NCBI GenBank assembly: GCA_964517675.1 | Contig: CAZFEL010000001.1 | Location: 9,339-73,338, forward strand | Origin: an uncultured archaeon | GTDB taxonomy: Archaea > Nanohalarchaeota > Nanosalinia > Nanosalinales > Nanoanaerosalinaceae | Direction of reading: 5' to 3' | DNA length: 64,000 bases | In this document: piece by piece, positions 1 through 64,000 of the stretch | Position numbering within the stretch: the first letter of the stretch is position 1 | How the letters are laid out: each line of letters opens with the position of its first letter | Translations under genes and position numbers: made by a program | The notes under the pieces: generated by a model | Seen by the model: only the letters and a program-made list of their open reading frames with translations | Database searches by the model: none | What the model was told of the DNA's origin: nothing

Positions 1-334
1 CTCACCACGACCGATGGACATGGACACGGCCTTCAGTCTGGACAAGGCCGATGTCGGGCCAGCAAGCGATGGCCTCCGATCCGATGACGACATCGAACTC
101 GAGAAACGCGACCGGCCAGGCCCGGCCATCAGCGAGCTGATGGATGAACGAGAGGATATCCACGATGCCGCGATCGAGCGGCTCGGCTTCTACGTGATCA
201 ATGAAGCGGACAGACCGGTCGGGGACGACCGACTGACAGACATCGCCGCCACCCTGACCGGTGAGGCGGCCATCGACGAGGACGTCCACGAACGCATGGA
301 GGACCTTGCCCATCATTACGCCTGTAAGCGGTGA
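1..334 (+). CDS. hypothetical acidic protein (may continue upstream of the window)
   Basis: ORF 14..334 with D/E-rich halophile composition. The frame has no stop back to the window start. Confidence 0.3.
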   Translation, partial: SPRPMDMDTAFSLDKADVGPASDGLRSDDDIELEKRDRPGPAISELMDEREDIHDAAIERLGFYVINEADRPVGDDRLTDIAATLTGEAAIDEDVHERMEDLAHHYACKR

Positions 335-338
335 GACG

Positions 339-683
339 ATGACAGAACCAGACTACGACGAGATGGACGAGGTCGAGCTTGCCCTCCGGCTCAACACCGT
401 CGAGGCGGCGATGTACTGGACCAGCCACGATGCCGCCGACGGCAGGATCGAGCGCGATGTCAGCGACGAGCTCGAGGAACTCGAAAAGACCCGCCAGACC
501 ATCGCCGAGCATCTGCAAGACAGGACAGGGCTCGCAGACCACGATGCCCTCGCTGAGTACGTCAACGAGACCGTCGACCTGTACGAGGACACGATCGAAC
601 TGTACAGGAACGGTGATCTCAAGGACCCGACGGCAGACGAACAGCACATGATCGATACCTACGAGAGACTCGATACCCTCTGA
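339..683 (+). CDS. hypothetical acidic protein
   Basis: ATG at 339 inside ORF 261..683 (the Arg/Ser/Thr-rich N-terminus of the longer ORF is unlikely). Acidic composition. Confidence 0.4.
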   Translation: MTEPDYDEMDEVELALRLNTVEAAMYWTSHDAADGRIERDVSDELEELEKTRQTIAEHLQDRTGLADHDALAEYVNETVDLYEDTIELYRNGDLKDPTADEQHMIDTYERLDTL

Positions 684-698
684 GAAAAACCGGCCCGG

Positions 699-1067
699 TC
701 ACCGGAGCTCGATGGACGCAGGCTCCGGGAGCTCATCATCCAGCTCAGCGGTCTCCAGAGCCTCGCCTCGCTCCTGCTCGCGGTACTCAGCCCACTGCCG
801 GGTGCGGACGGTCTGGCGTCCGTACTCGAGCTCGTACTCGATCACCACCGTCGGCCCCTGGAGCTTCGTGGAGAACGGATGGAACCGGCGGGGTCTGTCC
901 TCGATGTATTTCTCGACATCCATATCGATACCATCCGGATCGCCGCCGTTGTCCTCCACGATCGAGCGGTACTCCGCTGTAGCCTCCTCACAGACAGAAC
1001 AGAACTCCTCCGGATCGACCTCGATCTCGTACGGGTCTGTAACGTCTTCGAACATCATCACCAGCAT
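699..1067 (-). CDS. hypothetical acidic protein
   Basis: 122-aa ORF with halophile-like acidic composition. No recognisable motif. Confidence 0.4.
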   Translation of the reverse strand: MLVMMFEDVTDPYEIEVDPEEFCSVCEEATAEYRSIVEDNGGDPDGIDMDVEKYIEDRPRRFHPFSTKLQGPTVVIEYELEYGRQTVRTRQWAEYREQERGEALETAELDDELPEPASIELR

Positions 1068-1385
1068 TGGACAGGACAGTATTTCAATGCAGAGGGGGCG
1101 GCCCAGGACGGTTCACGCGCGTGAACCCGATCCCCCGGCGTCGCCGGCGTCAGGACACCGAATATCGATCCGAAAACCATCCCAGCGAGGATCTCCACGC
1201 CCAGGATCGGGACGCCGTCTTTCTCCAGCGGGCTGAGAAGATAGTTGGTCCCATAGACGATCGTCAGCGCCAGCACGAACTCGAATGTCAGCGCCACTGC
1301 ACCATGCGATGGCGGGACGGGATTTTAATACATCACCCGGCCGACCGACAGGCTTAAGTAGTTACCTCGAAGTACTAAAGGTGCG

Positions 1386-2129
1386 ATGGAGACATACATC
1401 CAGACCGATGCCTACACTGTACAGGCCTACAGCGCTTTAGACGAGGATATCGAAGCGCAGGCCCCGCCGTGGCTGCAGGACCTTGCGGACCCTGGACGGG
1501 ACAGGACTCTTGAGGCAGCAGGACGCGTTCATCATACACTCGAGGATATGATCGATCAGTATCCAATGGATAAGGACGTCACAATCGCCATCGGAGAGGC
1601 AACGGAACCGTTCATCAAGGACGAGATGGACGGGGCGACCGGTGGCAACTTCGGGATGACCTCGATCGTCTGTTACAGCCCGGAAGTCGATGGCTGGGCG
1701 GATGAGCTGGGGACAGCGACAGCACACGAGTACGCCCACGGATCCTATATCGAGCAGGCCAGAGAAATCGGTCAGGGCGATGGCGTGTACAGGAAATGGC
1801 AGCAGGTCCTGCTGGAAGCCCACGGCATGCATATCACGGACAGGATAACCGACAGCGACCCGCCATGGCGTGGTGCGGTCGATGAGGACTACATGACGCG
1901 GAGAAAAGAGGATATACACGAGGAACTGAACGAGCCCGCAGTCTGGACCGATACTGATGAGGACGGGCTGCCGTTTTTCGGCGGTGGAGGCGACTGGCAG
2001 CGCTGGACCGGCTACAGCCTCGCCTGGCGGCTCGGCGACCATCTCCTGGAGGACAAGGAACTCTCGGACCTGCCAGCGATGACATACGAGGAGACCTGCG
2101 ATGCCGTCGACGATCTCCTGTCGTCCTGA
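1386..2129 (+). CDS. putative zinc-dependent peptidase-like protein (HExxH motif)
   Basis: 247-aa ORF containing HEYAHGSY (HExxH), as in DUF2268-type predicted metalloproteases. Confidence 0.5.
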   Translation: METYIQTDAYTVQAYSALDEDIEAQAPPWLQDLADPGRDRTLEAAGRVHHTLEDMIDQYPMDKDVTIAIGEATEPFIKDEMDGATGGNFGMTSIVCYSPEVDGWADELGTATAHEYAHGSYIEQAREIGQGDGVYRKWQQVLLEAHGMHITDRITDSDPPWRGAVDEDYMTRRKEDIHEELNEPAVWTDTDEDGLPFFGGGGDWQRWTGYSLAWRLGDHLLEDKELSDLPAMTYEETCDAVDDLLSS

Positions 2130-2786
2130 TCAAGCTACATCGATCGCTTCTCCTGTCGCATCAGCCTGGCTCGTCTCGTAGATGACATCCGCAACCTTCG
2201 ACGGCTCGTCTCCCTCGAAGCCCGTCATTGCGGTCTTTGTCCTCCGCGGACAGACGGCATTCACAGTAACATCGTCCAGCTCCGTCGCGACAGCATCACT
2301 GAACCGGATGACCGCCGCCTTCGACCCGCAGTACGCAGCAAGGCCCGGGGATCCGTTTTTCCCGGCCACGGATGCGATGTTGACGATCGAAGCATCCTCC
2401 GCCAGGTGCTCGAGAGAGGCTTGCGTGCAGTGAAAGACACCGTAGACGTTGACCCGCATGATGGTATCGAAGGTCTCGACGTCCATCTCCCCAATCGGGG
2501 CGGTCTCGGCGATCCCTGCGTTGTTGACGATGACATCGATCATGCCCATCCGCGCCCTGACCATCTCGAAGGCCCGGTCGACCTGCTCGCGGTCCGTGAC
2601 ATCCGCCTGGACGAAGGTAGCGGTCCCGGCGTCCTGCTGGATGAGCTGGTGGGTCGGTGTGCCACCCTCCCGCGGTTCCTCCTGCCTATCAAGGACGGCG
2701 ACCTGGTAGCCCTCCTCGTGGAACCGCTGACATGTTTCCCTACCGATACCGGATGACCCGCCCGTGACAAGAACTGTCCGCGTCAT
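2130..2786 (-). CDS. short-chain dehydrogenase/reductase (SDR) family oxidoreductase
   Basis: N-terminal VTGGSSGIGR Rossmann motif, NNAG, and YxxxK (YCGSKAA). ATG at 2786. Confidence 0.85.
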   Translation of the reverse strand: MTRTVLVTGGSSGIGRETCQRFHEEGYQVAVLDRQEEPREGGTPTHQLIQQDAGTATFVQADVTDREQVDRAFEMVRARMGMIDVIVNNAGIAETAPIGEMDVETFDTIMRVNVYGVFHCTQASLEHLAEDASIVNIASVAGKNGSPGLAAYCGSKAAVIRFSDAVATELDDVTVNAVCPRRTKTAMTGFEGDEPSKVADVIYETSQADATGEAIDVA

Positions 2787-2830
2787 ACAGCAGGTTCAGG
2801 GCCGAGCATTAAGACGGTTTCGGCCCATGA

Positions 2831-3310
2831 TCAGAGCCCGTCCAGCCCGACAGCCTCGAGGTGCTCGTCATAGTCGTCCACATCATCGAGATCGGGGTAC
2901 TCCCGTTCGAGGTCGATCGCAGCGAGGGGCTCCCTGTCGGTCCGCTCGGTGACCTGCTCAAGCACATCGAGGGTCACCGCTACCGCGACATAGGCATCAT
3001 CGAGGGCGTTGTAGAAGTCATCGATATCCCTGTCCGCCGCCGGCATCACATGGGTGTCACGACGCCTGTCATAGATCACGTCCTCATAGAGCCCATCATC
3101 GAACCGTTCATCGGCCTCCTCCAGCTGGGTGGCGATATCGCGCTCGTACCGGTCGAGCTCGGCCGCATCGAGGGCCATCCCGGAACCGTGATCGTCCGGT
3201 TCGGCTGTCTGGTCGATGGCACCGACGTACTCGATAGCCAAGGACAGTGCGGCCTCTGCCTCCCGCCTGGCCGTGTCGGCCATGTCATCGTAGAGGCGTC
3301 GTGATTGCAT
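2831..3310 (-). CDS. hypothetical acidic protein
   Basis: ORF 2831..3628, with start taken at the internal ATG (3310) because the upstream part is Arg/Pro-rich and implausible. The remainder is strongly acidic. Confidence 0.45.
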   Translation of the reverse strand: MQSRRLYDDMADTARREAEAALSLAIEYVGAIDQTAEPDDHGSGMALDAAELDRYERDIATQLEEADERFDDGLYEDVIYDRRRDTHVMPAADRDIDDFYNALDDAYVAVAVTLDVLEQVTERTDREPLAAIDLEREYPDLDDVDDYDEHLEAVGLDGL

Positions 3311-3363
3311 GGTAACATCATGTCGACGGCGCTGTTTAAAGCTTCGGGACCGGATATTAAACA

Positions 3364-3798
3364 GTGGCGGGATACCCTCCGGATATGCGCGAACTGAAAC
3401 AGGCCATAGCGAAGCTACAGTCCGGCGGTTCTGCGGACGGGACAACGACCTACGGCAACGTCGACCTGCCATACGAGGTGCCCGGCGATGAGCTGGTCCA
3501 GAAGGCGACCGATGCCCTCGAGGCATTCGCCCGGGATGAAAGCTACACAACAGACGTCCAGGAACGGCGGCAGCGATATCTCCCGGACAAGGACAGGCAG
3601 ATCCTCGAATCGAGCCGGCTCGAGGCACGTTCGAGGAAAGGCATCCACCGGAAACTGTTCACCGGATCCAGAGAGGGATTTTTCCTCCATATCGATCACG
3701 AGCGGTCCTACGATGAGGTCGGTATCGATACCATCGGCGGCACGGTCCCCGAGAGCGACATCGATGCCTTCGTTGAACACCTGTACGAGCAGTTCTGA
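3364..3798 (+). CDS. hypothetical protein
   Basis: 144-aa ORF. Alternative start at M8 (3385). TATA-like TTTAAAG about 25-40 nt upstream. Confidence 0.45.
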   Translation: MAGYPPDMRELKQAIAKLQSGGSADGTTTYGNVDLPYEVPGDELVQKATDALEAFARDESYTTDVQERRQRYLPDKDRQILESSRLEARSRKGIHRKLFTGSREGFFLHIDHERSYDEVGIDTIGGTVPESDIDAFVEHLYEQF

Positions 3799-3841
3799 GA
3801 CAGACACAACCTTTATCTACCTATCAGCCCCCACTCCAATC

Positions 3842-4045
3842 ATGGACCTGCTCGAGCGACTGGCACAGCAGTACAGCAATGCCACAGGGCGGGCCAGGGA
3901 GCTGGCATCACAGGTCATCCACAGCAACGTGTTGCCCGTGAAGACACAGGGCGTCATCGAGCTCGCCGCGATGCCAATCATCGATGTCAACGAGCGACTG
4001 GCAACAACACTGCGTTCACGGCTGCGTGAATCTTCAGAGATTTAA
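3842..4045 (+). CDS. small hypothetical protein (67 aa)
   Basis: ATG at 3842 inside longer ORF 3488..4045. The upstream part of that ORF is Ser/Arg-rich junk. Confidence 0.3.
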   Translation: MDLLERLAQQYSNATGRARELASQVIHSNVLPVKTQGVIELAAMPIIDVNERLATTLRSRLRESSEI

Positions 4046-4068
4046 ACCAGCCCATCCAATCAGCCCCC

Positions 4069-4245
4069 ATGGTCCAGCAGTCCATCCTGATCGGCACCGG
4101 GCTCATCGTCCTCGGGCTCGCAGGCCTGTTCGTGCTTCTCCGCCGACTGCGGCGACTGCGGGCCGAGCGCAGGGATGCCGACCGGAAGATAGCCGAGCTC
4201 GAGACCGAGATAGCCGATCTCCCGGACTCCGAGAGGGATGAGTGA
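4069..4245 (+). CDS. small membrane protein (58 aa; one TM helix plus a charged coiled tail)
   Basis: Translation MVQQSILIGTGLIVLGLAGLFVLLRRLRRLRAERRDADRKIAELETEIADLPDSERDE. It falls below the 60-aa ORF-track cutoff. Confidence 0.4.
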   Translation: MVQQSILIGTGLIVLGLAGLFVLLRRLRRLRAERRDADRKIAELETEIADLPDSERDE

Positions 4246-4322
4246 TCTCATCACCCCGAAAAAGCCTCGTGCACGACACAAGACACGGGACAGTTTTTAA
4301 GTGTCACCAGGAAAGGACAAGC

Positions 4323-5114
4323 ATGGACAACCTCGGTGACATCTTCCTCATCGGCGAACAGCACACCAACGAAGCCCACGCGCAGGCCCAGCGGGCGATC
4401 ATCGAGGACCTCGAACCCGATGTCGTCCTGCGTGAGGGGTTCAACGACAGGGACTGGGACGAGATCGAGGAGACCGTCGACCAGATAGGGACGACCTACA
4501 GCCTGCAGCGCCTCGATTCAACCCTTCAGGAACGGTACGGTATCGATGCATCATTCGATGACGTCCACGATGATCTGTACCACAAGCCATGGCCCGACAT
4601 GGATCCCAGCGATATCCTCACCCTCTCCAATACCGCCAAGGAGATAGCACAGGACTACAGCGAGACCAGCGACGACGGCCCCATCGACCTCCTCAAGATG
4701 GCCGCAGAGAAGTACAGGATCTACCACGACGTCGCCGTCTCCCCATCCAGCACCGCCGTCCATCGGTCCATGCTCGCCGTCCACGATCTCAGGCAGGACG
4801 GGATCGAGACAACGGTCCGGGGCTGTGACATCGATAAACAGGCCCACATCGAGGACCTGGACAAGGACAAGATCGAGGACGCGTTCATGGACGAGGAACT
4901 CATCGAGGCCCGGGAGGACACGATGGCCGACCGCATCATGGAGGCAGCCGACGAGAGCAAGACCGTCATCGGGGTCATCGGCCGGTACCATCACCGTGGT
5001 GTCCGCGAGCGACTCGAGGCCGAGAGGTACGATATCGACGGCGGTATCATGCCCGGCACATCAGGGCAAAGTGATGCGTACGGGGAAAGCGTCATCGCAC
5101 AGTATGAGACATAG
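4323..5114 (+). CDS. TraB/GumN/Tiki-like family protein (hypothetical)
   Basis: N-terminal LIGEQHT and C-terminal VIGVIGRYHHRG resemble the GxxH ... GxGH motifs of the TraB/PrgY/GumN superfamily. TATA-like TTTTTAAG about 30 nt upstream of ATG 4323. Confidence 0.45.
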   Translation: MDNLGDIFLIGEQHTNEAHAQAQRAIIEDLEPDVVLREGFNDRDWDEIEETVDQIGTTYSLQRLDSTLQERYGIDASFDDVHDDLYHKPWPDMDPSDILTLSNTAKEIAQDYSETSDDGPIDLLKMAAEKYRIYHDVAVSPSSTAVHRSMLAVHDLRQDGIETTVRGCDIDKQAHIEDLDKDKIEDAFMDEELIEAREDTMADRIMEAADESKTVIGVIGRYHHRGVRERLEAERYDIDGGIMPGTSGQSDAYGESVIAQYET

Positions 5115-5137
5115 AAAGAAAGAGAGAAAGGGTGCGG

Positions 5138-5626
5138 CTACCGGACGTGGCTGACATCCGACCGCGTGTAATCGTGGACCTCGCTCTCGTCGAACCAGAT
5201 CGCGACCTCGTCGTTAGCCTCTTCGAGGTTGCCAGAGGCGTGGACGATGTTCTTGACCGCCTTGCCCTCCTCATCAGCGTGATCAAAGGAGACATGAGCG
5301 AAATCGCCACGGATGGTCCCCGGCTGGGCTTCCTTCGGAGCGGTCTCACCGACGAGCTTCCGGACGTTCTCGACAGCGTTGACACCCTCCAGCACCATCG
5401 CGACGATCGGTCCCTCCTGCATGAACTCCTTCAGACCCTGGTAGAAGTCCTTGTCCACGTGCTCGGAGTAATGATCCTGCAGGATATCATCGTCCGCCTG
5501 GACCATCTTCATCGCCGACAGCCGCATGCCGGACCGCTCGAACCGTTTGATCACATCCCCGACGATGCCACGCTGGACAGCGTCAGGCTTCAGCGCCACG
5601 AACGTTCGTTCTAGATGCTCAGTCAT
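5138..5626 (-). CDS. ndk: nucleoside diphosphate kinase
   Basis: ERTFVALKPDAVQRG ... NIVHASG, a classic NDK signature. 162 aa. Confidence 0.95.
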   Translation of the reverse strand: MTEHLERTFVALKPDAVQRGIVGDVIKRFERSGMRLSAMKMVQADDDILQDHYSEHVDKDFYQGLKEFMQEGPIVAMVLEGVNAVENVRKLVGETAPKEAQPGTIRGDFAHVSFDHADEEGKAVKNIVHASGNLEEANDEVAIWFDESEVHDYTRSDVSHVR

Positions 5627-5630
5627 ACTA

Positions 5631-6050
5631 TCACCGGATATCGTCCCACTCCTGGACAGGGGGATACGTCTGATCGCACCCGAGCAGTGTTATCCGTTCA
5701 TCCTCCTCGGCCCACTGGCTGCAGGTCCTGTTCTTGTATGTCGCCTCCTCGGCCCACGACGTCCCCTCGTGATCGCCCTTACAGAGGTTGTACGCCTGCA
5801 CACCGCATTCTGCCTCGACCATGCGATACGCATCGACCTGGGAGATATTGTAACACTGCGTCGAGCGCTGCTCGACCCCGATACACTGGCCCGATACCTC
5901 ATAGCCGGAACAGGACAGATCAGTATCGCAGTACCCAAAATCCATCGCATCTCCCTTATCCAGGGCGACGTTGTGTGCCCCCGCCATGCCGGCAAGGATG
6001 AGGACCATCACGCCGATGTAGAGATAATCCCTGTCGAGGCCGGACATCAT
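5631..6050 (-). CDS. cysteine-rich membrane-anchored extracytoplasmic protein
   Basis: N-terminal hydrophobic anchor followed by an 8-Cys domain. Sits 5 nt upstream of ndk on the same strand (likely co-transcribed). Confidence 0.55.
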   Translation of the reverse strand: MMSGLDRDYLYIGVMVLILAGMAGAHNVALDKGDAMDFGYCDTDLSCSGYEVSGQCIGVEQRSTQCYNISQVDAYRMVEAECGVQAYNLCKGDHEGTSWAEEATYKNRTCSQWAEEDERITLLGCDQTYPPVQEWDDIR

Positions 6051-6142
6051 ACAGCGGAGATGGCGAGCAACTTTTAATAATGTGGCAGGGACCGGCGACG
6101 TACATAACAGCGTGATGAAACGGAGAGGTCCGCCGGCAACGC

Positions 6143-6151
6143 ATTTAATAC
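6143..6151 (+). promoter_or_regulatory. TATA-box-like element upstream of the HerA-like ATPase gene
   Basis: TTTAATA about 30 nt upstream of ATG 6180, matching archaeal leaderless promoter geometry. Confidence 0.35.
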
Positions 6152-6179
6152 TTGCAGCCCCACTGCTTTCCGTCTACCT

Positions 6180-8204
6180 ATGGAACTCGGAACAGTCGAG
6201 GGCGCTGTCAACACTGAGAAATTCCACTTCGAGGCCCACAAGGACGTCGAGAAGTTCGACTTCATCGCTGTGAAGGCCAACACAGATGAGGCCGAGTGGA
6301 TGCTCGCCCAGATCAACGAGGTCGAGAAGAAACCTCTTGATGATTCCGAGAAGGTCGATGAGGCCTACAAGACTGTTGCAGAGGCCAACATCATCGGTTA
6401 CCGGAACAAGGGCCTCCTGAAGAAACCGAGATCCGTCATTGAGCCGGACTCGATCGTCTACCGGGCGGACCAGGACCTGATCTCCGAGACGCTGGGACTG
6501 GATCAGAACGGGCTGTACATGGGCCAGCTGCTCTCGGACCCTGATATCGATATCTTCCTCGATCCCGAGGACCTCTACAAGCATTTCGCGGTCTTGGCCA
6601 AGACCGGCGCGGGTAAGTCATACTCGACGGCCGTGATGATCGAAGAGCTACTCGCGAAGGACTATCCGGTCCTGATCATCGACCCGCACGGCGAGTACCA
6701 CAGCCTCTCCCGGCCAAACGATATCAGCGAGGAGGACATGGAGACGTACCACCTCGAACCCGAGAGCTTCGATGCGAAGAGTTACTCGACGAACACGGAG
6801 CTCAACCGGGAGGCCCGGCAGTTGACGTTCTCCTCGAGGAACATGTCCGCAAAGGAGATCCAGCAGGTCGTGCCGACGAACCTGACGAACTCCCAGCTCG
6901 GGGTGCTGTACACCGCCCTGAAGGAGCTGAAAAAGCGTGAGAGCTACACCTTGGACGATGTCATCGAGACCTGCGAGCAGCAGGACTCGAAGGCGAAATG
7001 GAATCTGATCAACATGCTGGAGGCGGTCCGGGACTCTGGCCTGTTCGAGAAGGACCCGACCACCCTGGAGGACCTGGTCGAGCCCGGACGGGCCACGATC
7101 GTCAATCTCCGCGGTGTCGACCCGGAGGTCCAGGAGACTGTCGTGTTCAAGCTCTCGAAGGAGCTGTTCGAGATGCGCAAGCGAGGCAAGCTGGAGCCGT
7201 TCTTCATGGTGATGGAGGAAGCACACAACTTCGTCCCGGAGAAAGGGATGGGAAAGGCGGTCTCGTCGGATATCTTACGGAAGATCGCCTCCGAGGGTCG
7301 GAAGTTCGGGCTGGGGATCGGTGTGATCTCCCAGCGGCCGGCCAACGTCGCGAAGAACATCCTCTCGCAGTGCAACACCCAGCTGATCATGCGTGTGACG
7401 AACCCGAACGACCTGTCCGCGATCTCCCGGAGCTTCGAGGGCGTGACATCCGAGGTCGAGGACTCGATCACCTCCCTGCCGCCCGGTGTGGGCCTTGTCT
7501 TGGGCAAGGAACACCCGATCATGACCGACATCAGGGTCAGGAAGAGCCTCCACGGCGGCGGGATGAAGGACGTCTCAGAGGAAGAAGGCATCGAGAAAGG
7601 AGATGAGGTCCGCGAGGACGACCTCGCTGAGAAGGCCGAGGCCGCAGAGCCCCAGATAGAACCGGAGGAGAACTTGATCGAGGCCTTCGAGCCGGACATG
7701 GATCTTGGGGATCTCCCGGAGGGAGCTGATGATGTGACGACGGCCTACTACCCGATCTACATCGTCGAGACGCCTGTCGGTCGGCTGGCGATCGACGGCG
7801 AGGACGGGGCCATCAAGGCCCGGGACCTGAACCTGACGGACCAGGCGGATTCGGTCCTGGACGCGATCAAGGACCACGACATGCGGCTGAAGGAGCTGTC
7901 GGAGCTGACATCTCTGGACGAGGAGACTATCTCGATGATCCTGGATCGGCTGCGGGAGTACAACCTGGTGGCAAAAGACGATGACCTGTACAGCTACACC
8001 GGTGTCGATCTGTTCGCCCGGGGGATCGGGGAATCGGACGCCGGCAGGGAAAAGGTGATCGAGCCCGATATCGACGAGACGGAGGCAAAAAAGATAGCAA
8101 AGGAAGAGCTGGGCAAGAAGGACGAGTCCATCAGGCTGGTGTATTACCCGTACTACAGGACCGGCAACCGCGTCTTCGATGCGGTGCTGGAGAAAGAGGT
8201 CTGA
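6180..8204 (+). CDS. HerA/FtsK-like P-loop ATPase (DUF87-type) with an acidic linker and a C-terminal wHTH-like extension
   Basis: Walker A LAKTGAGKSYS, Walker B FMVMEEAHNF, and the conserved ISQRPANV...CNTQLIMRVTNPND block typical of HerA/DUF87. The C-terminus carries a putative winged helix (ISMILDRLREYNLVAKDD) and a repeated YYPxY motif. Confidence 0.85.
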   Translation: MELGTVEGAVNTEKFHFEAHKDVEKFDFIAVKANTDEAEWMLAQINEVEKKPLDDSEKVDEAYKTVAEANIIGYRNKGLLKKPRSVIEPDSIVYRADQDLISETLGLDQNGLYMGQLLSDPDIDIFLDPEDLYKHFAVLAKTGAGKSYSTAVMIEELLAKDYPVLIIDPHGEYHSLSRPNDISEEDMETYHLEPESFDAKSYSTNTELNREARQLTFSSRNMSAKEIQQVVPTNLTNSQLGVLYTALKELKKRESYTLDDVIETCEQQDSKAKWNLINMLEAVRDSGLFEKDPTTLEDLVEPGRATIVNLRGVDPEVQETVVFKLSKELFEMRKRGKLEPFFMVMEEAHNFVPEKGMGKAVSSDILRKIASEGRKFGLGIGVISQRPANVAKNILSQCNTQLIMRVTNPNDLSAISRSFEGVTSEVEDSITSLPPGVGLVLGKEHPIMTDIRVRKSLHGGGMKDVSEEEGIEKGDEVREDDLAEKAEAAEPQIEPEENLIEAFEPDMDLGDLPEGADDVTTAYYPIYIVETPVGRLAIDGEDGAIKARDLNLTDQADSVLDAIKDHDMRLKELSELTSLDEETISMILDRLREYNLVAKDDDLYSYTGVDLFARGIGESDAGREKVIEPDIDETEAKKIAKEELGKKDESIRLVYYPYYRTGNRVFDAVLEKEV

Positions 8205-8222
8205 GAGGACCACCGGCAGGGT

Positions 8223-8229
8223 TTAAAAC
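8223..8229 (+). promoter_or_regulatory. TATA-box-like element upstream of the structured leader and tRNA-Val region
   Basis: TTTAAAA about 27 nt upstream of 8256, where the structured element starts. Confidence 0.3.
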
Positions 8230-8255
8230 GCTTACCGCCTAAGGAAAATGACATA

Positions 8256-8355
8256 GGCAAGTCTTCCGGCGGGTTCTGTTCGAACCCGTCAATCGCACTC
8301 CCCAATTTCGGGAGAAATTGGGTCGACCAGCTTCCGTAGGAAGCTGGGACTTGCC
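8256..8355 (+). ncRNA. structured RNA-like element (8-bp terminal inverted repeat enclosing three perfect hairpins)
   Basis: GGCAAGTC at 8256 and GACTTGCC at 8348 bracket three hairpins: GGGTTC...GAACCC, CCAATTTC-GGGA-GAAATTGG, and CCAGCTTCC-GTA-GGAAGCTGG. It sits between a TATA-like box and the tRNA-Val 5' fragment. Confidence 0.3.
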
Positions 8356-8365
8356 GATCTGCAAG

Positions 8366-8388
8366 GGGTCCGTGGTCTAGTTGGTCAG
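8366..8388 (+). repeat. partial copy of the tRNA-Val 5' end (acceptor 5' strand plus D-arm, 23 nt)
   Basis: GGGTCCGTGGTCTAGTTGGTCAG is identical to nt 1-23 of the intact tRNA at 8484 and diverges afterwards. Confidence 0.8.
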
Positions 8389-8483
8389 CTCGGGTTCCGC
8401 CCCGAGTGTGCAGGGCCGGGATTCGCTGACGCGAACCCGGCGGAGATCGCTCGATGTCGCCGGGGCACCGGTGGATACTGCAG

Positions 8484-8557
8484 GGGTCCGTGGTCTAGTT
8501 GGTCAGGACGTCGCCTTGACGTGGCGAAGGTCGGCGGTTCAAATCCGCTCGGACCCA
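8484..8557 (+). tRNA. tRNA-Val (anticodon GAC)
   Basis: Hand-folded cloverleaf: acceptor GGGTCCG/CGGACCC, D-stem GTCT/GGAC, anticodon stem TCGCC/GGCGA with loop TTGACGT, T-arm GGCGG-TTCAAAT-CCGCT, discriminator A. Confidence 0.85.
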
Positions 8558-8615
8558 TCTCGTCTTTCTCGATGCTTAGAGCGTGATTTGAACCTTCTAG
8601 AAGCGCCAGCTTCAT

Positions 8616-8639
8616 GCGGTCCAAATCCGCTCGGACCCA
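8616..8639 (+). repeat. partial copy of the tRNA-Val 3' end (T-arm plus acceptor 3' strand, 24 nt, 1 mismatch)
   Basis: GCGGTCCAAATCCGCTCGGACCCA versus tRNA GCGGTTCAAATCCGCTCGGACCCA. Lies about 58 nt downstream of the tRNA. Confidence 0.8.
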
Positions 8640-8715
8640 CTCCTACGCGGAGTGGACACGCGAGATGCGGGACACACGGTCCCGCCTCAGAGACGATCTT
8701 TCTCTCTTCCTGCAC

Positions 8716-9567
8716 TCAGTCGACGTAGCGGCTGCGTTCATCGACCTCTGTGATGACGATGCCATCGCCCTCGATTGTCTCCGGACAGCTTTCACGCTGC
8801 TGGACCGATATCTCGGAGGTCTCGACCACGCCAACCATATCCTCGGGCGAAACCGGATTCCGGGCGGTAACGGTCACAGTCTCGGTCGTGCGGGCGCCGA
8901 TTGTGTCGATCCTGTCCTCATAATACACGTCGGACCGTCGCATTGAATCATTGTAGTAAAAGCAGGCCTCGTACTCCGGGAGATCGGCCGACCGCGGGAA
9001 GATGAACCCGTTCTCGACCGTCATCGTCCCGAGGGCGACATCGTACTCCTGGTAGTCGGCTGTCTCGTAGAGGTCGGTCTCGTAGGTCACCGGCGGTCCG
9101 AGGAGCTCGATCCCCACCAGGACGAGGGCAAGGACACCGATGCCCGCGAAAAGCTTCTTCGCCCTGTCCCACCCGATCTCCAGTCGATCTTCCCGGATCA
9201 GGTAGCCGAGCGCGATGAACAGAACAGACGAGACCGCAAGGAACAGAAAGGTCTGGTCCGTCGAGAACGTGAAGGTGAGGGCAGTGTACAGGAAAAAGCT
9301 CAGGTACGATGCAGCGCCAAGTAGATGACACAGCGTGGCGAGGAGGGACTGGCGTACCACGAGGCCGGCCGTGATGAACCCGCAGAACCCGAGGAACAGG
9401 AGGAATGATTTCGTCGCTGTCGAGAGACCGAACAAGAAGGCACGACCGAAGTAAAGGACTGCTACCACCCCAAAGACGGCTCCTACCCCGTACATGATCG
9501 TGGTGGCATCGACGTCGAGGTCCATACCATATCTGGGGGACCAGTGGTTTTTATACCACAAGGTCAT
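8716..9567 (-). CDS. polytopic membrane protein (hypothetical)
   Basis: 283-aa ORF with multiple hydrophobic helices followed by a hydrophilic C-terminal domain. Alternative start at M15. Confidence 0.55.
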   Translation of the reverse strand: MTLWYKNHWSPRYGMDLDVDATTIMYGVGAVFGVVAVLYFGRAFLFGLSTATKSFLLFLGFCGFITAGLVVRQSLLATLCHLLGAASYLSFFLYTALTFTFSTDQTFLFLAVSSVLFIALGYLIREDRLEIGWDRAKKLFAGIGVLALVLVGIELLGPPVTYETDLYETADYQEYDVALGTMTVENGFIFPRSADLPEYEACFYYNDSMRRSDVYYEDRIDTIGARTTETVTVTARNPVSPEDMVGVVETSEISVQQRESCPETIEGDGIVITEVDERSRYVD

Positions 9568-9627
9568 CGGTAGTTGTCATCGTTCCGTGGCAAAACTTAT
9601 TTGAGAGTGGAACGGTACTGGTAGGGT

Positions 9628-10512
9628 ATGGAGGACCTATCGCGACGATCGATCCTCAAGGGGCTCGGTGCCGCGGCCGCAGGCGGGGCCGTCGGCGGTC
9701 TCGGTGGAGCGTACACGCTGATGATCGAGGAAAAGACCGACAACGACCTCCCGCTGCAGTTCGACATCTATCAGACCGCGGAGATGGCAGAGCTCGCGGA
9801 GCTGTACAGGAAGGATACGACCCACGCACAGGATGTCGTCGCGACGCACGTGGAGGATGCCTTCGATGACCTCCTCGACCGGGCGGGGATCGACGGGAGC
9901 GTCGAGACCAGCGTCATCGAGGAACCCATCGAGATGCATGAGGACTATGACAGCACAAGTGGATTGGCCGAGGACTGGTACAACGAGATCGATGGCCGGG
10001 AGGACGCCGCGAGTCACGGCAACCTGCTGATCCATGAGGAGTACTATCCCGATGCCCTTGGGGAAGGAGAAGGTGGATGGGAGGGCCTCACCGGGCATGT
10101 CGAGGCGTGCGGGACATCGGGGTCGACCTCCGAGGCCTCGGTCCTCGGGAAGGGCTATCAGCTGTTCTCCATCGAGCCCGGCGAGGTCCGGGAGAACGTT
10201 GCCTGGCGCCTCTATGACGACGGAGACGATGAGGTCGTTCCCACGGCACCAGGACCCGGCAGGGTCGCGATATCCGGCGTCCACGAGCTCGGACACAACA
10301 GCTGCCTGGGGCACGAGCACGGTGACCTGTGGATCAGGGGAGACGGCGATGACAGGCAAGCGGAGGTGTCCGTGATGATGGGCGCATACTACAACGACGA
10401 GGACGAGATCCACGATGATGTCCCAGACGTCCGGGATACCGATGACATCTATATGACGAACAGGTTCAGCGAGCGGGCTGTGGCCGAGATAGCCACCCGG
10501 TACGGCGACTGA
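9628..10512 (+). CDS. Tat-signal secreted putative zinc metallopeptidase (HExxH...H)
   Basis: N-terminal twin-arginine motif SRRSILKGLGAAAAG. HELGHNSCLGHEHGD resembles a metzincin-like zinc site. Confidence 0.55.
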   Translation: MEDLSRRSILKGLGAAAAGGAVGGLGGAYTLMIEEKTDNDLPLQFDIYQTAEMAELAELYRKDTTHAQDVVATHVEDAFDDLLDRAGIDGSVETSVIEEPIEMHEDYDSTSGLAEDWYNEIDGREDAASHGNLLIHEEYYPDALGEGEGGWEGLTGHVEACGTSGSTSEASVLGKGYQLFSIEPGEVRENVAWRLYDDGDDEVVPTAPGPGRVAISGVHELGHNSCLGHEHGDLWIRGDGDDRQAEVSVMMGAYYNDEDEIHDDVPDVRDTDDIYMTNRFSERAVAEIATRYGD

Positions 10513-10602
10513 GCGATGGCGGTCAAGGGCCGGTCTCGCCCGGGACGACCGGCAGACCGATACCAAACTTTTTATGGACCTCTGCCGCATATACTAGGGC
10601 AG

Positions 10603-10950
10603 ATGCCCTCATACAAGCAGTCCATCGTCCTCAGGAAGGACCTTGGACTGAGTGAGGGCAAGAAAATAGCGCAGGCCTGCCATGCCTCTCTTGGATCGGT
10701 CAAAAAGGTCGATGACGATACCGTTCGATCCTGGGAGGACGCAGGAGCAAAGAAGGTCGCTCTCCTTGCGGATGATGAGCAGATGATCGTCCGTCTGTTC
10801 GAGGAGGCAAAGAAAGCAGGTCTTCCGGCGTACCTTGTCCAGGATGCCGGTCGGACAGAACTTGACCCCGGTACGACGACGTGCCTGGGGATCGGTCCAG
10901 GGACCGAGGACGCACTCGATAGGATAACAGAACAACTGGAACTTGTGTGA
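10603..10950 (+). CDS. pth: peptidyl-tRNA hydrolase, archaeal type (Pth2)
   Basis: KQSIVLRKDLGLSEGKKIAQACHAS ... TTCLGIGPG matches Pth2. 115 aa from the internal ATG at 10603. Confidence 0.9.
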   Translation: MPSYKQSIVLRKDLGLSEGKKIAQACHASLGSVKKVDDDTVRSWEDAGAKKVALLADDEQMIVRLFEEAKKAGLPAYLVQDAGRTELDPGTTTCLGIGPGTEDALDRITEQLELV

Positions 10951-10956
10951 TACACG

Positions 10957-12123
10957 ATGAGTGATGACATGGAACAGCTGCCGACATGGGCCTACAGGTC
11001 CGAGACACGTGGCGTCGGCGGGAAGATCAAAGAGCAGATCGAGGACTTCGTGGTCGAGGAGGTCGCGGACCACGACATCGGCTCCGGCGAGCATCTCATC
11101 TTCACCCTCACCAAGCATAATCTTACTACGATGGCTGCGATCAAGGAGCTCTCGGACATGTTGCATGTCTCCCGCGAGCGGTTCGGGTACGCAGGCAACA
11201 AGGACAAGCGGGGCGTGACCACGCAGTACGTCTCCGTCCGGGGACTGGACGAGGAAGACTTGAACCGCGTGTTCATGCCGAACCTCGAGATCGAGGTCGT
11301 CGGGACGGGCGATCACATCGCCCTGGGTGATCTCGACCACAACAACTTCAACATCACGATCCGGTCGATCAACCTGCCCGACAGCGCGATCGAGGACCGG
11401 ATGACGAGCATAATGGATGAGCTGGACGGATGGATTCCGAACTACTTCGGGGACCAGCGGTTCGGCTCGACGCGACCGATAACACACCAGGTCGGCCGGG
11501 AGATCCTGAAGGGCAACTTCGAGGAGGCTGTCTGGACGTACATCGCGAAGCCATACGACCAGGAGTATGACAAGGTCCGGAAGGTCCGGGAAGACCTCTG
11601 GGAGACCAGGGACCCCGAGCGGAAGGCAGAGAAGTTCCCGGAGCAGTACAGATACGAGAAGACCCTGCTGTACCATATCTCACAGAACGAGGATGATTAC
11701 AAAGGCGCCATCAAGCGGCTGCCCGAGGGACTCCAGAAGCTTTTCATCCATGCATACCAGTCCTATGTCTTCAACATCGCCCTCAACGAGCTCATCGAGG
11801 ACGGGTTCGACGATACCGATGCCGAACTCCCGCTGGTCGGGTACAAGACCTCCCTGCGGGAGGACAAGGAAGGCGACAGCAGGATCGCGGAGATCCTCGA
11901 AGAGGAAGGTATCGAGCAGGAGGACTTCAAGCTCAGGGAGTTCCCGGAGATGCGCTCAGAGGGCGACTATCGGAAGTGCCTGGTCCCGGTGGACGGATTC
12001 GAGGTCACGGAGGTCGGCGAGGACGACCTGAACCTGAACAAGAACAAGGCCGAGGTGGCGTTCAACCTCGGGAAGGGCAGCTATGCGACGGTGTTCTTGC
12101 GCGAGCTGATGAAGGAGGACTGA
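10957..12123 (+). CDS. truD: tRNA pseudouridine(13) synthase TruD
   Basis: FGYAGNKDKRGVTTQ TruD/Pus7 catalytic motif. 388 aa. Confidence 0.9.
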   Translation: MSDDMEQLPTWAYRSETRGVGGKIKEQIEDFVVEEVADHDIGSGEHLIFTLTKHNLTTMAAIKELSDMLHVSRERFGYAGNKDKRGVTTQYVSVRGLDEEDLNRVFMPNLEIEVVGTGDHIALGDLDHNNFNITIRSINLPDSAIEDRMTSIMDELDGWIPNYFGDQRFGSTRPITHQVGREILKGNFEEAVWTYIAKPYDQEYDKVRKVREDLWETRDPERKAEKFPEQYRYEKTLLYHISQNEDDYKGAIKRLPEGLQKLFIHAYQSYVFNIALNELIEDGFDDTDAELPLVGYKTSLREDKEGDSRIAEILEEEGIEQEDFKLREFPEMRSEGDYRKCLVPVDGFEVTEVGEDDLNLNKNKAEVAFNLGKGSYATVFLRELMKED

Positions 12124-12132
12124 CCGAAGCCC

Positions 12133-12139
12133 TTTAAAT
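12133..12139 (+). promoter_or_regulatory. TATA-box-like element upstream of the GT2 gene
   Basis: TTTAAAT 26-32 nt upstream of ATG 12165 (leaderless geometry). Confidence 0.3.
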
Positions 12140-12164
12140 GACTGGTTTATAAACTGATCCTGGT

Positions 12165-13391
12165 ATGCTCATCTGGATCGCCTGGATCGTCATCGCTGTC
12201 ACCCTGTTCATGTCCCTGTTCTGGCTGAACGTGTTACAGCAGGAAAACACCGAGGTACGGGCGTTCCCGGAGCCCCAGCGGTTCCCGTCGGTCTCTGTCC
12301 TCATCCCGGCCTACAACGAGGAAGAGACACTCGCGGCCTCGATCGATTCCGTCCTCGAACAGGACTACGACGGCGATATCGAGGTCATCGTGATCAATGA
12401 CGGCTCGACGGACCGGACGAAAGAGATAGCACAGGAGTACGCCGATGATGGTCGGATCACACTCATCGATCAGGACAACCAGGGCAAGGGCGGGGCGCTG
12501 AACTCGGGGCTCGAGCACGCCGACAACGAGCTCGTCTCCGTGCAGGACGCTGACTCGGTCATCGAGCCGGATGCGTTCCGGAAGATGGTCGGTCACTTCT
12601 CCGATGACACTGTGGCAGGGGTCATCGCCGGTATCAAGCCCCTGGAGACGGACACGATCTGGAAGAAGTTCCAGCGGATCGAGTACCTGCTCGGTATCCT
12701 GTACAGGAAGCTGATGGCGATCATCAAGACACTGTATGTGACACCGGGAGCGCTGTCGCTGTACAGGCGGGACCTGATCGAGGAGTCGGGAGGGTTCGAC
12801 GATGATAACCTGACCGAGGACCTCGAGATCGCCCTGCGGATGAAAAAGCATGGCTACGATATCGAGATGTCTGCACCGGCGATCACGCGGACGGAGTTCC
12901 CTGCCGGCTTCCGCGACCTGATGCACCAGCGGATACGGTGGTACCGCGGGCTGATCAACAACACCCTGCGGTACCGTGAGATGATCTTCAACCCGGAGTA
13001 CGGCCTCTTCGGTATGTTCCAGATGCCGCTCCACATCGTGTTCCCGTTCGCCGCGATGATCGGGGCGTTCATGATGCTGTTCGGTATCGGGTCGATCGTG
13101 TTCGACCTGCTGATCTGGCTGAGCTCCGCCGGGCTGACGTTCACCAACCCCTTCGCCGGGTACACTCTGTACAAGGCCTTCCTGTCGTTCAACGTCAAGG
13201 TGTACTTCCCGCTGCTGATCGGTGCGTCCCTGGTGGCAGCGCTGGTCTACCTGTCGCATAAGTACACGGACGAGGAGCTGAAGCACCCGCTCTCGATTGT
13301 CGGATTTTTTATATGTTACTACACGATCTTGGGTGTGTTCTGGTGCCTCGCGGTTGGCACGGAACTGACACGACGTGAGAAACGATGGTAG
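12165..13391 (+). CDS. family 2 glycosyltransferase, processive type (IcaA/PgaC/cellulose-synthase-like) with flanking TM helices
   Basis: GT2 core (VLIPAYNEEE, INDGSTD, DAD) with a QRIRW (QxxRW) motif, an N-terminal TM helix and C-terminal TM helices. Confidence 0.85.
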   Translation: MLIWIAWIVIAVTLFMSLFWLNVLQQENTEVRAFPEPQRFPSVSVLIPAYNEEETLAASIDSVLEQDYDGDIEVIVINDGSTDRTKEIAQEYADDGRITLIDQDNQGKGGALNSGLEHADNELVSVQDADSVIEPDAFRKMVGHFSDDTVAGVIAGIKPLETDTIWKKFQRIEYLLGILYRKLMAIIKTLYVTPGALSLYRRDLIEESGGFDDDNLTEDLEIALRMKKHGYDIEMSAPAITRTEFPAGFRDLMHQRIRWYRGLINNTLRYREMIFNPEYGLFGMFQMPLHIVFPFAAMIGAFMMLFGIGSIVFDLLIWLSSAGLTFTNPFAGYTLYKAFLSFNVKVYFPLLIGASLVAALVYLSHKYTDEELKHPLSIVGFFICYYTILGVFWCLAVGTELTRREKRW

Positions 13392-14062
13392 TGACGAAAT
13401 ACGACTTCATCAAGGTCATCCTCGCGACCGCAGCAGTGTTCCTCGTGGGGCTCAGCATGGGATACATGTTCGATACCTCGCGTGTGAGCTATCTCTCCGG
13501 AGAACTGCAGGAATCGACCCTGGAGACGGAATCCTTTGTTGTCGGGCAGGCCTACCTGGACGCTGTCGAGGATCAACAGCGTTTCTGCTCGCTGATGGAC
13601 GACCAGATATACGAGACCGCGGACAAGACCCAGGAGCTCGGGACAGACCTGCAGAACTTTGGGAGCGCAGGGATGTTCCGCCAGGGAGACTATGACTACC
13701 TCGAGAGCCGTTACTACCTCTACGAGATACGGTTCATGCTGATGGTCGAGCGATACCGGGAGGAATGTGACAAGGATGTCGTCAGCATCATGTACTTCTT
13801 TTCGGACAACATCCAGTCCCAGCGCCAGGGCAACGTGTTGACGGAGTTCCGGGAGGCCAACCAGGGCCGGATCTTCGTGTTCAGCTTCGATGTCGAGTCC
13901 GACAACACCTCCGCGGTCAACATGATCAAGCAAGATCACAACGTGACCTCGACCCCGACCCTGGTCATCAACAAAGACAAAAAGATCGACGGGTACGCCT
14001 CCCGGACCGAGCTCCGTCAGGCAGTACAAGAGTATATTAATCTTGACGGTGGTGATAGCTGA
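13385..14062 (+). CDS. membrane-anchored extracytoplasmic protein (hypothetical), translationally coupled to the GT2
   Basis: ATG overlaps the GT2 stop (ATGGTAG). N-terminal TM helix. The C-terminus (TPTLVINKDKKIDGY) is thioredoxin-fold-like. Confidence 0.5.
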   Translation: MVVTKYDFIKVILATAAVFLVGLSMGYMFDTSRVSYLSGELQESTLETESFVVGQAYLDAVEDQQRFCSLMDDQIYETADKTQELGTDLQNFGSAGMFRQGDYDYLESRYYLYEIRFMLMVERYREECDKDVVSIMYFFSDNIQSQRQGNVLTEFREANQGRIFVFSFDVESDNTSAVNMIKQDHNVTSTPTLVINKDKKIDGYASRTELRQAVQEYINLDGGDS

Positions 14063-14063
14063 T

Positions 14064-14477
14064 ATGGGACTCCGCGATATGATCGGTCAGGAGGACGTCG
14101 CACTCCTCATCGTGCTGGCAGGGGTCATCGGTGTCGTCGTCCTGATGAGCCCGTCCGGCGGCAGCAGCTATGAACCCTCACAGTTCTGCAAGGATGTCGC
14201 GACCGAGACAGAGGCCAACTACACCAGTGCGGTCGACAGCATCGAGTGCCGCTGTGAGTCCGGCAAGAGCTATGAGAAACGGGTGAACACACCCGATAAG
14301 GTGGCGAACGTGACAGATATCAACGATGTCCTGGTCTGCGATGTCACCTACGGAGACCGCGAAAAGCAGCTCGTTTATCCACTCCTTCAGATCAACGAGA
14401 CGAAATACGATACCTACAACGGCACAGGGAACCTGAGCCGGGAGAATCTCACAAGCCGGCGGGATATCGTCGGGTAG
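14064..14477 (+). CDS. membrane-anchored secreted protein with multiple N-glycosylation sequons (hypothetical)
   Basis: Start at the ATG 2 nt after the upstream stop. One TM helix followed by a Cys-containing domain with NxT/NxS sequons. Confidence 0.45.
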   Translation: MGLRDMIGQEDVALLIVLAGVIGVVVLMSPSGGSSYEPSQFCKDVATETEANYTSAVDSIECRCESGKSYEKRVNTPDKVANVTDINDVLVCDVTYGDREKQLVYPLLQINETKYDTYNGTGNLSRENLTSRRDIVG

Positions 14478-14483
14478 TATCGA

Positions 14484-15464
14484 TCAGTCCTCGGCCTCGA
14501 TGTTGCCGACCTCCTTGGTGAGGATCAACCTGTTCTTCCTGCCTTCCTTGACCTTCTCGATCAGGTTCCGCTCCTTGAGGTCGGTCACCAGCCGGGAAAC
14601 CTTCGCCTTCGAATAGTCCAGGTTCTCGACGAGAGCCTTCTGCTCGCAGTCCCCGTCCTGGTCGATGATGTATCTCAGTGCTTCCTGTTCATCGTCCTTC
14701 AAGACAGGCATTATCGATGCGATGGTATCTCCTTCGTCCTGTCGGCGCTTCACGTAGATATACAGGGCAAGGGACATCAGTACGAGGATGAGGGCGGCGA
14801 CAAAGGAGAGGTGGTCGGGAAAGATGTCTTCGAAGACACGGAGTTCCTGGTACTTGATCTGGTACCGCTGGACATCACCCAGGCCCAGATCCTGTTCCTC
14901 CCACGTGACGGTGAACTGGCGGCCGCCCTCGTCACTGCCGCGCAGGGCATCCGGAGGACTGAGCGGTTCGACGTTTTCCTCCTCGAGCAGGCCATAGCCC
15001 TCCGGCAGGATGACACGGAGCCGGTATCTGTCCGTCGGGATGAGGATCCGCTGGACATGGGTGAACTCCAGGTAGCCCTCTTGCTGGGACAGATCGTTCG
15101 GTGTGGTGTACTCGACCGTCACGTTGTAGGTCGTGTTGAACGATGCCGGATCACACAGGATCTCGCTGTCGACATCGTTGAACTCACAGTCGAGTTCATT
15201 GCCCTGGGAATCATGTGCCTGGAGCTGCTGGGGCGAATGACCGGCCGGTATCAGCAAGGAGACCCGTTCGGAGGTCAGTTCGGAGTAATTGACATTGATC
15301 ATGACCTCCGTCTGTTCGCCCAGCCGGATGATCTCTTCCTCGGACTCGATCGTCGTCGCCGAGGCCGTCCCGAAGAAGGCGATGAGAAAGACAAAGACGA
15401 CACCGAGGCGGACCAACGAACAGGCCCGTCGGTCGAGGGACGAACGACAGCCATCCGGAGACAT
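14484..15464 (-). CDS. membrane-bound transcriptional regulator (extracellular domain, TM helix, cytoplasmic winged-helix HTH)
   Basis: Signal/TM at the N-terminus, a second TM (FVAALILVLMSLALYIYV), and a C-terminal wHTH (ALVENLDYSKAKVSRLVTDLKERNLIEK) of TrmB/MarR type. Confidence 0.6.
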   Translation of the reverse strand: MSPDGCRSSLDRRACSLVRLGVVFVFLIAFFGTASATTIESEEEIIRLGEQTEVMINVNYSELTSERVSLLIPAGHSPQQLQAHDSQGNELDCEFNDVDSEILCDPASFNTTYNVTVEYTTPNDLSQQEGYLEFTHVQRILIPTDRYRLRVILPEGYGLLEEENVEPLSPPDALRGSDEGGRQFTVTWEEQDLGLGDVQRYQIKYQELRVFEDIFPDHLSFVAALILVLMSLALYIYVKRRQDEGDTIASIMPVLKDDEQEALRYIIDQDGDCEQKALVENLDYSKAKVSRLVTDLKERNLIEKVKEGRKNRLILTKEVGNIEAED

Positions 15465-15508
15465 AGTAGCACAGTTGCCGTGTCTGGAATATAAATATTG
15501 TCAGGCGG

Positions 15509-15922
15509 TCACTGCTCGCTGTCCCGGGAGATCATCATGCCGCCGGCCCCTGATTGCAGGAATTTCTGCATCATCTCGGCGACGAGGTTGAGCGCATCCT
15601 GTGCCTCACCGAGATCGAGCCGGATCTGTTCGGGTCCACGGACCTCGATCATGGTCGGGCCGTAGTTCATGATGATCTCGATCAGGGTTGCGAAGTCCTC
15701 AACATCGCACTCGATCTCACAGACCTGAGAGTATCCCTTCTCCAGGGAAGGATGCGGTTTCTCGACCTCCTCGACCTCCTCGAAGTCTTCACTCGTCAGC
15801 TCGACCGCCTCCATGCTATCGAGCTTGTCGATGTGATCGCGGAGGGACTCGACGGCCGCATCCTCCGTCTTCGCGAGGACCTCGAAGATCATCCAGGTCT
15901 GGATGCCGTTGTCAGTGCTCAT
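15509..15922 (-). CDS. hypothetical acidic protein
   Basis: ORF 15509..15943 with ATG at 15922. Acidic, no recognisable motif. Confidence 0.45.
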   Translation of the reverse strand: MSTDNGIQTWMIFEVLAKTEDAAVESLRDHIDKLDSMEAVELTSEDFEEVEEVEKPHPSLEKGYSQVCEIECDVEDFATLIEIIMNYGPTMIEVRGPEQIRLDLGEAQDALNLVAEMMQKFLQSGAGGMMISRDSEQ

Positions 15923-15968
15923 CGGTGCATCACTTCGTACCAACGCTTACATGTCCGTTCCTGACCGA

Positions 15969-18518
15969 TCACTCCTTGACCACCACGGTACCGGTGTGGC
16001 CGGTCAGGAGGTGGTTGTGGTAGCCCCACTCGCCGGTCTTGTTGAACGTGAACTCGTACTCATCGACATCCGCACAGGAGTCAAAGCGTGTCGCCGCAGT
16101 GCTGTCATCGGCACAGTGCTCCGACCGTGATGTGCCGGCATAGTTCGTGTGTGTCGGATGCTCGTTAGAACCGACCCACATGTCCGGTCCCTTGCTCTCC
16201 CAGGTCACGGTCTCACCCTGCTTGATCGTTATTGTGCTGGGACTGAAACCGTCACTGGTGTAGGTGACGACGTTCTCGTCTTCGTCCACACCGCTCCTGT
16301 TCTCAGCTCCGGTCTTGGCGGCGAACTGCTGCTGGACCGTGCGGTTGAGACGCATCACCGGACTGTCGGCGCTGGCGGTGAACTCGCCATCGCCATCATC
16401 ATAGTGGAGCACCGCCCAGAATGTTCCGGTCATGTTCAGCGGGACGCTGGTATCGAACTCGCCCTCGAGGAGATCGCTGGTACTGACGATCTCGCCGGGC
16501 TGACCTCCATCATCCGTGTGCAGGACGATGTAGCCTGGCTCGTTGAGATAGCCCTCGACCTCGACACTGCCGTCATTCTCCAGACGCTGGTCCTGTGCCT
16601 CGATCATCGGAGCGAGGGAGCTGTCATCCTCGCGTTCTCGCTCATCGTCATCATCATCCCCGAGGACCGTCACCATCCCGGAGGCCGTGGCGACACGCTG
16701 TTCATCGACCTGTGCCGTCAGCTTGACCGTCCAGTTGCCCTGGGAGACGTACTTCCTGACCTCGTACTCCGAGACCCCGGTACACTGGATACCACCAACG
16801 TCACCACCACGGGTGACATCACTGTAGCCAAGCCGGACGGTGACCGTCCTGCTCTCGCGGTCGACTGTGGCACGGGCCTGTCCCTGGTAGTTGGGTGTGC
16901 TGAGACCCAGCTCGCCACGGACCCTGAGGTAGCCATCATGGCCGCTGAACTCGGCCGTCATGTTGCCGATGCCGGGATTGTCCTCATCAGCGCATTCCTG
17001 CTCGAACGTGACTCTGATGTCGCCATCGACCCGTCGCTCTGCCTCGCGCAATCGTTCCATCATATCACCGCGGCGGCCGCGTGCTTCCTCGACAAGTTCC
17101 TGGACCGCCTCGCGTCGCTTCTCGCGGAACTCGTTGATGATCTCGAGACGCTCTTCGACGGTGAGGTTCTGGGACATCTCCTCTGCGAACTCCCTGTTGA
17201 TCTCACCGAGGTCGTTGACCTGTTCCTGGAGATCCGCCGTCTCGCCACGGGCACGATCGCGTACCTGCTCCGGATTGGTCCGGACGTCATCCCATTCCTT
17301 CTCCCGGAACTCGCTGACGATCTCTCGAGCGTCCTCGTAGGCTTCCTGGTATTCGCCGGCAGCGAGGGCTGCCTCTGCCTCGTTGATGTCATTCCACGTG
17401 TCGTTGGACGCGTTCATGTCGCGGGCGAGATCTTTTGCCCGTGCGACCGTTCTGTTGGCCTTCCGTTCGAGCCGTTCCATGTTCTGCTGGATGTCCTCTT
17501 TCCATCGAGCCCGAGCCTTGTTCTGGGCGCGTGCTATCTCGGCTATCTCTTTCCCAGTGACGTTGGACGCCGAGCTGGCGACCTCATCGGCAGCCATACC
17601 GCGTACGGTCACGTCAGCCTCTGTTCCCTCGCGGACTGCCTCGGCGATGTCCCCGACCATGTCAGGAGAACCGACCACACGGACGTTCTCGATGCTCTCG
17701 TTGTTGATGAACGTCACGACGCTGTCGATGTCGTCATCGTTGCCAACGATGTAGGAGTTGGAACGGGGATCGGTCGTGCCGGCAAGCGAGTGCCGGAAGT
17801 CGGATGCACCGACAACGATGAACTCCTGGGATGTGTTGATACGGTCACGGAGCCGTTCCCTGACCTCCTGTCCGAGCTCCTCGTCGTCCGTGCCGACCGT
17901 GTCCCGGACCGAGATGCCGAGCTCGTTGAGCTGGCCTGTCGCTTCCTCCGACAGCTCACCACCGACGAAACCAACCTCGCTGACACCGAGGCCTTCAAGT
18001 GCGCTCATCACGCTTGCAGGGATCTTCTCCGAGGGTGCAAGGAAGACCGGCTCGCCGTTGGAACGGGCGATACTTTTCGCAAGACCGAGGACACGTTCAT
18101 CATCACCGCCCTCGTTCTCGACGAGCAGGGCCGAATCGGCTCCTTCCTGCCAGAAGTACTCGGCGATCTCGACTGCGGTGCCGTATCGTGTCACGCCCCA
18201 GAGCCGGGTCACATTGTTCTCCTGCTCGAGCCGTGCCTTGACATTATCGGAGATGACTTCGTCACCGCCGACGAGGATGATCTCCGAAGGATCCATGCGC
18301 TGGATCGCATCACCGACCTCCTGCGGTAGTTCGTCCTCGTCCGTCAGGAGGATGGGTGCGCCGATCTTCGATGCGGCTGATGAGGCGACCATGGCGTCCG
18401 GGTAGTTCTCCGTGGACGCCAGGATGACCGTCTCGACATCATCTGTTTCGTGCTGCTGTGCGAGCAGCGGGGTTGTAAGGAGTACAAGTGCAGCCGTCAG
18501 TGTAAGTAGCTTCCGCAT
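15969..18518 (-). CDS. large secreted protein with three N-terminal CWB2-type cell-wall-binding repeats, a coiled coil, and a C-terminal cupredoxin-like domain
   Basis: Signal peptide MRKLLTLTAALVLL. Three repeats with the PF04122-like pattern (ILASTENYPDAMVASSAASKIGAPILLT; TRLWGVTRYGTAVEIA...PVFLAPS; FIVVGASDFRHSLAG). Long K/E/R coiled coil. C-terminal IKQGETVTWESKG...HCADDS...YHNHLLTGH resembles a plastocyanin/azurin fold. Confidence 0.8.
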   Translation of the reverse strand: MRKLLTLTAALVLLTTPLLAQQHETDDVETVILASTENYPDAMVASSAASKIGAPILLTDEDELPQEVGDAIQRMDPSEIILVGGDEVISDNVKARLEQENNVTRLWGVTRYGTAVEIAEYFWQEGADSALLVENEGGDDERVLGLAKSIARSNGEPVFLAPSEKIPASVMSALEGLGVSEVGFVGGELSEEATGQLNELGISVRDTVGTDDEELGQEVRERLRDRINTSQEFIVVGASDFRHSLAGTTDPRSNSYIVGNDDDIDSVVTFINNESIENVRVVGSPDMVGDIAEAVREGTEADVTVRGMAADEVASSASNVTGKEIAEIARAQNKARARWKEDIQQNMERLERKANRTVARAKDLARDMNASNDTWNDINEAEAALAAGEYQEAYEDAREIVSEFREKEWDDVRTNPEQVRDRARGETADLQEQVNDLGEINREFAEEMSQNLTVEERLEIINEFREKRREAVQELVEEARGRRGDMMERLREAERRVDGDIRVTFEQECADEDNPGIGNMTAEFSGHDGYLRVRGELGLSTPNYQGQARATVDRESRTVTVRLGYSDVTRGGDVGGIQCTGVSEYEVRKYVSQGNWTVKLTAQVDEQRVATASGMVTVLGDDDDDEREREDDSSLAPMIEAQDQRLENDGSVEVEGYLNEPGYIVLHTDDGGQPGEIVSTSDLLEGEFDTSVPLNMTGTFWAVLHYDDGDGEFTASADSPVMRLNRTVQQQFAAKTGAENRSGVDEDENVVTYTSDGFSPSTITIKQGETVTWESKGPDMWVGSNEHPTHTNYAGTSRSEHCADDSTAATRFDSCADVDEYEFTFNKTGEWGYHNHLLTGHTGTVVVKE

Positions 18519-18610
18519 GGGATTCCACCGTACCCCTTACTCTGTCGGCGCGGTTTTTATAGGTCAGGTCGAGGGGGAGGTATTTCAATGACGGATTCGC
18601 CTTCGAGTCC

Positions 18611-19102
18611 ATGCAGCTGAACCGCGACGAGTTGCGGCGTCGGATCGAGGACGACGGGCTCCTCAAGGGATACCGGGATCTCGACAGACAACTGACACCG
18701 AACGGGTTCGATATGAGTGTCGCGGAGGTCCACAGGTTCGAGGGACCGGGCCAGCTCGATTTCACGAACGAACAGCGGCAGCTCCCGGAGACGACCGAGC
18801 TCGAACCGCAGGACGACTGGTGGGAGCTCGAGAACACAGTATACAAGCTTGTGATGCAGGAAAAGGTCGATATCCCGCTCGATCTTGTCGGTATCGGGTT
18901 CCCCCGATCATCGCTGATGCGGATGGGAGCCCACATCCAGAACGGGTTCTGGGAAGCTGGCTACGAGGGCAGGACGGAGTGCCTGCTCGCTGTCGATAAC
19001 CCTGAAGGCATGCGACTGAAAGACGGTGCCCGCGTCCTCCAGATCAGCTTCCACGAGCTCGAAGATGTCGATGACGGGTACGATGGACGGTACAGCGTCT
19101 AG
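18611..19102 (+). CDS. dut: dUTP diphosphatase-like protein (dCTP deaminase/dUTPase family, haloarchaeal Dut type)
   Basis: 163 aa. LVGIGFPRSSLMRMGAHIQNGFWEAGYEG parallels the dCTP-deaminase-family active-site region (compare dcd at 53072). Confidence 0.65.
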   Translation: MQLNRDELRRRIEDDGLLKGYRDLDRQLTPNGFDMSVAEVHRFEGPGQLDFTNEQRQLPETTELEPQDDWWELENTVYKLVMQEKVDIPLDLVGIGFPRSSLMRMGAHIQNGFWEAGYEGRTECLLAVDNPEGMRLKDGARVLQISFHELEDVDDGYDGRYSV

Positions 19103-19755
19103 ATCTGCTTGAGATCGACATCGATCCCGTCCTCGATCTCCATGATGCCGTAATATCCCTCCTGGACCGGTCCGGGGTTGATGACGGTCGTCCCGCCGAG
19201 GGTGTCGATGCTGCGTCCCTCGTGGACGTGTCCTGTGAGGACGAGATCGAGATCTGTCTCCTCGATGAGTTCGCGGACCGCCGTGCTGCCGACGTGGTCC
19301 TCATCCGTGACATCGGCAGCGACGCCGAACGGCGGCTGGTGGATGACCGCCACCCTCGTATCGGCCTGCATGCGGCCGTACAGCTGGGAGAGGACATCTT
19401 TGATTGCATCTTCCTCCGGCTCAAATGGCGTCCCGAACGGCGTGATACCGCCACCGAACCCGATGGCGTCGAAGGCATCGAAGGAGGCGACGTTCTTGTG
19501 CAGGTTCATCCTGTAGTCGATCAGCGTCCCGACACAGTCCTCCTCGGGGTCCATGTTGCCGGGGACGGCCTTCGCCAGCTTGCGCTGCTCGTTGAAGACC
19601 TCGAGGACCTCTTTGAGCCGGCCCTTGTAGTCGCTGTAGGAGCTGGCATCGCTGATATCGCCGGCACAGAGGGCGACATCGTAGTCTTCGGTTTCGAGGA
19701 CGGTTTCGAGCGAATCAACATCGCCGTGGATGTCTGTGGTGAGGAGAACGCGCAT
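19099..19755 (-). CDS. metallophosphoesterase (calcineurin-like phosphoesterase)
   Basis: DIHGD ... GD ... GNMD ... GHVHE motifs. ATG at 19755. Confidence 0.8.
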   Translation of the reverse strand: MRVLLTTDIHGDVDSLETVLETEDYDVALCAGDISDASSYSDYKGRLKEVLEVFNEQRKLAKAVPGNMDPEEDCVGTLIDYRMNLHKNVASFDAFDAIGFGGGITPFGTPFEPEEDAIKDVLSQLYGRMQADTRVAVIHQPPFGVAADVTDEDHVGSTAVRELIEETDLDLVLTGHVHEGRSIDTLGGTTVINPGPVQEGYYGIMEIEDGIDVDLKQI

Positions 19756-19777
19756 AGGTGAGAATGGGGAAGACACA

Positions 19778-19784
19778 TTTAAAG
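19778..19784 (+). promoter_or_regulatory. TATA-box-like element upstream of the structured ncRNA
   Basis: TTTAAAG. Predicted TSS near 19810. Confidence 0.3.
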
Positions 19785-19809
19785 CTTTGACCGCCCAGTT
19801 GTACCACGA

Positions 19810-20110
19810 GACCAGGCCATACAGACCGGTCTCTCTGGGGTCTGCGTGGACTCCGGCCCCGCCGGAGTGGAGCGCAGGTGACCTTCAGGGCGGACCGCTC
19901 TGGCCCAAGCCCCGATGGCTAAGCCTGGTATAGCGGCCGACTCGTAATGGGCGCGGATCGTCCGCGTCCACGGTCCTGGATGCTCTCCCCATGGCCTGGC
20001 GGGAGCCCAGGGTACGCCCAGTCTTTCCCTGGCTAGGAAAGACGCCTGTGATGAGGAGGATCATTAAGTGCTTGAGCTAACGCGATGATGATGTGAACAC
20101 CCTCCGAGCA
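19810..20110 (+). ncRNA. structured ncRNA candidate, most consistent with SRP (7S) RNA
   Basis: About 300-nt non-coding GC-rich stretch with a long-range helix (CGTGGAC ... GTCCACG) and several perfect local hairpins (GCGCGGA-TCG-TCCGCG; GTCTTTCC-ctggcta-GGAAAGAC). CCGGAGTGGAGCGCAGG resembles the SRP domain IV CCGGAAGG-AGCA motif. RNase P is disfavoured because the motif order is wrong. Confidence 0.3.
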
Positions 20111-20183
20111 GGGTTACCGGGCTGTAAAATGCAGGAGGCACCGCTAACGCGTACTGCCCGCTGCAGACGAGATATCGGCAGGT

Positions 20184-20209
20184 CCCGGGTTCAAATCCCG
20201 GTCGGGGCT
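20184..20209 (+). repeat. tRNA 3'-end-like element, copy 1 (T-arm CCGGG-TTCAAAT-CCCGG plus acceptor 3' strand TCGGGGC)
   Basis: One of three direct copies (20184, 20275, 20357). No matching 5' acceptor strand exists upstream, so it is not a full tRNA. Confidence 0.7.
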
Positions 20210-20274
20210 TCTCTTTGCCTTCTTTCGGTATGTTCGGGGATTTGATAGCCTCGAGAAAATCTCCGATTTTCGAC

Positions 20275-20299
20275 GGGTTCAAATCCCGGTCGGGGCTTC
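20275..20299 (+). repeat. tRNA 3'-end-like element, copy 2
   Basis: GGGTTCAAATCCCGGTCGGGGCTTC is identical to the core of copy 1. Confidence 0.7.
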
Positions 20300-20356
20300 A
20301 CTCCGTTCAGCTTCCGCTGCGGGAGTTCTCGACCCGTTCTTCTCTCCCGAGAAGCC

Positions 20357-20421
20357 GGGAGTTCAAATCCCGGTCGGGGCTTCTCTTTGACATCTCTCGA
20401 TATTTTCGGGATTTGATAGCT
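20357..20421 (+). repeat. tRNA 3'-end-like element, copy 3, plus shared about 40-nt downstream unit
   Basis: GGGAGTTCAAATCCCGGTCGGGGCTTC followed by TCTTTGaCaTCTcTCGaTATtTTCGGGATTTGATAGC, which also follows copy 1. Confidence 0.7.
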
Positions 20422-20525
20422 CCGGTTCTCGGGGTCCCGGGCTCGTCGTGGAGACGGATACACCGGGTCACGGCAGGACGGTGCCGGGACACATCGTTCT
20501 GTACCATGCCCGTGACAATGCAGGA

Positions 20526-20945
20526 TCAGCGACCGTCGATGATGAGCTCCATGACATCTGTCCGCCTGTCGAGCAGGTACAGCAGGACGAAGGTGGCCAC
20601 GAGCAGCAAGCCACCGACAGCCTGGCCGACCGTCCCAAGCGACTGGAGCTGGTAGACGGCCTGGAGGACGATCGCCAGTGTGAGCACAAAGGTGAACACA
20701 GCGAGGAAGAGGTTCATCTCGAACTGGGCGCGCTGCATCTCCCGCTGGCGGGCAACGTCGAAGCCTTTCTCCGTCAGGACAGGATCGTCCATTCCATCTA
20801 TCAGGTCGTGGCGTTTCAGGAATGATAGCCCGTCATTAATCTCGCCCTCAGAGAGATTTTCCGATGCCTCCAGTGACCTGCGCCAGCCGGTGTCCTCGCT
20901 CTCATAGACCGCCTGCAGGACCTTCGCCCATATCGCCTCAGCCAT
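20526..20945 (-). CDS. hypothetical protein with an N-terminal soluble domain and two C-terminal TM helices
   Basis: 139-aa ORF with hydrophobic segments FLAVFTFVLTLAIVLQAVY and LLLVATFVLLYLL. Confidence 0.45.
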   Translation of the reverse strand: MAEAIWAKVLQAVYESEDTGWRRSLEASENLSEGEINDGLSFLKRHDLIDGMDDPVLTEKGFDVARQREMQRAQFEMNLFLAVFTFVLTLAIVLQAVYQLQSLGTVGQAVGGLLLVATFVLLYLLDRRTDVMELIIDGR

Positions 20946-21009
20946 AGAACAGTATGGGGCGGGGTGATTTAAACAGCCTCCTCCCCTGACCTACCCCCCC
21001 TGGCCCCGG

Positions 21010-22050
21010 TCAGCGGGACGCCTGATAGGTCCCGTAGAGGGCTGTCCCGAGGGCACCGAGCCCGAGCAGGATGACAGTGAGCTGGACGATATCGGCGACG
21101 ACCGGGACCCGTCCGAGAGCTGTCACCACCAGCAGGCCCACGACCAGAGCGAGGAACCTGCTATCGTGGTCGAACTGCTCCAGCAGCCAGTCACCGAGGG
21201 CGTACTGGACATAGACCATCCCGGCCCAGAGGGCCACGATGAACCCCACAAGGACGATAAGCCCCATCGGGAGTCCGATGATCGTCACCATCAGGATGAG
21301 TGATGCGACAGGGACACCGATCAGTGCCAGGGCGCCGACACCCGCCAAACGCAGCGGGGCATCCTGGAGACGGTCGTTGAGACCTTCAGAGAACCGTGGG
21401 AAGACTGCAAGCAGGACGACACCGAACAGGAAACTGGTGATGAGGCTGTACGATCCCCCGATCCAGGCCGGGAGCGACGGCGTCCCGAGGTCGACCTCCA
21501 AGTCGCCCTCAAGGTCCTCGTCCCTTGTGACATCGCCACCGACAGATGCGGTATCAGCGAGATCGAAGCTCGCTGCTCTGTAGCGTATATCCCCGCCGAT
21601 AACAGCATTCGGACCGACATCGAGGGTATCAGCAGAGAGAACGGTATCGCCGTTGACAGAACCATCAACAGAGACATAGGCTCCACCAGCCTTGAGGCTA
21701 CCGTCGATGCGGGCGGTCTCGGTCACCTCGACGGTCCCGGCAGCGACCTGGACGCTGCCATCGACAGTCCCGTCGATCCGGACCGTGCCTGCCGCCGCAT
21801 CAATGCTACCGCCGACGGATCCTTCCTCCATGACGTGGATACTGCCAGCGGCCCCGGAGACGTTGCCGGTCACGGTGCCCCGGACCACGATCGCCCCTGC
21901 ATAGCCGTCGATGCTGTCGATCGTCTCGTTCACATCGACGACGATGGCGGCCGATGAACCGTCCGTGGTGCCTGCCGCCGCCATCCCGGCAGGGACAATG
22001 ACCACAAGAAAAATGGCAAGGGCCATGACCTGGGAGGTATATCGATGCAT
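21010..22050 (-). CDS. bactofilin-like polymer-forming cytoskeletal protein with C-terminal TM anchor domain
   Basis: Repetitive G-x-V/I-x-G-x-V beta-helix repeats (GTVTGNVSGAAGSIHV...GSVGGSIDAAAGTVRIDGTVDGSV...), typical of the bactofilin/DUF583 family. Hydrophobic C-terminal third. Start chosen at ATG 22050. Confidence 0.65.
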   Translation of the reverse strand: MHRYTSQVMALAIFLVVIVPAGMAAAGTTDGSSAAIVVDVNETIDSIDGYAGAIVVRGTVTGNVSGAAGSIHVMEEGSVGGSIDAAAGTVRIDGTVDGSVQVAAGTVEVTETARIDGSLKAGGAYVSVDGSVNGDTVLSADTLDVGPNAVIGGDIRYRAASFDLADTASVGGDVTRDEDLEGDLEVDLGTPSLPAWIGGSYSLITSFLFGVVLLAVFPRFSEGLNDRLQDAPLRLAGVGALALIGVPVASLILMVTIIGLPMGLIVLVGFIVALWAGMVYVQYALGDWLLEQFDHDSRFLALVVGLLVVTALGRVPVVADIVQLTVILLGLGALGTALYGTYQASR

Positions 22051-22184
22051 GAGTACTGGCTGGCGGTCTGTCTTGAAAAATGTATCGACTGGGACAGTCC
22101 CGGCCACACACGACGGGAACGAACAGGGACGTGGTGCCTGTCGCCGTCAGCAGTTTTATACCGCTCCCACTCCAACCGGAGAAC

Positions 22185-22757
22185 GTGGCACTGGAACTCG
22201 ATGATTTCCTCCACGAAGGATGGCTGAACAATGCCGTTGGCTGGACCACCGTCATGCTGATGACAGGCGTCCTCATAGAGAGCCTGCTGGACATGGACGT
22301 CGTCTGGGCGGGATTTACAGGGCTTGTGATGCTCGTCCTGCTCCTGCCAACGGTGATCGGGGACGATCGGCGGATACGGATGCCATGGGGGTTCCTTATC
22401 CTTGCCTCGCTCCCTATAACAGCCCGGGCACTCGATATAGGGATGGTCAGAGGGCCTATATTCTTCTATCTCTCCTTCGCGGCCCTGGCCCTGATCATCG
22501 CGGTCGAGATCCACATGTACACCGGCACGAAGATGACACACTGGTTCGCGGTGGTTTTCGTCTCCCTGACGACGATCGCAATCGAGGGCGCCTGGGCAAT
22601 CAGCCGATGGTACGCGGACTCGCTGCTCGGAACCTCCTTCCTGCCGCCCCATGATGACCTGATGGTCGACTTTGTCGCCGTCCTCGCGGTCGGGATCGGT
22701 GCCGGGATCTTCTTCGACATCTACTTCCGCAGGTTCGGGCCGGAGGTGGAACCATGA
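22185..22757 (+). CDS. polytopic membrane protein (hypothetical)
   Basis: ORF 22080..22757 with very hydrophobic helices. The start is uncertain (GTG at 22185 or downstream ATGs). The ORF N-terminus overlaps the convergent gene. Confidence 0.45.
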   Translation: MALELDDFLHEGWLNNAVGWTTVMLMTGVLIESLLDMDVVWAGFTGLVMLVLLLPTVIGDDRRIRMPWGFLILASLPITARALDIGMVRGPIFFYLSFAALALIIAVEIHMYTGTKMTHWFAVVFVSLTTIAIEGAWAISRWYADSLLGTSFLPPHDDLMVDFVAVLAVGIGAGIFFDIYFRRFGPEVEP

Positions 22758-23416
22758 GGATACGTGACCTCCTCGGTATCTCCGAACGCGCCCAGCACAG
22801 GATAACGCGGGCCATGCAGGCGATCCTGCTGACAATGACCCTGGTCGGGTTCTACCAGCTGAACGTGCGGATGATCTTCAGCTCCCTCATTCCGCTTGCG
22901 GTCTCGTTCGTCCCGGCAGCGATGCGGAAGGACCCGAACGTGACAATGGACACCGGGATCGTGATGTGGGTCACAGCAGCCGCGTTCCTCCACGCTGTCG
23001 GGACCTACGGGGTCTACGATGCGATAGCCGGTTTCGACCACCTCACACACGCGTTCTCGGCCACAGTAGTCGCTGGGACGGGCTATGGCATCGTCCGGGC
23101 GATCGACAACCATGCCGATGGCGTTCATCTCCAGGACGAGGTCGTCTTTGCTTTCATCCTGATCTTCACGATGGCCTTCGGTGTCATCTGGGAGGTTGGC
23201 GAGTTCTTTGCCGGCATCCTCGGAGATATCACCGGACACGGACCCGTCCTGATCCAGTACGGCATGGCGGACACGATGAAGGACATGACATTCAACATGG
23301 CCGGGGCCGTCCTCATCGCGACGTGGGGTCATATCTACCTGACAGGGGTCGTCGAGACCATCGCCGGGTTCCTCGGGTACAACCGCCTCACCGGCCAGGA
23401 CGTTACAGATGAGTAA
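22754..23416 (+). CDS. polytopic membrane protein (hypothetical)
   Basis: ATGA start/stop overlap with the upstream ORF. Multiple TM helices. Confidence 0.55.
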   Translation: MRIRDLLGISERAQHRITRAMQAILLTMTLVGFYQLNVRMIFSSLIPLAVSFVPAAMRKDPNVTMDTGIVMWVTAAAFLHAVGTYGVYDAIAGFDHLTHAFSATVVAGTGYGIVRAIDNHADGVHLQDEVVFAFILIFTMAFGVIWEVGEFFAGILGDITGHGPVLIQYGMADTMKDMTFNMAGAVLIATWGHIYLTGVVETIAGFLGYNRLTGQDVTDE

Positions 23417-23442
23417 GCTTTAGTACGCGGGACCCGCATGGA

Positions 23443-24189
23443 TTGACGGTGATCTCCGTGGATCTCGAAGGAACAGTGGCGATCGTAACCGGCGGATCGA
23501 CAGGTATCGGTCGTGCCATAACAGAAAGATACATAGAAGAAGGCGCTGACGTTGTCATCGCCGACATAAACGAGGAAAAAGGCAAGGAGACGGCCGAAGA
23601 CCTTGGCTGTGACTTCATGACCTGCGATGTATCAGAGTACGACCAGGTCGAGGACATGGTCGAACGCACAGTGGAGGAACACGGCCACCTGGACGTCATC
23701 GTCAACAATGCCGGGATAGGCAGCACCGCACCCCTCGGTGAGATGAGCACCGAGCAGTGGGAGGCGACGATCGATGTCAACCTGACCGGCGTCATGAACG
23801 GCTCGAAGGCAGCCCTCCCACAGCTCCAGGAGACGGAAGGCTGTATCATCAATATCGCCTCCATCTACGGGCTCGTCGGTGCACCAGGTGCGACATCGTA
23901 CAACGCCGCCAAGGGCGGTGTCGTCAACTTCACCCGCAGCGTCGCGGTCGACTACGCCGAGGAAAACGTCCGGGTCAACTCCATCTGTCCCGGGTTCGTT
24001 CGGACACCGATGACAGAGGACATGCTCGATGATGAAGACTTCTACAGCTTCGTCGAGAACAACACACCGATGGACCGTGTCGCAGAGCCCGATGAGATCG
24101 CTGGGCTGGCCGCCTTCCTGGCCTCGGACGATGCATCCTACATCACCGGTGCGAACATCCCGGTCGATGGTGGCTGGACGGCACACTGA
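23443..24189 (+). CDS. short-chain dehydrogenase/reductase (SDR) family oxidoreductase
   Basis: TGGSTGIGRA, NNAG, YNAAK catalytic motif. Paralogous to 2130..2786. Confidence 0.85.
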   Translation: MTVISVDLEGTVAIVTGGSTGIGRAITERYIEEGADVVIADINEEKGKETAEDLGCDFMTCDVSEYDQVEDMVERTVEEHGHLDVIVNNAGIGSTAPLGEMSTEQWEATIDVNLTGVMNGSKAALPQLQETEGCIINIASIYGLVGAPGATSYNAAKGGVVNFTRSVAVDYAEENVRVNSICPGFVRTPMTEDMLDDEDFYSFVENNTPMDRVAEPDEIAGLAAFLASDDASYITGANIPVDGGWTAH

Positions 24190-24273
24190 TCGCCGACCGC
24201 TGTTCAAGACCGTCCTCGGTCAGCGACGGTGCGCGGCCCCACGAGGGCCGCCATACCCTTTTTTTTCTCCGCC

Positions 24274-24777
24274 TCATGCCTCATTGCCCAGGACCTGTTC
24301 CATCGCGTGGGCGACAGAGCGCCGGGTGAACTCCTCCCGGGTCAGTCGTCCATCGGTCATCACACCGACCGTCCCCTCCTGCTCCGGGACATCATCGCGT
24401 TCCATCTCGTCGTTGATGACCGTTCCCAGCTCCTCCTCCGGCAGCCGTGAGGTGACAGCATCAGGCAGCCGGATCCGTCCGGAACCTCCCTCCCCGAGGA
24501 CCTCGCCATCCTCCATGATGACGGTCCAGACGGTGAGGAAGGCCGCGTGCTCGATGTACCCCTCGATCCCGATGCCCCGGTCCGCATCGAGCTTCCGGGC
24601 GGCACGGAAGGCCCTGTTCCGGGCTCCGGTCCGGGCCTGCTCCCATGCCATCGGCATCGATCCGATCCCGGGATCGACGGAGACGCGTTCGACATCCAGT
24701 GTATCATGATACGTCTCCAGTGCTGACCTGGTTGCTTTTTCCTTCACAGGGTTGCCGGAACCGAGCGCATACAACAT
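24274..24777 (-). CDS. inosine/xanthosine triphosphatase (DUF84/YjjX-like non-canonical NTPase)
   Basis: QARTGARNRA and VMTDGRLTREEFTRRSV align with E. coli YjjX motifs ETRAGARNRV and VFTAGKLTRASVYHQAV. Confidence 0.7.
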   Translation of the reverse strand: MLYALGSGNPVKEKATRSALETYHDTLDVERVSVDPGIGSMPMAWEQARTGARNRAFRAARKLDADRGIGIEGYIEHAAFLTVWTVIMEDGEVLGEGGSGRIRLPDAVTSRLPEEELGTVINDEMERDDVPEQEGTVGVMTDGRLTREEFTRRSVAHAMEQVLGNEA

Positions 24778-24779
24778 CC

Positions 24780-25286
24780 TCAGTCACCGTAATGTTCGTG
24801 GACCTGGCTGGCGTCCCACGATCGCAGTTGATCCTGGTCGTAGCCGAGCTCCTCGAAGGCCTCGTACATCCGGTCCTCGTCAGGAGCCTCGATCTCGAGC
24901 AGGGCAGGGATGCCGGGATATGCATCGATGACATACTCAATATCGTCCCGCTCCCATTTCTTCCTGTGCTTGGAGGACGAGCGGACCTCCTCGAGGCCGA
25001 GCTCGCGTAGGAACCTGTCCGCCATCTCTGTGCTGGAGACATCGAACTCGATCTCCTCCATCGTCTTGGCACCGTCACGGGAGATATCAATCTTGTACGT
25101 GATGAAGGCGTGATCTCCCGCCTCCCGGAGCCGCAGGACCCCCTGGTCGTCGATGCTGCCGTCGGGGTAATCGTAGAAACGCGAGGTCACCTCACCGTCG
25201 AAGACCTTCTCCGCGCCAAGCTCATCAAGCCGTTCGGTCACCTCCTGTTCATCGATCTCCAGTACCTTCGCCTCGACCTCGTCCAT
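24780..25286 (-). CDS. CYTH domain protein (class IV adenylate cyclase / triphosphatase-like)
   Basis: EVEAKVLEID ... FITYKIDIS ... EEIEFDV pattern. Start at the internal ATG 25286, because the ORF part upstream of it is implausible. Confidence 0.65.
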   Translation of the reverse strand: MDEVEAKVLEIDEQEVTERLDELGAEKVFDGEVTSRFYDYPDGSIDDQGVLRLREAGDHAFITYKIDISRDGAKTMEEIEFDVSSTEMADRFLRELGLEEVRSSSKHRKKWERDDIEYVIDAYPGIPALLEIEAPDEDRMYEAFEELGYDQDQLRSWDASQVHEHYGD

Positions 25287-25343
25287 GGACAAGGTTGCCC
25301 CGGGAAGGTATTTAACTACTGTGACGGCATCCACCAACCGCCG

Positions 25344-26744
25344 ATGGAGAGTCTGATCGAACGAAGCCGGTCGTGGGTGACAGAGCACAGGATGACCGCA
25401 GCGGTCTTCGCTGCCGTGACAGTCCTGCTCATCGCCCAGCGGTTCATGGGCTGGAACTGGGACTTCATGGTCTACATGATGAACGGGGAGTATCTGCTCG
25501 GGTCGGGGAGCTACATCGAGTGGTACCGCGGGCCTGTCGCGGGGCTCATCCTGGGGCTGTTCCGTCTCATTGTCCCGCGATCGGTCGCATCGGTGCTGTT
25601 CGTCGCCGGGGTCTCTGCGCTGTTCCTCCATGCTGCCAGGACCGTCGCCGACCGGTATGACCTCGATGTCGATCGGTTCTACATCCTGCTTGTCTCACCC
25701 TTTGTCATCATGCAGGGGACCTTCCACGGGACTGAGATGCTGGGCCTGGCCTTTGCGATGCTGTTCATCGGGGAGCTCGATCGACCTCGTGCCGGTCTGT
25801 GGCTTTCCCTGGCGTTCCTGACGCGTTATACCTTCGTCTTCGCTGTTCCACTTGTGCTGTTCCAGTGGGACCTGTGGAAGACGATGACGACCTACGCGAT
25901 AGCGGCGGTACCTGTCCTCTCGTGGTTCGGGTTCAACTGGTACGTCCTGGGCGATCCGCTGACCAGCGTGGCGAATTCCATTGCGCTGAACGTCCGGCTC
26001 CGGCGTATCGTCCAGGCTCCTGATCTGGTGCATTTCATCTTCCTCGGGGGCCTCTCGCTTGCGTTCATCGCGTACTACATCTGGGAGGACGGTCTTCCCT
26101 CAATCGAGGCGATCCTGGAGAGGAGATGGTTTGTCCTGCTAGTCTTTGCCTCCCTCATCTCGCTCAGTTACCTCCGGACCCCGGTCAAACCGCTACGGTA
26201 CCTGTATCCTTTTGCCTTCCCGGTCGCTGTCGCGGGGGCAAGGGCCTGGGATCGGCTCGATCTGCCAGGGATACTGCTGGCGGCCGTCGCTGTCGTCCAC
26301 CTGCTCGGTGGCGCGTACCTCGTCGCCGGGACGCCTGCTGCCCATCCAGATCCGTACATGGACGCCGCAGAGTATGTAGAGGGCTGTCAGGCCTCGTCAA
26401 ACATCTGGCCGCATATTTCCTATGCCGGGAAACCGGCAGAACCTGTCCCGGATATCAACGGCGTGCGCCAGCAGATCGAGGAGGGCTATCGTGTCGTGCT
26501 GTTCCTGAACAGTCCGAGCCCGCCGTTCATGAAAAACGAGAGCCTCCTCGCATCACTGCCGACAGTCAAAGAGACAGGGAGCTACATCGTGGCAGGACAC
26601 GAAGACAGGTGCCTGGAACCAGACCCGGTGAACGAGACATACTTCACGTTCCGAGAACGTCGGCTGGCTGCCGAGGGAATCGAACAAGACTACAGGCCGT
26701 GTCCTTTCCTCCTCGGAGATATCTGCAGGTACCTGGGACTGTGA
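25344..26744 (+). CDS. polytopic integral membrane protein with a C-terminal soluble domain (GT-C-like glycosyltransferase candidate)
   Basis: 467 aa from ATG 25344. About 10 TM helices followed by a hydrophilic about 130-aa domain. Confidence 0.55.
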   Translation: MESLIERSRSWVTEHRMTAAVFAAVTVLLIAQRFMGWNWDFMVYMMNGEYLLGSGSYIEWYRGPVAGLILGLFRLIVPRSVASVLFVAGVSALFLHAARTVADRYDLDVDRFYILLVSPFVIMQGTFHGTEMLGLAFAMLFIGELDRPRAGLWLSLAFLTRYTFVFAVPLVLFQWDLWKTMTTYAIAAVPVLSWFGFNWYVLGDPLTSVANSIALNVRLRRIVQAPDLVHFIFLGGLSLAFIAYYIWEDGLPSIEAILERRWFVLLVFASLISLSYLRTPVKPLRYLYPFAFPVAVAGARAWDRLDLPGILLAAVAVVHLLGGAYLVAGTPAAHPDPYMDAAEYVEGCQASSNIWPHISYAGKPAEPVPDINGVRQQIEEGYRVVLFLNSPSPPFMKNESLLASLPTVKETGSYIVAGHEDRCLEPDPVNETYFTFRERRLAAEGIEQDYRPCPFLLGDICRYLGL

Positions 26745-27161
26745 TCACCCTTTCTCCAGGCGGACGGTGTCTTCATCCTCCTCGAGCGAATCCATGTCCG
26801 CGATGATGGTCCCTGCATCGGCGACGATGTCTGTCAGTTCGTCCTGGAGAGCCTCGAGCTGTTGCTGGAGCTGGATGATCTCCCGGCGCTTATCGAGATA
26901 GGCCTTCTTATCGAACCCGTCCCTGTCCTCGAGGAGGTTGATGAGGTTGTGTCCGCGGAGATCGAGCTCGTAGGTATTGCCCACACTCTCAGCACGCTCC
27001 CCGACGAGACCGAGTTCTTTAGCCTCAGTGAGTCGCTCCCTGAGGGTTGTCCTGTCGGTCGCCGACCGCTCCACGAGGTAGCCAAGGGACTTGGGGCCGC
27101 CCTGGAGCTGGAAGAGAAGATGGAGGCTTCCGGGTTGTCGGATGTAGTCCGTGAGGTCCAT
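26745..27161 (-). CDS. winged-helix plus coiled-coil protein (putative regulator)
   Basis: N-terminal wHTH-like region (KSLGYLVERSATDRTTLRERLTEAKELGLV) followed by a heptad-rich acidic C-terminus. Confidence 0.45.
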   Translation of the reverse strand: MDLTDYIRQPGSLHLLFQLQGGPKSLGYLVERSATDRTTLRERLTEAKELGLVGERAESVGNTYELDLRGHNLINLLEDRDGFDKKAYLDKRREIIQLQQQLEALQDELTDIVADAGTIIADMDSLEEDEDTVRLEKG

Positions 27162-27265
27162 CACAGTGCAGTATTGTCCGTCCGTGCCCTTATGTGTTCC
27201 GGCGGCCGGGCGTGACAGAAAAGTTTAATAGGACGGAACGACCAGTCCATCTGTGAGGGACCAAC

Positions 27266-27658
27266 ATGGCCGGCCAGTCAGACGATGACTCTCTTTTCGT
27301 ACGCGTCGAAGGATACAAGGTGATCCTGCAGGATCTGGAAGCAGTCAGGCAGATCATCGAGAACATGAAAGAGGCCGTCAGCGTCATGAACCAGGTCGAT
27401 AAGGTCAAAGAACAGAGCATCGAGACGTTCCTCACCAACGTGGACCGGCTGAACGAGAAGCTCCAGTCGATCGATGCTGAGATGCCTCAGATGCGGGACA
27501 TGGAACAGGGCGGCAGCGTGACGATCGAGCGCGACCGCTCACAGCCACAGGGCCCCGATCCAGAACCAGAGAATACCGACGAGGTCGTCGATGATTCCAT
27601 CAGAGACCTCCATTCCGAACTCCAGGGCCTGAAGGACGAACTCGACAAGCTCGAGTGA
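27266..27658 (+). CDS. hypothetical coiled-coil acidic protein
   Basis: 130-aa ORF. First gene of a tightly spaced four-gene plus-strand set. Confidence 0.45.
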   Translation: MAGQSDDDSLFVRVEGYKVILQDLEAVRQIIENMKEAVSVMNQVDKVKEQSIETFLTNVDRLNEKLQSIDAEMPQMRDMEQGGSVTIERDRSQPQGPDPEPENTDEVVDDSIRDLHSELQGLKDELDKLE

Positions 27659-27669
27659 CGTGATTCCTC

Positions 27670-28026
27670 ATGCCGGACCAGGAGCACCAGGATTTCTACG
27701 AAAAGGCCATAGATCGCATCATCGACACATTCATCGACCTCCTCGGCAGGAAGACTGCACTGATGACAGCCCGCAAGGCTCCGCTGGAGATCAACAAGGA
27801 TGGTGATGTGACAGGGTTCTATGGCGAGGGGAAACAGGTCCTTTCAATCCTGACGGACCAGTACGCTGACGTGTTCGGGAAGACCGTGGCCCGCAGGAAG
27901 GTGCGGCAGGCGATCGAGGATATGATAGATGATGAGACACGGGAACATCTTCCCACCAAGCTCCGGACGATCGAAACAGATGACAACGGGTTCGTCGCTC
28001 GATTGCTCGATCGGCTGTGGATATAA
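27670..28026 (+). CDS. hypothetical protein
   Basis: 118-aa ORF, 12 nt after the previous gene. Confidence 0.45.
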   Translation: MPDQEHQDFYEKAIDRIIDTFIDLLGRKTALMTARKAPLEINKDGDVTGFYGEGKQVLSILTDQYADVFGKTVARRKVRQAIEDMIDDETREHLPTKLRTIETDDNGFVARLLDRLWI

Positions 28027-28049
28027 TCGATGCAAACGGTGAAACAACA

Positions 28050-28466
28050 ATGACAAAGATGCGAACGAAGGACTGGGGTCTTCTGGGCGGTGGAGCGGCT
28101 GTATCGCTCGTCGCCGCCTATCTGGCCCATGCAGGGAGCATCGGACAGTCAACGGTCTCTACCCTCACGACATGGGTGCCGCGGCTGTCCGTCGTCGTCA
28201 TCCTCCTCGGGGTCCTGTTCATCTACCTGGCCAGGGATCTCCTGGGCGGGCAGGTGTCAAGGAACCTAGAGGTCGTGGCGTCGGGCTTCCTGATCTATGG
28301 GCTGGTCTACTGGCCCCACAAGATCGCGTGGCACGGGTCCGGCGAGCCATCGTGGCTCGGCGTGAGCGCCGGTGCCTGGCAGACCTTCTTCCATCTGCTG
28401 ACAGTGAGCACCCTGGTCATCGTGGCCTACGGGTTCTACCTGTTCTGGCAGATGGGGAAGGAATGA
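28050..28466 (+). CDS. small membrane protein (about 4 TM), paralog A
   Basis: DLLGGQVSRNLEVVASGFLIYGLVYW ... YGFYLFWQMGKE is paralogous to the next gene. Confidence 0.5.
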   Translation: MTKMRTKDWGLLGGGAAVSLVAAYLAHAGSIGQSTVSTLTTWVPRLSVVVILLGVLFIYLARDLLGGQVSRNLEVVASGFLIYGLVYWPHKIAWHGSGEPSWLGVSAGAWQTFFHLLTVSTLVIVAYGFYLFWQMGKE

Positions 28467-28467
28467 G

Positions 28468-28869
28468 GTGATGACGATGGAGAAAAAGGACAGAGCAGTC
28501 ATCGCCGGCAGCGTGTTGATCGCCGCCCTGGCAGGCGTCTGGGCCCATCTGATGGGTATCGGCACCGAGGTCGATGCGTTCATCGATTACTTCACGGTGA
28601 TCGCGACCCTGACCTCTGTCGGTTTCATCTACCTCTCCAGGGATCTCCTGGGTGGTAGCGTGGCACGCAATCTTGAGATCATCGGAACAGGCCTGTTCCT
28701 GTACGTCCTGGTGTACTGGACATCCTACAACTGGGACGTCGCAGGGAACCCGGAGTGGCTGGGCGTCGCGTCACCGGGCTGGAACCTCTTGTTCAGCCTG
28801 ATGACATTCGTGACGTTCGGCTTCGTCACCTACGGGTTCTACCTGTTCTGGCACATAGGGGAGGAGTAA
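28468..28869 (+). CDS. small membrane protein (about 4 TM), paralog B
   Basis: DLLGGSVARNLEIIGTGLFLYVLVYW ... YGFYLFWHIGEE. Tandem duplicate of 28050..28466. Confidence 0.5.
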   Translation: MMTMEKKDRAVIAGSVLIAALAGVWAHLMGIGTEVDAFIDYFTVIATLTSVGFIYLSRDLLGGSVARNLEIIGTGLFLYVLVYWTSYNWDVAGNPEWLGVASPGWNLLFSLMTFVTFGFVTYGFYLFWHIGEE

Positions 28870-28897
28870 GCTCCCTTCCCTGTCTCTTTTTTCTTTC

Positions 28898-29275
28898 TTA
28901 GCTAACGATCTCGACCTCGAAGCCTTCAGGATCTTTGACGAAGGCATACTCCCCAGGACATTCCTTCGGCGGTCGGTAGTCCTTTCCACCCGCCTCGATA
29001 GCCCTGTCGTAGGCCTCCTGGAGTGTCTCGTCCTCGTCCTTCCTGATGGCGATGTGGCCGAACCCTCGTGCCTTCTCGTAGGGCTCGTCCTCGCCGTGGT
29101 TGTGGGTCAGTTCCAGTTCGGCGTCCTGGCCCGGGATCGAGAGGAAGTACAGCGTGAACGTCTCCATCTCCTTTTTCTCCCGCAGCTCGAAGCCGAATGC
29201 CTCTTCGTAGAAGTTCACCATCGCTTCAGGGTCACCGACCCGCAGCATCGTGTGTGCGAATTTCATAAGAACCAA
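28898..29275 (-). CDS. VOC family protein (glyoxalase I / lactoylglutathione lyase-like)
   Basis: HTMLRVGD ... GFGHIAI ... EGFEVEI, a typical glyoxalase/VOC fold. Confidence 0.75.
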   Translation of the reverse strand: MVLMKFAHTMLRVGDPEAMVNFYEEAFGFELREKKEMETFTLYFLSIPGQDAELELTHNHGEDEPYEKARGFGHIAIRKDEDETLQEAYDRAIEAGGKDYRPPKECPGEYAFVKDPEGFEVEIVS

Positions 29276-29293
29276 TCACCTTGTGCCGGTCAA

Positions 29294-29303
29294 ATATTAA
29301 AAG
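29294..29303 (+). promoter_or_regulatory. TATA-box-like element upstream of the repeat-containing tRNA-Leu(CAG) leader
   Basis: ATATTAAAAG. Predicted TSS near 29330, which is the start of the most distal degenerate repeat unit. Confidence 0.3.
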
Positions 29304-29332
29304 CGTGTCTCTATCACAGACAGGTGCGGATC

Positions 29333-29562
29333 AGGAGGTAGCCACGGAGTGGTCGTCACCCTCCAGAAACAATCGGCGGGCACAGGAAGCCGAGGTAGCC
29401 AAGTGGAACATCTTGGCAACCCCCTCTGTCAAGAGGAATATAGTACGCGGAGGTAGCCAAGTGGAACATCTTGGCAACCCCCTCTGTCAAGAGGAATATA
29501 GTACGCGGAGGTAGCCAAGTGGAACATCTTGGCAACCCCCTCTGTCAAGAGGAATATAGTAC
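29333..29562 (+). repeat. tandem array of four 56-58-nt units, each beginning with a copy of the first 18 nt of tRNA-Leu(CAG)
   Basis: Units at 29389, 29447 and 29505 (58 nt) are 57-58/58 identical and start with GC(G/C)GAGGTAGCCAAGTGG. The unit at 29333 is degenerate. The array abuts the intact tRNA at 29563. Confidence 0.85.
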
Positions 29563-29645
29563 GCGGAGGTAGCCAAGTGGCCAAAGGCGCAGCGTTCAGG
29601 GCGCTGTCGGTTAGCCGTTCGCAGGTTCGAATCCTGCCCTCCGCA
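29563..29645 (+). tRNA. tRNA-Leu (anticodon CAG)
   Basis: Hand-folded: acceptor GCGGAGG/CCTCCGC, anticodon stem CAGCG/CGCTG with loop TTCAGGG, long variable arm, T-arm GCAGG-TTCGAAT-CCTGC, discriminator A. Confidence 0.9.
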
Positions 29646-29804
29646 TTCCTCCAGAGGAAGAATACTCGAACAGTACCGTAGGTGCTTTGCTCCGGACTCC
29701 TCTGTTCTGTTCTCACGACATCCTTCCAGACACACCCAAAAGGTGTCGTCACTTAACAGTAACATTTTTAAGCATCTGCTTGGAACAGGTTCGTGGAGAT
29801 CACC

Positions 29805-30581
29805 ATGTTCGATACAGTCAGGCGGACGAAGACATACGATATCGAATCAGATACCATGGAAGAAACACTCGGGGCTGATGAGCTCATGGGGAAGCATCCG
29901 GAGACAGCGCTGGAAGAGCCGTTCGAGGAGCTACTCGAGGAGACAGATGAGCCAGATGATCTCGTCGGCGCGTACACAGGCGTCCTTGAGGATCAGCGCG
30001 GACGGGAACGCCAGTTCCGCATCGACATCAACAAGCGAGGCGGTGGACTGATCGCCGGCGGCGGGATAATCGCACCGATCCCAACAGAATACGAGGCAGA
30101 AGCAGCCGTCGAACCCACCCCCGCCGTGAAGAAGACCGGAGAAGCGCTCGAAAAGGTCGGGAGCGCGGTATCGAAGGCAGGAGCCGTGACGGCCGAGTAC
30201 ACCCTCATCCCTGCGTTCGAGGGCATGGCCGCGAGCGCGGACAAGATGGACGACCGCTGGAATGGCTTCAAGCAGAAGGTCTATGACGCCGCTGCCACAG
30301 AGTACGATGCCGAGATCACCGTTCTTGCTGATGGAAAGACCCTGGAACAATCCTACCTCGGTCTAGACGAATGGGACGCCCGGACAAAGGCGAAAAAGAC
30401 CGCGAAAAACGCGGTACCGGACATCCGATCAAGCCCATCAGCCGTCTACAAGCTCGATGACGGCGACAAGACGAAACATTACGCATTGACCGCCTCCTGC
30501 GCTGTCGGGAGCCACAACTGGACAACATCGACCAAGGAGATCGACGAGGAGACCTACGAGGAGCTACTCGAGGACGTCTGA
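29805..30581 (+). CDS. hypothetical acidic protein
   Basis: ORF 29793..30581 with the start possibly at M5. No recognisable motif. Confidence 0.45.
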   Translation: MFDTVRRTKTYDIESDTMEETLGADELMGKHPETALEEPFEELLEETDEPDDLVGAYTGVLEDQRGRERQFRIDINKRGGGLIAGGGIIAPIPTEYEAEAAVEPTPAVKKTGEALEKVGSAVSKAGAVTAEYTLIPAFEGMAASADKMDDRWNGFKQKVYDAAATEYDAEITVLADGKTLEQSYLGLDEWDARTKAKKTAKNAVPDIRSSPSAVYKLDDGDKTKHYALTASCAVGSHNWTTSTKEIDEETYEELLEDV

Positions 30582-30644
30582 TCCCGTCAGGCCTGCTCCG
30601 GCCAAGCTCTCAGGGACGCGCTTTCCTCGACCGGCAGGACCAAA

Positions 30645-31070
30645 TCACGTCCCGAGCAGCCAGAGGAGATGGACGGTGAGCAGCGCCAGCAGGACGACAT
30701 TCTCGACCACGCGGTGCGGTGTCAGCGGGAGCTCGAGGAGCCCGTAACAGCCACAGTCATCCATCTCGTTGCCGACCGCTATCTCATAGATCAACAGCGG
30801 CGTGAACCCAAGCAACAGCGCCATGATCGTCCCAGCGGACAGCAGCGGGAGGAACCCTATCAGCACCCCGATCCCTGCCAGCAGCTCGATGGCGGTCAGG
30901 AGGTAGGTCCCGAGGACCGCCAGGCGCTCGAAGGACGCGGGCACTGCCTCGTACCGTGCCGAGACCCTCGCGGTCTCGGGCATGTCCACTACCTTCAGCA
31001 CGCCGGCTGCGGTGAAGACACCACCGACGACGAACCTCCCGACAAGCGCAGTGAGCTCGAAGGCAGTCAT
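30645..31070 (-). CDS. MauE/DoxX-family membrane protein
   Basis: Four TM helices and a DCGCYG motif, similar to the MauE/DoxX CGCFG motif. Confidence 0.55.
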   Translation of the reverse strand: MTAFELTALVGRFVVGGVFTAAGVLKVVDMPETARVSARYEAVPASFERLAVLGTYLLTAIELLAGIGVLIGFLPLLSAGTIMALLLGFTPLLIYEIAVGNEMDDCGCYGLLELPLTPHRVVENVVLLALLTVHLLWLLGT

Positions 31071-31073
31071 CGA

Positions 31074-31415
31074 TCAGGCGACGTCCTCGTAGATATCATC
31101 GACCTTCGCGGCCATGATGAAGTCGTTCTCGTGCAGGCCGTCGATCTTGTGGGTGTAAAACGTCACATCTGCCTCGCCCCACGTGAACTCGATGCTGGGA
31201 TGGTGGCCTTCCTCCTCGGCGGCCTCACCGATCCTGTTGACGAACTCGAGGGCGTCCTCGAAGTCCTCGAACTCGAAGTGCCGGGCGATGTGGTGATCGC
31301 GTTTGACCTCCCAGTCCTCGTGGACCTGCTCGAGGTGTTCGTTGATCTCTCCAGGTTCCATCGGCGGGATGCCGCCCTGACACGGTTCGCATTGCTGGTC
31401 CGATAGAGCGCTCAT
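31074..31415 (-). CDS. pterin-4a-carbinolamine dehydratase (PCD/DCoH)
   Basis: EHLEQVHEDWEV ... HHP ... ADVTFYTHKIDGLHENDF matches the PCD signature. Start at the internal ATG 31415. Confidence 0.8.
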   Translation of the reverse strand: MSALSDQQCEPCQGGIPPMEPGEINEHLEQVHEDWEVKRDHHIARHFEFEDFEDALEFVNRIGEAAEEEGHHPSIEFTWGEADVTFYTHKIDGLHENDFIMAAKVDDIYEDVA

Positions 31416-31507
31416 GGTATCAAGGATACATGGGTGTCGGCGGTATGTATGTCTTGCCCACAAGAAAGGAACAGAACCCCCACGGCGATGCCGCGGGGGA
31501 CGTACTG

Positions 31508-32494
31508 TCAATTGGCCGTCCGATCGAGGAACTCATCGGCGTTCCCGAGGAGGTCCTCCAGGTCGAAGCTGTCACGGACCTGACCCATGATCTCGTCGAT
31601 CTTGCCATCCTCGAGATCGCCATCGGTCCCGGGCAGCAGCTCGGCGGGCACGGTGACGACCGTCGAGTTCTCCTTCGCGACCTCATCGATCGTCTGCAGT
31701 GTCCGGAGCTTGTAGCCGGCAGAACCAAGGATCTCCGATGCCATCCGCGTCCGCGCTGCGGCCTGGAGCTCTCCCTGAGCGTGGGTGATACGTGCACGGC
31801 GGTCACGCTCGGCCTCGGCCTCACTTGCCATCGCCCGCTCCATCGAATCGGGGATAGAGACGTCCTGGATCTCGACATCGCGGATGTGGATGCCGAAGTC
31901 ATTCGTCGCCTTGTCCAGCTGCTGGCGCAGCTCGTCGGCGATCTCGTCCCTGTTCTGGAGGATCTCGTCGAGCTCTTTCTCACCGATCATCGCACGGAGC
32001 ATCGTCTGGCCGTAGTTGACGGTGACCTTCGAGAAGTCCTCGACCTCCAGGACCGCCTTCTTGACCTCGTCAGCGTCCTTCCGGACCTTGTAGAACACGA
32101 TCGCGTCCACAGTCGTCGTGACGTTGTCCTTCGTCAGGACCTTCTGCGGATGGACGTTGACCGTCTTGACCCTGTAATCGATCGTCTGGACCCACTCCAT
32201 GAACGGGATCTTCAGGTTGAATCCCGGTCCGAGCACGCGGCTGTAGCTCCCCAGCCGGAACACGACCGCGCGCTCGTACTCCTGGTTGAGCACGACCGAG
32301 AAATACGTCAGGATGGCAAAGAGCAGGCCGACAGCGAGCCCGCCGCCACCGACGATCGCTCCACCGATCGCCGCACCGACCGCACCCATGACAAGCGCCA
32401 TGATGAGTTTGATCGCAGATCCTGAAGCCTTCGCAGTATCCATCTCAGGGGCATCCATCGACCCGGACCCCTGGCTCTGGTTGAACTGTGGCAT
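31508..32494 (-). CDS. SPFH/band-7 (stomatin/prohibitin-like) membrane protein
   Basis: N-terminal TM, then the SPFH core (ERAVVFRLGSYSRVLGPGFNLKIPF ... VDAIVFYKV) with a coiled-coil Ala/Glu-rich tail. Confidence 0.85.
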   Translation of the reverse strand: MPQFNQSQGSGSMDAPEMDTAKASGSAIKLIMALVMGAVGAAIGGAIVGGGGLAVGLLFAILTYFSVVLNQEYERAVVFRLGSYSRVLGPGFNLKIPFMEWVQTIDYRVKTVNVHPQKVLTKDNVTTTVDAIVFYKVRKDADEVKKAVLEVEDFSKVTVNYGQTMLRAMIGEKELDEILQNRDEIADELRQQLDKATNDFGIHIRDVEIQDVSIPDSMERAMASEAEAERDRRARITHAQGELQAAARTRMASEILGSAGYKLRTLQTIDEVAKENSTVVTVPAELLPGTDGDLEDGKIDEIMGQVRDSFDLEDLLGNADEFLDRTAN

Positions 32495-32535
32495 AGGTCC
32501 TACTTACCGTCCCGCCTTAAAGAAACTGATTCCGA

Positions 32536-33060
32536 TCAGTCCACCAGATTGACGAGTCCCCTGAGACCGTTGTAGAAGGCCTCCAGGCCCGCCTCTGCCG
32601 TCATGAATCCTGCCGATATCGTGCCCGCCGTCACCGAGGCAGCCATCGATTCAAGGGTCGAGGGAGACGCCGGCTCGACCCTGGCACGTTCATCATAGCC
32701 ATCCACCCCGATCGAGGGCTCATCACCGAGGAGCTGGTACTTCTCGTCCTCGTAGGTCGATCCCGGCTCCACGAGGACCGCCCGACCGTCACCGTGATCG
32801 ATCACGATCTCGTACCGGGCGTCATCGTACCCCGGCCTGCCCTCCACCGGCTCGGGAGACAGCCACACCTCGGATGGTTCGTCCGCACCGCGCGTGCCCC
32901 TGTCAGCTCCACCTGCAGCTGCGGCAACAGGTTCACCATCGCCACCGGTGGCTCCATCAGGCATCTCCTGGACATCGTCCGACCCCGACGATGCTCCTGG
33001 CGTCCCGTCAAGGAGCGCATCGAGGTCCTCGTCCAGCATCCCGTCAAGGGGATCTGTCAT
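32536..33060 (-). CDS. hypothetical acidic protein
   Basis: ORF 32536..33216 with start at the internal ATG 33060. Downstream of the SPFH gene. Confidence 0.45.
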   Translation of the reverse strand: MTDPLDGMLDEDLDALLDGTPGASSGSDDVQEMPDGATGGDGEPVAAAAGGADRGTRGADEPSEVWLSPEPVEGRPGYDDARYEIVIDHGDGRAVLVEPGSTYEDEKYQLLGDEPSIGVDGYDERARVEPASPSTLESMAASVTAGTISAGFMTAEAGLEAFYNGLRGLVNLVD

Positions 33061-33250
33061 GCTAGTACATTGGCCGGACCACATTAAAAATCTCATCACA
33101 CGCCGGTGGAACGATGAGCCTGCTCGGCACAGTGATACCCGTCCTTTTCGTCCTGCTGATGCTCCTGATAGCCGCGACGGCTTCAAGCCCGTTAACGCAG
33201 GGAAAACAAAAGGCAACCACTTTTATGCCGGCTCCCCCAACTCAGCCTCC

Positions 33251-34555
33251 ATGCGACCGGACTACATCGATGACTGGGCAGAGCTTATCGTGGATTACTC
33301 ACTTGATATCGGAAAAGAAGACCGTTTCAGGGTCACATTCGAATACGAGGGACGACCGCTGGCCGAGGCGGTCATCGAGTACGCCGCAGAGCAGGGTGCA
33401 GACGTCTACTACGATCTCAGCGACAGCGGGCTCGATCGGGCCACCATGAAACACGAAGACGAGGACGTACTGACCGAGCCGGTACCCGAGTACAAGCTCG
33501 AGGAGGCACAGGAACTCGACAAGCGCCTCCACATCCGGGCGCCGTCGAACACCTCGGAGATGTCTGATGTGCCGGCCGAGAAGCAACAGGCATCCCGGGA
33601 CGTCACGGGGCAGGCCGAGCTGCGCGAGGAGATGATCGAGAACACCGACTGGTCACTGACCCAGTACCCGACCCAGGCCCTCGCCCAGAACGCCGGCATG
33701 TCGAGTGAGGAGTACGAAGACTTTGTCATCGATGCATGCGTCCGTGACTGGGATAAAGAGCGGCAGAACTACATGGAGCTCAAGGATATCGTCGATGAGG
33801 GCTCCGAGGCCACCATCAAGGGTAACGGGACCGAGCTTTCCTTCTCTATCGAGGGCTACGATGGCCTCGACCGGGTTGGCCTCCTGAGCGATGGCACCGC
33901 CAACGTCCCCGGCGGCGAGGTCTTCACCACACCGGAGAGACACTCCTTCGAGGGAGAGATCTACTTCGAGCTCCCTGCCATGGTCGACGGTGAGGAGGTC
34001 AAGGGTATGCACCTCGAGTTCGGCGATGACGGTCGCATCGTCGAGTACTCAGCGGAGAAAGGTGAGGACCTCCTCGAGCAGAAGATCGAGACTGATGAAG
34101 GCTCCCACTACGTCGGTGAGTTCGGTATCGGGACCAACCTCGGGATCGATACCGCGACCCGGGATATCCTGTTCGACGAGAAGATAGGCGGCACGATCCA
34201 TCTCGCGATCGGTAACGCCTACCGCGACGCTCTTGAGGCCGCGGACGATGCCTACGATGACCTCGATCACGATATCGACGATGACGAGTTCGAGGAGCTC
34301 CAGGAACGGACCATCCAGGCCCTCAAGAAGGACATGTACGACAGCGTCCTGACCTCAGTCTCCAACGAGAAGCGCCAGGTCATGGCCTCGATCCGGGATC
34401 GGTACGAGGACCTCGAGGAGACGAAAGACGGCCAGCAGAACCGCTCTGTCGTCCACTGGGACATGATCAAAGACCTCAGGGAAACAGGCGAGCTGTGGAT
34501 CGACGACCATCTCGTCCTTGAGGACGGTGATTTTGTCGGCCTGGAGGACCTGTAG
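33251..34555 (+). CDS. aminopeptidase, M29 family (AmpS/PepS-like)
   Basis: 434 aa from ATG 33251. The N-terminal region, the GGEVFTTP block and HYVGEFGIGTN are typical of M29 thermophilic aminopeptidases. Confidence 0.75.
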   Translation: MRPDYIDDWAELIVDYSLDIGKEDRFRVTFEYEGRPLAEAVIEYAAEQGADVYYDLSDSGLDRATMKHEDEDVLTEPVPEYKLEEAQELDKRLHIRAPSNTSEMSDVPAEKQQASRDVTGQAELREEMIENTDWSLTQYPTQALAQNAGMSSEEYEDFVIDACVRDWDKERQNYMELKDIVDEGSEATIKGNGTELSFSIEGYDGLDRVGLLSDGTANVPGGEVFTTPERHSFEGEIYFELPAMVDGEEVKGMHLEFGDDGRIVEYSAEKGEDLLEQKIETDEGSHYVGEFGIGTNLGIDTATRDILFDEKIGGTIHLAIGNAYRDALEAADDAYDDLDHDIDDDEFEELQERTIQALKKDMYDSVLTSVSNEKRQVMASIRDRYEDLEETKDGQQNRSVVHWDMIKDLRETGELWIDDHLVLEDGDFVGLEDL

Positions 34556-34560
34556 CCAGG

Positions 34561-35547
34561 TCAGTCCTCCAGCAGCTCGGCGAACCGGTCCGAAGCCTCT
34601 CCAGCCGTCTCCGAGCGCATGGTGTGAAAGTACACGAGCCCGGCGAGTTGCTCCCGGCGCCTGTGATTGTCCTGGCCTGATCGGTGGACCTCGATATCGA
34701 TGTCATCGAACCTGAGACGGCTCTCGATTCCGGTGTAGCCAAGATGGCCGTCTCCGACGATCATCGCGACGGTACCGTCGGTCTGTTCGATGTGGTTCCT
34801 GGCCGTCTCGACCATCGAGCTCTCGCGTTGCCTGGTCTCGCGCTCGAGCGTGCTGACGGCTTCCTGTGCCGGTCCGAGGAACCCGTCCTGATCCGAATCA
34901 ATATCGATGTCGATAGCGGCCCTGTCACGATCGCAGCCCGCGACGATGACCTCCTCGCCCCGGCGGCGCCGTTCGGCGGCGTGATCGTAGATCTCGTGCG
35001 AGAGGCGGGTGAGCGTGTCCTGCTCGACAGCGAGGTACTCGTAGAACTCCACCATCTCCTCGATCGTATCGTCCCCATCCGATACCTCATCGATAGTGTC
35101 CGCTAGACGCTCGAGGACACCTGCATCGAAGTCATACACCGGTGTGCTCGCCAGGTCGTCAGGATCGTCGGGTCCTTCATCGCCGAATCCGGGGTCGATC
35201 CCAGCAAGGCCGTACAGCGCGGCCCGGGGCGCCTCACGGATGTGCTCATATGTCGCTTCCAGATAGTCTGTGACGTCAGGATCGACAGCTTCGTACAGTT
35301 GTTCGCCATCAGGTAGTGGATCGTCGCCGTACTCCGACCGGAGGCACTCCCTAGCCCGCTCGATGGTGCCGAAGCTGTCGTACAGCTCGATGAGTCTCTC
35401 GGCCTCGCTTCCCTTTATGCCCCCGAGTTCCTCAAGCAGGATGGCCTCCGGCTCCCGGTCTTCGATGTCAGCGACATAGCGGTCCCTGTCCGGGGCATGG
35501 AGGTGGTCCTCCCCGTACAGCACCAGTTCAGGCTCGCGGTCGGTCAT
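34561..35547 (-). CDS. TraB/GumN/Tiki-like family protein (hypothetical), paralog of 4323..5114
   Basis: LVLYGEDHLH near the N-terminus and AMIVGDGHLGYTGIESRL near the C-terminus parallel LIGEQHT / VIGVIGRYHHRGVRERL in 4323..5114. Confidence 0.45.
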   Translation of the reverse strand: MTDREPELVLYGEDHLHAPDRDRYVADIEDREPEAILLEELGGIKGSEAERLIELYDSFGTIERARECLRSEYGDDPLPDGEQLYEAVDPDVTDYLEATYEHIREAPRAALYGLAGIDPGFGDEGPDDPDDLASTPVYDFDAGVLERLADTIDEVSDGDDTIEEMVEFYEYLAVEQDTLTRLSHEIYDHAAERRRRGEEVIVAGCDRDRAAIDIDIDSDQDGFLGPAQEAVSTLERETRQRESSMVETARNHIEQTDGTVAMIVGDGHLGYTGIESRLRFDDIDIEVHRSGQDNHRRREQLAGLVYFHTMRSETAGEASDRFAELLED

Positions 35548-35606
35548 GGCAGATTCCCATCATGTAGTTCCCATCCTGCACTATTAAGTATTGATGTTAC
35601 CAATGC

Positions 35607-36143
35607 GTGACTACAATGGTCGACGACGTATCGGTCCGGCGACTCGCAGACGGTCTCGACAGCCACAGCTGTGCCGCGGTGGAAGAACACTGCCGGCAGC
35701 TCGATGCCTGCCTTGAGGAGGAGCTGTACGGCTCGGCCGTGGTGGCACTCAGCGCCGGGTTCGAATCGATGCTGCGGGAGGGACTGATCGATGAGCTGGA
35801 AGGACACGACGATTACCTTGCAGAGCGACGGATCGAGGCGATCGAAGACGGTGATGCCCGATACGTCGGTGTGCTGGAGGAGGCACAGGACCGGGACGTG
35901 ATAGACGATGATATACACGGGATACTGGATGGACTGCGTGACGAACGTAACGAATACGTCCACTCAGACAGCCGCGCCATCAGCAGGGCGGATGTCGATG
36001 ACCACGGCGATCTCGAGGGAGCTCACGAACTCTACCGGCACGTCATCGAAGAGACCGGTATCGATGACCTCGAAACACAGGAAAAGACCGTTCCACGGTG
36101 GGAAAAGCGGCTGCCGATCAGAAGGGTTCGATTCACGTGTTGA
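35607..36143 (+). CDS. hypothetical acidic protein, paralog pair member A
   Basis: 178-aa ORF. Its C-terminal about 25 aa are basic and atypical (possible frame problem). Confidence 0.45.
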   Translation: MTTMVDDVSVRRLADGLDSHSCAAVEEHCRQLDACLEEELYGSAVVALSAGFESMLREGLIDELEGHDDYLAERRIEAIEDGDARYVGVLEEAQDRDVIDDDIHGILDGLRDERNEYVHSDSRAISRADVDDHGDLEGAHELYRHVIEETGIDDLETQEKTVPRWEKRLPIRRVRFTC

Positions 36144-36531
36144 ATCCCTGATCGATGAGGGCTGTGCCGGTCTTGCGCTCGTCCATCTCAACAGATACCT
36201 TGAAGCCGTCATCGTCGAGGACATCGAGGATCACGAGGCCGGGCACCTCGAGTGGTACAGCGCAGACATCGACTACGACCGGGCGCTGGAGCGGGCCCGC
36301 AACCAGCAGGTCGATGAAAGCAGTGAGTACTCTCTAGTCGATGTCGAGGGACTCGATGGGATTGACAGCGATCAGTACTGCTTCCAGGTCCTCGATGAGA
36401 TAGCCTCTGCCCGGCAGGACTATGCCCACGACATCGAGGCCTACGGTGACGGCGAGGTCGGCCATCACGAGACCATCAGTGTCGAAGAGGCCGCAGAATA
36501 CGGTCTCGAAATCGTCAGGCAACTGCCCTGA
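36064..36531 (+). CDS. hypothetical acidic protein, paralog pair member B (start uncertain; overlaps A by about 80 nt)
   Basis: SLIDEGCAGLALVHLNRYLEAVIVEDIEDHEAGH parallels ESMLREGLIDELEGHDDY in member A. The only in-frame ATG is at 36064. Confidence 0.35.
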   Translation: MTSKHRKRPFHGGKSGCRSEGFDSRVESLIDEGCAGLALVHLNRYLEAVIVEDIEDHEAGHLEWYSADIDYDRALERARNQQVDESSEYSLVDVEGLDGIDSDQYCFQVLDEIASARQDYAHDIEAYGDGEVGHHETISVEEAAEYGLEIVRQLP

Positions 36532-37086
36532 TCACCACGGCTCGTCCTTCAGGCCTGCGTGATAGCCCACGATGTTGATCGTCACGTGGACTGGAGGGGT
36601 CAGGATGAGGATGACAGCCAGGACCTCGACGGTGAGGACAATCGAGAGCCAGTCCCAGGCAGAAACGGCGGTGAGACCGAGGGACCCGATCACGAAATCG
36701 AGCTGGTCCAGTCCCGGGAACGGTGCACCGCGTTCGCGTCCGCTGCGCCGCTTGATGAACGATGCTATCACGTCACCGAGCAGGGCACCGGCAGGCAGCG
36801 CGATCATCGCAGTCAGCGGGAACGAGAACAGGTCCACAGCGGCCATCCCCTCGACAAGAGGCAGCAGCCGGTTCATGATGGCGGCAAGGACGGCACCTGC
36901 AAGGATCCCGCCTGCCGTCCCGCGCCAGGTCTTCCCATCGCCGAGGAGTCTTTCCCCGCGGAACGTCCTGCCGCCATCGATCGGTGGTCCGCCACCTGTC
37001 ACGACGGCGGCACTGTTAGGCAGGTAGGCAGGCAGCATCAGCCAGATAGCGGTCAGGAGTATCTCTAACACCGTCCTCACGCTCAC
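36532..37086 (-). CDS. carS: CDP-archaeol synthase
   Basis: KTWRGTAGG ... LGDVIASFIKRR CarS/DUF46 signature with five TM helices. Confidence 0.85.
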   Translation of the reverse strand: MSVRTVLEILLTAIWLMLPAYLPNSAAVVTGGGPPIDGGRTFRGERLLGDGKTWRGTAGGILAGAVLAAIMNRLLPLVEGMAAVDLFSFPLTAMIALPAGALLGDVIASFIKRRSGRERGAPFPGLDQLDFVIGSLGLTAVSAWDWLSIVLTVEVLAVILILTPPVHVTINIVGYHAGLKDEPW

Positions 37087-37172
37087 CCCGGTATGGGCGA
37101 GACCGGTATTTAACAGCGCCGGGCCAGCACATAAATACGTCCAGCCACCATCCCCGCAGGTGCGGTGACAGG

Positions 37173-37694
37173 ATGGACGGGTTCAACCACGAGGCTCGGA
37201 TGAGTACTTTCGCAGGTCCGAAGGACGCTGTCTCTGTTCTCAATCTTCTCGCCGGGTTCGCGTCGATCGTGTTCGCCCACGAGGGGATGCTCCTCTATGC
37301 CGCCGGCGCTCTTCTCGCAGCAGCGATCGCTGATGCCCTGGATGGATGGGTCGCCCGGACGTTTTTCACCCCGACGGAGTTCGGTGAGGCCATCGATATC
37401 GCTGACCTGGTCTCGTTCGGAGCCGCACCGGCATTCCTCCTGATCGTCTGGCTCGGGCGGACGACAGCAGTCAATATCGTCGCCCTGGTCGTTGTCACAG
37501 CTGCCCTGCTCCGTCTGGCGCGGTTCCAGGTCAGGGACGAACACGAGGATGGCTGGGTCGGGATCCCGATCACCGTCAACGGCGTCCTGTACCCCGTCCT
37601 TTTCATCCTCGATCCTCCCGCGGTCGTGATCCTGGCGGTCGCTACCATCATGTCGTATCTCAACATCAGCGCCATCAACGTGCCAAAGCCGTGA
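37173..37694 (+). CDS. CDP-alcohol phosphatidyltransferase family protein (archaetidyl-headgroup synthase)
   Basis: DALDGWVAR ... GEAIDIAD motif (D-G-x2-A-R ... G-x3-D-x3-D). Divergent from carS. Confidence 0.8.
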   Translation: MDGFNHEARMSTFAGPKDAVSVLNLLAGFASIVFAHEGMLLYAAGALLAAAIADALDGWVARTFFTPTEFGEAIDIADLVSFGAAPAFLLIVWLGRTTAVNIVALVVVTAALLRLARFQVRDEHEDGWVGIPITVNGVLYPVLFILDPPAVVILAVATIMSYLNISAINVPKP

Positions 37695-37698
37695 TACC

Positions 37699-38169
37699 AT
37701 GGACGAGGTCACACTGCATGAGACAGAGGACCTGGCCCTGATCGAGCGCATGGCCGGCGATCACGAGCATATCAACCGTCCGACAGCGAATCATACGGCA
37801 AAGACCCATTTTCTCGCGATGCGGGACGACGAGCGGATCGGGACGGGCTGGATCCGGGTCATCGCCAGCAAGATCGGTGTGATAGGTGGCATGTACATCG
37901 AAGAGGAGTACCGCGGTCAGGGACTGGGCGAGGAGCTGTTCGACGCGCTGTGCGAGCGGGTCAGGCGGCGGAACTGCCGCTTCATCGTGCTGGGCGTCCA
38001 CCGTGACAATCGGGCGGCGATCTCGCTGTACCGCAAGAAAGGGTTCCGGACGATCGTCCCGTGGATCCCCGGCATCAACACGGATTCCCGCCTCGTCAGG
38101 ACGGTGGAGGACCTCATATCGATACCGCTACCCCCGCACACGACCAAGCTGATGGCCAAGGTGATCTGA
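37699..38169 (+). CDS. GNAT family N-acetyltransferase
   Basis: RGQGLGEELF ... motif A region with the typical acetyl-CoA-binding core. Confidence 0.7.
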   Translation: MDEVTLHETEDLALIERMAGDHEHINRPTANHTAKTHFLAMRDDERIGTGWIRVIASKIGVIGGMYIEEEYRGQGLGEELFDALCERVRRRNCRFIVLGVHRDNRAAISLYRKKGFRTIVPWIPGINTDSRLVRTVEDLISIPLPPHTTKLMAKVI

Positions 38170-38511
38170 TGGACGATGGACTTCGTGAGGCTGCACAGCG
38201 CCTGTACAGCGACGATCTCCCGTACCACAACACCATCCACATGCATGATACTCTCGAGGCCGCCGGGGACCTACTGGAGCGATGCCGGCTACCACGCGAC
38301 CACGAAGACCGTGGCTTCGACTCGAAGGAGGCCTACAGCGCCCATCTGGCAGGCGAGGTGCTGGACGATCACGGGATCGATGAGAGACGATCGTCGGGCC
38401 GCGGACCTCGCCGGACTGGCGGCGGATTATGCCACGTTCGTGGAAAACGCCATGGCGCTGAAGGACGAGATCGAGATGCTCCACGGCGAGAAGATGGACA
38501 AGGAAGACTAG
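38169..38511 (+). pseudogene. HD-domain protein interrupted by an apparent frameshift near 38385
   Basis: Frame 1 reads MDDGLREAAQRLYSDDLPYHNTIHMHDTLEAAGDLL ... GIDE and then degenerates. Frame 3 continues DDRRAADLAGLAADYATFVENAMALKDEIEMLHGEKMDKED to the stop at 38511. Confidence 0.4.
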
Positions 38512-38768
38512 CTCCAGGAGATCGAGGGCACGATCAGGTTCTATCTCTCGCAGGATATCCACCTAACTCCAGAGCACGACAGCAAGGGCGTCTCGGCTTC
38601 CACGCCAGGACAAGGCCCAACCTGTGCCGGTTCCTCAAGGAACACCTGACTAGACGGGGACGGTCAGCAGGAGACCACCATGATGACGACGAGCCAGGTA
38701 TCACCGCATGCATACTGTCTGTGATGGGGAGCAAGGGCCGAAACTAAGCTGTGGGACAGGAGCCGAAC

Positions 38769-39232
38769 CTACTCCCACATCGCGATGAACCTGTCCGAGG
38801 CCTCCTTGAGGACCGCATCGTACCGGTCCAGCGCCCGCCGTGTGATGTTCGTGGTCGAGTAGACCGTCGAGCGACCCTCTCTGGCGACATCCAGGACATC
38901 GTCTTCCTCCAGGATCGTCAGGTGGTGTGAGACCGTCGAGACGGACTTGGTGATGGCCTCCGCGATCGAAGACAGGTTCCTGTCCTGTTCATCCACGACC
39001 CTGACGATCCGGCCTCTCGTATCGTGGTTCAGGGCAGCCAGCGGCCCGTGGAGGTCCTCCTGGATGTCCGGAGGGAAGATGCGGCGGTACCCCCTGATGT
39101 GTTCGTCCTCCAGGCGGGAGCGCTCGAGATGATAGTCCAGCGTCGTGCTCGAGCAATCGATCTCCCGCTTGAGTTGACGGAAGTGGATGCCCGGGTTCGA
39201 TCGGACCGTCTCCACGATGCGGGCCTTCACCG
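38769..39232 (-). CDS. double winged-helix transcriptional regulator (ArsR/TrmB-like)
   Basis: GTG start overlapping the upstream stop (GTGA). Two HTH-like segments (RIVETVRSNPGIHFRQL...; NLSSIAEAITKSVSTVSHHLTILEE). Confidence 0.5.
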
Positions 39233-39556
39233 CATCACCCCGTAGAAAAACAGCGCAAGGATGATGAGGTTCAACGCGTGGACGATGGCAGTCACAGGCG
39301 AGGGAAGACCATAGACGACCGACACGAGGGTCAGGGCCTCTTTGAGCATGAAGACGCCGAAGGCAACACAGACATACAGGAACCGCCGGGACCGTTTCTT
39401 TCTGTAGGCCCGCAGCGAGACAGTGAAGAGCCCAACAGCCACCAGAATCGTCATGGCGTGGACGGCGATGTCGATCGTCGTGCCCTCGACCATACCGGGA
39501 GATAGGCGCCCAAGATATTTCAACATGTCCCGTTTCGACACGCGTCCCAGAAACAA
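39227..39556 (-). CDS. small membrane protein (3 TM), coupled to the downstream regulator
   Basis: 109-aa hydrophobic ORF ending 5 nt inside the start of 38769..39232. Confidence 0.45.
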   Translation of the reverse strand: MFLGRVSKRDMLKYLGRLSPGMVEGTTIDIAVHAMTILVAVGLFTVSLRAYRKKRSRRFLYVCVAFGVFMLKEALTLVSVVYGLPSPVTAIVHALNLIILALFFYGVMR

Positions 39557-39585
39557 AGTAAAGGCACTGCATCCGATCGCGGTAC

Positions 39586-40395
39586 ATGTCAGAGGAATGC
39601 AGCTTCTGTGGGGAGATCTTCGAAGGAGAGGATTGCCTTCACGTCCACTGGGGTGAGGAACATGACGACGAGCTCACCTCCCACCAGGACGAGACATACC
39701 GGAAGGCAAAGAAAAAGATCGAGGAACAGCAGGAAGCAGCACGGCAGCGGCACAGGCAGAAGGTCCGGAAGTACGGCGAGTATGCGCTGTTTGCAGTCCT
39801 TTTCCTCGGGATAGGAGGTCTCGTCGCGGGCCAGATCCAGTTCAGTTCCGGGGAGACACCGGAAGGCGACGTTTCGTTCGACCTGGAGGGACAGCCGATG
39901 CTCGGTGATGCGAACGCATCGGTTACGGTCGTGGAGGTCTCGGACTACCAGTGCGGCCACTGCAAGCGGTTCCACGAGCAGGTCCTGCCCCGTATCAAGG
40001 ACGAATACATCGAGACCGGGCAGGTGAAACTGTACTCGTTCAACTACGCCTTCCTCGGGCAGAATTCGGTCGATGCCGCGGTCGGTGCGGAATGCGTCTA
40101 CGAGGAGAGCGAGACGGCCTACCGGGAGTTCAGCGACCGGATGTACGAGCGGCAGTTAGAGCTCCAGCAGGAGGGACAGGAGGTCGTCCTCGATGTCGCC
40201 GACACCGTCCTGGGGAAAAGCTCGGTGGAGACCTGTATAACCGGTCGGAAGACACTCGATGCGGTCAGGGATGACCGTCGACAGGGAGAGGAAAGCGGGG
40301 TCGAGGGCACACCGACGATCTTCGTCGATGGCAGACAGCTGGACAGCTATGACTACGCCACCGTCAGCGCGGCCATCGATCGGGCGCTTGACTAG
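39586..40395 (+). CDS. membrane-anchored DsbA-like thioredoxin-fold oxidoreductase with an N-terminal C2H2-type zinc finger
   Basis: CSFCGEIFEGEDCLHVHWGEEH zinc finger, a TM helix, then a thioredoxin fold with CGHC active site and DsbA-like C-terminus. Confidence 0.75.
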   Translation: MSEECSFCGEIFEGEDCLHVHWGEEHDDELTSHQDETYRKAKKKIEEQQEAARQRHRQKVRKYGEYALFAVLFLGIGGLVAGQIQFSSGETPEGDVSFDLEGQPMLGDANASVTVVEVSDYQCGHCKRFHEQVLPRIKDEYIETGQVKLYSFNYAFLGQNSVDAAVGAECVYEESETAYREFSDRMYERQLELQQEGQEVVLDVADTVLGKSSVETCITGRKTLDAVRDDRRQGEESGVEGTPTIFVDGRQLDSYDYATVSAAIDRALD

Positions 40396-41492
40396 AGCCA
40401 GCCCTTCCGCCTGAAGAAATACGTCATCCCGATCCCGATGGCAAGCATCAGCCCAAGGACCGCAGGATAGCCCCAGTACCAGCCGAGCTCCGGCATGCTG
40501 AGCGGTGAGGCGGCAGGATCGAAGTTCATGCCATAGACCCCGGCGATGAATGTCAGCGGGATGAAGATCGTCGCGATGATGGTGAGGACCTTCATGACCT
40601 CGTTCATCCGGTTCGATATGCTCGATAGATAGACATCCAGGGTCCCGGAGAGAACATCGCGGAAGCTCTCGACGATATCGATGATCTGGATCGTGTGATC
40701 GTAGACGTCACGGAAGTACGGCCGTGTCGCCTCATCGATGAGATCGGAACCGGTCCGTTCCAGCTTCGATATCGTCTCCCTGAGCGGCCAGACGGACTTC
40801 CGGAGGAAGATAAGCTCGCGTTTGGTCTCATGGACCTGCTTCAGGATCTCCTGCTGGGGGTCTTCGACGAGATCGTCCTCGAGGAACTCGATACGGTCAC
40901 TGATCGATTCCAGGACGCCGAAGTAGTTATCGACGACGGCATCAAGGAATGCATAGGCGAGGTAATCCGCCCCTCGACTGCGTATCTGGCCTTTCCCGTT
41001 CCTGATACGTTCTCTCACGCCATCAAAGACATCGCCTCTCTTTTCCTGGAAGGAAATGACCAGTCCCTCCCCGAACAGTATGCTGACCTGTTCCGAGCGG
41101 ATGTGGTCGTCCTCGTAGGTCAGCATCTTGAGGACGAGATAGACGTGATCGTCAAGATCTTCCATCTTCGGGCGCTGGTCCGTATTCAGGATGTCCTCCT
41201 GGATCAGTGGATGGACATCGAGGCGGTCGCCGATCGTGCCGATGACCGCTTCATCGTGGAGCCCGTCGACGTTGATCCAGGTGACGGTGCTGTCATCGAG
41301 GCGGTCGAGGGCGTCCTCGATCGTCCCGACATCGGTCTCATCGAACCCGTCCGCATCGTAATCGATCATCGTGACCGTGACATCATCCTGCCTGCGGTCA
41401 CCGACATGCACGAGGCTGCCAGGAGCGGCACCGCTTTTCTCGCTCCTGTCCTTCAGGAACCGGTCCAGCCCGTCATCCTCGTCCATCGTCAC
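40392..41492 (-). CDS. corA: magnesium/cobalt transporter CorA
   Basis: C-terminal two TM helices with the YGMNF (GMN) signature. 366 aa. Confidence 0.9.
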   Translation of the reverse strand: MTMDEDDGLDRFLKDRSEKSGAAPGSLVHVGDRRQDDVTVTMIDYDADGFDETDVGTIEDALDRLDDSTVTWINVDGLHDEAVIGTIGDRLDVHPLIQEDILNTDQRPKMEDLDDHVYLVLKMLTYEDDHIRSEQVSILFGEGLVISFQEKRGDVFDGVRERIRNGKGQIRSRGADYLAYAFLDAVVDNYFGVLESISDRIEFLEDDLVEDPQQEILKQVHETKRELIFLRKSVWPLRETISKLERTGSDLIDEATRPYFRDVYDHTIQIIDIVESFRDVLSGTLDVYLSSISNRMNEVMKVLTIIATIFIPLTFIAGVYGMNFDPAASPLSMPELGWYWGYPAVLGLMLAIGIGMTYFFRRKGWL

Positions 41493-41528
41493 GGTGTTGG
41501 GTGCTGCAGCTTAAATGCATGTGGCCGG

Positions 41529-42272
41529 TCACATCCGCCGGTTCCACTCGTCCGTGTCGAACCGCTCCGCGCGGAGCCGCTCTGCCTCCCGAATCGTATC
41601 CTCCGAGATCGATCCGTGATCGCCGCCGTAGGTGTCCTGGAACGTTTCGACCATCGCATCGATGACAGCCGAGCGGCCAAGGTCGATGTGGTCGTTCATC
41701 ACAGCGACGCGTTTCTCCGCGGACGTGATGGCCTTATCGGAGATCTTGTCCTTCCCGATGCGGAGACAGCGCAGCATCTCCTCGATATCGAGATCATAGC
41801 TCAGTGTCGCGTGGTGCAAAACAGCGTCACCGGACCGGAGCTGGGCTGCACCCCCGATCTTGCCCTCCGGATGCATGATGTCGTTGAGCGGCTCGTGGCT
41901 GACATCGAGACCGATATCCTGGAGTGCCTCGACCGCCCAGGCATCAAGGTCGGCATAGCTCTGCTCGATGTCGTCACCGACCTCCTCCCGGGGCAGGTAC
42001 ATGGAATACGTCACCACACTGCCCGGCTCGACGTACATCGCGCCACCACCCGTGACCCTGCGGATGACAGGGACGCCCTGATCGTCGACGTACTCGACCT
42101 GAACCTCGTCCGCGAAGGCCTGGAACCGGCCCAGCGGGACCGCGGGGGTCTCCCTGTACCAGAACCGCAGCGTTGGCCCGATCTCGCCTGCTGCGAGCCG
42201 ATCGGCCAGGATCTGGTCGAGGGCATGGTGCATCGCTTCAGGCCTGCTGGCGTCGTCCTGGATGATCCGCAT
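41529..42272 (-). CDS. lplA: lipoate-protein ligase A, catalytic (BPL/LPL) domain
   Basis: RRVTGGGAMY ... HEPLNDIM ... KIGGAAQLR lipoyl/biotin ligase catalytic motifs. Confidence 0.85.
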   Translation of the reverse strand: MRIIQDDASRPEAMHHALDQILADRLAAGEIGPTLRFWYRETPAVPLGRFQAFADEVQVEYVDDQGVPVIRRVTGGGAMYVEPGSVVTYSMYLPREEVGDDIEQSYADLDAWAVEALQDIGLDVSHEPLNDIMHPEGKIGGAAQLRSGDAVLHHATLSYDLDIEEMLRCLRIGKDKISDKAITSAEKRVAVMNDHIDLGRSAVIDAMVETFQDTYGGDHGSISEDTIREAERLRAERFDTDEWNRRM

Positions 42273-42541
42273 CAGGCAGTCACCTCCCGGAGGGCCTCAA
42301 CGATGTGTTCTGGTCCGAAACCGATCATCTCGGCCTCTATCCCTTCGATCCGTTCGATGAGTTTTTCATCATCGACGTCCACGTCGGTACCCTCGATAAC
42401 GGCCTCGATATCCTCGAGGGCTTCAGGTGGTTCGAGGAAGAAATCGCCTGTTATGGTGACGTCCTCGAAGACGTCGCTGTAGGTTGTCTCGACGCGGACG
42501 AGCTTGCCTCCTTCGACCTTGACGGATGCCTCTCCGTGCAT
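42272..42541 (-). CDS. lipoate-protein ligase C-terminal domain protein (LplB-like)
   Basis: Separate small gene immediately upstream of and overlapping lplA, as in the split archaeal LplA/LplB arrangement. Start at the internal ATG 42541. Confidence 0.65.
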   Translation of the reverse strand: MHGEASVKVEGGKLVRVETTYSDVFEDVTITGDFFLEPPEALEDIEAVIEGTDVDVDDEKLIERIEGIEAEMIGFGPEHIVEALREVTA

Positions 42542-42603
42542 GGGCGGGACTCGGGCCTCGAGGTGTTTAAAGCTGTCGCGGTGTCGGCCGGAGTTTATTA
42601 AAC

Positions 42604-42867
42604 ATGAGTAACGAAGTACAACCATATGAATACTCACGGATCGTCGGGTTCGTGTCCGGCAAAGGCGGGGTCGGGAAGACCACCCTGACCGAACTGGGCA
42701 ACGACGTCACCGTGATCGATACCGATTTCTCGGCCTCGAACCTAGCGACATACCTGGGGCATTACGATCATCCTGTCAACATCCAGGACGTCCTCCATGA
42801 CCTCCGGCTTGACACCGAACTCGGCGGTGAGACTTCGCTCCACCGCCTCCGGGGTCGACTCCGATGA
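42604..42867 (+). pseudogene. degenerate MinD/ParA-like ATPase fragment
   Basis: GFVSGKGGVGKTTLT Walker A and VIDTDFSASNL match MinD, but about 17 aa are missing between them and the ORF stops after 87 aa. Confidence 0.35.
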
Positions 42868-43323
42868 TGCATCGAACCCGACGGACCGGGTCCCCGCATG
42901 GGCCGTCTTGCTCGACCCGTAGAACGCGTCTGGCATATCCTCGACATCGAGAGCCTGCAGGACCGCAGCGCGTCCATCTTCCTTCAGCTGGAAGTTCGCA
43001 TACAGCAGGACCTCCACCTCGCCCATCTTCAAGAACAGTTCCGGCGGGCCGTGTCCCTGCTGGATAAGCTTGACGACACCGATATCCGCCTCCCTCCGAT
43101 CATCCGTCGATACAGACTCCCCCTGACTCTCCGATCCGTTCGTTCCCGGGGCATCATCACCGGAACCAAGCCCATCGCCGTCCTCGATACCACCGTCTTC
43201 CTCATCTTTGACCTCCTCGAGCTTCTCGCGTACCTTCTGTGCCTTCTCCAGCCATTCATCGTCATCAGAAGCGATATCCTCCTTGCTATCGTCGGTATCC
43301 GTTGCCGATCTATCCTCGGGCAT
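42742..43323 (-). CDS. hypothetical highly acidic protein
   Basis: ORF 42742..43377 with ATG at 43323. Its N-terminus overlaps the zinc-finger ORF in another frame (possible frameshifted fusion). Confidence 0.35.
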   Translation of the reverse strand: MPEDRSATDTDDSKEDIASDDDEWLEKAQKVREKLEEVKDEEDGGIEDGDGLGSGDDAPGTNGSESQGESVSTDDRREADIGVVKLIQQGHGPPELFLKMGEVEVLLYANFQLKEDGRAAVLQALDVEDMPDAFYGSSKTAHAGTRSVGFDASSESTPEAVERSLTAEFGVKPEVMEDVLDVDRMIVMPQVCR

Positions 43324-43414
43324 CACACTGGAGGTTCTCGTGACCCGACAGTGCCTGCTTGGAATCAAACTTTGCACCGCAGTACTGGCACGCGAACGTC
43401 TCGGGACCGGTCAT
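43310..43414 (-). CDS. small C2H2/C2HC zinc-finger protein (34 aa)
   Basis: Translation MTGPETFACQYCGAKFDSKQALSGHENLQCDARG (C-x2-C-x12-H-x5-C). Below the ORF-track cutoff. Confidence 0.4.
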   Translation of the reverse strand: MTGPETFACQYCGAKFDSKQALSGHENLQCDARG

Positions 43415-43497
43415 GGCTGGGTATGCTCGCTCCCGGTTTATATTTCTGCAGGGGGTCGTCCCGCCGTTATTTGAATCTGGGCCCGCACAGTGACGTC

Positions 43498-44238
43498 ATG
43501 GCCTGGCGAACCATCCCGTTCCGGCGGTACGATCCCTACCGCAAGACCGGTCTCAACGATGCCGCGCTCCAGTCAGCGGCCGAGGGAGACGCAATCTTCT
43601 GGCTGTCGGGCTGGGACCGCACCTGCATCAACGTCGGTCGGAGCCAGCGTGTCAGGGACGAGGTCGATATCGAGGCCGCCCGAGACGATGCGATCCCGAT
43701 CATCCGGCGACAGGGCGGCGGGGGTGCGATGTACCTGACACCGGACGGCGAGATCACCTGGGGACTCACAGCACCTGCAACAGCATTCCCGGACGGTCTA
43801 GAGGACATCTACGCGGAAGTCTGTGGCCAAGTCGTTGACGCCCTCGCCGATCTCGGCATCAAGGCCCACCACGAACCCATCAACGACGTCATCACCCCAC
43901 AGGGGAAAATCTCCGGAGCAACCGCCAGACGCGGGGACGGTGCAGTCTATGTCGGAGGCACGTTGCTGTACGAGATCGATCCGGACGAGGCCTTCCGGTA
44001 CCTCACCCCCGAAAGAGACAAGGGACAGCACCGGGAGACCGACCTAGAGGGCCGCATAACAAGCATATCCGCACGCAGCGATGCCACACGTGATGAAGTT
44101 GTGGCCGCGGTCCGGGAGGCCTTCCTCCATGACCGGCAGACAGAGGAAAGAGACTGGACCGACGAAGAGCTGGCCTACGCAGACAAGCGGGCGGAAACCT
44201 ATAGAAGCGAGGAATGGCTATTCATGCACGAGGACTGA
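43498..44238 (+). CDS. BPL/LPL-family lipoate-protein ligase / octanoyltransferase paralog
   Basis: RRQGGGGAMY ... HEPINDVI ... KISGATARR parallel the lplA motifs. 246 aa from ATG 43498. Confidence 0.8.
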   Translation: MAWRTIPFRRYDPYRKTGLNDAALQSAAEGDAIFWLSGWDRTCINVGRSQRVRDEVDIEAARDDAIPIIRRQGGGGAMYLTPDGEITWGLTAPATAFPDGLEDIYAEVCGQVVDALADLGIKAHHEPINDVITPQGKISGATARRGDGAVYVGGTLLYEIDPDEAFRYLTPERDKGQHRETDLEGRITSISARSDATRDEVVAAVREAFLHDRQTEERDWTDEELAYADKRAETYRSEEWLFMHED

Positions 44239-44240
44239 CG

Positions 44241-44972
44241 ATGGAACTCGCATACACCAGAGAGCGAGGCACCGGGACACCGGTGCTATACATCCACGGC
44301 TGGCTCGGTGACAGGGACTCATGGAAACCTGTTGACAGGCAGACGTCGTTCCCTAACACGCGGGTCTTTCCCGACCAGCGATGTCACGGCCGCAGCCGCT
44401 GTGAGCCGTTCGGCCTTGCGGACCTGCGGACGGACCTGGAGGAGCTGGTCCAGCGCCTCGAGCTCGAGGACCCGGTACTGGCAGGGCATTCGCTGGGCGG
44501 GATGGTCGCAGTCACCTATGCCATCGAGAACCCTGTAAGCGGCATCTTCCTCGTTGGAACGCCTCCAAGCACCCCTGAACCAGCAGGGAAGGGTCCACAG
44601 CATTTCCTGGAGCGGCTCGGGACAATGGAACGTGAGGAATGGAGCGAGGGCGTCGTCGAAAACTACGCACCACAGAACAAAAACGACCGCCGGACCGTGA
44701 AGCGAGAGCTGATCGAGGCAGACGAGACCGTTCTCAGGTCCGGGCTCGAGGCGATGCTCGAGTACGATGTCCGGGACCGACTCGAGGAGATCGACGCGCC
44801 CGCCTTCATCGTCTCCGGACAGGATGACGGCGCCATCATGCCGGAACAGGGACAGGAGCTGGCCGATGGGCTGGGCTGTGAGCACGAGGTCATCGAAGCG
44901 TCACACCTCATGCACAGGGAACGGCCCCGGCGACTCGCCAATCTGTTCGATACGTTCATGGACGGGATATAA
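44241..44972 (+). CDS. alpha/beta-fold hydrolase
   Basis: GHSLGG nucleophile elbow, HGW oxyanion region, and C-terminal His. Alternative start at 44214. Confidence 0.75.
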   Translation: MELAYTRERGTGTPVLYIHGWLGDRDSWKPVDRQTSFPNTRVFPDQRCHGRSRCEPFGLADLRTDLEELVQRLELEDPVLAGHSLGGMVAVTYAIENPVSGIFLVGTPPSTPEPAGKGPQHFLERLGTMEREEWSEGVVENYAPQNKNDRRTVKRELIEADETVLRSGLEAMLEYDVRDRLEEIDAPAFIVSGQDDGAIMPEQGQELADGLGCEHEVIEASHLMHRERPRRLANLFDTFMDGI

Positions 44973-44973
44973 C

Positions 44974-45720
44974 ATGCAGCAGTACCACGTCACCGTCGAG
45001 GAACCGATCGACATCATTGCATCAGTCTATGAGACGAAACAGCGTGCCGATGAGAGCGATGAGCCTGTCGAGGTCGTCCTCGAGCACCAGGAAGAGCCTA
45101 ACGTCGTCAGGGGTTACGGCGAGGCACTCGTGTACCCCGACACCGGCGAACACATCCCGGATCCCGAGGAAGCAGGTATCGTCCGGCGTCCCGACGGCGG
45201 CCTCTCGTGGTACCACAGCGAGACGGGCTGTTACATGCGGGCCACCCCAGGATCGAGTGACATCGCCGCGATCGAGGAAGACCGCGTGGACTGGATGGAC
45301 GAGATCACCGGACTCCTCCAGGACGTGACAGACAATGACCTCGATGACGACGGCATGGATATCTACACCAGCGATGACAGCCAGATAGCCGGCGTCTCAT
45401 CCGACCACAGAGACCTCAGTGACGAAGAGATAGGATACAGCGGCGAAGCGGATCTTCAGCGTGCCTGCTGGTACGACAGCGATCCAGCCGACGAGGACCT
45501 CGAGCGTCTCCTGGAACGCGACGGTATCGACCCCCAGCAGTTCTACCACAGCATCACTGTACCGGAGCAGAGCCTCCTCGATCACCTCGAAGAGCAGACC
45601 GAGCCCACCTACATCAGCTCAGGCGATTTCGTCTCCACCGAGAGCAGGGAGATGGCAGAACGACTGCAGGACAGAGACAGCCTCCACATCACAGGAAGCT
45701 GTGTCCTGTCCGATTACTAG
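44974..45720 (+). CDS. hypothetical acidic protein
   Basis: 248 aa from ATG 44974, immediately after the hydrolase stop. Confidence 0.45.
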   Translation: MQQYHVTVEEPIDIIASVYETKQRADESDEPVEVVLEHQEEPNVVRGYGEALVYPDTGEHIPDPEEAGIVRRPDGGLSWYHSETGCYMRATPGSSDIAAIEEDRVDWMDEITGLLQDVTDNDLDDDGMDIYTSDDSQIAGVSSDHRDLSDEEIGYSGEADLQRACWYDSDPADEDLERLLERDGIDPQQFYHSITVPEQSLLDHLEEQTEPTYISSGDFVSTESREMAERLQDRDSLHITGSCVLSDY

Positions 45721-46724
45721 ATGATCAGTGACGTCACACCAACGGTCTCGAAGACCATCAGGAGGATGAAAAGCGCATAGATGCCGAGCAATGCGTAGGC
45801 CTCCCTGTCGGTGATCTCGAGGCCCGTCCGCATGAACGTGAAAAGCGCCACCGTCGCCAGTGTCAGGATACCCATCATCGGGGCCGCCCGACCGTAGTTG
45901 ACCGCCGTCGCCCCCGCAATCAGCACACCGATCGGGACCGCCACCAGCAGGTCGAAGATGTTGCTTCCGAGGACATTGGCCACACTCGTGCTCGCATTGC
46001 CCCGACGGGCGGCCTTGACACTGATGAACGCATCCGGCAGACTCGTTCCCGCGGCCACGACCGTCAGCCCCCAGAGGAACGACGGCACACCGAGAACCGC
46101 CTCCAGCCCGAGGGCGGCCCGGACGAGCCCCTCGACACCGACTGCGATCACGATCAGACTGGCCACGAGCAGGACCCAGTCCTCCCGGATGCTGTCTTTC
46201 TCGACCTCCGGTGCATCATAGTCCATCGTGTCCTGGTACTGGATGAAGATGTACAGCAGGTACAGTGCGACCGGTATAAGTGCGATCGGACGTGTCAGAT
46301 GGCCGATGAGCCGGTCACCAGGGATCGGGTTGTAGATGACCGCGAACGAAAGCGTCAGCAGCAAACCAGCGACCGAGACCATGTAGAACTGTGCCTCCTT
46401 GTAGACCAGATCGCGATTGCTCTGGAGCCGCCCGTCACTGGACAGGGCGGACAGCCCAGGGATGACGAGGATGTTGAAGATCGCCGACCCCGTGATCGCG
46501 GCAACACCAAGATCGAACTCACCGTGGAGCAGGGTCGACAGCACCGTCGTGGACAGCTCCGGGAAGCTCGACCCGACTGCCGCGATGATAGCTCCCTGCA
46601 CGATCGCCGGCAGCTCATAGTAGGCAGCGAGCTCGCCGCTGGTCTCCTCAAGGACATCGCTTCCCTTCCAGATGACGATGGTCGCGACCGCGGCGAGAGC
46701 CATATAGCCCAGAACCGGTAGCAT
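45717..46724 (-). CDS. Ca2+/cation antiporter (CaCA family sodium/calcium exchanger)
   Basis: Two alpha-repeat motifs (GSSFPELSTTV ... ; GTSLPDAFISV) and about 10 TM helices. ATG 46724. Confidence 0.85.
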   Translation of the reverse strand: MLPVLGYMALAAVATIVIWKGSDVLEETSGELAAYYELPAIVQGAIIAAVGSSFPELSTTVLSTLLHGEFDLGVAAITGSAIFNILVIPGLSALSSDGRLQSNRDLVYKEAQFYMVSVAGLLLTLSFAVIYNPIPGDRLIGHLTRPIALIPVALYLLYIFIQYQDTMDYDAPEVEKDSIREDWVLLVASLIVIAVGVEGLVRAALGLEAVLGVPSFLWGLTVVAAGTSLPDAFISVKAARRGNASTSVANVLGSNIFDLLVAVPIGVLIAGATAVNYGRAAPMMGILTLATVALFTFMRTGLEITDREAYALLGIYALFILLMVFETVGVTSLII

Positions 46725-46807
46725 GTGCGTGGCTTGGCGGCTTTCGTTTAAAATCCTGCCGGTCCAGGACCGGAAGCTATTAACCGGACGCGGTCCAACG
46801 TTGGCCC

Positions 46808-47512
46808 ATGACCCACGATGCCGTGGTGATGGACCTCGACGATACCCTGTACGCATACCATCCGTGCAACGAGGCAGGCAAGCAGGCCGCCCATAGGCGG
46901 GCCCAGGAGCTCGGCTATGATCTCGGCCGGGAGGCCTTCCAGGACCTCTACCAGCGGGGCCGGGAGGCCGTCAAACAGGACATCGACTGCACAGGGTCAA
47001 GCCACCAGCGGTACCTCTACATCAAGCGCGCCCTCGAGCTCCATACCGGCACAGTCCAGGCATCCGATGCACTCGAGATCGGTGATGCGTTCTGGGAGGC
47101 CTACATGGACGAGATAGAGCTTTTCCCAGGTGTCATCGAGACCCTCGAGTGGTTCATGGAAGCGGGAGTGAAGACAGCGATAGCGACGGACCTGACAACG
47201 CGGACACAGCTCAGGAAGATCGAACAGCTTGGTATCGAGGACCATATCGATGTCCTCGTGACATCGGAGGAGATCGGCCGTGACAAGCCGGCAACTGCCG
47301 TATTCGCCGTGCCGCTGGCACGGCTAGGCGCCACGCCTGAGGAGACTGTGATGATCGGGGACTCGCTTGAATCCGACATCCGAGGCGGTAACAGCCTCGA
47401 TATGACAACAGTACTTTTCAACAGCGACGATGAGCCACAAGGACAGGCAGAGCGACCCGACCACAGGATCAGGTCCTTCGATGCGCTCCACGACATCATC
47501 ACGGGTGACTGA
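46808..47512 (+). CDS. HAD-superfamily hydrolase
   Basis: DLDDTL motif I and the downstream HAD motifs. Confidence 0.8.
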
Positions 47513-47514
47513 TC

Positions 47515-48144
47515 GTGATGCTAGAAGAACAACGGAAGGAGGTACTCGAGCACGCACCAGACCTCGCTGATATGACACCGGCACGGACAGGTAACCTCTC
47601 GGTCAGGGACGGCGACAGGTTCGCCGTGACACCGACGGGTGTCGCCTACGATGACTTCGACCTCGATGACGTCCCCGTGGTCGATATGGACGGCGACCAC
47701 ATCGCCGGGGAGATGGAACCGACCAGCGAGGTCCCGATGCATACCGGCATCTACCGGCAGCGGGACGCGGGAGCAATCGTGCACACCCACTCGACGTGGG
47801 CGACGACGATGGCGGTGCTGCATGAACCACTCCCACCGATCCATTACATGATCACGACCTCGGGCAAGGAGATCCCTGTCGCGGAGTACGCGACATACGG
47901 CACGCGGGAGCTTGCAGACAACGTTGTCGCCGCTTTGGAGGAAAGCGCCTCGCGCTCCTGCTTCATCGCGAACCACGGCCTGGTCGTGATGGCGGATGAC
48001 ATCGAGACGGCCATCGAGAACGCGGTCCACATCGAGAACCTCTCGAAGATCTACCTCAACGCCAGACAGGTCGGTGAACCCAAGGAGCTGCCGGACGAGA
48101 AGCTGGATGCGGTCATCGAGAAGTTCAGGGACTACGGCCAGTGA
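47515..48144 (+). CDS. class II aldolase/adducin-family protein (fuculose-phosphate aldolase-like)
   Basis: GNLSVR ... HTHS ... ANHG motifs. Confidence 0.85.
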
Positions 48145-48243
48145 CATCCGCAGTTTTAAAACTGGCACACGTATTGGGCGATTGCCAGTCCATGGTCGGT
48201 TCGCCATGCGAACCGTCCGGCGCTGTCGACTGGCGCGCCAGTC

Positions 48244-48385
48244 GCGGGGGTAGCCAAGTGGCCAAAGGCGCAGGGCTTAGGTTCCCGGCTCCTTATCCGA
48301 GGAGGCGGGTTGAGAAGATCTCTGATCTTCGAACGAAGATACCCTGTCCCTCAGGGGTTCGCAGGTTCGAATCCTGTCCCCCGCA
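48244..48385 (+). tRNA. tRNA-Leu (anticodon TAG) with a putative 59-nt intron after position 37
   Basis: Exon 1 (48244-48281: acceptor, D-arm, CAGGG-CTTAGG) and exon 2 (48341-48385: A-CCCTG, long variable arm, T-arm, acceptor CCCCCGC-A) assemble into a perfect type-II cloverleaf. The intervening 59 nt contain two hairpins. Confidence 0.6.
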
Positions 48386-48445
48386 TTTCACCTTCGTTCA
48401 GTGCTTCCGCCAGTATTCGGCACCCGAGAAAGCCTGCTTTCGACG

Positions 48446-48466
48446 GTCGAATCCTGTCCCCACGCA
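48446..48466 (+). repeat. partial copy of the tRNA-Leu(TAG) 3' end
   Basis: GGTCGAATCCTGTCCCCACGCA versus tRNA GGTTCGAATCCTGTCCCCCGCA. About 60 nt downstream of the tRNA. Confidence 0.7.
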
Positions 48467-48494
48467 TTCTTCCTTTCCTCAGAACCGACCACGA

Positions 48495-49025
48495 TCACGC
48501 CTGGTCCCCGTTGACAGTCCCGTAGTAGATCAGGTCGACATAGCTCCCGTCAAGATAGGCGTGATCGCGGAACCGTCCTTCCTGCTCGAAGCCGACCTTC
48601 TCGAACAGACGCTGTGAAGCCTCGTTGCCCTCGTGGGCCCGGGCGTACAGCTTGTGGTAGTTGAGCTGGTCGAAGGCATACGTGACGAACAGCTCCATCG
48701 CCTCGGTCCCATATCCTTCCCCGTGGTACTCCGGGTGGATCCAGATCCCGAGGCGCCCGATCCGCTCTGGTTCATTTTCCTGTGGCTCGAGGCCCACGAC
48801 ACCCATCGGGTCGCCGTTTTCACAGATGAGAAGCTGGACAGAATCACCGCTACAGATCACCTCCTCGAAGAACTGCCGCTCGTCCTCGAGGTTCTTCGGC
48901 TCGGGGTTGCCCACGTCCACGCGGACATCAGGATGGTTGATCCCGTCGCGGAGGAACGGGACATCATCCTCCTCGATCGTGCACAGCTCGATGCGGTCGC
49001 CGTCGATGAACGTCGCTCCAGGCAT
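48495..49025 (-). CDS. GNAT family N-acetyltransferase (RimL-like)
   Basis: WIHPEYHGEGYGTEA acetyl-CoA-binding motif. Confidence 0.8.
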   Translation of the reverse strand: MPGATFIDGDRIELCTIEEDDVPFLRDGINHPDVRVDVGNPEPKNLEDERQFFEEVICSGDSVQLLICENGDPMGVVGLEPQENEPERIGRLGIWIHPEYHGEGYGTEAMELFVTYAFDQLNYHKLYARAHEGNEASQRLFEKVGFEQEGRFRDHAYLDGSYVDLIYYGTVNGDQA

Positions 49026-49073
49026 GGGGCAGGATTGTCAGAACACAGCCTTAAATCTGGTCCCGCACCAGCC

Positions 49074-49667
49074 TCAGCCAGGCAGCATGATGTTGATGGC
49101 CGCCACGACCAGTCCTGCAAGACCCATCCTGACACCGGCGATGTACCACGTCCGGCCCGATATGTTACCCATGTACGCTCCAAAGATGAACAGGTTCCCG
49201 ACACCGATCAGGACCGACAGGATCGTCGCCGTCAGCATCGATATGAACACATCGACGAACAGGAACGGCACGACCGGTGACATGATCCCTATGATCGGGC
49301 CGATGCCACTCATGATGGCATTGATGACACGGGCCTCCCGCATCTGGGTCATCAGCTCGGAATCGGTCAGGTCACGGAGCATCGCATCCTCCTTGTCGTG
49401 GAGCTCAGCGAGCTTCTCGGCCTTCTCGATCTCCCAGACCGACCAGACACCGGAGGTGGCGAGCCCGACAGCAGCACCCACACCGACCTTGAACACCGTC
49501 AGCCCGCCCTCGACACCTGAGAGAAAGGATCCTACAGTGATACCGATGCTCGTCAGCGTTCCATCGAAGCCGTTCGAGATGAAATACCGGCGGGAGATCG
49601 ACTTGACGTCCTCCTGCCGCATCACGTCCATGTACTCCCCGAACCGCTTCCTGATGGTCCCCAGCAT
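49074..49667 (-). CDS. VIT1/CCC1-family iron/manganese transporter
   Basis: DGTLTSIGITVG ... and five TM helices typical of DUF125/VIT. Confidence 0.75.
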   Translation of the reverse strand: MLGTIRKRFGEYMDVMRQEDVKSISRRYFISNGFDGTLTSIGITVGSFLSGVEGGLTVFKVGVGAAVGLATSGVWSVWEIEKAEKLAELHDKEDAMLRDLTDSELMTQMREARVINAIMSGIGPIIGIMSPVVPFLFVDVFISMLTATILSVLIGVGNLFIFGAYMGNISGRTWYIAGVRMGLAGLVVAAINIMLPG

Positions 49668-49670
49668 GAT

Positions 49671-50021
49671 CTAGACCTCCAGGCGTTCACCCGGCCCGGG
49701 CGTGTAACCATCGTCCTCCTCCATGTAGATCGTCCTGTAGATGAGATACGACAGCGCCGATCCTGCAAGGAGTATCCCTGCATACGCCACAGGCTCTGCC
49801 TGCAGCAGCGGAACATCGTAGATGCCAGAATGAGTCACCGCGACCACTGCGACCGACAGGAAAAGCGGGAACACCGTCACGATCGCCTGGATCGGGGAGA
49901 TGACGTACCGCTGTGCTATCCCCGGTCCTACCGGATCGCTGAAGGTCTCGGCCATCTCATTGACGTCCTCGGCCACCTCCGTGATATCCTCCTCGTCGGT
50001 CATCGTCTCACACTGGGCCAC
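49671..50021 (-). CDS. small membrane protein (hypothetical)
   Basis: Acidic N-terminus followed by two TM helices. 4 nt from the VIT gene. Confidence 0.4.
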   Translation of the reverse strand: MAQCETMTDEEDITEVAEDVNEMAETFSDPVGPGIAQRYVISPIQAIVTVFPLFLSVAVVAVTHSGIYDVPLLQAEPVAYAGILLAGSALSYLIYRTIYMEEDDGYTPGPGERLEV

Positions 50022-50044
50022 GGGCCTTAATCATGTTTGCCCTA

Positions 50045-50347
50045 TCAGGCCTGCGGTTCGACAATCTCGAACTCCTGACCCTGCTCCATCTCCATCCGTT
50101 CACGGCACCGCGGGCACCGCGGATCATCACGATATGCCTGCTGTCGGATGCTCCGACGGTAGCCACAGCCACAGGCAAAGACAGGCTCCACCGTCTCGAC
50201 CTCCACGGCCGTGTCCTCGAAATAGGTCCCTCGAGAGAACCGCTCAAAGATCCGACAGAACGTCTCCGGATCTGCCCGGGCCTCCCCGAGACGGAACCGG
50301 ACGTGGCCGTTACAATCACGCCTTCTGAGCTCCTCAAGAGCCTGCAT
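50045..50347 (-). CDS. HypA-like zinc-ribbon protein (putative metallochaperone-type)
   Basis: About 100 aa from ATG 50347. Paired Cys motifs CGC ... CPRC at the C-terminus and an overall HypA-like layout. Confidence 0.45.
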   Translation of the reverse strand: MQALEELRRRDCNGHVRFRLGEARADPETFCRIFERFSRGTYFEDTAVEVETVEPVFACGCGYRRSIRQQAYRDDPRCPRCRERMEMEQGQEFEIVEPQA

Positions 50348-50423
50348 CGCAAGATCAGCTTCCTTCGTTGTCACCACAGTTCCGTACACCAGAACGTATA
50401 CCCGCACCGCCCATCCCAGCTTT

Positions 50424-50780
50424 TTAACCTTTGTCCCTGACCCTGAAACACTGCGTCGAGACCTCCAGGACCTGCTGGTAGGTCGTGAACGTGCCCTCGA
50501 CAGCCACTCGCTCCCCAACGGAGACGTTCTCGCGGCGGTTGAAAAGCGAGCAGTACACCAGGAGGCGGCCATCGTCACCGCCAAGGGCGAACCGGAGGTA
50601 CCTGATCCCGGAACGGTTCGAAAAGCCTATCACCTCCGTTACATTGCCCTCCACGAGCACCTCCTGTCCCGTCGGTCGCTGCTCGAGTGCTTCATCGACC
50701 GTGTACCTGTCGTACCGCGTCCGTGCATCACCGAAGACGCCAGCAACCACCACGATCGATGCGAAAACGACGACAAGCAT
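50424..50780 (-). CDS. membrane-anchored OB-fold-like protein (hypothetical)
   Basis: TM helix then a beta-rich domain. Start moved to ATG 50780 to avoid overlap with the upstream gene. Confidence 0.45.
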   Translation of the reverse strand: MLVVVFASIVVVAGVFGDARTRYDRYTVDEALEQRPTGQEVLVEGNVTEVIGFSNRSGIRYLRFALGGDDGRLLVYCSLFNRRENVSVGERVAVEGTFTTYQQVLEVSTQCFRVRDKG

Positions 50781-50788
50781 CCCGAACC

Positions 50789-51220
50789 TCACCGTCTCCT
50801 CATCCACCCCAGCCACCTCCAGCGACACCGCCACAGCCAGGCCATCGCGAGCGAGGCCGCACCAACGCCCAGATTACTCGGAAGCGAGGCCGCCGTCGTC
50901 AGCGTCAGGGAAAGCTCCGTCCGCAGCGGGTACAGCCACATGATCCCCGACGGCGTCAGCGTGTCCAGGGCCAGGTGGGAGAGCCAGCCCGCCGCGACAG
51001 CATAGGCAGAGGCCCTCCTGTCCGTCAGCCCGAAGACGATCACACCGACGACAGCAGCCGCGACCGGCGTGTGCAGGATACCCCGGTGGACGAACGGGAA
51101 CGAGAAATTGAACAAGGCATCCGTATCCGGTAGCAGGGCAGCGATCGTCCCCGTCACCACCGGCAGCCGCCCGATATAACACAGCGCAAAGGCAAACAGC
51201 ACATGGGCCGTCCCGTACAT
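50789..51220 (-). CDS. membrane-bound metal-dependent hydrolase (YdjM/DUF457-like)
   Basis: Conserved His residues in TM-embedded motifs (HRGILHTP; SHLALDTLTPSG). Confidence 0.5.
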   Translation of the reverse strand: MYGTAHVLFAFALCYIGRLPVVTGTIAALLPDTDALFNFSFPFVHRGILHTPVAAAVVGVIVFGLTDRRASAYAVAAGWLSHLALDTLTPSGIMWLYPLRTELSLTLTTAASLPSNLGVGAASLAMAWLWRCRWRWLGWMRRR

Positions 51221-51287
51221 GGGTCGACGGTTCGGTCCAGAGCCCTATAACCGGGTCGGCCGATTCCAGACAGCCCCAGGGGTGGAA

Positions 51288-51962
51288 CTAGTCTAGCTCC
51301 TTGACGACCTCAGTCCCGGAATGGGTGTGATCCAGCGTCCGGAGCAGCTCCCCGTCCTCGAGCCCGTTGACGATGACCGTCCGGATCGTCGACCGGTCCA
51401 GGATCTTACACGCCGTCAGGTCCATCAGGGCATAGCTCCCGGCCGCGACCTCCTTCTGGGCGACCATGTCAAGCAGCTGGGAGTAGCTGATCTGCTCGTA
51501 CTTCTCAGCATCGCCCTCGTCGGGGTCGCTATCATAGATGCCGTCCACGTCGGTCATGTTGACCATCATGTCGGCCTCGATCAGCTCCGCAGCAAGTGCC
51601 GCAACAGCATCGGTCGAGTGACCCGGCTCCGTGCCGCCCATCACGATGAAATCGGAGTACTCCACCGCCTCAACGACAGAATCCAGCGTCGTCGGGATCG
51701 TCGGGTGCGCATCATCGAAGTACGTCTTCAGCACCGAGGCGTTCAGCCGCGTGGCCTGGATACCGACCAGGTCAAGTTCCGCCTGCGAGGCCTTCTGCGA
51801 TGAGGCCGTGATGTGGGACTTCAGCGATCCAGCACCTACCACGATGATGAGCTTGTCCACCTGGTCCTTGAACTCCCGTATCTCGTTTACCTTGTCCTCG
51901 AGATCGTCGAGGACCTCCGTGAAGACGGAGCCACCGAGCGAGACAACAACGTTCGTTCCCAT
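51288..51962 (-). CDS. pyrH: UMP kinase
   Basis: VVSLGGSV ... VVGAGS ... archaeal uridylate kinase motifs. Confidence 0.9.
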   Translation of the reverse strand: MGTNVVVSLGGSVFTEVLDDLEDKVNEIREFKDQVDKLIIVVGAGSLKSHITASSQKASQAELDLVGIQATRLNASVLKTYFDDAHPTIPTTLDSVVEAVEYSDFIVMGGTEPGHSTDAVAALAAELIEADMMVNMTDVDGIYDSDPDEGDAEKYEQISYSQLLDMVAQKEVAAGSYALMDLTACKILDRSTIRTVIVNGLEDGELLRTLDHTHSGTEVVKELD

Positions 51963-52046
51963 CTATGACACCACATCGGGGGTACCGATCAAGCTCCTGT
52001 CAGAAACCATCAACGACTGCCCGTCCGGACGTTAAATAGGTTCCGG

Positions 52047-62045: not shown

Positions 62046-62930
62046 TCACAGCACCGTCTCGCCGAAGGCACTGGCCACGAGATCGACGGCCATCTCCGCT
62101 GTCCTGTTGCTCTCATCCAGGATCGGATTGACCTCCACGACCTCCATCGCCGCGATATCGTCCTCCTCAGCGACCAGCTCCATCGCGCGGTGTGCCTCGC
62201 GGTAGTTGACACCGCCCCTGACAGGTGTCCCGACACCAGGCGCCTCCCCGGGATCGAGCCAATCCATGTCCAGGCTGACGTGGAGCCCGTCCGTGCCCGT
62301 CGTCGCGACATCCAGGGCCTCCTCCATCACAGCGCGGATCCCCCGATCATCGATATCGACCATCGTGTACGCCGTGATGTCGCTGTCGTGTATGCGTTCC
62401 TTCTCAGCCGTATCGACGCTGCGCAGCCCGATATAGACGACATTATGCTCCGAGAGCCCGGGGACCCCCGCCCAGCCGCGGTCGGCGAACGAGCCAAGCC
62501 CGAGACCCGCAGCCACCGGCATGCCATGCGTGTTCCCGCTCGGGGACGTCCCTGGCGTGTTCAGGTCGGCGTGGGCATCGAACCACAGCAGACCGGACTC
62601 GTGGTGACACGATACCCCCTGCATCGTCCCGATCGAGATCGAATGGTCACCACCGAGGACAAGCGGGACGCCGCCGTTGTCGATGACGTGATCGACGGCA
62701 CCGGAGAGCTTCCCGGCGACGCGGCCCATGCTCTCGAGGCCGAGACCGTCCCCCGTCGGGGGATGACGCTCCTTGACCGTTATGTCGCCCCTGTCGGTAC
62801 AGGAAAGGTCCATCGAGGAGAACCGTTCCTCCAGGCCCGCGTACCTGATCGCCGAGGGACCCATATCGACCCCGCGGCGGTTCGCACCGAAATCGATCGG
62901 CGCACCGATCACACCTATCCCCCGCTGCAT
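62046..62930 (-). CDS. arginase/agmatinase-family ureohydrolase
   Basis: GGDHSIS ... DAHAD ... SLDMD manganese-binding motifs. Confidence 0.9.
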   Translation of the reverse strand: MQRGIGVIGAPIDFGANRRGVDMGPSAIRYAGLEERFSSMDLSCTDRGDITVKERHPPTGDGLGLESMGRVAGKLSGAVDHVIDNGGVPLVLGGDHSISIGTMQGVSCHHESGLLWFDAHADLNTPGTSPSGNTHGMPVAAGLGLGSFADRGWAGVPGLSEHNVVYIGLRSVDTAEKERIHDSDITAYTMVDIDDRGIRAVMEEALDVATTGTDGLHVSLDMDWLDPGEAPGVGTPVRGGVNYREAHRAMELVAEEDDIAAMEVVEVNPILDESNRTAEMAVDLVASAFGETVL

Positions 62931-63031
62931 GGACGTGCATGAGGGTAGCCGGCTTAAATCGGTTGCAGCCGGTACCTTTAAAACAGCAGAGTATTACTAG
63001 GTAATACAACGTATTATGCGGTGAATCGACG

Positions 63032-64000
63032 ATGGGTAACCAGATCACAGTGTCCGTCATCAAGGCGGACGTCGGAGGACATCCAGGCCATTCAAACACA
63101 CACCAGGATCTTATCGATGAAGCACGACAGCACCTCGAGGACCACGGCGACATCCTCGAGGACTTCCGCGTCGACAACGTTGGCGACGACATCCAGCTCA
63201 TCATGACCCACCGCGAGGGCGAGGACTCCGAACAGGTCCACCAGCTCGCATGGGACGCCTTCCAGAAGGCCACGGAGGTCGCAGAGGATCTCCAGCTGTA
63301 CGGAGCAGGGCAGGACCTCCTATCAGATACATTCTCAGGCAACGTCAAGGGCCTCGGGCTCGGCATCGCGGAGATGGAATTCGAGGAACGACCATCCAAC
63401 CCGATCGTCGTCTTCATGATGGACAAGACAGAGCCCGGCGCCTTCAACCTGCCGATCTTCAAGATGTTCGGTGACCCGTTCAACACCGCCGGCCTCGTCA
63501 TCGATGACTCCATGAGCCACGGCTTCCGGTTCGAGGTCATGGACACCCACGAGGACAAGACCATCATGCTGGACTGCCCCGAGGAGATGCACGAGATCCT
63601 CGCACTCGTCGGGACCACGGGCCAGTACGTCATCAAGAACGTCTATCCCAAAGACGAGAACAAGAACAACACCGACGATCCGGTCGCCTCGATCTCGACC
63701 GAGAAACTGCGCAAGATCGCAGGCGAGTACGTCGGCAAGGACGACCCCGTCGCGATCGTCCGGGCCCAGTCCGGCCTCCCAGCCATGGGCGAGGTCCTGG
63801 AAGCGTTCTCCCACCCGCACCTCGTCGCCGGCTGGATGCGCGGATCGCACAACGGCCCGATGATGCCTGTCGGGATCGATAACGCACAGTGCACGCGGTT
63901 CGACGGCCCGCCACGTGTCAAGGCAGCAGGCTTCCAGGTCTCCGACGGCGAGTTACACGGACCGGAGGACATGTTCGCCGATGCCGCCTTCGACCACGCA
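63032..64000 (+). CDS. fbp: fructose-1,6-bisphosphate aldolase/phosphatase (class V FBPase), 3'-truncated by the window edge
   Basis: Manual translation MGNQITVSVIKADVGGHPGH ... DDIQLIMTHREGE ... matches the archaeal FBP aldolase/phosphatase N-terminus. No stop before the window end (not in the ORF track for that reason). TATA-like CCTTTAAAAC about 50 nt upstream. Confidence 0.85.
   Translation, partial: MGNQITVSVIKADVGGHPGHSNTHQDLIDEARQHLEDHGDILEDFRVDNVGDDIQLIMTHREGEDSEQVHQLAWDAFQKATEVAEDLQLYGAGQDLLSDTFSGNVKGLGLGIAEMEFEERPSNPIVVFMMDKTEPGAFNLPIFKMFGDPFNTAGLVIDDSMSHGFRFEVMDTHEDKTIMLDCPEEMHEILALVGTTGQYVIKNVYPKDENKNNTDDPVASISTEKLRKIAGEYVGKDDPVAIVRAQSGLPAMGEVLEAFSHPHLVAGWMRGSHNGPMMPVGIDNAQCTRFDGPPRVKAAGFQVSDGELHGPEDMFADAAFDHA

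Follow-up and report, generated by a model that had tools for sequence, protein, structure and literature searches.

The 64-kb stretch of DNA analysed here (the window) carries an intact tRNA-Val(GAC) gene at positions 8484-8557 (forward strand, as are all features below unless stated otherwise), which was called by ARAGORN, scored 67 bits against the Rfam tRNA model and is identical in sequence to the corresponding gene of the closest relative, L006. Partial copies of this gene lie on both sides of it. Upstream, nucleotides 1-23 of the tRNA together with two leader nucleotides recur at 8364-8388, which a repeat search identified as an exact 25-nt direct repeat of 8482-8506; the gap to the intact gene is 95 nt, and the similarity reaches back to CTGCA(A)G at ~8358 if one indel is allowed. 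Downstream, across a gap of 58 nt, the T-arm and the 3’ strand of the acceptor stem (nucleotides 50-73) recur at 8616-8639 as a 23/24 repeat of 8534-8557. A preliminary description of this DNA had reported both copies at these distances, with the upstream one given as 23 nt. The sole mismatch of the 24-nt 3’ copy changes U55, a position universally conserved in tRNA, to C. Both fragments lack an anticodon arm and are therefore non-functional as tRNAs, and the 3’ fragment was not called as one.

The DNA upstream of the intact gene contains two inserts that are missing from L006. A TATA-like box (TTTAAAA, 8222-8228), kept in the relatives and presumably the functional promoter for tRNA-Val, stands 255 nt upstream of the gene in the window, as compared with 28-40 nt in L006, L002, L007, L017 and L018, and no second A/T-rich box was found in 8229-8483. 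The first insert, I0 (8243-8344), is a 102-nt block with three 7-9 bp hairpins, bordered on either side by flanks that are 94-95% identical to L006. Its closing stem is predicted to form between GGCAAGTC of the insert and GACTTGCC of the ancestral leader, giving a four-way junction, with a fold energy of -57.2 kcal/mol (z = -6.1); it holds no tRNA duplication and has no Rfam match. The second, I1 (8389-8483), is the 95-nt non-coding spacer between the 5’ fragment and the gene, which folds into hairpins at 8389-8406 and 8415-8441, carries the leader motif CTGCAG for a second time at its end and has no homologue among the loci fetched. A possible T-arm remnant within I1 was not significant against shuffled sequences (p = 0.75), nor was any leader homology upstream of the intact gene beyond CTGCAG (p = 0.13). 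Long structured leaders are normal in the high-GC nanohaloarchaeal clade.

The 58-nt spacer on the 3’ side, which we call cassette S_a (8558-8615), shares 77% identity with the spacer directly downstream of tRNA-Val in L002 (Asbonarchaeum), whereas the leaders of the two loci cannot be aligned outside the TATA box. It opens with a pyrimidine-rich segment (8558-8578), continues with an antisense copy of the T-arm termed A’ (GAGCGtGATTTGAACC, 8579-8594; match to the antisense tRNA reached in 0/300 shuffles) and then has a hairpin, GAAGC-GCCA-GCTTC (8600-8613), whose sequence AGAAGCGCCAGCTTC is identical at 15/15 positions to one beside tRNA-Leu(CAG) in L033. S_a and the 3’ fragment fold together as a two-tier hairpin. 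The trailer after the fragment is 66% identical to that after fragment 2 in L018. An Rfam match to the ‘skipping-rope’ family at 8609-8693 (23.8 bits against a threshold of 36.7 bits) was taken as chance.

The preliminary description had stated that such copies recur at every tRNA gene in the window. A repeat scan combined with ARAGORN, run with intron search, bore this out for 5/5 genes in the 64 kb, including an intron-containing tRNA-Thr that it had missed. This tRNA-Thr(CGU) gene (19908-20211) carries an intron of 227 nt and is followed by cassette S1 (20212-20273, with A’ at 20236-20245 and a hairpin at 20255-20271), a 3’ fragment found as an exact repeat (20274-20299), cassette S2, delimited from the sequence (20300-20360), and a second such fragment (20361-20383). 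The spacers measure 62 and 61 nt and the repeats 26, 23 and 29 nt, all exact; the two Thr fragments do not differ at any position (100% identity), against 74% identity for the trailers next to them, S1 and S1’. The tRNA-Leu(CAG) gene (29563-29645) has its copies upstream: its first 18 nt recur at 29389 (with one mismatch), 29447 and 29505, spaced by 58 nt, in an array reported by TRF as period 58, 3.3 copies and 100% match, and each copy is followed by an antisense piece of the D-arm (CTTGGC) and a hairpin. The tRNA-Leu(UAG) locus (48244-48466; Rfam, ARAGORN and repeat scan) contains a 59-nt intron with the hairpin GAAGATC-TCT-GATCTTC (48314-48330), a 59-nt cassette (48386-48444, hairpin at 48428-48441) and a 3’ fragment (48445-48466). 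On the reverse strand, an initiator-type tRNA-Met gene (61915-61991) adjoins a 68-nt cassette (61847-61914, hairpin GAAGATC-TCC-GATCTTC at 61851-61867) and a 3’ fragment (61824-61846) that belongs to a 26-nt exact repeat. The 3’ spacers of the window are thus 58, 62, 61, 59 and 68 nt long, and the spacers as a whole measure 40-121 bp. In the set comprising Val, Thr (twice), Leu-UAG and iMet of the window together with L002, L008 and L018, the duplicated 3’ blocks begin at tRNA positions 50-61, within the T-stem or T-loop, and extend to the tRNA’s 3’ end plus 0-6 nt.

These repeats are not a product of chance or of assembly. Across the whole 64 kb, all exact direct repeats of at least 18 nt spaced by no more than 250 nt (8/8) lie at tRNA genes, and shuffled sequence is expected to yield 0.08 close repeats of at least 14 nt, which excludes chance. 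An independent Logan assembly of another run (SRR5202689; L001) shows the 5’ fragment joined to the insert in the same way, and the same fragment architecture occurs in MAGs from other studies, so that an assembly artefact can be set aside. The preliminary description had pointed to haloarchaeal genomes for comparison; this did not hold, because all close homologues of the neighbouring HerA-like ATPase belong to Nanohaloarchaeota (76% identity to that of a Ca. Asbonarchaeum danakilense MAG), which indicates that the host is a high-GC DPANN nanohaloarchaeon (window GC ~60%) rather than a haloarchaeon. Such a host is a tiny, salt-loving archaeon, a streamlined DPANN symbiont. A metagenome scan for relatives of HerA returned one distant locus only.

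Comparison with related genomes reveals which copy of each gene end is the older one. The gene order NDK, HerA, tRNA-Val, ..., PTH2, TruD is conserved across the relatives, and the tRNA-Val loci are therefore orthologous. In L006 (HerA 93% identical in amino acids and 89% in nucleotides), the promoter box and leader lead directly into the tRNA-Val gene. The 21 nt upstream of the 5’ fragment in the window match this leader at 19/21 positions, whereas the leader of the intact gene matches it at 13/22, and the fragment together with its upstream 19 nt is 95.5% identical to L006 over 44 nt. The same holds on the 3’ side: in L002, fragment 1 and its trailer match the tRNA 3’ end and trailer of L010 at 45/47 positions, and fragment 3 with its trailer matches those of L008 at 46/46. 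As the distal copies carry the ancestral flank, the outer fragments are the displaced original ends of the gene, with the ends of the intact gene now adjoining inserted DNA. Judged from these alignments, the duplications display the topology of Campbell-type (att) insertion.

The number and order of these units vary between relatives. When the orthologous loci were compared, as the preliminary description had proposed, tRNA-Val was found without fragments in L006, L007, L010 and L017, while arrays were present in L002, L008 and L018: four 3’ copies follow the gene in L002, three in L018 (GCA_022729315) and one or two in L008, a JGI contig, and L002 and L008 have their units in a different order. 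Copies distal to the gene are shorter or carry mismatches (examined in L002, L018 and the Thr locus of the window), which fits the addition of new units next to the gene. L002 possesses S_a and its fragment and is devoid of any 5’ fragment, and the first 20 nt of S_a are kept in L007 and L017, both without the fragment. The tRNA genes of this lineage are also breakpoints of synteny, with different downstream genes among close relatives; synteny is broken at the iMet locus of the close relative L015, and the Asbonarchaeum iMet locus (L016) is followed by an AT-rich LAGLIDADG-like ORF and a gap, with no fragment.

The spacers proved to be built to a common plan. A 3’ unit consists of a pyrimidine-rich start, A’ (antisense T-loop and 3’ strand of the T-stem), a hairpin of 5-8 bp, 2-4 further nucleotides and the fragment, whose T-arm pairs with A’ to produce a two-tier hairpin of ~50 nt; RNAfold recovered this structure in eight units representing five tRNA identities and four genomes. 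The match of A’ to the antisense tRNA exceeded that of shuffles in several units, and its best match was the cognate tRNA in 6/8. In S_a of both the window and L002, A’ as well as the fragment follow the lineage-specific T-stem and acceptor changes of tRNA-Val. The inner hairpins fall into two near-invariant families, GAAnATC-TCC-GATn’TTC and GAAGC-nnnn-GCTTC, the former of which the window has at iMet and Thr, and L002 and L008 have at Val. One of its members, AGAAGATCTCCGATCTTC, lies beside iMet in the window and beside Val in L002, and recurs with a single loop mismatch (TCT for TCC) inside the Leu-UAG intron of the window and of L032; L031 keeps a hairpin at the same place in its Leu(UAG) intron, with a GTCA loop and compensatory changes. 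Pairing holds in all 56 cells when eight hairpins are aligned, and compensatory changes affect 4/7 pairs, a result reached in 0/500 shuffles, though the eight sequences had been chosen for being hairpins. Of 17 perfect hairpins between genes, 12 lie around tRNAs. The spacers are modules of shared architecture and not random debris. By inspection, neither K-turns nor H/ACA hairpins accounted for them, as no consistent C-stem/bulge or ACA box was present.

The preliminary description had noted the absence of any element or integrase between the copies, and a wider search agreed with it. A Pfam scan of 76 ORFs across the window found no integrase, transposase, reverse transcriptase or Cas protein, and no mobile-element gene lies in the non-coding spacers between the tRNA-end copies. 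The genes beside the tRNAs are ordinary ones, encoding a DUF2157 membrane protein, a metallophosphoesterase, a glyoxalase, an aldolase, a GNAT protein, an arginase and GAPDH. Three scans of IMG/VR contigs, with the hairpin alone, the tRNA-Val 3’ end, or the hairpin plus T-arm as query, returned only chance matches in coding regions or bacteriophage tRNA arrays, giving no support to a viral origin; 8243-8720 likewise had no blastn match among 50,697 phage records, a collection that does not include the Danakil nanohaloarchaeal virus PQ827550. Neither a free element nor an attP site was seen in the IMG/VR scans or the phage collection, and no full-size element stands beside the tRNA at the ~15 tRNA loci examined. 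The window contains palindromes, but no IS200/IS605 ends and no TnpA/TnpB were found; the 5’ and the 3’ units come with long duplications of the tRNA, I0 being the sole unit without one.

The preliminary description had offered two readings, att scars of repeated ancient integration and excision, or a genome-specific mechanism duplicating tRNA termini. The att interpretation survives in its topology, T-arm junctions and stacking, and leaves the structured spacers and their shared modules unaccounted for. Integration followed by excision is insufficient by itself, because excision would remove the duplication, and a duplication of termini that is purely local fails to explain the foreign, shared spacer sequences. 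The model that we favour, at a probability of about 45%, is serial, site-specific, att-like insertion of miniature cassettes that are themselves mobilised in trans. A short non-coding cassette bearing its own copy of a tRNA end would recombine into the gene in a Campbell-type manner, joining at the T-stem or T-loop on the 3’ side and at the D-arm on the 5’ side. The copy brought by the cassette would restore an intact gene and the old end, with its old flank, would be pushed outward. Repeated insertion beside the intact gene would stack the units, the newest being nearest to the gene, and recombination between direct repeats could later delete them (clean loci such as L006) or amplify them (Leu-CAG, 58 nt x 3.3). 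In the ~50-nt two-tier hairpin, the outer stem would consist of the antisense segment paired with the T-arm of the fragment, and this folded palindrome may be where recombination takes place. A tRNA-targeting recombinase, encoded at another site of the genome or by a virus, would be supplied in trans; nanohaloarchaeal viruses do carry tyrosine integrases (bioRxiv 10.1101/2025.02.15.638363). Integrase sublocations at tRNA genes include the T-loop and the 3’ end (Williams 2002, cited in PMC9897764), and the 3’ blocks described above match both.

Three features favour movement of the small units themselves: the tight clustering of spacer lengths, the equal length and structure of S_a in deeply diverged genomes whose surrounding intergenic DNA is unalignable, and the near identity of hairpins beside different tRNAs in different species. 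Several others weigh against it. No recombinase was identified among the 76 ORFs scanned across the window, and no free element, attP or viral counterpart turned up in IMG/VR or the phage collection. Circles of double-stranded DNA 80-140 bp long lack the flexibility for ordinary synapsis, and a single-stranded or otherwise unusual intermediate would therefore be needed; integrases are normally specific for one tRNA, so that the five tRNAs affected would call for several specificities or a T-loop-generic enzyme. The hairpin of the cassettes is also stably kept inside the Leu-UAG intron, which an att arm does not explain, and I0 is without a tRNA duplication. S_a in particular may be vertically inherited rather than mobile, given the 20 nt kept in L007 and L017 without a fragment. 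A bolder form of the cassette model, which we regard as rather unlikely, is that an undescribed class of miniature, non-coding cassettes in high-GC Nanohaloarchaeota inserts into and excises from the T-loops of many tRNAs through a folded-hairpin (attC-like) site composed of antisense T-arm, conserved hairpin and T-arm, leaving an integron- or CRISPR-like stacked record next to nearly all tRNA genes, with the hairpin module having colonised an intron as well.

The units might instead be collapsed remnants of kilobase-sized integrative viruses or plasmids with tyrosine integrases, in which internal deletion left immobile, att-proximal arms. Such an origin is possible, if on balance unlikely. 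It would generate the same att topology and T-loop sublocation as mobile cassettes. Integrase-bearing nanohaloarchaeal viruses, and a provirus, exist (bioRxiv 10.1101/2025.02.15.638363), and a precedent in halophilic archaea is the repeat-mediated deletion of element cores that has given uniform 52-bp ‘terminal-only’ elements in Haloquadratum (PMC3119063). It would also be in keeping with the synteny breakpoints at tRNA genes, and a shared pool of viruses would explain the near-identical hairpins without selection on the host. However, the ~15 tRNA loci include no full-size element, the only candidate being the LAGLIDADG-like ORF after iMet in L016, which has no fragment; spacers as uniform as those of the window are unexpected from random deletion; S_a has equal length and structure in two deeply diverged genomes; and the arrangement of hairpin plus T-arm occurs on no viral contig scanned.

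A mutational by-product that involves no recombinase, namely slippage or unequal crossing-over with fold-back template switching at the T- and D-arm hairpins of highly transcribed genes, and gene conversion that keeps the copies identical to the gene, appears quite improbable as the general explanation. It would account for the Leu-CAG array, a perfect 58-nt tandem repeat; this is the one place where the spacer equals the sequence after the last copy, as simple tandem duplication would give, and it is a secondary amplification. The antisense T-arm copies match the local tRNA and are mirror-symmetric about the central hairpin, as palindrome extension would produce, the identical Thr fragments between diverged trailers suggest conversion, and perfect intergenic hairpins cluster at tRNAs. 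Against this, at Val, Thr S2, Leu-UAG and iMet and in L002 the spacer is unlike the DNA beyond the fragment, the distal copies have different, ancestral flanks, the junctions cluster at T-arm positions 50-61, and the central hairpins do not come from the local tRNA, being common to unrelated tRNAs and to different species. Fold-back repair from the gene’s own variable region was rejected for a similar reason, the same hairpin being present at iMet, Thr and the Leu intron. The segment CTCCGATCTTCG is identical at 12/12 positions to the antisense of tRNA-Val of L010, an observation that partly favours fold-back repair.

Selection by the host, acting on hairpins of pre-tRNA leaders and trailers that guide or protect processing, or on decoy attachment sites that divert integrating elements and so spare essential, single-copy tRNA genes, seems very improbable. 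It would account for the maintenance of hairpin structure through compensatory changes, including those of the Leu-UAG intron in three relatives, for the 77% conservation of S_a amid intergenic DNA that cannot be aligned, for a fragment and A’ that track lineage-specific changes of tRNA-Val, and for structured leaders as a normal feature of the clade. The units are nonetheless dispensable, as close relatives do without them, distal fragments decay, the Val fragment of the window carries U55C, and the complementary 5’ acceptor strand that a minihelix requires is not present.

A tRNA gene that is split, permuted or interrupted by several introns, with the fragments as its exons, is effectively refuted as an explanation, as is an assembly artefact; the preliminary description had raised the case of a single intron-containing gene. 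Although DPANN archaea are known for split and intron-rich tRNAs (PMC3218864) and an acceptor stem could form between the outer 5’ and 3’ fragments, 8150-8750 holds one tRNA covariance-model match even at E <= 5, an intact and conserved tRNA-Val lies between outer fragments that have no anticodon arm and, on the 3’ side, carry U55C, and the same junctions appear in independent assemblies and other MAGs. A single-event ‘nested gene’ model, in which a 227-nt tRNA-bearing insert replaced the anticodon arm, was discarded because the other four tRNAs have one-sided fragments and L002 has S_a and its fragment without a 5’ one.

Genes for tRNAs are classic landing sites for mobile DNA, and the known scars bracket kilobases at few tRNAs per genome. 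In this DPANN lineage, miniature, structured and stacked tRNA-end duplications of the same scar topology, built around ~60-bp modules, mark every tRNA gene in the window. Should the modules be mobile, no smaller tRNA-targeting integrative unit would be known; they would point to a recombinase with unusual substrate needs, and the arrays would preserve a readable history of insertions. Should they instead be collapsed remnants, they would record an intense turnover of viruses or plasmids at the tRNA genes of a host with only single-copy tRNAs, and would explain why these genes are breakpoints of synteny. The hairpin common to the cassettes and a tRNA intron touches on the origin of archaeal tRNA introns and gene fragments. 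In practical terms, such fragments break assemblies and confuse tRNA annotation.

Among known systems, the arrangement recalls att duplication by tyrosine-integrase elements such as genomic islands and proviruses. Known tRNA att repeats bracket integrase-bearing elements of 3-120 kb; the integrated elements of Thermococcaceae, for example, span 9-23 kb (PMC9897764). As in that case, a direct repeat runs from the T-arm to the 3’ end, so that it comprises a tRNA segment including the end of the gene, the gene is regenerated, a displaced copy stands at the pre-insertion flank and tandem stacking is possible. The tRNA-end duplications described here differ in having non-coding, palindromic spacers of 40-121 bp with no integrase-encoding element or remnant between the repeats and no integrase in the window, in affecting 5/5 tRNAs and in duplicating 5’ ends as well.

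Integron arrays, which are bacterial, offer a likeness that we treat as an analogy only. They too grow by serial insertion beside a fixed site, their units end in imperfect palindromes of ~50 nt (attC, which recombines as a folded single strand) and vary in order, and loss or shuffling of the present units through recombination between repeats is plausible. The window, in contrast, has no IntI and no R’’/R’ GTTRRRY core, the outer arms of the cassettes (GGATTYGAAC / GTTCRAATCC) being a misfit to the attC core RYYYAAC ... GTTRRRY; its units contain no genes, and the part of attI would be played by the tRNA T-arm. CRISPR arrays, and casposons with their target duplication of 14-15 bp at tRNA 3’ ends, likewise duplicate a partly palindromic repeat with each insertion beside a leader-like fixed end and thereby keep a record of events, but here the spacers share modules where those of CRISPR are unique, the repeats vary between 13 and 29 nt where those of CRISPR are uniform, and cas genes, casposase genes and terminal inverted repeats are all missing. 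The terminal-only PATEs and small mobile repeats (SMRs) of Haloquadratum (PMC3119063) resemble the cassettes as non-coding, palindromic insertions of 50-110 bp that vary by strain and whose short forms arise by core deletion, and differ in making no target duplication and in having no tie to tRNA genes. Split, permuted and intron-bearing tRNAs differ in that the copies described here are redundant and stand beside an intact gene, assemble into no cloverleaf and show no BHB exon junctions; what they have in common, along with the transposition of tRNA introns (PMC3218864), is that pieces of tRNA lie next to structured inserts in DPANN archaea, with one family of hairpins occurring both in an intron and in the cassettes.

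The leader of tRNA-Val carries a 102-nt insert (window 8243-8344) with three hairpins of 7-9 bp each, which are closed by a stem involving the ancestral leader sequence to give a four-way junction (z = -6.1). This insert is absent from the closest relative, and neither a tRNA duplication nor an Rfam match was found within it. A second family of hairpins, of the form (C)GGTTCG(C)-loop-(G)CGAACC(G) and often preceded by GAGTAGAA, was observed in the window at 8272-8286 and 48197-48215. These hairpins are repeated in tRNA-Val and tRNA-Leu(UAG) leaders and trailers of several genomes, including the tRNA-Val loci of Ca. Asbonarchaeum (L002 5046-5062), a JGI contig (L008 5251-5265) and GCA_022729315 (L018 5149-5165), and relatives' tRNA-Leu(UAG) loci (L031 2520-2536; L032 3690-3706 and 3956-3972). 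They may represent a palindromised 5' half of the T-arm.

The tRNA-Val orthologue in GCA_022729315 (L018 4776-4935), mis-called as tRNA-Ala by ARAGORN, harbors an 86-nt intron and is followed by three 3' fragments. When a second JGI contig (L009 5337-5443) was compared with L008, the HerA protein was identical and the sole difference was a run of N, beginning directly after the first tRNA-Val fragment. This array may thus be a point of heterogeneity among assemblers or populations. At the tRNA-Met locus of Ca. Asbonarchaeum (L016 2558-3000), the gene is directly followed by a segment of lower GC (47-53%) in which a scaffold gap and a LAGLIDADG-like ORF are present. Integration of an element may account for this segment; the DNA downstream of this tRNA-Met showed no tRNA fragment.

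Upstream of tRNA-Leu(CAG), the only A/T-rich box, AATATAG, is present in each unit of a perfect tandem array (58 nt x 3.3; window 29392-29580), and the functional promoter of this gene may therefore lie inside the repeat unit. The window also encodes a tRNA-Thr(CGU) (19908-20211) that escapes both ARAGORN at default settings and Rfam at the gathering threshold, with a 227-nt intron at position 37/38. Within this intron, a C/D-box-like stretch (20044-20109; GTGATGA ... GATGATGA ... CCGA) weakly matched the Rfam families sR14, sR3 and sR19 (E 0.2-0.7), and no target was identified for it.

Among the metabolic genes of the window, a class II aldolase (47515-48144) has its nearest relatives beyond the immediate clade in haloarchaea, sharing 66-68% identity with those of Haloarchaeobius, Halorarum and Halobacterium. 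This relationship suggests that the gene was acquired from the lineage of the host. At 55614-60735, a phosphotransferase-system set (EIIB, EIIA, HPr and EI) adjoins the glycolytic genes PGK, DeoC-type aldolase and GAPDH; this region is syntenic with Asbonarchaeum (L016), which additionally encodes EIIC and PfkB.

On a high-GC viral contig from IMG/VR (L027, GC 0.61), a tRNA-like stretch, GGGTCGC...GCGGTTCAAATCCGCCCCGACCCA, was observed at about position 1767, where ARAGORN makes no tRNA call. This stretch could be a partial tRNA resembling attP in an unrelated halophile virus.

Follow-up and report, generated by a model that had tools for sequence, protein, structure and literature searches.

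The question raised by this locus is what three copies of a tRNA 3' end are doing side by side where no parent tRNA gene had been seen, in a 64,000-nt stretch of DNA from an uncultured nanohaloarchaeon (the whole of which we refer to as the window). An earlier note had described them as an orphan array next to a separate structured ncRNA, and had suggested that they were attR-type relics of elements which once targeted a tRNA gene located elsewhere, possibly a Cys-like tRNA with U73, or else processing or termination modules following the RNA gene. We found that the premise of an orphan array is wrong and that the repeats are real: the ordinary part of the explanation is an unrecognised intron-containing tRNA gene, and the less ordinary part is a set of lineage-specific copies of tRNA ends in the leaders and trailers of tRNA genes.

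We located exactly three copies of the 21-mer GTTCAAATCCCGGTCGGGGCT in the window, starting at 20189, 20277 and 20361 on the + strand; their spacings are 88 and 84 nt, where the earlier note gave about 85–90 nt. The number of copies expected by chance is zero (100 dinucleotide shuffles), and no further match with up to three mismatches was found elsewhere in the 64 kb. A longer 23-mer (GGGTTC...) that was said to be present in all three copies is exact in copies 1 and 2, but copy 3 has one mismatch (GAGTTC...). The longer tail shared by copies 1 and 3 was confirmed, with units 1 and 3 having a common block of ~62 nt at 90% identity which includes GGGATTTGATAGC, while unit 2 has only the core in common with them. 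Two inverted repeats were also found, pairing the tail of the copy 1/3 type with the T-loop portions of copies 2 and 3 respectively.

A collapsed or chimeric repeat produced during assembly is almost certainly not the source of this array. In three assemblies the short-read contigs do end at the core or close to it, as might be expected of such an artefact, but two independent Logan short-read assemblies match the window with 100% identity over 12611–20209 and 20260–25945, that is, across copy 1 and across copies 2–3, a 610-kb JGI contig spans the region, and a relative from a different sample (L069) carries a coherent two-copy version. The breaks themselves may reflect strain heterogeneity, since the contigs end at the core even though the repeat is shorter than k=31.

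The absence of an acceptor 5' strand upstream, on which the orphan description relied, was not borne out, as GCCCCGA is found at 19909–19915, 287 nt upstream of its partner TCGGGGC (20202–20208) and beyond a 227-nt intron. It is followed by a D-arm and then an anticodon stem-loop with CGU, and joining 19909–19946 to 20174–20209 produces a perfect tRNA-Thr(CGU) cloverleaf with a standard anticodon loop. ARAGORN reported tRNA-Thr(cgt) with an intron (40,227) when introns were allowed and also called the spliced sequence; the gene was not reported by default ARAGORN or by Rfam at gathering thresholds, and it was missed by the default tRNA finders because of the 227-nt intron. On this sequence evidence, copy 1 is essentially certain to be the genuine 3' end (the 3' exon) of the tRNA-Thr(CGU) gene at the locus, so that it is no orphan with a parent gene elsewhere and its parent is not Cys-like, U73 being the discriminator of tRNA-Thr; for copy 1 this amounts to the refutation that the earlier note had itself named. 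Searching for the core genome-wide, as the earlier note had proposed, revealed orthologues of the parent tRNA-Thr (45 loci among 185,579 genomes with the core 21-mer, all of them tRNA-Thr 3' ends) but, within the stretch of up to 8 kb fetched around each, no intact element bounded by the core. Intron-containing tRNA-Thr genes are widespread in the Nanohaloarchaea, where the 37/38 introns are 10–254 nt long and the core is common to these genes. Genome annotations of this group are likely to be without an essential tRNA-Thr(CGU), and to show an "ncRNA" and "orphan" tRNA fragments in its place.

What had been taken for a separate adjacent structured ncRNA is the leader and intron of the tRNA-Thr gene itself, since the exons are 100% identical in the relatives L069, L076 and L040 and the intron contains two hairpins with compensatory changes (nine doubly compensated pairs among four sequences). 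The intron is 95% identical to that of L069. Long invariant stretches of the leader reach as far as Asbonarchaeum (L040), Rfam returned no match for the leader, and a TTTAAA(A/G)C motif like that upstream of the leader also precedes the tRNA-Val, tRNA-Leu(UAG) and tRNA-Met genes. In the bulge-helix-bulge, C32–G35 (CUCG) pairs with CGAG before the 3' splice site, with 3-nt bulges UA/A and AU/A (the slash marks the splice site), and the inner helix h' is weak, corresponding to the relaxed hBH form. In 17 tRNA-Thr genes from nanohaloarchaea the anticodon and the intron partner covary, the partner being CGAGnn before the splice site when the anticodon is CGU and CAAGnn when it is UGU. The 37/38 site, the 4-bp central helix, the 3-nt bulges and the C/D-box-like motifs are all as in introns of the haloarchaeal tRNA-Trp type, but here the host is Thr(CGU), the intron is unusually long (227–254 nt in the clade) and h' is weak. 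The haloarchaeal tRNA-Trp intron holds a box C/D RNA, whereas here there are motifs only and the C box is not conserved in L040; Rfam C/D sRNA matches at 20044–20109 are weak and sub-threshold, and no target for a putative C/D guide was found by eye within the tRNA.

The array is flanked by tRNA-Thr on one side and on the other by a convergent gene of 139 aa, whose 3' end faces it (the coordinates of all features are given in the table below). Identity to tRNA-Thr begins at T-stem position 50 in copy 2 and at G53, the last base of the T-stem, in copy 3, and in both extends to 2 nt past the discriminator, so that 21–26 nt are identical; together with 63–64-nt spacers these copies form units of 84–88 nt which run head to tail on the tRNA strand. 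Copies 2 and 3 were ruled out as tRNAs or tRNA-like genes by the absence of covariance-model matches and by weak fold z-scores: Rfam gave no tRNA-clan (CL00001) match over 20212–20480 at E<=10, and ARAGORN called no tRNA at either copy. The view that none of the repeats is a functional tRNA can accordingly be kept for copies 2 and 3, but not for copy 1, which is a functional-looking tRNA end. It should be noted that 20310–20381 can be drawn by eye as a 72-nt cloverleaf-like fold with three G.U pairs in the acceptor stem, although this drawing is unsupported. Open reading frames in the array (e.g. 20215–20655) overlap the repeats and are probably spurious. No internal TATA-like box was seen in the array by eye and no bulge-helix-bulge was found by hand inside the trailer hairpins; scans with bacterial-type promoter and terminator models returned nothing, and such models are inapplicable to an archaeon.

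Features of the tRNA-Thr(CGU) locus and of the other tRNA loci in the 64,000-nt window, in order of position.
Feature	Position	Strand	Remarks
tRNA-Val(GAC) locus	8364–8639	+	Gene 8484–8557, 5' copy 8364–8388, 3' copy 8616–8639
tRNA-Val trailer	Anti-T 8583–8594, hairpin 8600–8613	+	Trailer fold z-score -2.8
TATA-box-like TTTAAAG, presumed promoter of the tRNA-Thr unit	19778–19784	+	Invariant in the window, L068 and L040; present in L069
Structured 5' leader	19785–19908	+	94% identical to L069 (flanking genes 86–88%)
Leader hairpin GGACTCCGG-N5-CCGGAGTGGA	19848–19871	+	Only the loop varies among relatives
tRNA-Thr(CGU) exon 1	19909–19946	+	Acceptor 5' strand, D-arm, anticodon stem-loop up to A37
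Bulge-helix-bulge intron, structured	19947–20173	+	227 nt, position 37/38; ARAGORN, covariation
C/D-box-like motifs in the intron	GUGAUGA 20048–20054, AUGAUGA 20085–20091, CCGA 20104–20107	+	
tRNA-Thr(CGU) exon 2	20174–20209	+	Anticodon stem 3' strand, variable loop, T-arm, acceptor 3' strand, discriminator U
Copy 1 core	20186–20209	+	Inside tRNA-Thr exon 2; exact match
Spacer of unit 1 ("A-type" trailer)	20210–20273	+	Pyrimidine-rich start, anti-T, hairpin
Anti-T segment GGGATTTGA in spacer 1	20237–20245	+	Inverted repeat
Hairpin GAAAATC-TCC-GATTTTC in spacer 1	20255–20271	+	Motif confined to tRNA loci
Copy 2, partial tRNA-Thr	20274–20297	+	T-stem position 50 to discriminator; exact match
Spacer of unit 2 ("B-type")	20298–20360	+	Two hairpins, degenerate T-arm-like CGGGAGTTCTCGACCCG
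Copy 3, partial tRNA-Thr	20361–20381	+	T-loop to discriminator; exact match
A-type tail after copy 3	20382–20433	+	90% like the tail after copy 1
tRNA-Leu(CAG) locus	29392–29645	+	Gene 29563–29645, preceded by a perfect 58-nt x3.3 tandem
tRNA-Leu(UAG) locus, intron-containing	48244–48466	+	Gene 48244–48385
Hairpin GAGAAGATCTCTGATCTTCGA inside the tRNA-Leu(UAG) intron	48312–48332	+	
tRNA-Leu(UAG) trailer	Anti-T 48415–48421, hairpin 48428–48441, degenerate 3' copy 48445–48466	+	
tRNA-Met locus	61821–61991	-	Gene 61915–61991, exact 26-nt 3' copy 61821–61846
tRNA-Met trailer	Anti-T GTTTGGACC 61873–61881, hairpin 61851–61867	-	Anti-T with G.U pairs

Spacers 1 and 2 are unrelated sequences despite the identical cores which bound them. 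In the minimum free energy fold the anti-T segment, the hairpin of spacer 1 and copy 2 form one long hairpin, and the anti-T of the tail after copy 3 pairs back onto copy 3, with this 11-nt pairing reached in 14 of 5000 shuffles. The two hairpins of spacer 2 are ACTCCG..CGGGAGT and CTTCTC-TCCC-GAGAAG, with the T-arm-like segment between them. By eye, copy 3 and the upstream CCGGGA give a 5-bp stem closing a 9-nt loop, and spacer 2 and the tRNA-Leu(UAG) trailer look alike over their first ~23 nt.

Having such copies of tRNA ends is a property of the lineage, with every tRNA gene in the window affected: partial copies of the gene's own 5' and/or 3' end flank all five, and tRNA ends make up five of the eight short-range direct-repeat families in the 64 kb (extending the window by 8.9 kb added no further tRNA). 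At tRNA-Val, 25 nt of the 5' end recur 118 nt upstream and 24 nt of the 3' end recur 82 nt downstream; the degenerate 3' copy of tRNA-Leu(UAG) lies 81 nt downstream and the 3' copy of tRNA-Met 91 nt downstream. The tandem preceding tRNA-Leu(CAG) has 100% matches (TRF score 378), and each of its units joins 40 nt of the leader to the 18 nt with which the tRNA begins. The four 3' modules have a single anatomy in which a tail is followed by an anti-T segment matched to the T-loop of the module's own tRNA, then by a hairpin and then by the copy, and the distance between cores is 59–68 nt at all four loci. Permutation values for the anti-T pairing lie between 0.003 and 0.29 individually (for tRNA-Met it was equalled in 37 of 5000 shuffles), which is moderate support, and combining the four independent loci by hand gave a Fisher value of ~0.002. 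The hairpin GA(A/G)A(A/G)ATC-TCY-GAT(C/T)TTC occurs in the 64 kb only in the Thr and Met trailers and in the Leu(UAG) intron, always on the tRNA strand; the form shared by these three loci can also be given as GAAGATC-TCY-GATCTTC. We also note that the starts of the trailers look related by eye across different tRNAs, with Thr unit 2 resembling Leu(UAG) and Thr units 1 and 3 resembling Val. No such copies were found at any of ~68 tRNA genes in 45 loci from other genomes, ~25 of which were nanohaloarchaeal. The significance of the locus is that one nanohaloarchaeal sub-lineage has copies of tRNA ends by all five tRNA genes of the window, with numbers of units that vary among relatives.

The window is syntenic with the metagenome-assembled genome of Ca. 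Asbonarchaeum danakilense (L040), and homologues of the neighbouring proteins were found only in nanohaloarchaea. In L069, where the neighbouring genes are 80–88% identical to those of the window, spacer 1 is absent, spacer 2 begins immediately after the true end of the tRNA, and a second core comes next; the arrangement in the window is that of L069 with a single unit added, the cut running from core to core. Spacer 2 is identical at 63 of 63 positions in the two, and the stretch from core 2 through spacer 2 to core 3 at 108 of 108, in contrast to the 80–88% identity of the adjacent genes, 95% of the intron and 94% of the leader. In L070 there is a module of the spacer 1 type (A-type) whose hairpin differs and whose pseudo-end, GGTCCAAATCCTACTCAGGACT, has diverged, and both L076 and L040 have a single core. 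Downstream of the array, L069 and L070 have TauE with or without a 131-aa gene, these genes are absent from the window, and L040 has others. As judged from these sequences, repeat units come and go from core to core among close relatives, in which two cores, one core or a divergent module are found.

The explanation which we favour, and to which we give about an even chance of being right, is that copy 1 is the tRNA-Thr end while copies 2 and 3 form a trailer array that arose by local duplication and unequal recombination. Copies 2 and 3 would then be non-coding partial duplicates of the end of the tRNA-Thr gene lying in its own 3' trailer; a local duplication of "tRNA end plus flank" would have started the array, which would then have expanded, contracted and been homogenised through slippage or unequal recombination between the identical cores. 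The units would probably be transcribed as a read-through trailer in which the hairpins may form and the anti-T segment may pair with the copied T-loop, before being removed when the 3' end of the tRNA is processed. We favour this because the units are arranged head to tail with spacings of 88 and 84 nt, because units 1 and 3 share trailer sequence, because relatives differ by whole units, because the 100% identical Leu(CAG) tandem would show the process in a recent state, and because there is a precedent in E. coli tyrT. The earlier suggestion of modules following an RNA gene comes closer to this than the suggestion of attR relics does, in that these are trailer modules co-linear with the tRNA.

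E. coli K-12 has six copies of the last 19 nt of tRNA-Tyr; three of these copies lie within 178-bp tandem repeats which are distal to tyrV and overlap rttR/tpr. The likeness to the present locus is that a tRNA gene is followed in both by head-to-tail, co-linear repeats containing the stretch from the T-loop to the 3' end. The E. coli units of 178 bp are ~95% alike over their full length, whereas here the units are 84–88 nt and only the core (plus the tail in units 1 and 3) is common to them. rtT RNA is a small RNA derived from E. coli tyrT, and the region gives this small RNA (rtT/RttR) and a small ORF (tpr); products of this kind from the present array would be hypothetical. Unlike tyrT it is found in an archaeon, every tRNA gene in the window is affected, and 5' ends are included. 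If duplication and recombination are all that is involved, the locus offers a natural case of instability in tRNA flanks within a reduced DPANN genome, and a warning for the prediction of genomic islands from att sites.

Several observations do not sit easily with local duplication followed by unequal recombination. The 108/108 identity from core through spacer 2 to core points to constraint or recent transfer and not to a neutral by-product, unrelated spacers between identical cores are the signature of site-specific recombination and not of simple tandem duplication, and the copies all contain part of the tRNA and invariably begin or end within the T-arm or D-loop, a limit that would not be expected of random slippage. 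Anti-T segments that fit their own T-loop at four loci (individual permutation values there 0.007–0.29), together with a hairpin shared by three, hint at a selected or mobile module. The attR reading of the earlier note, in which the copies at Thr and the other tRNAs would be scars of T-loop-recombining integrases whose elements have since disappeared or shrunk to tens of bases, is in our view unlikely. What can be kept of it are the boundaries of the core, which runs from the T-stem/T-loop to the tRNA 3' end plus 0–4 nt as in att sites of the T-loop class, the combination of identical cores with unrelated flanks, and the downstream gene content which varies between close relatives (TauE and the 131-aa gene, with others in L040). 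Partial tRNA genes resulting from the integration of elements are well documented in archaea (PMC9897764; PMC3293823), one case being a 5' tRNA fragment beside a recombinase element (PMC3293823), and a direct repeat of the 3' part of a tRNA by an intact gene in a variable neighbourhood is like archaeal and bacterial attL/attR pairs (PMC9897764). However, in the documented cases 9–23 kb of element DNA and an integrase lie between the copies, whereas here there are 59–68 nt, a uniformity at four loci which random decay would not give, and those neighbours of the five tRNA loci that were checked encode housekeeping or membrane proteins and include no gene for an integrase or a mobile element. 5'-end copies also exist here, the perfect tandem array is not something which separate integrations could make, and for five different tRNAs one would have to invoke five site specificities within a genome of ~1 Mb. 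Among 2.9 M viral contigs there were no matches to the core or the hairpin other than chance ones in coding sequence (none for the core 23-mer, and two for the hairpin with no tRNA or core nearby, which we read as chance), although nanohaloarchaeal mobile elements are poorly sampled and the missing attP or intact element is therefore weak negative evidence. The junction of hairpin and T-loop gave 18 matches in metagenome contigs, all of them in tRNA-free, unrelated contexts, and each of the 45 genomes with the core had a single copy within the <=8 kb fetched, with none having two on one contig.

It is possible, though rather unlikely, that the copies, anti-T segments and hairpins are instead selected parts of the pre-tRNA which serve as processing or termination structures, as folding decoys, or as precursors of small RNAs like rtT. 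The conservation of spacer 2 (63/63) between flanks that have diverged by 5–20% argues for this, as do the match of each anti-T to its own T-loop, the deviations of the Met and Leu(UAG) anti-T segments, which are G.U pairs on the sense strand, and the recurrence of one hairpin on the tRNA strand of the Thr and Met trailers and the Leu(UAG) intron; related trailer starts behind different tRNAs, the unit length of about one tRNA and the cloverleaf-like drawing of 20310–20381 point the same way, by eye. Against it, the folding energies hardly beat those of shuffled sequences (z-scores of -0.6 to -2.8), there is no covariance-model match, and the independent sequences are too few for a covariation test. 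The modules are also absent from L076, L040 and ~25 other nanohaloarchaeal tRNA loci and must be dispensable, terminal pseudo-cores decay (in L070, and in the window after 20433), and the number of units varies between near-identical relatives. A wider version, which we put forward tentatively, would have modular tRNA-flank elements specific to the sub-lineage which are selected and move or recombine between tRNA genes, or else a tiny tRNA-targeting mobile element; that such a family is kept by selection is suggested by the 100% conservation of spacer 2. Its components would be leader hairpins, anti-T trailer hairpins and mimics of the 5' or 3' end of the adjacent tRNA, with possible roles as precursors of small RNAs or in the folding or processing of pre-tRNA. 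Should the modules prove to be under selection, they would add a new layer to the architecture of pre-tRNA. By comparison, a miniature CRISPR-like array, or the off-target integration of spacers at a tRNA T-arm, is most improbable. Three identical repeats of 21–26 nt set 61–65 nt apart do bring such arrays to mind, and Rfam gave CRISPR-DR matches, but these reached only 16 bits, far under the gathering thresholds of 35–45 bits, and the supposed repeat is the tRNA's own end, which effectively refutes the idea. Moreover, copies 1 and 3 are followed by sequences with 90% likeness to each other, relatives share a conserved spacer 2, and the other tRNAs have copies of their own ends, 5' ends included.

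Two minor observations concern the far end of the array. The tail after copy 3 appears by eye to be homologous to the trailer of L070, and the sequence of the window past 20433 has the appearance of a decaying terminal pseudo-core.

The intron of the tRNA-Thr(CGU) gene, which at 227 nt is very long as archaeal tRNA introns go, has counterparts of 230 nt in the related locus L076 and 254 nt in L040, the Ca. Asbonarchaeum danakilense MAG. It is 95% conserved and contains two hairpins with compensatory changes, and the element GCGATGATGA(C/T)GTGAACACCCTCCGA is kept as far as Asbonarchaeum and partially in Nanoanaerosalina (L015). The intron also carries three C/D-box-like motifs, with a 12-nt spacer between AUGAUGA and CCGA; matches to C/D sRNAs in Rfam were sub-threshold only, and no methylation target for these motifs was found in the tRNA when checked by eye. 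Among the 45 loci recovered by our genome scan (L001–L045), nearly all nanohaloarchaeal tRNA-Thr(CGU) and tRNA-Thr(UGU) genes have an intron at position 37/38 of very variable length (10–254 nt), several of which include UGAUGA-type boxes. It should be noted that some of these genes were mislabelled as Ser or Ala by ARAGORN in cases where the intron is long.

The leader of tRNA-Thr, which places about 125 nt between a TATA-like box and the gene, shows higher conservation than the genes on either side of it (94% to the related locus L069), and its long invariant blocks extend to Asbonarchaeum. Within it lies the hairpin GGACTCCGG-N5-CCGGAGTGGA, in which variation is confined to the loop, and the leader may represent a small RNA in its own right or an element involved in processing. 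The tRNA-Thr of L076 is preceded by a different leader, and upstream of it lies the hairpin GG(N)TTCGC-N3-GCGAA(N)CC (at about 1765–1790 on the minus strand of that locus), which in the window is found upstream of tRNA-Val and tRNA-Leu(UAG) only, so that leaders seem to be modular and exchangeable among tRNA genes. A further hairpin, GAGAAGATCTCYGATCTTCGA, is found at three tRNA loci, each time on the strand of the tRNA, and is absent from the rest of the window.

Positions in the window of features associated with the tRNA genes
Feature	Position	Location or extent
tRNA-Thr leader	19785-19908	
tRNA-Thr(CGU) intron	19947-20173	
GUGAUGA	20048	tRNA-Thr(CGU) intron
AUGAUGA	20085	tRNA-Thr(CGU) intron
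CCGA	20104	tRNA-Thr(CGU) intron
Hairpin GG(N)TTCGC-N3-GCGAA(N)CC	8419-8438	upstream of tRNA-Val
Hairpin GG(N)TTCGC-N3-GCGAA(N)CC	48198-48214	upstream of tRNA-Leu(UAG)
Hairpin GAGAAGATCTCYGATCTTCGA	48312-48332	inside 59-nt intron of tRNA-Leu(UAG)
Hairpin GAGAAGATCTCYGATCTTCGA	20253-20273	tRNA-Thr trailer
Hairpin GAGAAGATCTCYGATCTTCGA	61851-61868 (-)	tRNA-Met trailer
Perfect (100%) 58-nt x3.3 tandem repeat	29392-29580	upstream of tRNA-Leu(CAG)
tRNA-Val(GAC) 5' end copy	8364-8388	first 23 nt and 2 nt of leader
tRNA-Val(GAC) 3' end copy	8616-8639	last 24 nt

Each unit of the tandem repeat at tRNA-Leu(CAG) consists of 40 nt of leader followed by the initial 18 nt of the tRNA. An older unit that has diverged slightly (at 29389) and a decayed copy (GGAGGTAGCCACGGAGTGG, at about 29335) lie farther upstream. 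At tRNA-Val(GAC), copies of the two ends bracket the gene, as would be expected if a segment with an entire tRNA-Val gene lay within an older gene for the same tRNA; with a TATA-like box at 8222, the leader would measure about 230 nt.

The genes directly downstream of tRNA-Thr differ among relatives (20382–22273 compared with L069, L070 and L040). Those of the window code for an HTH/TM protein of 139 aa and a protein with a bactofilin domain, L069 has additional TauE and GST-like genes, the related locus L070 additional TauE and 131-aa genes, and L040 two unrelated genes, with all four rejoining at a DUF8268 membrane protein (22080–22757). Logan short-read contigs from three samples stop at or beside the tRNA-end copies (at 20209, 20260 and 8427, and at the ends of L070 and the related locus L068). 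Contigs end there even though the assembler's k-mer exceeds the repeats in length, which may be due to variation in unit content between strains.

Follow-up and report, generated by a model that had tools for sequence, protein, structure and literature searches.

A tandem array of tRNA 5′-end copies in the predicted leader of a nanohaloarchaeal tRNA-Leu(CAG) gene

tRNA genes are usually among the most stable and compact genes of a genome. Nanohaloarchaea are episymbionts of haloarchaea and belong to the DPANN group, which is known for split tRNA genes. Tandem repeats that include a piece of the adjacent tRNA gene have a bacterial precedent: at Escherichia coli tyrT, Egan and Landy in 1978 and Rossi et al. 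in 1981 are said to have described a 178-bp unit present in 3.14 copies downstream of tRNA-Tyr, each unit reportedly ending with the last 19 nt of that tRNA. Partial tRNA duplications (attL/attR) are also left behind when archaeal viruses and plasmids integrate, and pTN3-like integrases target the 5′ half of the gene (PMC8371274, PMC9897764, PMC3293823). Archaeal integrases can use tRNA 5′ halves, and their attB may reach across the D-loop (PMC8371274); an element is also documented to have left a 5′ tRNA fragment behind (PMC3293823); and the documented att scars lie 1.8-23 kb apart (PMC9897764, PMC3293823).

The locus described here lies in a window (by which we mean the whole 64-kb stretch of DNA that was analyzed) that is 60.5% G+C and encodes acidic proteins. 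Homologs of the neighboring glyoxalase and HerA-like proteins are named from Candidatus Nanohaloarchaeota (Nanohalococcus, Nanosalina, and QJJ-9). An intact class II tRNA-Leu(CAG) gene (29563..29645, plus strand; ARAGORN; Rfam RF00005, 55.7 bits) is preceded by three 58-bp units arranged head-to-tail at 29389-29562, two of them identical and one with a single mismatch. A full unit is composed of tRNA nt 1-18 and a 40-nt spacer. Unit 1 (29389..29446, plus strand) differs from the other full units by one base, C for G at position 3 (GCCGAGG...); unit 2 (29447..29504, plus strand) copies tRNA nt 1-18 exactly; and unit 3 (29505..29562, plus strand) has the same sequence as unit 2 and abuts the tRNA. 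On the distal side is a degenerate unit 0 (29332..29388, plus strand), which consists of the 5′-fragment-like sequence CAGGAGGTAGCCACGGAGTGG and a 36-nt spacer, and which matches the tRNA 5′ end at 13 of 18 bases, including an exact, in-register 11-mer, GGAGGTAGCCA.

Tandem Repeats Finder reported this array as a 58-nt period at 29392-29580 (3.3 copies, 100% matches, score 378). A repeat search of the window found an 81-nt repeat in three copies, 58 nt apart, and GGAGGTAGCCA five times, at spacings of 57/58/58/58. Within the 64-kb window, the 18-mer GCGGAGGTAGCCAAGTGG, which is nt 1-18 of tRNA-Leu(CAG), occurs only at 29447, 29505, and 29563, and the 40-nt spacer only at 29407, 29465, and 29523. 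These searches bear out what a sequence-only reading of the same DNA had claimed, namely three near-identical units with one mismatch between them, units that open with tRNA nt 1-18 (exactly so at 29447 and 29505), and a decayed distal unit, whose in-register start is 29332 rather than 29333, a trivial correction. An Rfam scan of the array region returned the tRNA as its only curated match, together with a sub-threshold CPEB3 match on the tRNA body. Open reading frames of 77, 92, and 107 aa run across the array; we took them as non-acidic for a halophile and read them as spurious. The genes around the array encode a divergently oriented protein of the glyoxalase/VOC family (28898..29266, minus strand; ORF; Pfam PF00903; named nanohaloarchaeal homologs), MauE, Pterin_4a, Band_7, peptidase M29, CYTH, and others.

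Like the tyrT repeat, this array consists of head-to-tail units that carry a terminal segment of the adjacent tRNA, an arrangement that unequal recombination would explain, and its units appear to lie inside the tRNA transcription unit, as judged here from the position of the promoter. The differences are equally clear. The tyrT repeat is bacterial, lies at the 3′ end of its tRNA, and has a unit of 178 bp, whereas the present one is archaeal, lies at the 5′ end, and has a unit of 58 bp. Unlike at tyrT, the array here stands between promoter and gene and would have to be transcribed and then removed to make the tRNA, and every tRNA gene examined here has such copies. The tyrT repeat is the nearest formal analogue of the array, and att duplications together with minisatellite dynamics are its nearest mechanistic relatives.

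The array most likely sits in the 5′ leader of the tRNA, because a promoter-like box lies upstream of it, none lies next to the tRNA, and the same is true in relatives. The AT-rich, TATA-like box AAATATTAAAAG (29292..29303, plus strand; position weight matrix, PWM) recurs with the same spacing in three relatives (L009, L004, and L011), and TATTAAAA at 29295-29302 lies 29-30 nt upstream of the distal unit, in agreement with the earlier placement of such a box ~30 nt before the first unit. The center of the AT-rich box is 33-34 nt before position 1 of the distal fragment, which predicts a start ~6-7 nt upstream of that fragment, the usual geometry of an archaeal tRNA gene. With our PWM, which is crude because it was built from 8 tRNA promoter boxes with the box at 29295 among them, this box was the only strong TATA-like site in 29270-29650 (12 bits), and there was no other TATA-like box in 29304-29562. 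The spacing from box to distal fragment is 27-30 nt in the window and in the three relatives, and in none of the four is there a similar box 25-30 nt upstream of the tRNA itself. We consider the box at 29292..29303 the probable promoter of the tRNA-Leu(CAG) transcription unit. Of the earlier proposal that the array is transcribed as a leader, the promoter position proved to be conserved in L009, L004, and L011, and transcription itself we infer from sequence. The divergent glyoxalase gene has its ATG start codon ~30 nt from the same AT-rich box, which may be bidirectional and serve that gene as well as tRNA-Leu(CAG). A scan for sigma-70 promoters and terminators found nothing with models that are bacterial, the host being an archaeon.

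The array itself contains an AT-rich heptamer, AATATAG, once per unit in a genome of 60% G+C, which could suggest that a promoter element had been multiplied, giving starts within the array or antisense transcription toward the glyoxalase gene. We give this idea almost no weight. All in-array sites, AATATAG included, score at most 3 bits on the tRNA-promoter PWM; the heptamer is not kept in the units of L009, L011, and L004; and on the plus strand its distance would put starts within the tRNA body.

The relatives that carry the box also carry a unit. In L009, whose glyoxalase is 90% identical, the AAATATTAAAAG box is followed by 29 nt, by a single homologous 59-nt unit with the sequence GCGGAGGTAGCCAAGTG ACACAG CTTGGC GAC TCCCTTTTGTCAAGGGAGACATGGTAA, and then by the tRNA. 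L004, a 68% G+C MAG, has TATTAAAA, 29 nt, and an exact copy of its own tRNA 5′ end (18 nt, or 19 by longest exact match), which continues into CTTGCCAATCCCCC..., with the tRNA ~120 nt further on. In L011, CTATAAATG is followed by ~27 nt, a copy matching at 15/17 positions with a 35-nt spacer, and the tRNA. The units of the window and of these three relatives align, with CTTGGCAAC and CCTCTGTCAA in common and a mean column identity of 67%. The comparison of unit copy number that the earlier reading had proposed gave one unit in each of the three relatives versus three plus the degenerate one in the window. As this comparison shows, the one-unit module is old and inherited, at the same position in four lineages: each of the three relatives has a single homologous unit, placed after a conserved TATA box and before the tRNA. 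In each case the fragment matches the acceptor stem of its own lineage (GCGGAGG, GCGGGGG, GCGGGAG), and the spacers have diverged; the identity of fragment and tRNA points to either ongoing exchange with the tRNA gene (concerted evolution) or selection.

Other genomes had different arrangements. A scan of genomes with a tRNA-Leu(CAG) body pattern matched only four MAGs, L005, L006, and L007 among them. In another relative, L010 (glyoxalase 83% identical; positions 1-340), tRNA-Leu(CAG) stands inverted with respect to the glyoxalase gene, and downstream of the tRNA come three tandem 3′-end modules, one with an exact 21-nt copy and two with GCTCCGCA, each module containing unique hairpins. L006 shares the tRNA-Leu(CAG) body, and its only end copy is a degenerate one of the 3′ end, GTTCCGAATTCAAATCCTACCCCCGA, at ~3040-3075, ~45 nt downstream of the gene. 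No end copies were present at any of the five tRNAs of L005 and L007, which are MAGs of lower G+C, and six relatives found by way of the glyoxalase gene (L012-L015, L025, and L026) have no tRNA beside that gene and are hence uninformative.

Gene order around the glyoxalase gene also differs between the window (28.9-50 kb) and both L004 and L011. In L011 the glyoxalase gene adjoins the genes for LplA and Na_Ca_ex, which in the window are found at 42.9-46.9 kb, and the orientation of tRNA-Leu(CAG) to the glyoxalase gene (divergent, convergent, or co-directional) depends on the relative. The differing gene order suggests repeated rearrangement at tRNA genes.

The tandem array is genuine and occurs in nature, because independent assemblies carry the same sequence and break inside the array. 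Identical sequence was found on contigs from three other samples (JGI 3300031844, JGI 3300032101, and Logan SRR5202690), which have the same flanking genes as the window and all of which stop inside the array. Between them, these contigs confirm the tRNA junction, the degenerate unit 0, and two or more full units, one being unit 1 with its private mismatch; a third full copy is seen in this assembly only. Short-read assemblies cannot traverse the array and stop within it, and the perfect repeat stretch is 189 nt, both of which might point to an array, or a copy number, created in assembly. We regard such an artifact as extremely unlikely, given that three independent samples agree base for base and that the one-unit form stands in ordinary contigs of relatives; at most it would affect the count of two versus three full units. 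Assembly artifact, which the sequence-only reading had named as one outcome that would undo it, does not hold for the repeat itself, reproduced as it is in three independent assemblies, and bears on the third copy, which is from one assembly. Short-read metagenome contigs of this organism and its closest relative (L001, L002, L003, and L009) end at or in tRNA-flank repeats. MAGs of this clade are likely fragmented at tRNA genes, and their tRNA genes under-reported.

The array shares with CRISPR and neo-CRISPR loci short repeats that alternate with ~40-nt spacers, as well as, by its proposed origin, an insertion accompanied by a ~20-30 bp target duplication, and the spacers between the fragments at tRNA-Thr and in L010 differ from each other, as CRISPR spacers do. 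In contrast to CRISPR, however, the array spacers are identical, the repeat is a tRNA segment, and the spacers at other tRNAs are 56-95 nt long with motifs in common. No cas genes were found among the neighbors with Pfam results or in 37-49 kb. The earlier statement that this is not a CRISPR array is upheld by the three identical 40-nt spacers, only that of unit 0 being different. The array also recalls the split tRNA genes of Nanoarchaeum equitans and the tRNA fragments of Caldiarchaeum, in that orphan 5′ pieces of a tRNA occur in a DPANN-type genome. Unlike in those systems, an intact full-length gene is present and there is no complementary 3′ half as partner, and the fragment is just 18 nt long, and its end, in the D-loop, coincides with no known split or intron position. 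We conclude that the array belongs neither to CRISPR arrays nor to split tRNA genes, nor to any Rfam family.

The tRNA-Leu(CAG) gene is not alone in having copies of its own end nearby. All five tRNA genes of the window are accompanied by exact copies of at least 14 nt of their own ends, on the same strand and within 140 nt, the copies lying 60-140 nt from the genes. For tRNA-Val(GAC) (8484-8557), the 5′ end recurs exactly over 23 nt at 8366-8388, together with the CTGCA(A)G that precedes it, and the 3′ end recurs at 8618-8639 (18 nt exact, 21/22 overall); its TATA box, GGTTTAAAACGC, is at ~8222, ~255 nt upstream, with a run of unique perfect hairpins between. The tRNA-Thr(CGU) region (19908-20425) includes a 227-nt intron with weak C/D-box sRNA-like Rfam matches, and the last 23 nt of this tRNA recur in tandem at 20277-20299 and 20361-20383, with spacings of 88 and 84 nt and with differing spacers, followed by a partial repeat of the first trailer. 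tRNA-Leu(UAG), which contains an intron (48244-48385; region 48153-48461), has a degenerate 3′-end copy at ~48441-48467 and an 84-nt hairpin-rich stretch between its TATA box and the gene. The tRNA-Met region (61821-61991, minus strand) contains an exact 26-nt 3′ copy at 61821-61846, 91 nt downstream, which includes 3-4 nt beyond the gene. Default ARAGORN missed both tRNA-Thr and tRNA-Leu(UAG), and the default Rfam run also missed tRNA-Thr.

The 3′ modules are built alike, with an inverted T-loop copy, a GAGAAGATC-TCC-GATCTTCG-type hairpin, and then the tRNA fragment. The hairpin GAGAAGATC-TCY-GATCTTCG occurs three times in the window (20253-20272, 48312-48331, and 61850-61869) versus 0.02 expected, always in a tRNA context: two are in 3′ modules and one is in the tRNA-Leu(UAG) intron. 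It is also present in the distant MAG L005 (518-541), there between two protein genes, and it may be terminator-like. Hairpins are generally concentrated near these genes, with five of the nine perfect hairpins of at least 8 bp in the window located in tRNA leaders or an intron.

Comparison of the tRNA-Val locus points to rapid change. In the close relative L021 (HerA 93% identical), tRNA-Val is a simple gene preceded by a 36-nt leader, where the window has ~220 nt more upstream and an 82-nt 3′ module; the more distant relative L022 has two 3′ modules, and L024 has none. The end-copy modules thus turn over quickly, being gained or lost between close relatives. Since each of the five window tRNA genes has copies of its own ends beside it, we see the Leu(CAG) array as one instance of a habit of tRNA-end copies shared across the clade. 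In the literature searched we found no description of such arrays in Nanohaloarchaeota, and the habit appears to be undescribed.

To account for the array, we favor a sequence of four steps, which we hold with moderate confidence: an origin by insertion, an old inherited module, a recent amplification, and expression as a leader, the units being tolerated by-products. First, ~40 nt would have been inserted long ago after tRNA nt 18, with duplication of nt 1-18, as the layout suggests; the orphan 5′ fragment would have kept the old promoter and the short native leader, and the working tRNA gene would have come to lie downstream of the insert. We propose insertion with duplication of nt 1-18 because the native promoter and leader adjoin the distal fragment. 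tRNA-Val has the same layout, the leader of the simple gene in L021 aligning with the window sequence beside the distal 23-nt copy. The first unit could not have arisen by tandem duplication alone, since its spacer copies neither the native leader nor the tRNA interior. This origin step would thus require an insertion mechanism, the agent of which was not found in this analysis. Second, the one-unit module was inherited, as the relatives show by having one homologous unit in the same place.

Third, the module would recently have been amplified, in the lineage of the window, to three 58-bp units, likely through unequal homologous recombination between the direct repeats or through replication slippage. 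These exchanges could also hold the 18-nt fragments identical to the tRNA 5′ end by concerted evolution, and the outermost unit, taking part in fewer exchanges, would decay. The inner units, two identical and one with a single mismatch, beside a degenerate edge unit, are what minisatellites display, as are a copy number that varies by lineage and a repeat kept the same as the tRNA 5′ end. Unlike a minisatellite, the unit is anchored on the first 18 nt of a functional gene, within what appears to be its transcription unit. The earlier suggestion of a minisatellite generated by slippage fits well with the 58-nt period at 100% matches and with the copy number of one versus three plus one between lineages. 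Fourth, the whole array would probably be transcribed as a structured 5′ leader of ~240 nt and then removed by normal 5′ processing, presumably by RNase P.

The sequence-only reading had also suggested serial att-site relics, that is, units left by separate site-specific integrations into the 5′ part of the tRNA, with the elements later lost. Several features recommend this. The direct repeat is a tRNA end, whose length (18-30 nt) falls among those of att cores; the orphan fragment retains the native promoter, as it also does in L009, L004, and L011 and at tRNA-Val when compared with L021; archaeal integrases use tRNA 5′ halves and an element-left 5′ fragment is documented (PMC8371274, PMC3293823); end copies are found at five of five window tRNAs; and neighboring gene order is rearranged between relatives. 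We nevertheless find serial integration very unlikely. The identical 40-nt spacers mark units 1-3 as copies of one another and not as separate events, and for these three units the claim was not borne out. In contrast to attL/attR pairs, the units are tandem and nearly identical, no new promoter lies beside the tRNA, and no element or integrase lies between the repeats, which are 40 nt apart here (40-95 nt across the end copies) versus 1.8-23 kb in documented scars (PMC9897764, PMC3293823). There is no integrase or mobile-element gene within 6 kb of the array on either side or in 37-49 kb.

Searches for an integrative element sharing the spacer, another proposal of the earlier reading, found none in metagenomes, IMG/VR, PLSDB, or phage records. 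Scans of 2.9 million IMG/VR contigs with the fragment-spacer junction, the spacer, and the 18-mer gave 0 matches, a collection in which nanohaloarchaeal elements may be unsampled; the array had no match in PLSDB or the phage collection, and no attP match was found. The only metagenome match to the fragment-spacer junction, L008, was a chance match in AT-rich coding DNA. Likewise, we rejected a viral origin of the hairpin GAGAAGATCTCCGATCTTCG, as its five IMG/VR matches were chance matches in coding DNA with no tRNA nearby. Integration at an att site is a candidate for the origin of the ancestral single unit only.

We also considered whether the units could descend from the tRNA gene itself, as internally deleted tandem copies of the whole gene and its trailer. 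By eye, the spacer sequence CCTCTGTCA is like the tRNA 3′ end CCTCCGCA, and AGAGGAATATA is like the trailer AGAGGAAGAATA; similar pairs are CCTCCAGAAACAAT of unit 0 with the trailer sequence CCTCCAGAGGAAGAAT, and GAATCGTGGC of the L011 unit with the T-loop segment GAATCCTGCC. When the spacers were aligned locally with their own tRNA interior and trailer, however, no alignment reached significance (p = 0.12, 0.75, 0.99, 0.78, and 0.07). We find such a descent quite unlikely and give as little credence to the composition it would imply, a mini pseudo-tRNA made of acceptor 5′ strand, remnant hairpin, acceptor 3′ strand, and the start of the trailer. Splicing of the units through a bulge-helix-bulge motif was rejected by reasoning only: with splice sites in identical sequence, the central helix would have to be self-complementary.

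Minimum free energy folding gave two hairpins per full unit, as had been read by eye from GCCAAG/CTTGGC and CCTCT/AGAGG, the degenerate unit excepted. Hairpin 1, GCCAAG-TGGAACAT-CTTGGC (29456..29475, plus strand; also 29398-29417 and 29514-29533), pairs the 5′ strand of the tRNA D-arm with an inverted copy in the spacer. Hairpin 2 is CCTCT-GTCA-AGAGG (29481..29494, plus strand; also 29423-29436 and 29539-29552), at the position of which L009 has a different hairpin, CTCCCTT/AAGGGAG; the statistics fall short of significance. The fold of a full unit has an energy of -20.5 kcal/mol (z = -3.25), which none of 200 shuffles equaled. Degenerate unit 0 is not unusually structured (z = +0.41).

These folds, together with the persistence of a unit between promoter and tRNA in four diverged lineages, could mean that selection maintains the leader units as a functional RNA element. 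Its roles might include a 5′-end mimic that guides or buffers 5′ processing, a folding aid, protection from exonucleases, or a source of small leader-derived RNAs. The 18-nt fragment tracks each lineage's tRNA and the spacer diverges, the first 7 nt of the fragment can pair with a downstream strand (A5:U in the window vs G5:C in L004), and long, hairpin-rich tRNA leaders are general in this genome. Yet covariation, tested for two candidate structures (the two-hairpin fold and an acceptor-like closure), did not rise above shuffles (110/500 and 207/500) with ~80% of cells paired, in a set of 6 homologous units only, and the earlier idea of decoy tRNA 5′ ends found no support there. The acceptor-like closure, in which GCGGAGG pairs with CCUCUGU, was rejected: its apparent compensation between the window and L004 breaks down in L009 and L011, and its energy is less favorable by 3 kcal/mol than that of the two-hairpin fold. 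Furthermore, copy number ranges from 1 to 3+1, the extra copies are identical or one base off and would be recent and untried by selection, the close relative L021 is without any such module at tRNA-Val, and concerted evolution alone accounts for the identity of fragment and tRNA. We judge a selected function unlikely.

We favor the reading in which the units are tolerated by-products and the array is probably neutral. The counterpoint to neutrality is that the module has been kept in four lineages even though recombination between its direct repeats would be expected to remove it readily. This persistence of the single unit is the only hint of selection that we see, and, standing outside the four-step account, it could be a sign of it.

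The copies at the other tRNA genes invite a broader and more speculative proposal, which we put forward tentatively and consider rather doubtful: in this clade, short stretches of hairpin-rich DNA (40-95 nt) would repeatedly be inserted by some process within 18-30 nt of either end of a tRNA gene, duplicating the target, or else mimics of tRNA ends would be selected for pre-tRNA processing in these reduced symbionts. The agent of insertion could be a miniature integrative element mobilized in trans, or an unrecognized end-joining or template-switch route. If this were true, long structured pre-tRNA leaders and trailers with mimics of tRNA ends would be found in these organisms, and the Leu(CAG) array would be their most expanded example.

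Among known tRNA-end duplications, the array appears to be a new form, and the clade-wide pattern is the most interesting result. Five sampled tRNA genes have end copies, and in one of these genes a tandem array separates the promoter from the mature 5′ end. One practical consequence is that tRNA genes become break points in short-read assemblies of these organisms. Should the array be transcribed, the cell would have a repetitive ~240-nt leader to remove, containing three exact or near-exact imitations of the tRNA 5′ end, and the locus would be a natural test of how archaeal 5′ processing chooses its site. The gain and loss of modules between close relatives provides a tractable system for tRNA gene disruption, which bears on the origin of split and intron-containing tRNA genes.

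Follow-up and report, generated by a model that had tools for sequence, protein, structure and literature searches.

A tRNA-Leu(UAG) gene with a 59-nt intron and a relaxed splice motif in an uncultured archaeon

Introduction

At positions 48244-48385 of the window (the 64-kb stretch of DNA analysed here in its entirety), the two halves of a tRNA-Leu(UAG) are separated by 59 nt within the anticodon loop, and a partial copy of the tRNA 3' end follows a short distance downstream. Such an arrangement raises the question of whether the locus is a spliced gene or a broken one, and of what the inserted segment and the downstream copy represent. The locus is a genuine intron-containing tRNA-Leu(UAG) gene, which adds a further case to a well-known class; its splice motif is relaxed, and the intron encodes no guide RNA. 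It is very probably an expressed and functional gene of an uncultured, high-GC nanohaloarchaeon, and we infer both its transcription and its splicing.

Lineage of the Host

The host is treated here as a high-GC (60%) nanohaloarchaeon, and thus as a member of the DPANN, on the basis of database labels and synteny rather than phylogeny. Part of a 610-kb contig from JGI metagenome 3300031844 matches the window at 100% identity. Every named match among the best 120 homologs of a metallophosphoesterase at 19099-19776 is assigned to Candidatus Nanohaloarchaea, and the same label is carried by a UMP kinase that shares 90% identity or more with the copy in the window. A contig of a metagenome-assembled genome labelled Nanohaloarchaea by NCBI (L059; GCA_034190465.1) is syntenic with the window between 12.7 and 26 kb at 67-76% DNA identity. 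The best named relatives of the class II aldolase encoded just upstream of the tRNA belong to the Halobacteria and are only 66-68% identical. The haloarchaeal frame in which a first-pass annotation had placed this DNA is probably wrong, the close relatives being labelled Candidatus Nanohaloarchaea by NCBI.

Anatomy of the tRNA-Leu(UAG) Gene

With introns allowed, ARAGORN places a tRNA-Leu(tag) at 48244-48385 that is interrupted at the canonical site by 59 nt; with introns disallowed, it overlooks the gene. The Rfam tRNA model (RF00005) covers the same span end to end with 46.9 bits against a gathering score of 29, its alignment containing a 62-nt insertion in the anticodon loop. Removal of the intron restores a clean type-II cloverleaf of 83 nt in which the features of a tRNA-Leu are all present in the ARAGORN structure (long variable arm, UAG anticodon, G37, and discriminator A73), and other cut sites would, by reasoning from the sequence, leave a non-functional anticodon loop. 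The earlier proposal that excision of 59 nt after position 37 yields a perfect type-II tRNA-Leu(UAG) is thereby borne out by ARAGORN in intron mode, by Rfam, by the fold of the spliced molecule, and by the retention of the intron in orthologs. The predicted exon junction of the spliced tRNA reads GCUUAGG/ACCCUG, also given as GGGCUUAGG/ACCCUGUCC. The transcription unit up to the tRNA 3' end comprises the following features:

48154-48161, plus strand: TATA-like box TTTTAAAA, read from the sequence, about 83 nt upstream of the mature tRNA 5' end
48198-48243, plus strand: structured 5' leader with two hairpins, likewise read from the sequence
48198-48214, plus strand: leader hairpin 1, GGTTCGC-CAT-GCGAACC
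48228-48243, plus strand: leader hairpin 2, GACTGGCG/CGCCAGTC, abutting tRNA nt 1
48244-48281, plus strand: exon 1 (nt 1-37; ARAGORN in intron mode and Rfam), with the acceptor 5' strand, D arm, anticodon stem 5' strand, and CUUAGG
48282-48340, plus strand: intron, 59 nt at position 37/38, a three-way junction of the central helix, P1, and P2
48341-48385, plus strand: exon 2, with A38, anticodon stem 3' strand, long variable arm, T arm, acceptor 3' strand, and discriminator A

The TATA-like box is inferred to be the promoter of this unit. The motif that contains it (cagTTTTAAA) is conserved in two orthologous loci, L015 and L016, within a leader whose overall identity is just 59-68%. Leader hairpin 2 shows compensatory changes in L016 (AACTGCCG/CGGCAGTT) and is replaced in L015 by AAACTT-CGCAC-AAGTTT.

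Structure of the Intron and Its Splice Motif

The intron folds around two hairpins, both recovered in minimum free energy (MFE) structures, while the strands that surround the splice sites were placed with an explicit pair table:

48276-48278, plus strand: 5' strand of the central helix (C32, U33, U34), paired with intron nt 55-57 (48336-48338)
48284-48309, plus strand: hairpin P1, with outer stem CCCG/CGGG and inner stem CUCCU/AGGAG
48314-48330, plus strand: hairpin P2, GAAGAUC-UCU-GAUCUUC, with a GA flank on each side
48339-48341, plus strand: 3-nt bulge A-U/A38 (AUA) with the 3' splice site, flanked by the anticodon stem and the central helix, invariant in three orthologs

Both hairpins had been noted earlier as CTCCT/AGGAG and GAAGATC-TCT-GATCTTC, and both are present, the former lying inside the outer CCCG/CGGG stem. 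The outer stem of P1 is invariant in the three orthologs. In L015 its inner stem becomes CCCC/GGGG through a single compensatory exchange (U-A to C-G), and P2 likewise carries one compensatory pair (G-C to A-U) in that sequence. Across the three orthologs 99.2% of the cells of P1 and P2 are paired, and the observed covariation score is reached in 62 of 500 shuffles, a weak statistic with three sequences. When the GA flanks of P2 are read as a K-turn, no convincing C-stem appears.

At the 3' end of the intron the motif is regular, with a perfect 5-bp anticodon stem that is invariant in the three orthologs, followed by the 3-nt bulge and by a central helix composed of C32-G, U33-A, and U34-A, the last of which is replaced by U·G in both L015 and L016. 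At the fourth position of this helix, A35·G[-6] is a mismatch in all three. On the other side, beyond the 5' "bulge" G36-G37/U, the outer helix h' is mismatched at positions i2-i4 against [-7] to [-9] in all three orthologs, and constrained and suboptimal folds place the 5' splice site (G37/U) in the junction strand between the central helix, P1, and P2. The strict hBHBh' motif, with two 3-nt bulges, a 4-bp central helix, and both outer helices, cannot form in the canonical register in any of the three orthologs. Because its 5' splice site lies in the strand of a three-way junction, the tRNA-Leu(UAG) intron is a relaxed hBH/BHL substrate at the canonical position, the class being taken as defined in the literature (PMC6379350; PMC5829648). 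The bulge-helix-bulge structure that the first-pass annotation had made decisive therefore exists in its relaxed form and not in its strict one.

Two other structural readings were considered and rejected. The UGAG between P1 and P2 as partner of the central helix gives a near-canonical 5' half-motif in the window that is not conserved in L015 or L016. The intron does not resemble a decayed duplicate of the tRNA 3' half, as local alignments are not significant against shuffles, with the exception of L015 against the variable arm (p ~0.02, uncorrected).

In the proposed mechanism, the tRNA, interrupted by its 59-nt intron after nt 37, would be transcribed together with a structured leader on one side and a structured trailer on the other. 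EndA, the splicing endonuclease of archaea, would cut out the intron and an RtcB-type ligase would join the exons. The 3' splice site would be presented in the canonical 3-nt bulge (A-U/A38), between the 5-bp anticodon stem and a central helix formed by C32-U33-U34 with the penultimate GAAG/GGAG of the intron, and the 5' splice site (G37/U) would be presented in the three-way junction of the central helix, P1, and P2, without a 3-nt bulge closed by an outer helix.

Archaeal endonucleases differ in what they accept. The hBH/BHL form is a recognised relaxed class, and the α'2 EndA of A. fulgidus cleaves BHL introns at 37/38 in full-length pre-tRNA (PMC6379350). The EndAs of DPANN archaea possess an extra L3 loop, and it is this loop that is associated with the greater number of disrupted tRNA genes reported for DPANN lineages (PMC5829648). 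The euryarchaeal α4 and α2 enzymes are described as strict (PMC4090602), and for the Haloferax α2 EndA the hBHBh' motif is strictly required, nothing else being reported as cleaved (PMC7714728). Since the host is treated as nanohaloarchaeal, the relaxed motif is plausible rather than alarming.

Conservation of Exons and Intron in Orthologs

Orthologs were sought among metagenome contigs through their aldolase genes, which yielded L015 and L016 and, with the window, a set of three sequences. The aldolase just upstream of the tRNA is 92% identical in L015 and 90% identical in L016, and the flanks are 84.4% identical to the window over 2.4 kb in the former and 81.0% identical over 4.9 kb in the latter. 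Both contigs are syntenic with the window, and in both tRNA-Leu(UAG) occupies the corresponding place and is interrupted by an intron at the identical site. Identity to the window is distributed as follows:

Exons: L016 83/83, L015 83/83 (exon 1 38/38 and exon 2 45/45 in each)
Intron: L016 89.8% (59 nt), L015 69.4% (62 nt)
5' leader: L016 68%, L015 59%

The probability of 83 unchanged bases at a neutral background identity of ~82% is below 1e-6, so that purifying selection acts on the exons and the intron is left to evolve. Intron length is nevertheless held to 59-62 nt across the three orthologs. As both hairpins are kept, with one compensatory pair in each, the intron is a functional one and not the mark of a broken gene. 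Taken with the conserved TATA-like box and leader hairpin, the constancy of the exons and the retention of intron length and stems identify the locus, by comparison of the three sequences, as what appears to be a working spliced gene and not a pseudogene.

Searches for further examples were made in several collections. The AAA ATPase gene downstream of the tRNA led to additional contigs, none of which contains the tRNA. The pattern GGCCAAAGGCG-N6-CTTAGGB, used as a probe for intron-bearing tRNA-Leu(UAG) genes, gave 14 unrelated bacterial matches on genome contigs and 28 unrelated matches on metagenome contigs, in a collection that does not include L015 or L016. Its D-loop anchor GGCCAAAGGCG is too specific (relatives have GGTCAAAGG), and the scan is uninformative on how rare the intron is. 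Scans of viral contigs with the exon, the P2 hairpin, and the AGAAGCGCCAGCTTC module described below produced nothing or coding-sequence coincidences only, and BLAST searches of plasmids and phages left the tRNA-Leu(UAG) locus unmatched.

A Second Intron-Containing Gene, tRNA-Thr(CGU)

The window contains a second interrupted tRNA gene, found by ARAGORN with introns allowed and then refined:

19909-20209: tRNA-Thr(CGU), with an intron of 227 nt (19947-20173) at position 37/38

Once spliced, this tRNA is a perfect cloverleaf, and its splice motif has a perfect 4-bp central helix of Watson-Crick pairs. Both L058 (82.6% DNA identity) and L059 have kept the intron, which measures 254 nt in the latter. 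It contains box-like elements (GUGAUGA at 20048-20054, UGAUGA at 20086-20091, and CCGA at 20104-20107) and gives weak, sub-threshold Rfam matches to archaeal C/D sRNA families (E = 0.2-0.6). These make it, as judged from its sequence, a better candidate for a C/D RNA than the tRNA-Leu(UAG) intron. Introns thus occur in two of the five tRNAs within 64 kb, in isoacceptors that are intron-less in Haloferax, and default ARAGORN finds three of the five.

Partial Copies of tRNA Ends and Their Hairpins

The segment downstream of tRNA-Leu(UAG) is one of a set. As the first-pass annotation had noted for the other tRNAs, partial copies of a tRNA's own ends recur, and they accompany all five tRNAs of the window:

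8484-8557: tRNA-Val, with nt 1-23 repeated at 8366-8388 (100%) and nt 51-74 at 8616-8639 (96%)
tRNA-Thr: two T-loop-to-3'-end copies, at about 20274-20299 and 20357-20384
29563-29645: tRNA-Leu(CAG), with a perfect 58-nt x 3.3 tandem array at 29392-29580 whose units each contain the first 18 nt of the tRNA
61915-61991, minus strand: tRNA-Met, with nt 55-77 repeated at 61824-61846 (100%)
48386-48444, plus strand: 59-nt trailer of tRNA-Leu(UAG), with a degenerate inverted T-loop GUAUUCGGCACC and a small hairpin GAGAAAGCCUGCUUUCGAC at 48426-48444
48445-48466, plus strand: decayed 22-nt T-loop-to-discriminator copy GGTCGAATCCTGTCCCCACGCA, 59 nt after tRNA-Leu(UAG)

A 22-nt copy of the tRNA-Leu(UAG) 3' end about 60 nt downstream had been described as such, and the copy is real, at 59 nt. 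It is not exact throughout, since its alignment with 48364-48385 consists of an exact 15-nt core (48447-48461) and a remainder set off from it by two single-base indels. A search of the window with the 15-mer, allowing up to 2 mismatches, returned 3 matches against 0.34 expected from shuffles.

Direct repeats of the tRNA 3' part that end at the tRNA 3' end are found at tRNA-Leu(UAG), tRNA-Val, tRNA-Thr (two), and tRNA-Met, and these 3' copies have a common architecture in which an inverted version of the local T-loop is followed by a small hairpin and then by the T-loop-to-discriminator copy. In MFE folds the inverted T-loop and the T-loop copy pair around the small hairpin, and the trailer of tRNA-Leu(UAG) adopts this form as well. 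Fold z-scores of the trailers are -3.3 for tRNA-Val, -2.2 for tRNA-Thr, -0.07 for tRNA-Leu(UAG), and -2.3 for tRNA-Met.

The small hairpins fall into two sequence families. The first, AGAAGATCTCYGATCTTCG, is present three times in the window (0.01 expected) and includes intron hairpin P2, its other members being located in tRNA trailers:

61850-61868, minus strand: tRNA-Met trailer, 18/19 identical to P2
20254-20272: tRNA-Thr trailer, 16/19 identical to P2

The second, AGAAGCGCCAGCTTC, is represented in the trailer of tRNA-Val and, in the relatives L017 and L018 (~70% DNA identity), in that of tRNA-Leu(CAG), and in every case it is followed by a T-loop copy of the local tRNA. The hairpin-module sequences can be written as AGAARATCTCYGATYTTCG and AGAAGCGCCAGCTTC. 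On sequence grounds, the 18/19 match between P2 and the tRNA-Met trailer hairpin cannot be chance. It reflects either common descent or a common constraint, for example a signal for binding or processing that the removed segments of pre-tRNAs have in common.

Homology between the window and L015 or L016 stops exactly at the last base of tRNA-Leu(UAG), and about 2 kb that lie between the tRNA 3' end and the stop codon of the GNAT gene in L015, L016, and L061, made up of the trailer and an AAA ATPase gene, are missing from the window. The modules are absent from L016 and L059, and L015 has degenerate acceptor-like bits. The exact stop of homology, the missing ~2 kb, and the variable modules together mark the tRNA 3' end as a rearrangement breakpoint and recombination hot spot in this lineage.

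Alternative Readings of the Intron and the Copies

That the tRNA was instead disrupted by a small hairpin-bearing element inserted in its anticodon loop, leaving an unspliced pseudogene while another copy does the decoding, is very unlikely. Such an event would fit the failure of a strict motif to form, the presence of P2 as a repeated sequence also found in tRNA trailers, and a genome rich in rearrangements of tRNA ends. Against it stand exons that are constant at 83/83 across three lineages despite divergences of 16-19% in the flanks and 10-31% in the introns, an insert that keeps its length and whose stems change by compensatory substitutions, an invariant 3' splice context, and a conserved promoter-like box and leader hairpin; gene conversion from an intact copy, which might preserve the exons, would erase the insert as well. 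Even less probable is that the intron encodes a box C/D guide RNA, as the haloarchaeal tRNA-Trp intron does, and this earlier suggestion is rejected on the sequences compared. It had been prompted by a CTGA resembling a D box, which is indeed present at intron nt 41-44 and recurs in L016, and the GA...GA flanks of P2 in all three introns could form tandem sheared G·A pairs. The tetramer, however, spans the loop and 3' strand of P2, inside a conserved hairpin, and is lost in L015, where P2 reads GAAAAUCC-GUCA-GGAUUUUC. A regex search of the three orthologous introns found no C box, either RUGAUGA or even UGAUGA, and the tRNA-Leu(UAG) intron holds no conserved D box able to form a K-turn with a C box. 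Rfam covariance models at E<=10 over 48150-48520 match only the tRNA and no C/D family, whereas the tRNA-Thr intron of the same window does yield weak C/D matches, and 59 nt occupied by two stable hairpins leave no space for two guide regions. The reading of the locus as a spliced gene without a guide RNA is retained.

For the partial copies the choice is less clear. Under the proposed mechanism, the 22-nt segment would be a decaying duplicate of the T-loop-to-3' end, with recombination at the tRNA 3' end as its most likely source, and by analogy the 3' fragment is most simply read as a footprint of recombination events of the type known from elements integrating into tRNA genes (PMC9897764). 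In a Pfam scan the 10 ORFs flanking the five tRNAs gave housekeeping families only and no integrase, and among those ORFs and within the 59-nt spacer no integrase or element gene lies between or beside the tRNA-Leu(UAG) repeats. The repeats are, moreover, 59-90 nt apart and their spacers hold common conserved hairpins, neither of which a simple history of integration and deletion predicts. A possible though not favoured alternative is that the 3' fragment and its hairpin spacer form a functional or self-propagating module of tRNA units, with P2 in the same family, and either serve in processing, termination, or protein binding or constitute a miniature mobile element. Copies at all five tRNAs of the window, one nested architecture common to the 3' copies, small hairpins of two families shared by different tRNAs and by ~70%-identical relatives with arms matching the local tRNA, and the lack of a nearby integrase would agree with such a module. 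Its presence nevertheless varies among close relatives (missing from L016 and L059, degenerate in L015), the tRNA-Leu(UAG) copy is decayed and folds no better than shuffled sequence, and the scope of these observations is the 64-kb window and a few short contigs. More speculative still, and rather improbable, is a scheme in which small hairpin modules duplicate or move around tRNA ends and so give rise to the partial 5' and 3' copies, one of them having landed in, or yielded, the tRNA-Leu(UAG) intron; this would be an intron gain at the DNA level, tolerated by a broad-specificity DPANN endonuclease that splices relaxed hBH substrates.

Implications

A tRNA-Leu(UAG) adds an isoacceptor to the intron-containing tRNAs of salt-adapted archaea, and the neighbouring tRNA-Thr(CGU) adds another. 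The former provides a naturally conserved, relaxed hBH substrate with a three-way junction at the canonical position in a DPANN lineage. Annotation that is blind to introns overlooks both genes, and a metagenome-assembled genome so annotated would seem to be without decoders for CUA and ACG. The hairpin found at several sites, together with the prevalence of partial tRNA-end copies, offers a testable lead on the origin of tRNA introns and of rearrangements at tRNA flanks.

Comparison With Known Systems

Partial tRNA genes reportedly arise from integrase-mediated integration into tRNA genes (Williams, 2002; Reiter, 1989). The scars of such integration share with the present locus a direct repeat that runs from the T-loop or T-stem exactly to the tRNA 3' end and coincides with a synteny breakpoint (PMC9897764). 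In scars the repeats lie kilobases apart, whereas here they are separated by 59-90 nt, with no integrase or element genes between or beside them. Unlike scars, too, the window holds copies of tRNA 5' ends, including the perfect 58-nt x 3.3 array, and spacers with common conserved hairpins. With repeats so closely spaced, hairpins conserved in the spacers, copies of 5' ends as well, and no integrase, the partial copies do not fit a plain integration scar.

In the tRNA genes of Thermoproteales, introns have been both transposed and gained (Fujishima et al., 2010, as cited in PMC4090602). To the extent that the citing article describes that work, the two cases are alike in that related sequence occurs at different tRNA-associated sites of one genome, which suggests spread at the DNA level. 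As described there, whole introns are alike between tRNA genes of Thermoproteales, whereas here the likeness is confined to a 19-nt hairpin whose other copies lie in 3' trailers.

Haloferax volcanii has introns only in tRNA-Trp(CCA) (103 nt), tRNA-Met(CAU) (75 nt), and tRNA-Gln(UUG) (31 nt) (PMC7714728). These are, as here, introns at the canonical position in a salt-adapted archaeon, and they are excised by EndA, as would be the tRNA-Leu(UAG) intron. The Haloferax substrates, however, have the strict hBHBh' motif, and the tRNA-Trp intron contains a C/D guide RNA, while the present intron interrupts a tRNA-Leu(UAG), is relaxed, and has no C/D boxes. The hosts differ as well, one being of the DPANN and the other of the Halobacteria.

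Close counterparts are also the relaxed hBH/BHL introns at 37/38 in the Marck and Grosjean classification (PMC6379350; PMC4090602; PMC5829648), which occupy the same position and whose removal likewise restores the cloverleaf. The tRNA-Leu(UAG) intron shares with them the anticodon stem, the 3-nt bulge with the 3' splice site, the central helix, and a 5' splice site located in a loop. It is set apart by a central helix of 3 Watson-Crick or wobble pairs with a conserved A·G, by a 5' splice site placed in a three-way junction with two conserved hairpins, and by its nanohaloarchaeal host.

A long intron in tRNA-Thr(CGU)

An intron interrupts a threonine tRNA gene that is called neither by ARAGORN at default settings nor by Rfam at the gathering threshold. 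The intron lies at the canonical archaeal position 37/38, within a splice motif whose central helix comprises four Watson-Crick pairs, and the spliced tRNA folds into a perfect cloverleaf. The gene and the C/D-like boxes of its intron are as follows:

19909-20209, tRNA-Thr(CGU) gene with a 227-nt intron (19947-20173) at 37/38
20048-20054, C/D-like box GUGAUGA
20086-20091, C/D-like box UGAUGA
20104-20107, C/D-like box CCGA

Compared with the C/D sRNAs of Rfam, the intron gives weak matches (E = 0.2-0.6). It is kept in two relatives, on the contigs L058 (1-447, minus strand) and L059 (5504-5844, minus strand), the latter from a Nanohaloarchaea-labelled MAG in which the intron measures 254 nt; high conservation is also seen in ∼60 nt of the 5′ leader.

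Partial tRNA copies and recurring hairpins

Several tRNA genes of the window are accompanied, at a distance of 60-120 nt, by partial copies of their own 5′ or 3′ ends, and two of these genes carry in their trailers a close copy of P2, the second hairpin (48314-48330) of the 59-nt tRNA-Leu(UAG) intron:

8366-8388 and 8616-8639, partial copies of tRNA-Val ends
20274-20299 and 20357-20384, partial copies of the tRNA-Thr end
61824-61846, minus strand, partial copy of the tRNA-Met end
20254-20272, P2 copy in the tRNA-Thr trailer (16/19 identical)
61850-61868, minus strand, P2 copy in the tRNA-Met trailer (18/19 identical)

At these three loci, an inverted T-loop and a small conserved hairpin lie 5′ of every 3′ copy; none of the copies has an integrase nearby. 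P2-type hairpins occur three times in the window, against 0.01 expected by chance. Comparable modules lie 3′ of tRNA-Leu(CAG) on two relatives' contigs, L017 and L018. T-arm-like hairpins of the type GGTTCGC-NNN-GCGAACC also recur in tRNA-Leu(UAG) leaders and trailers in the window, L017 and the syntenic contigs L015 and L016.

48198-48214, hairpin of this type in the window's tRNA-Leu(UAG) leader
29392-29580, array of 3.3 perfect tandem repeats of a 58-nt unit (100% matches)

The array lies directly 5′ of tRNA-Leu(CAG) and extends into the gene, its unit consisting of tRNA nucleotides 1-18 and 40 nt of upstream sequence.

Genomic context and lineage

From tRNA-Leu(UAG) to the GNAT acetyltransferase gene there are 109 nt in the window (48386-48494) and ∼2 kb in close relatives, which have a structured trailer and a gene for a 532-aa single-domain AAA ATPase there. 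Either the window has lost this segment or the relatives have gained it.

L015:2408-3732, L016:5879-7451 and L061 (a further relative):5529-6230, segments compared with window 48386-48494

Database labels and synteny with L059 (GCA_034190465.1) place the window, which has a GC content of 60%, in Candidatus Nanohaloarchaea (DPANN). The named best matches of its aldolase (47515-48144) are exclusively from Halobacteria, at 66-68% identity; gene transfer between the lineages of host and symbiont may explain this.
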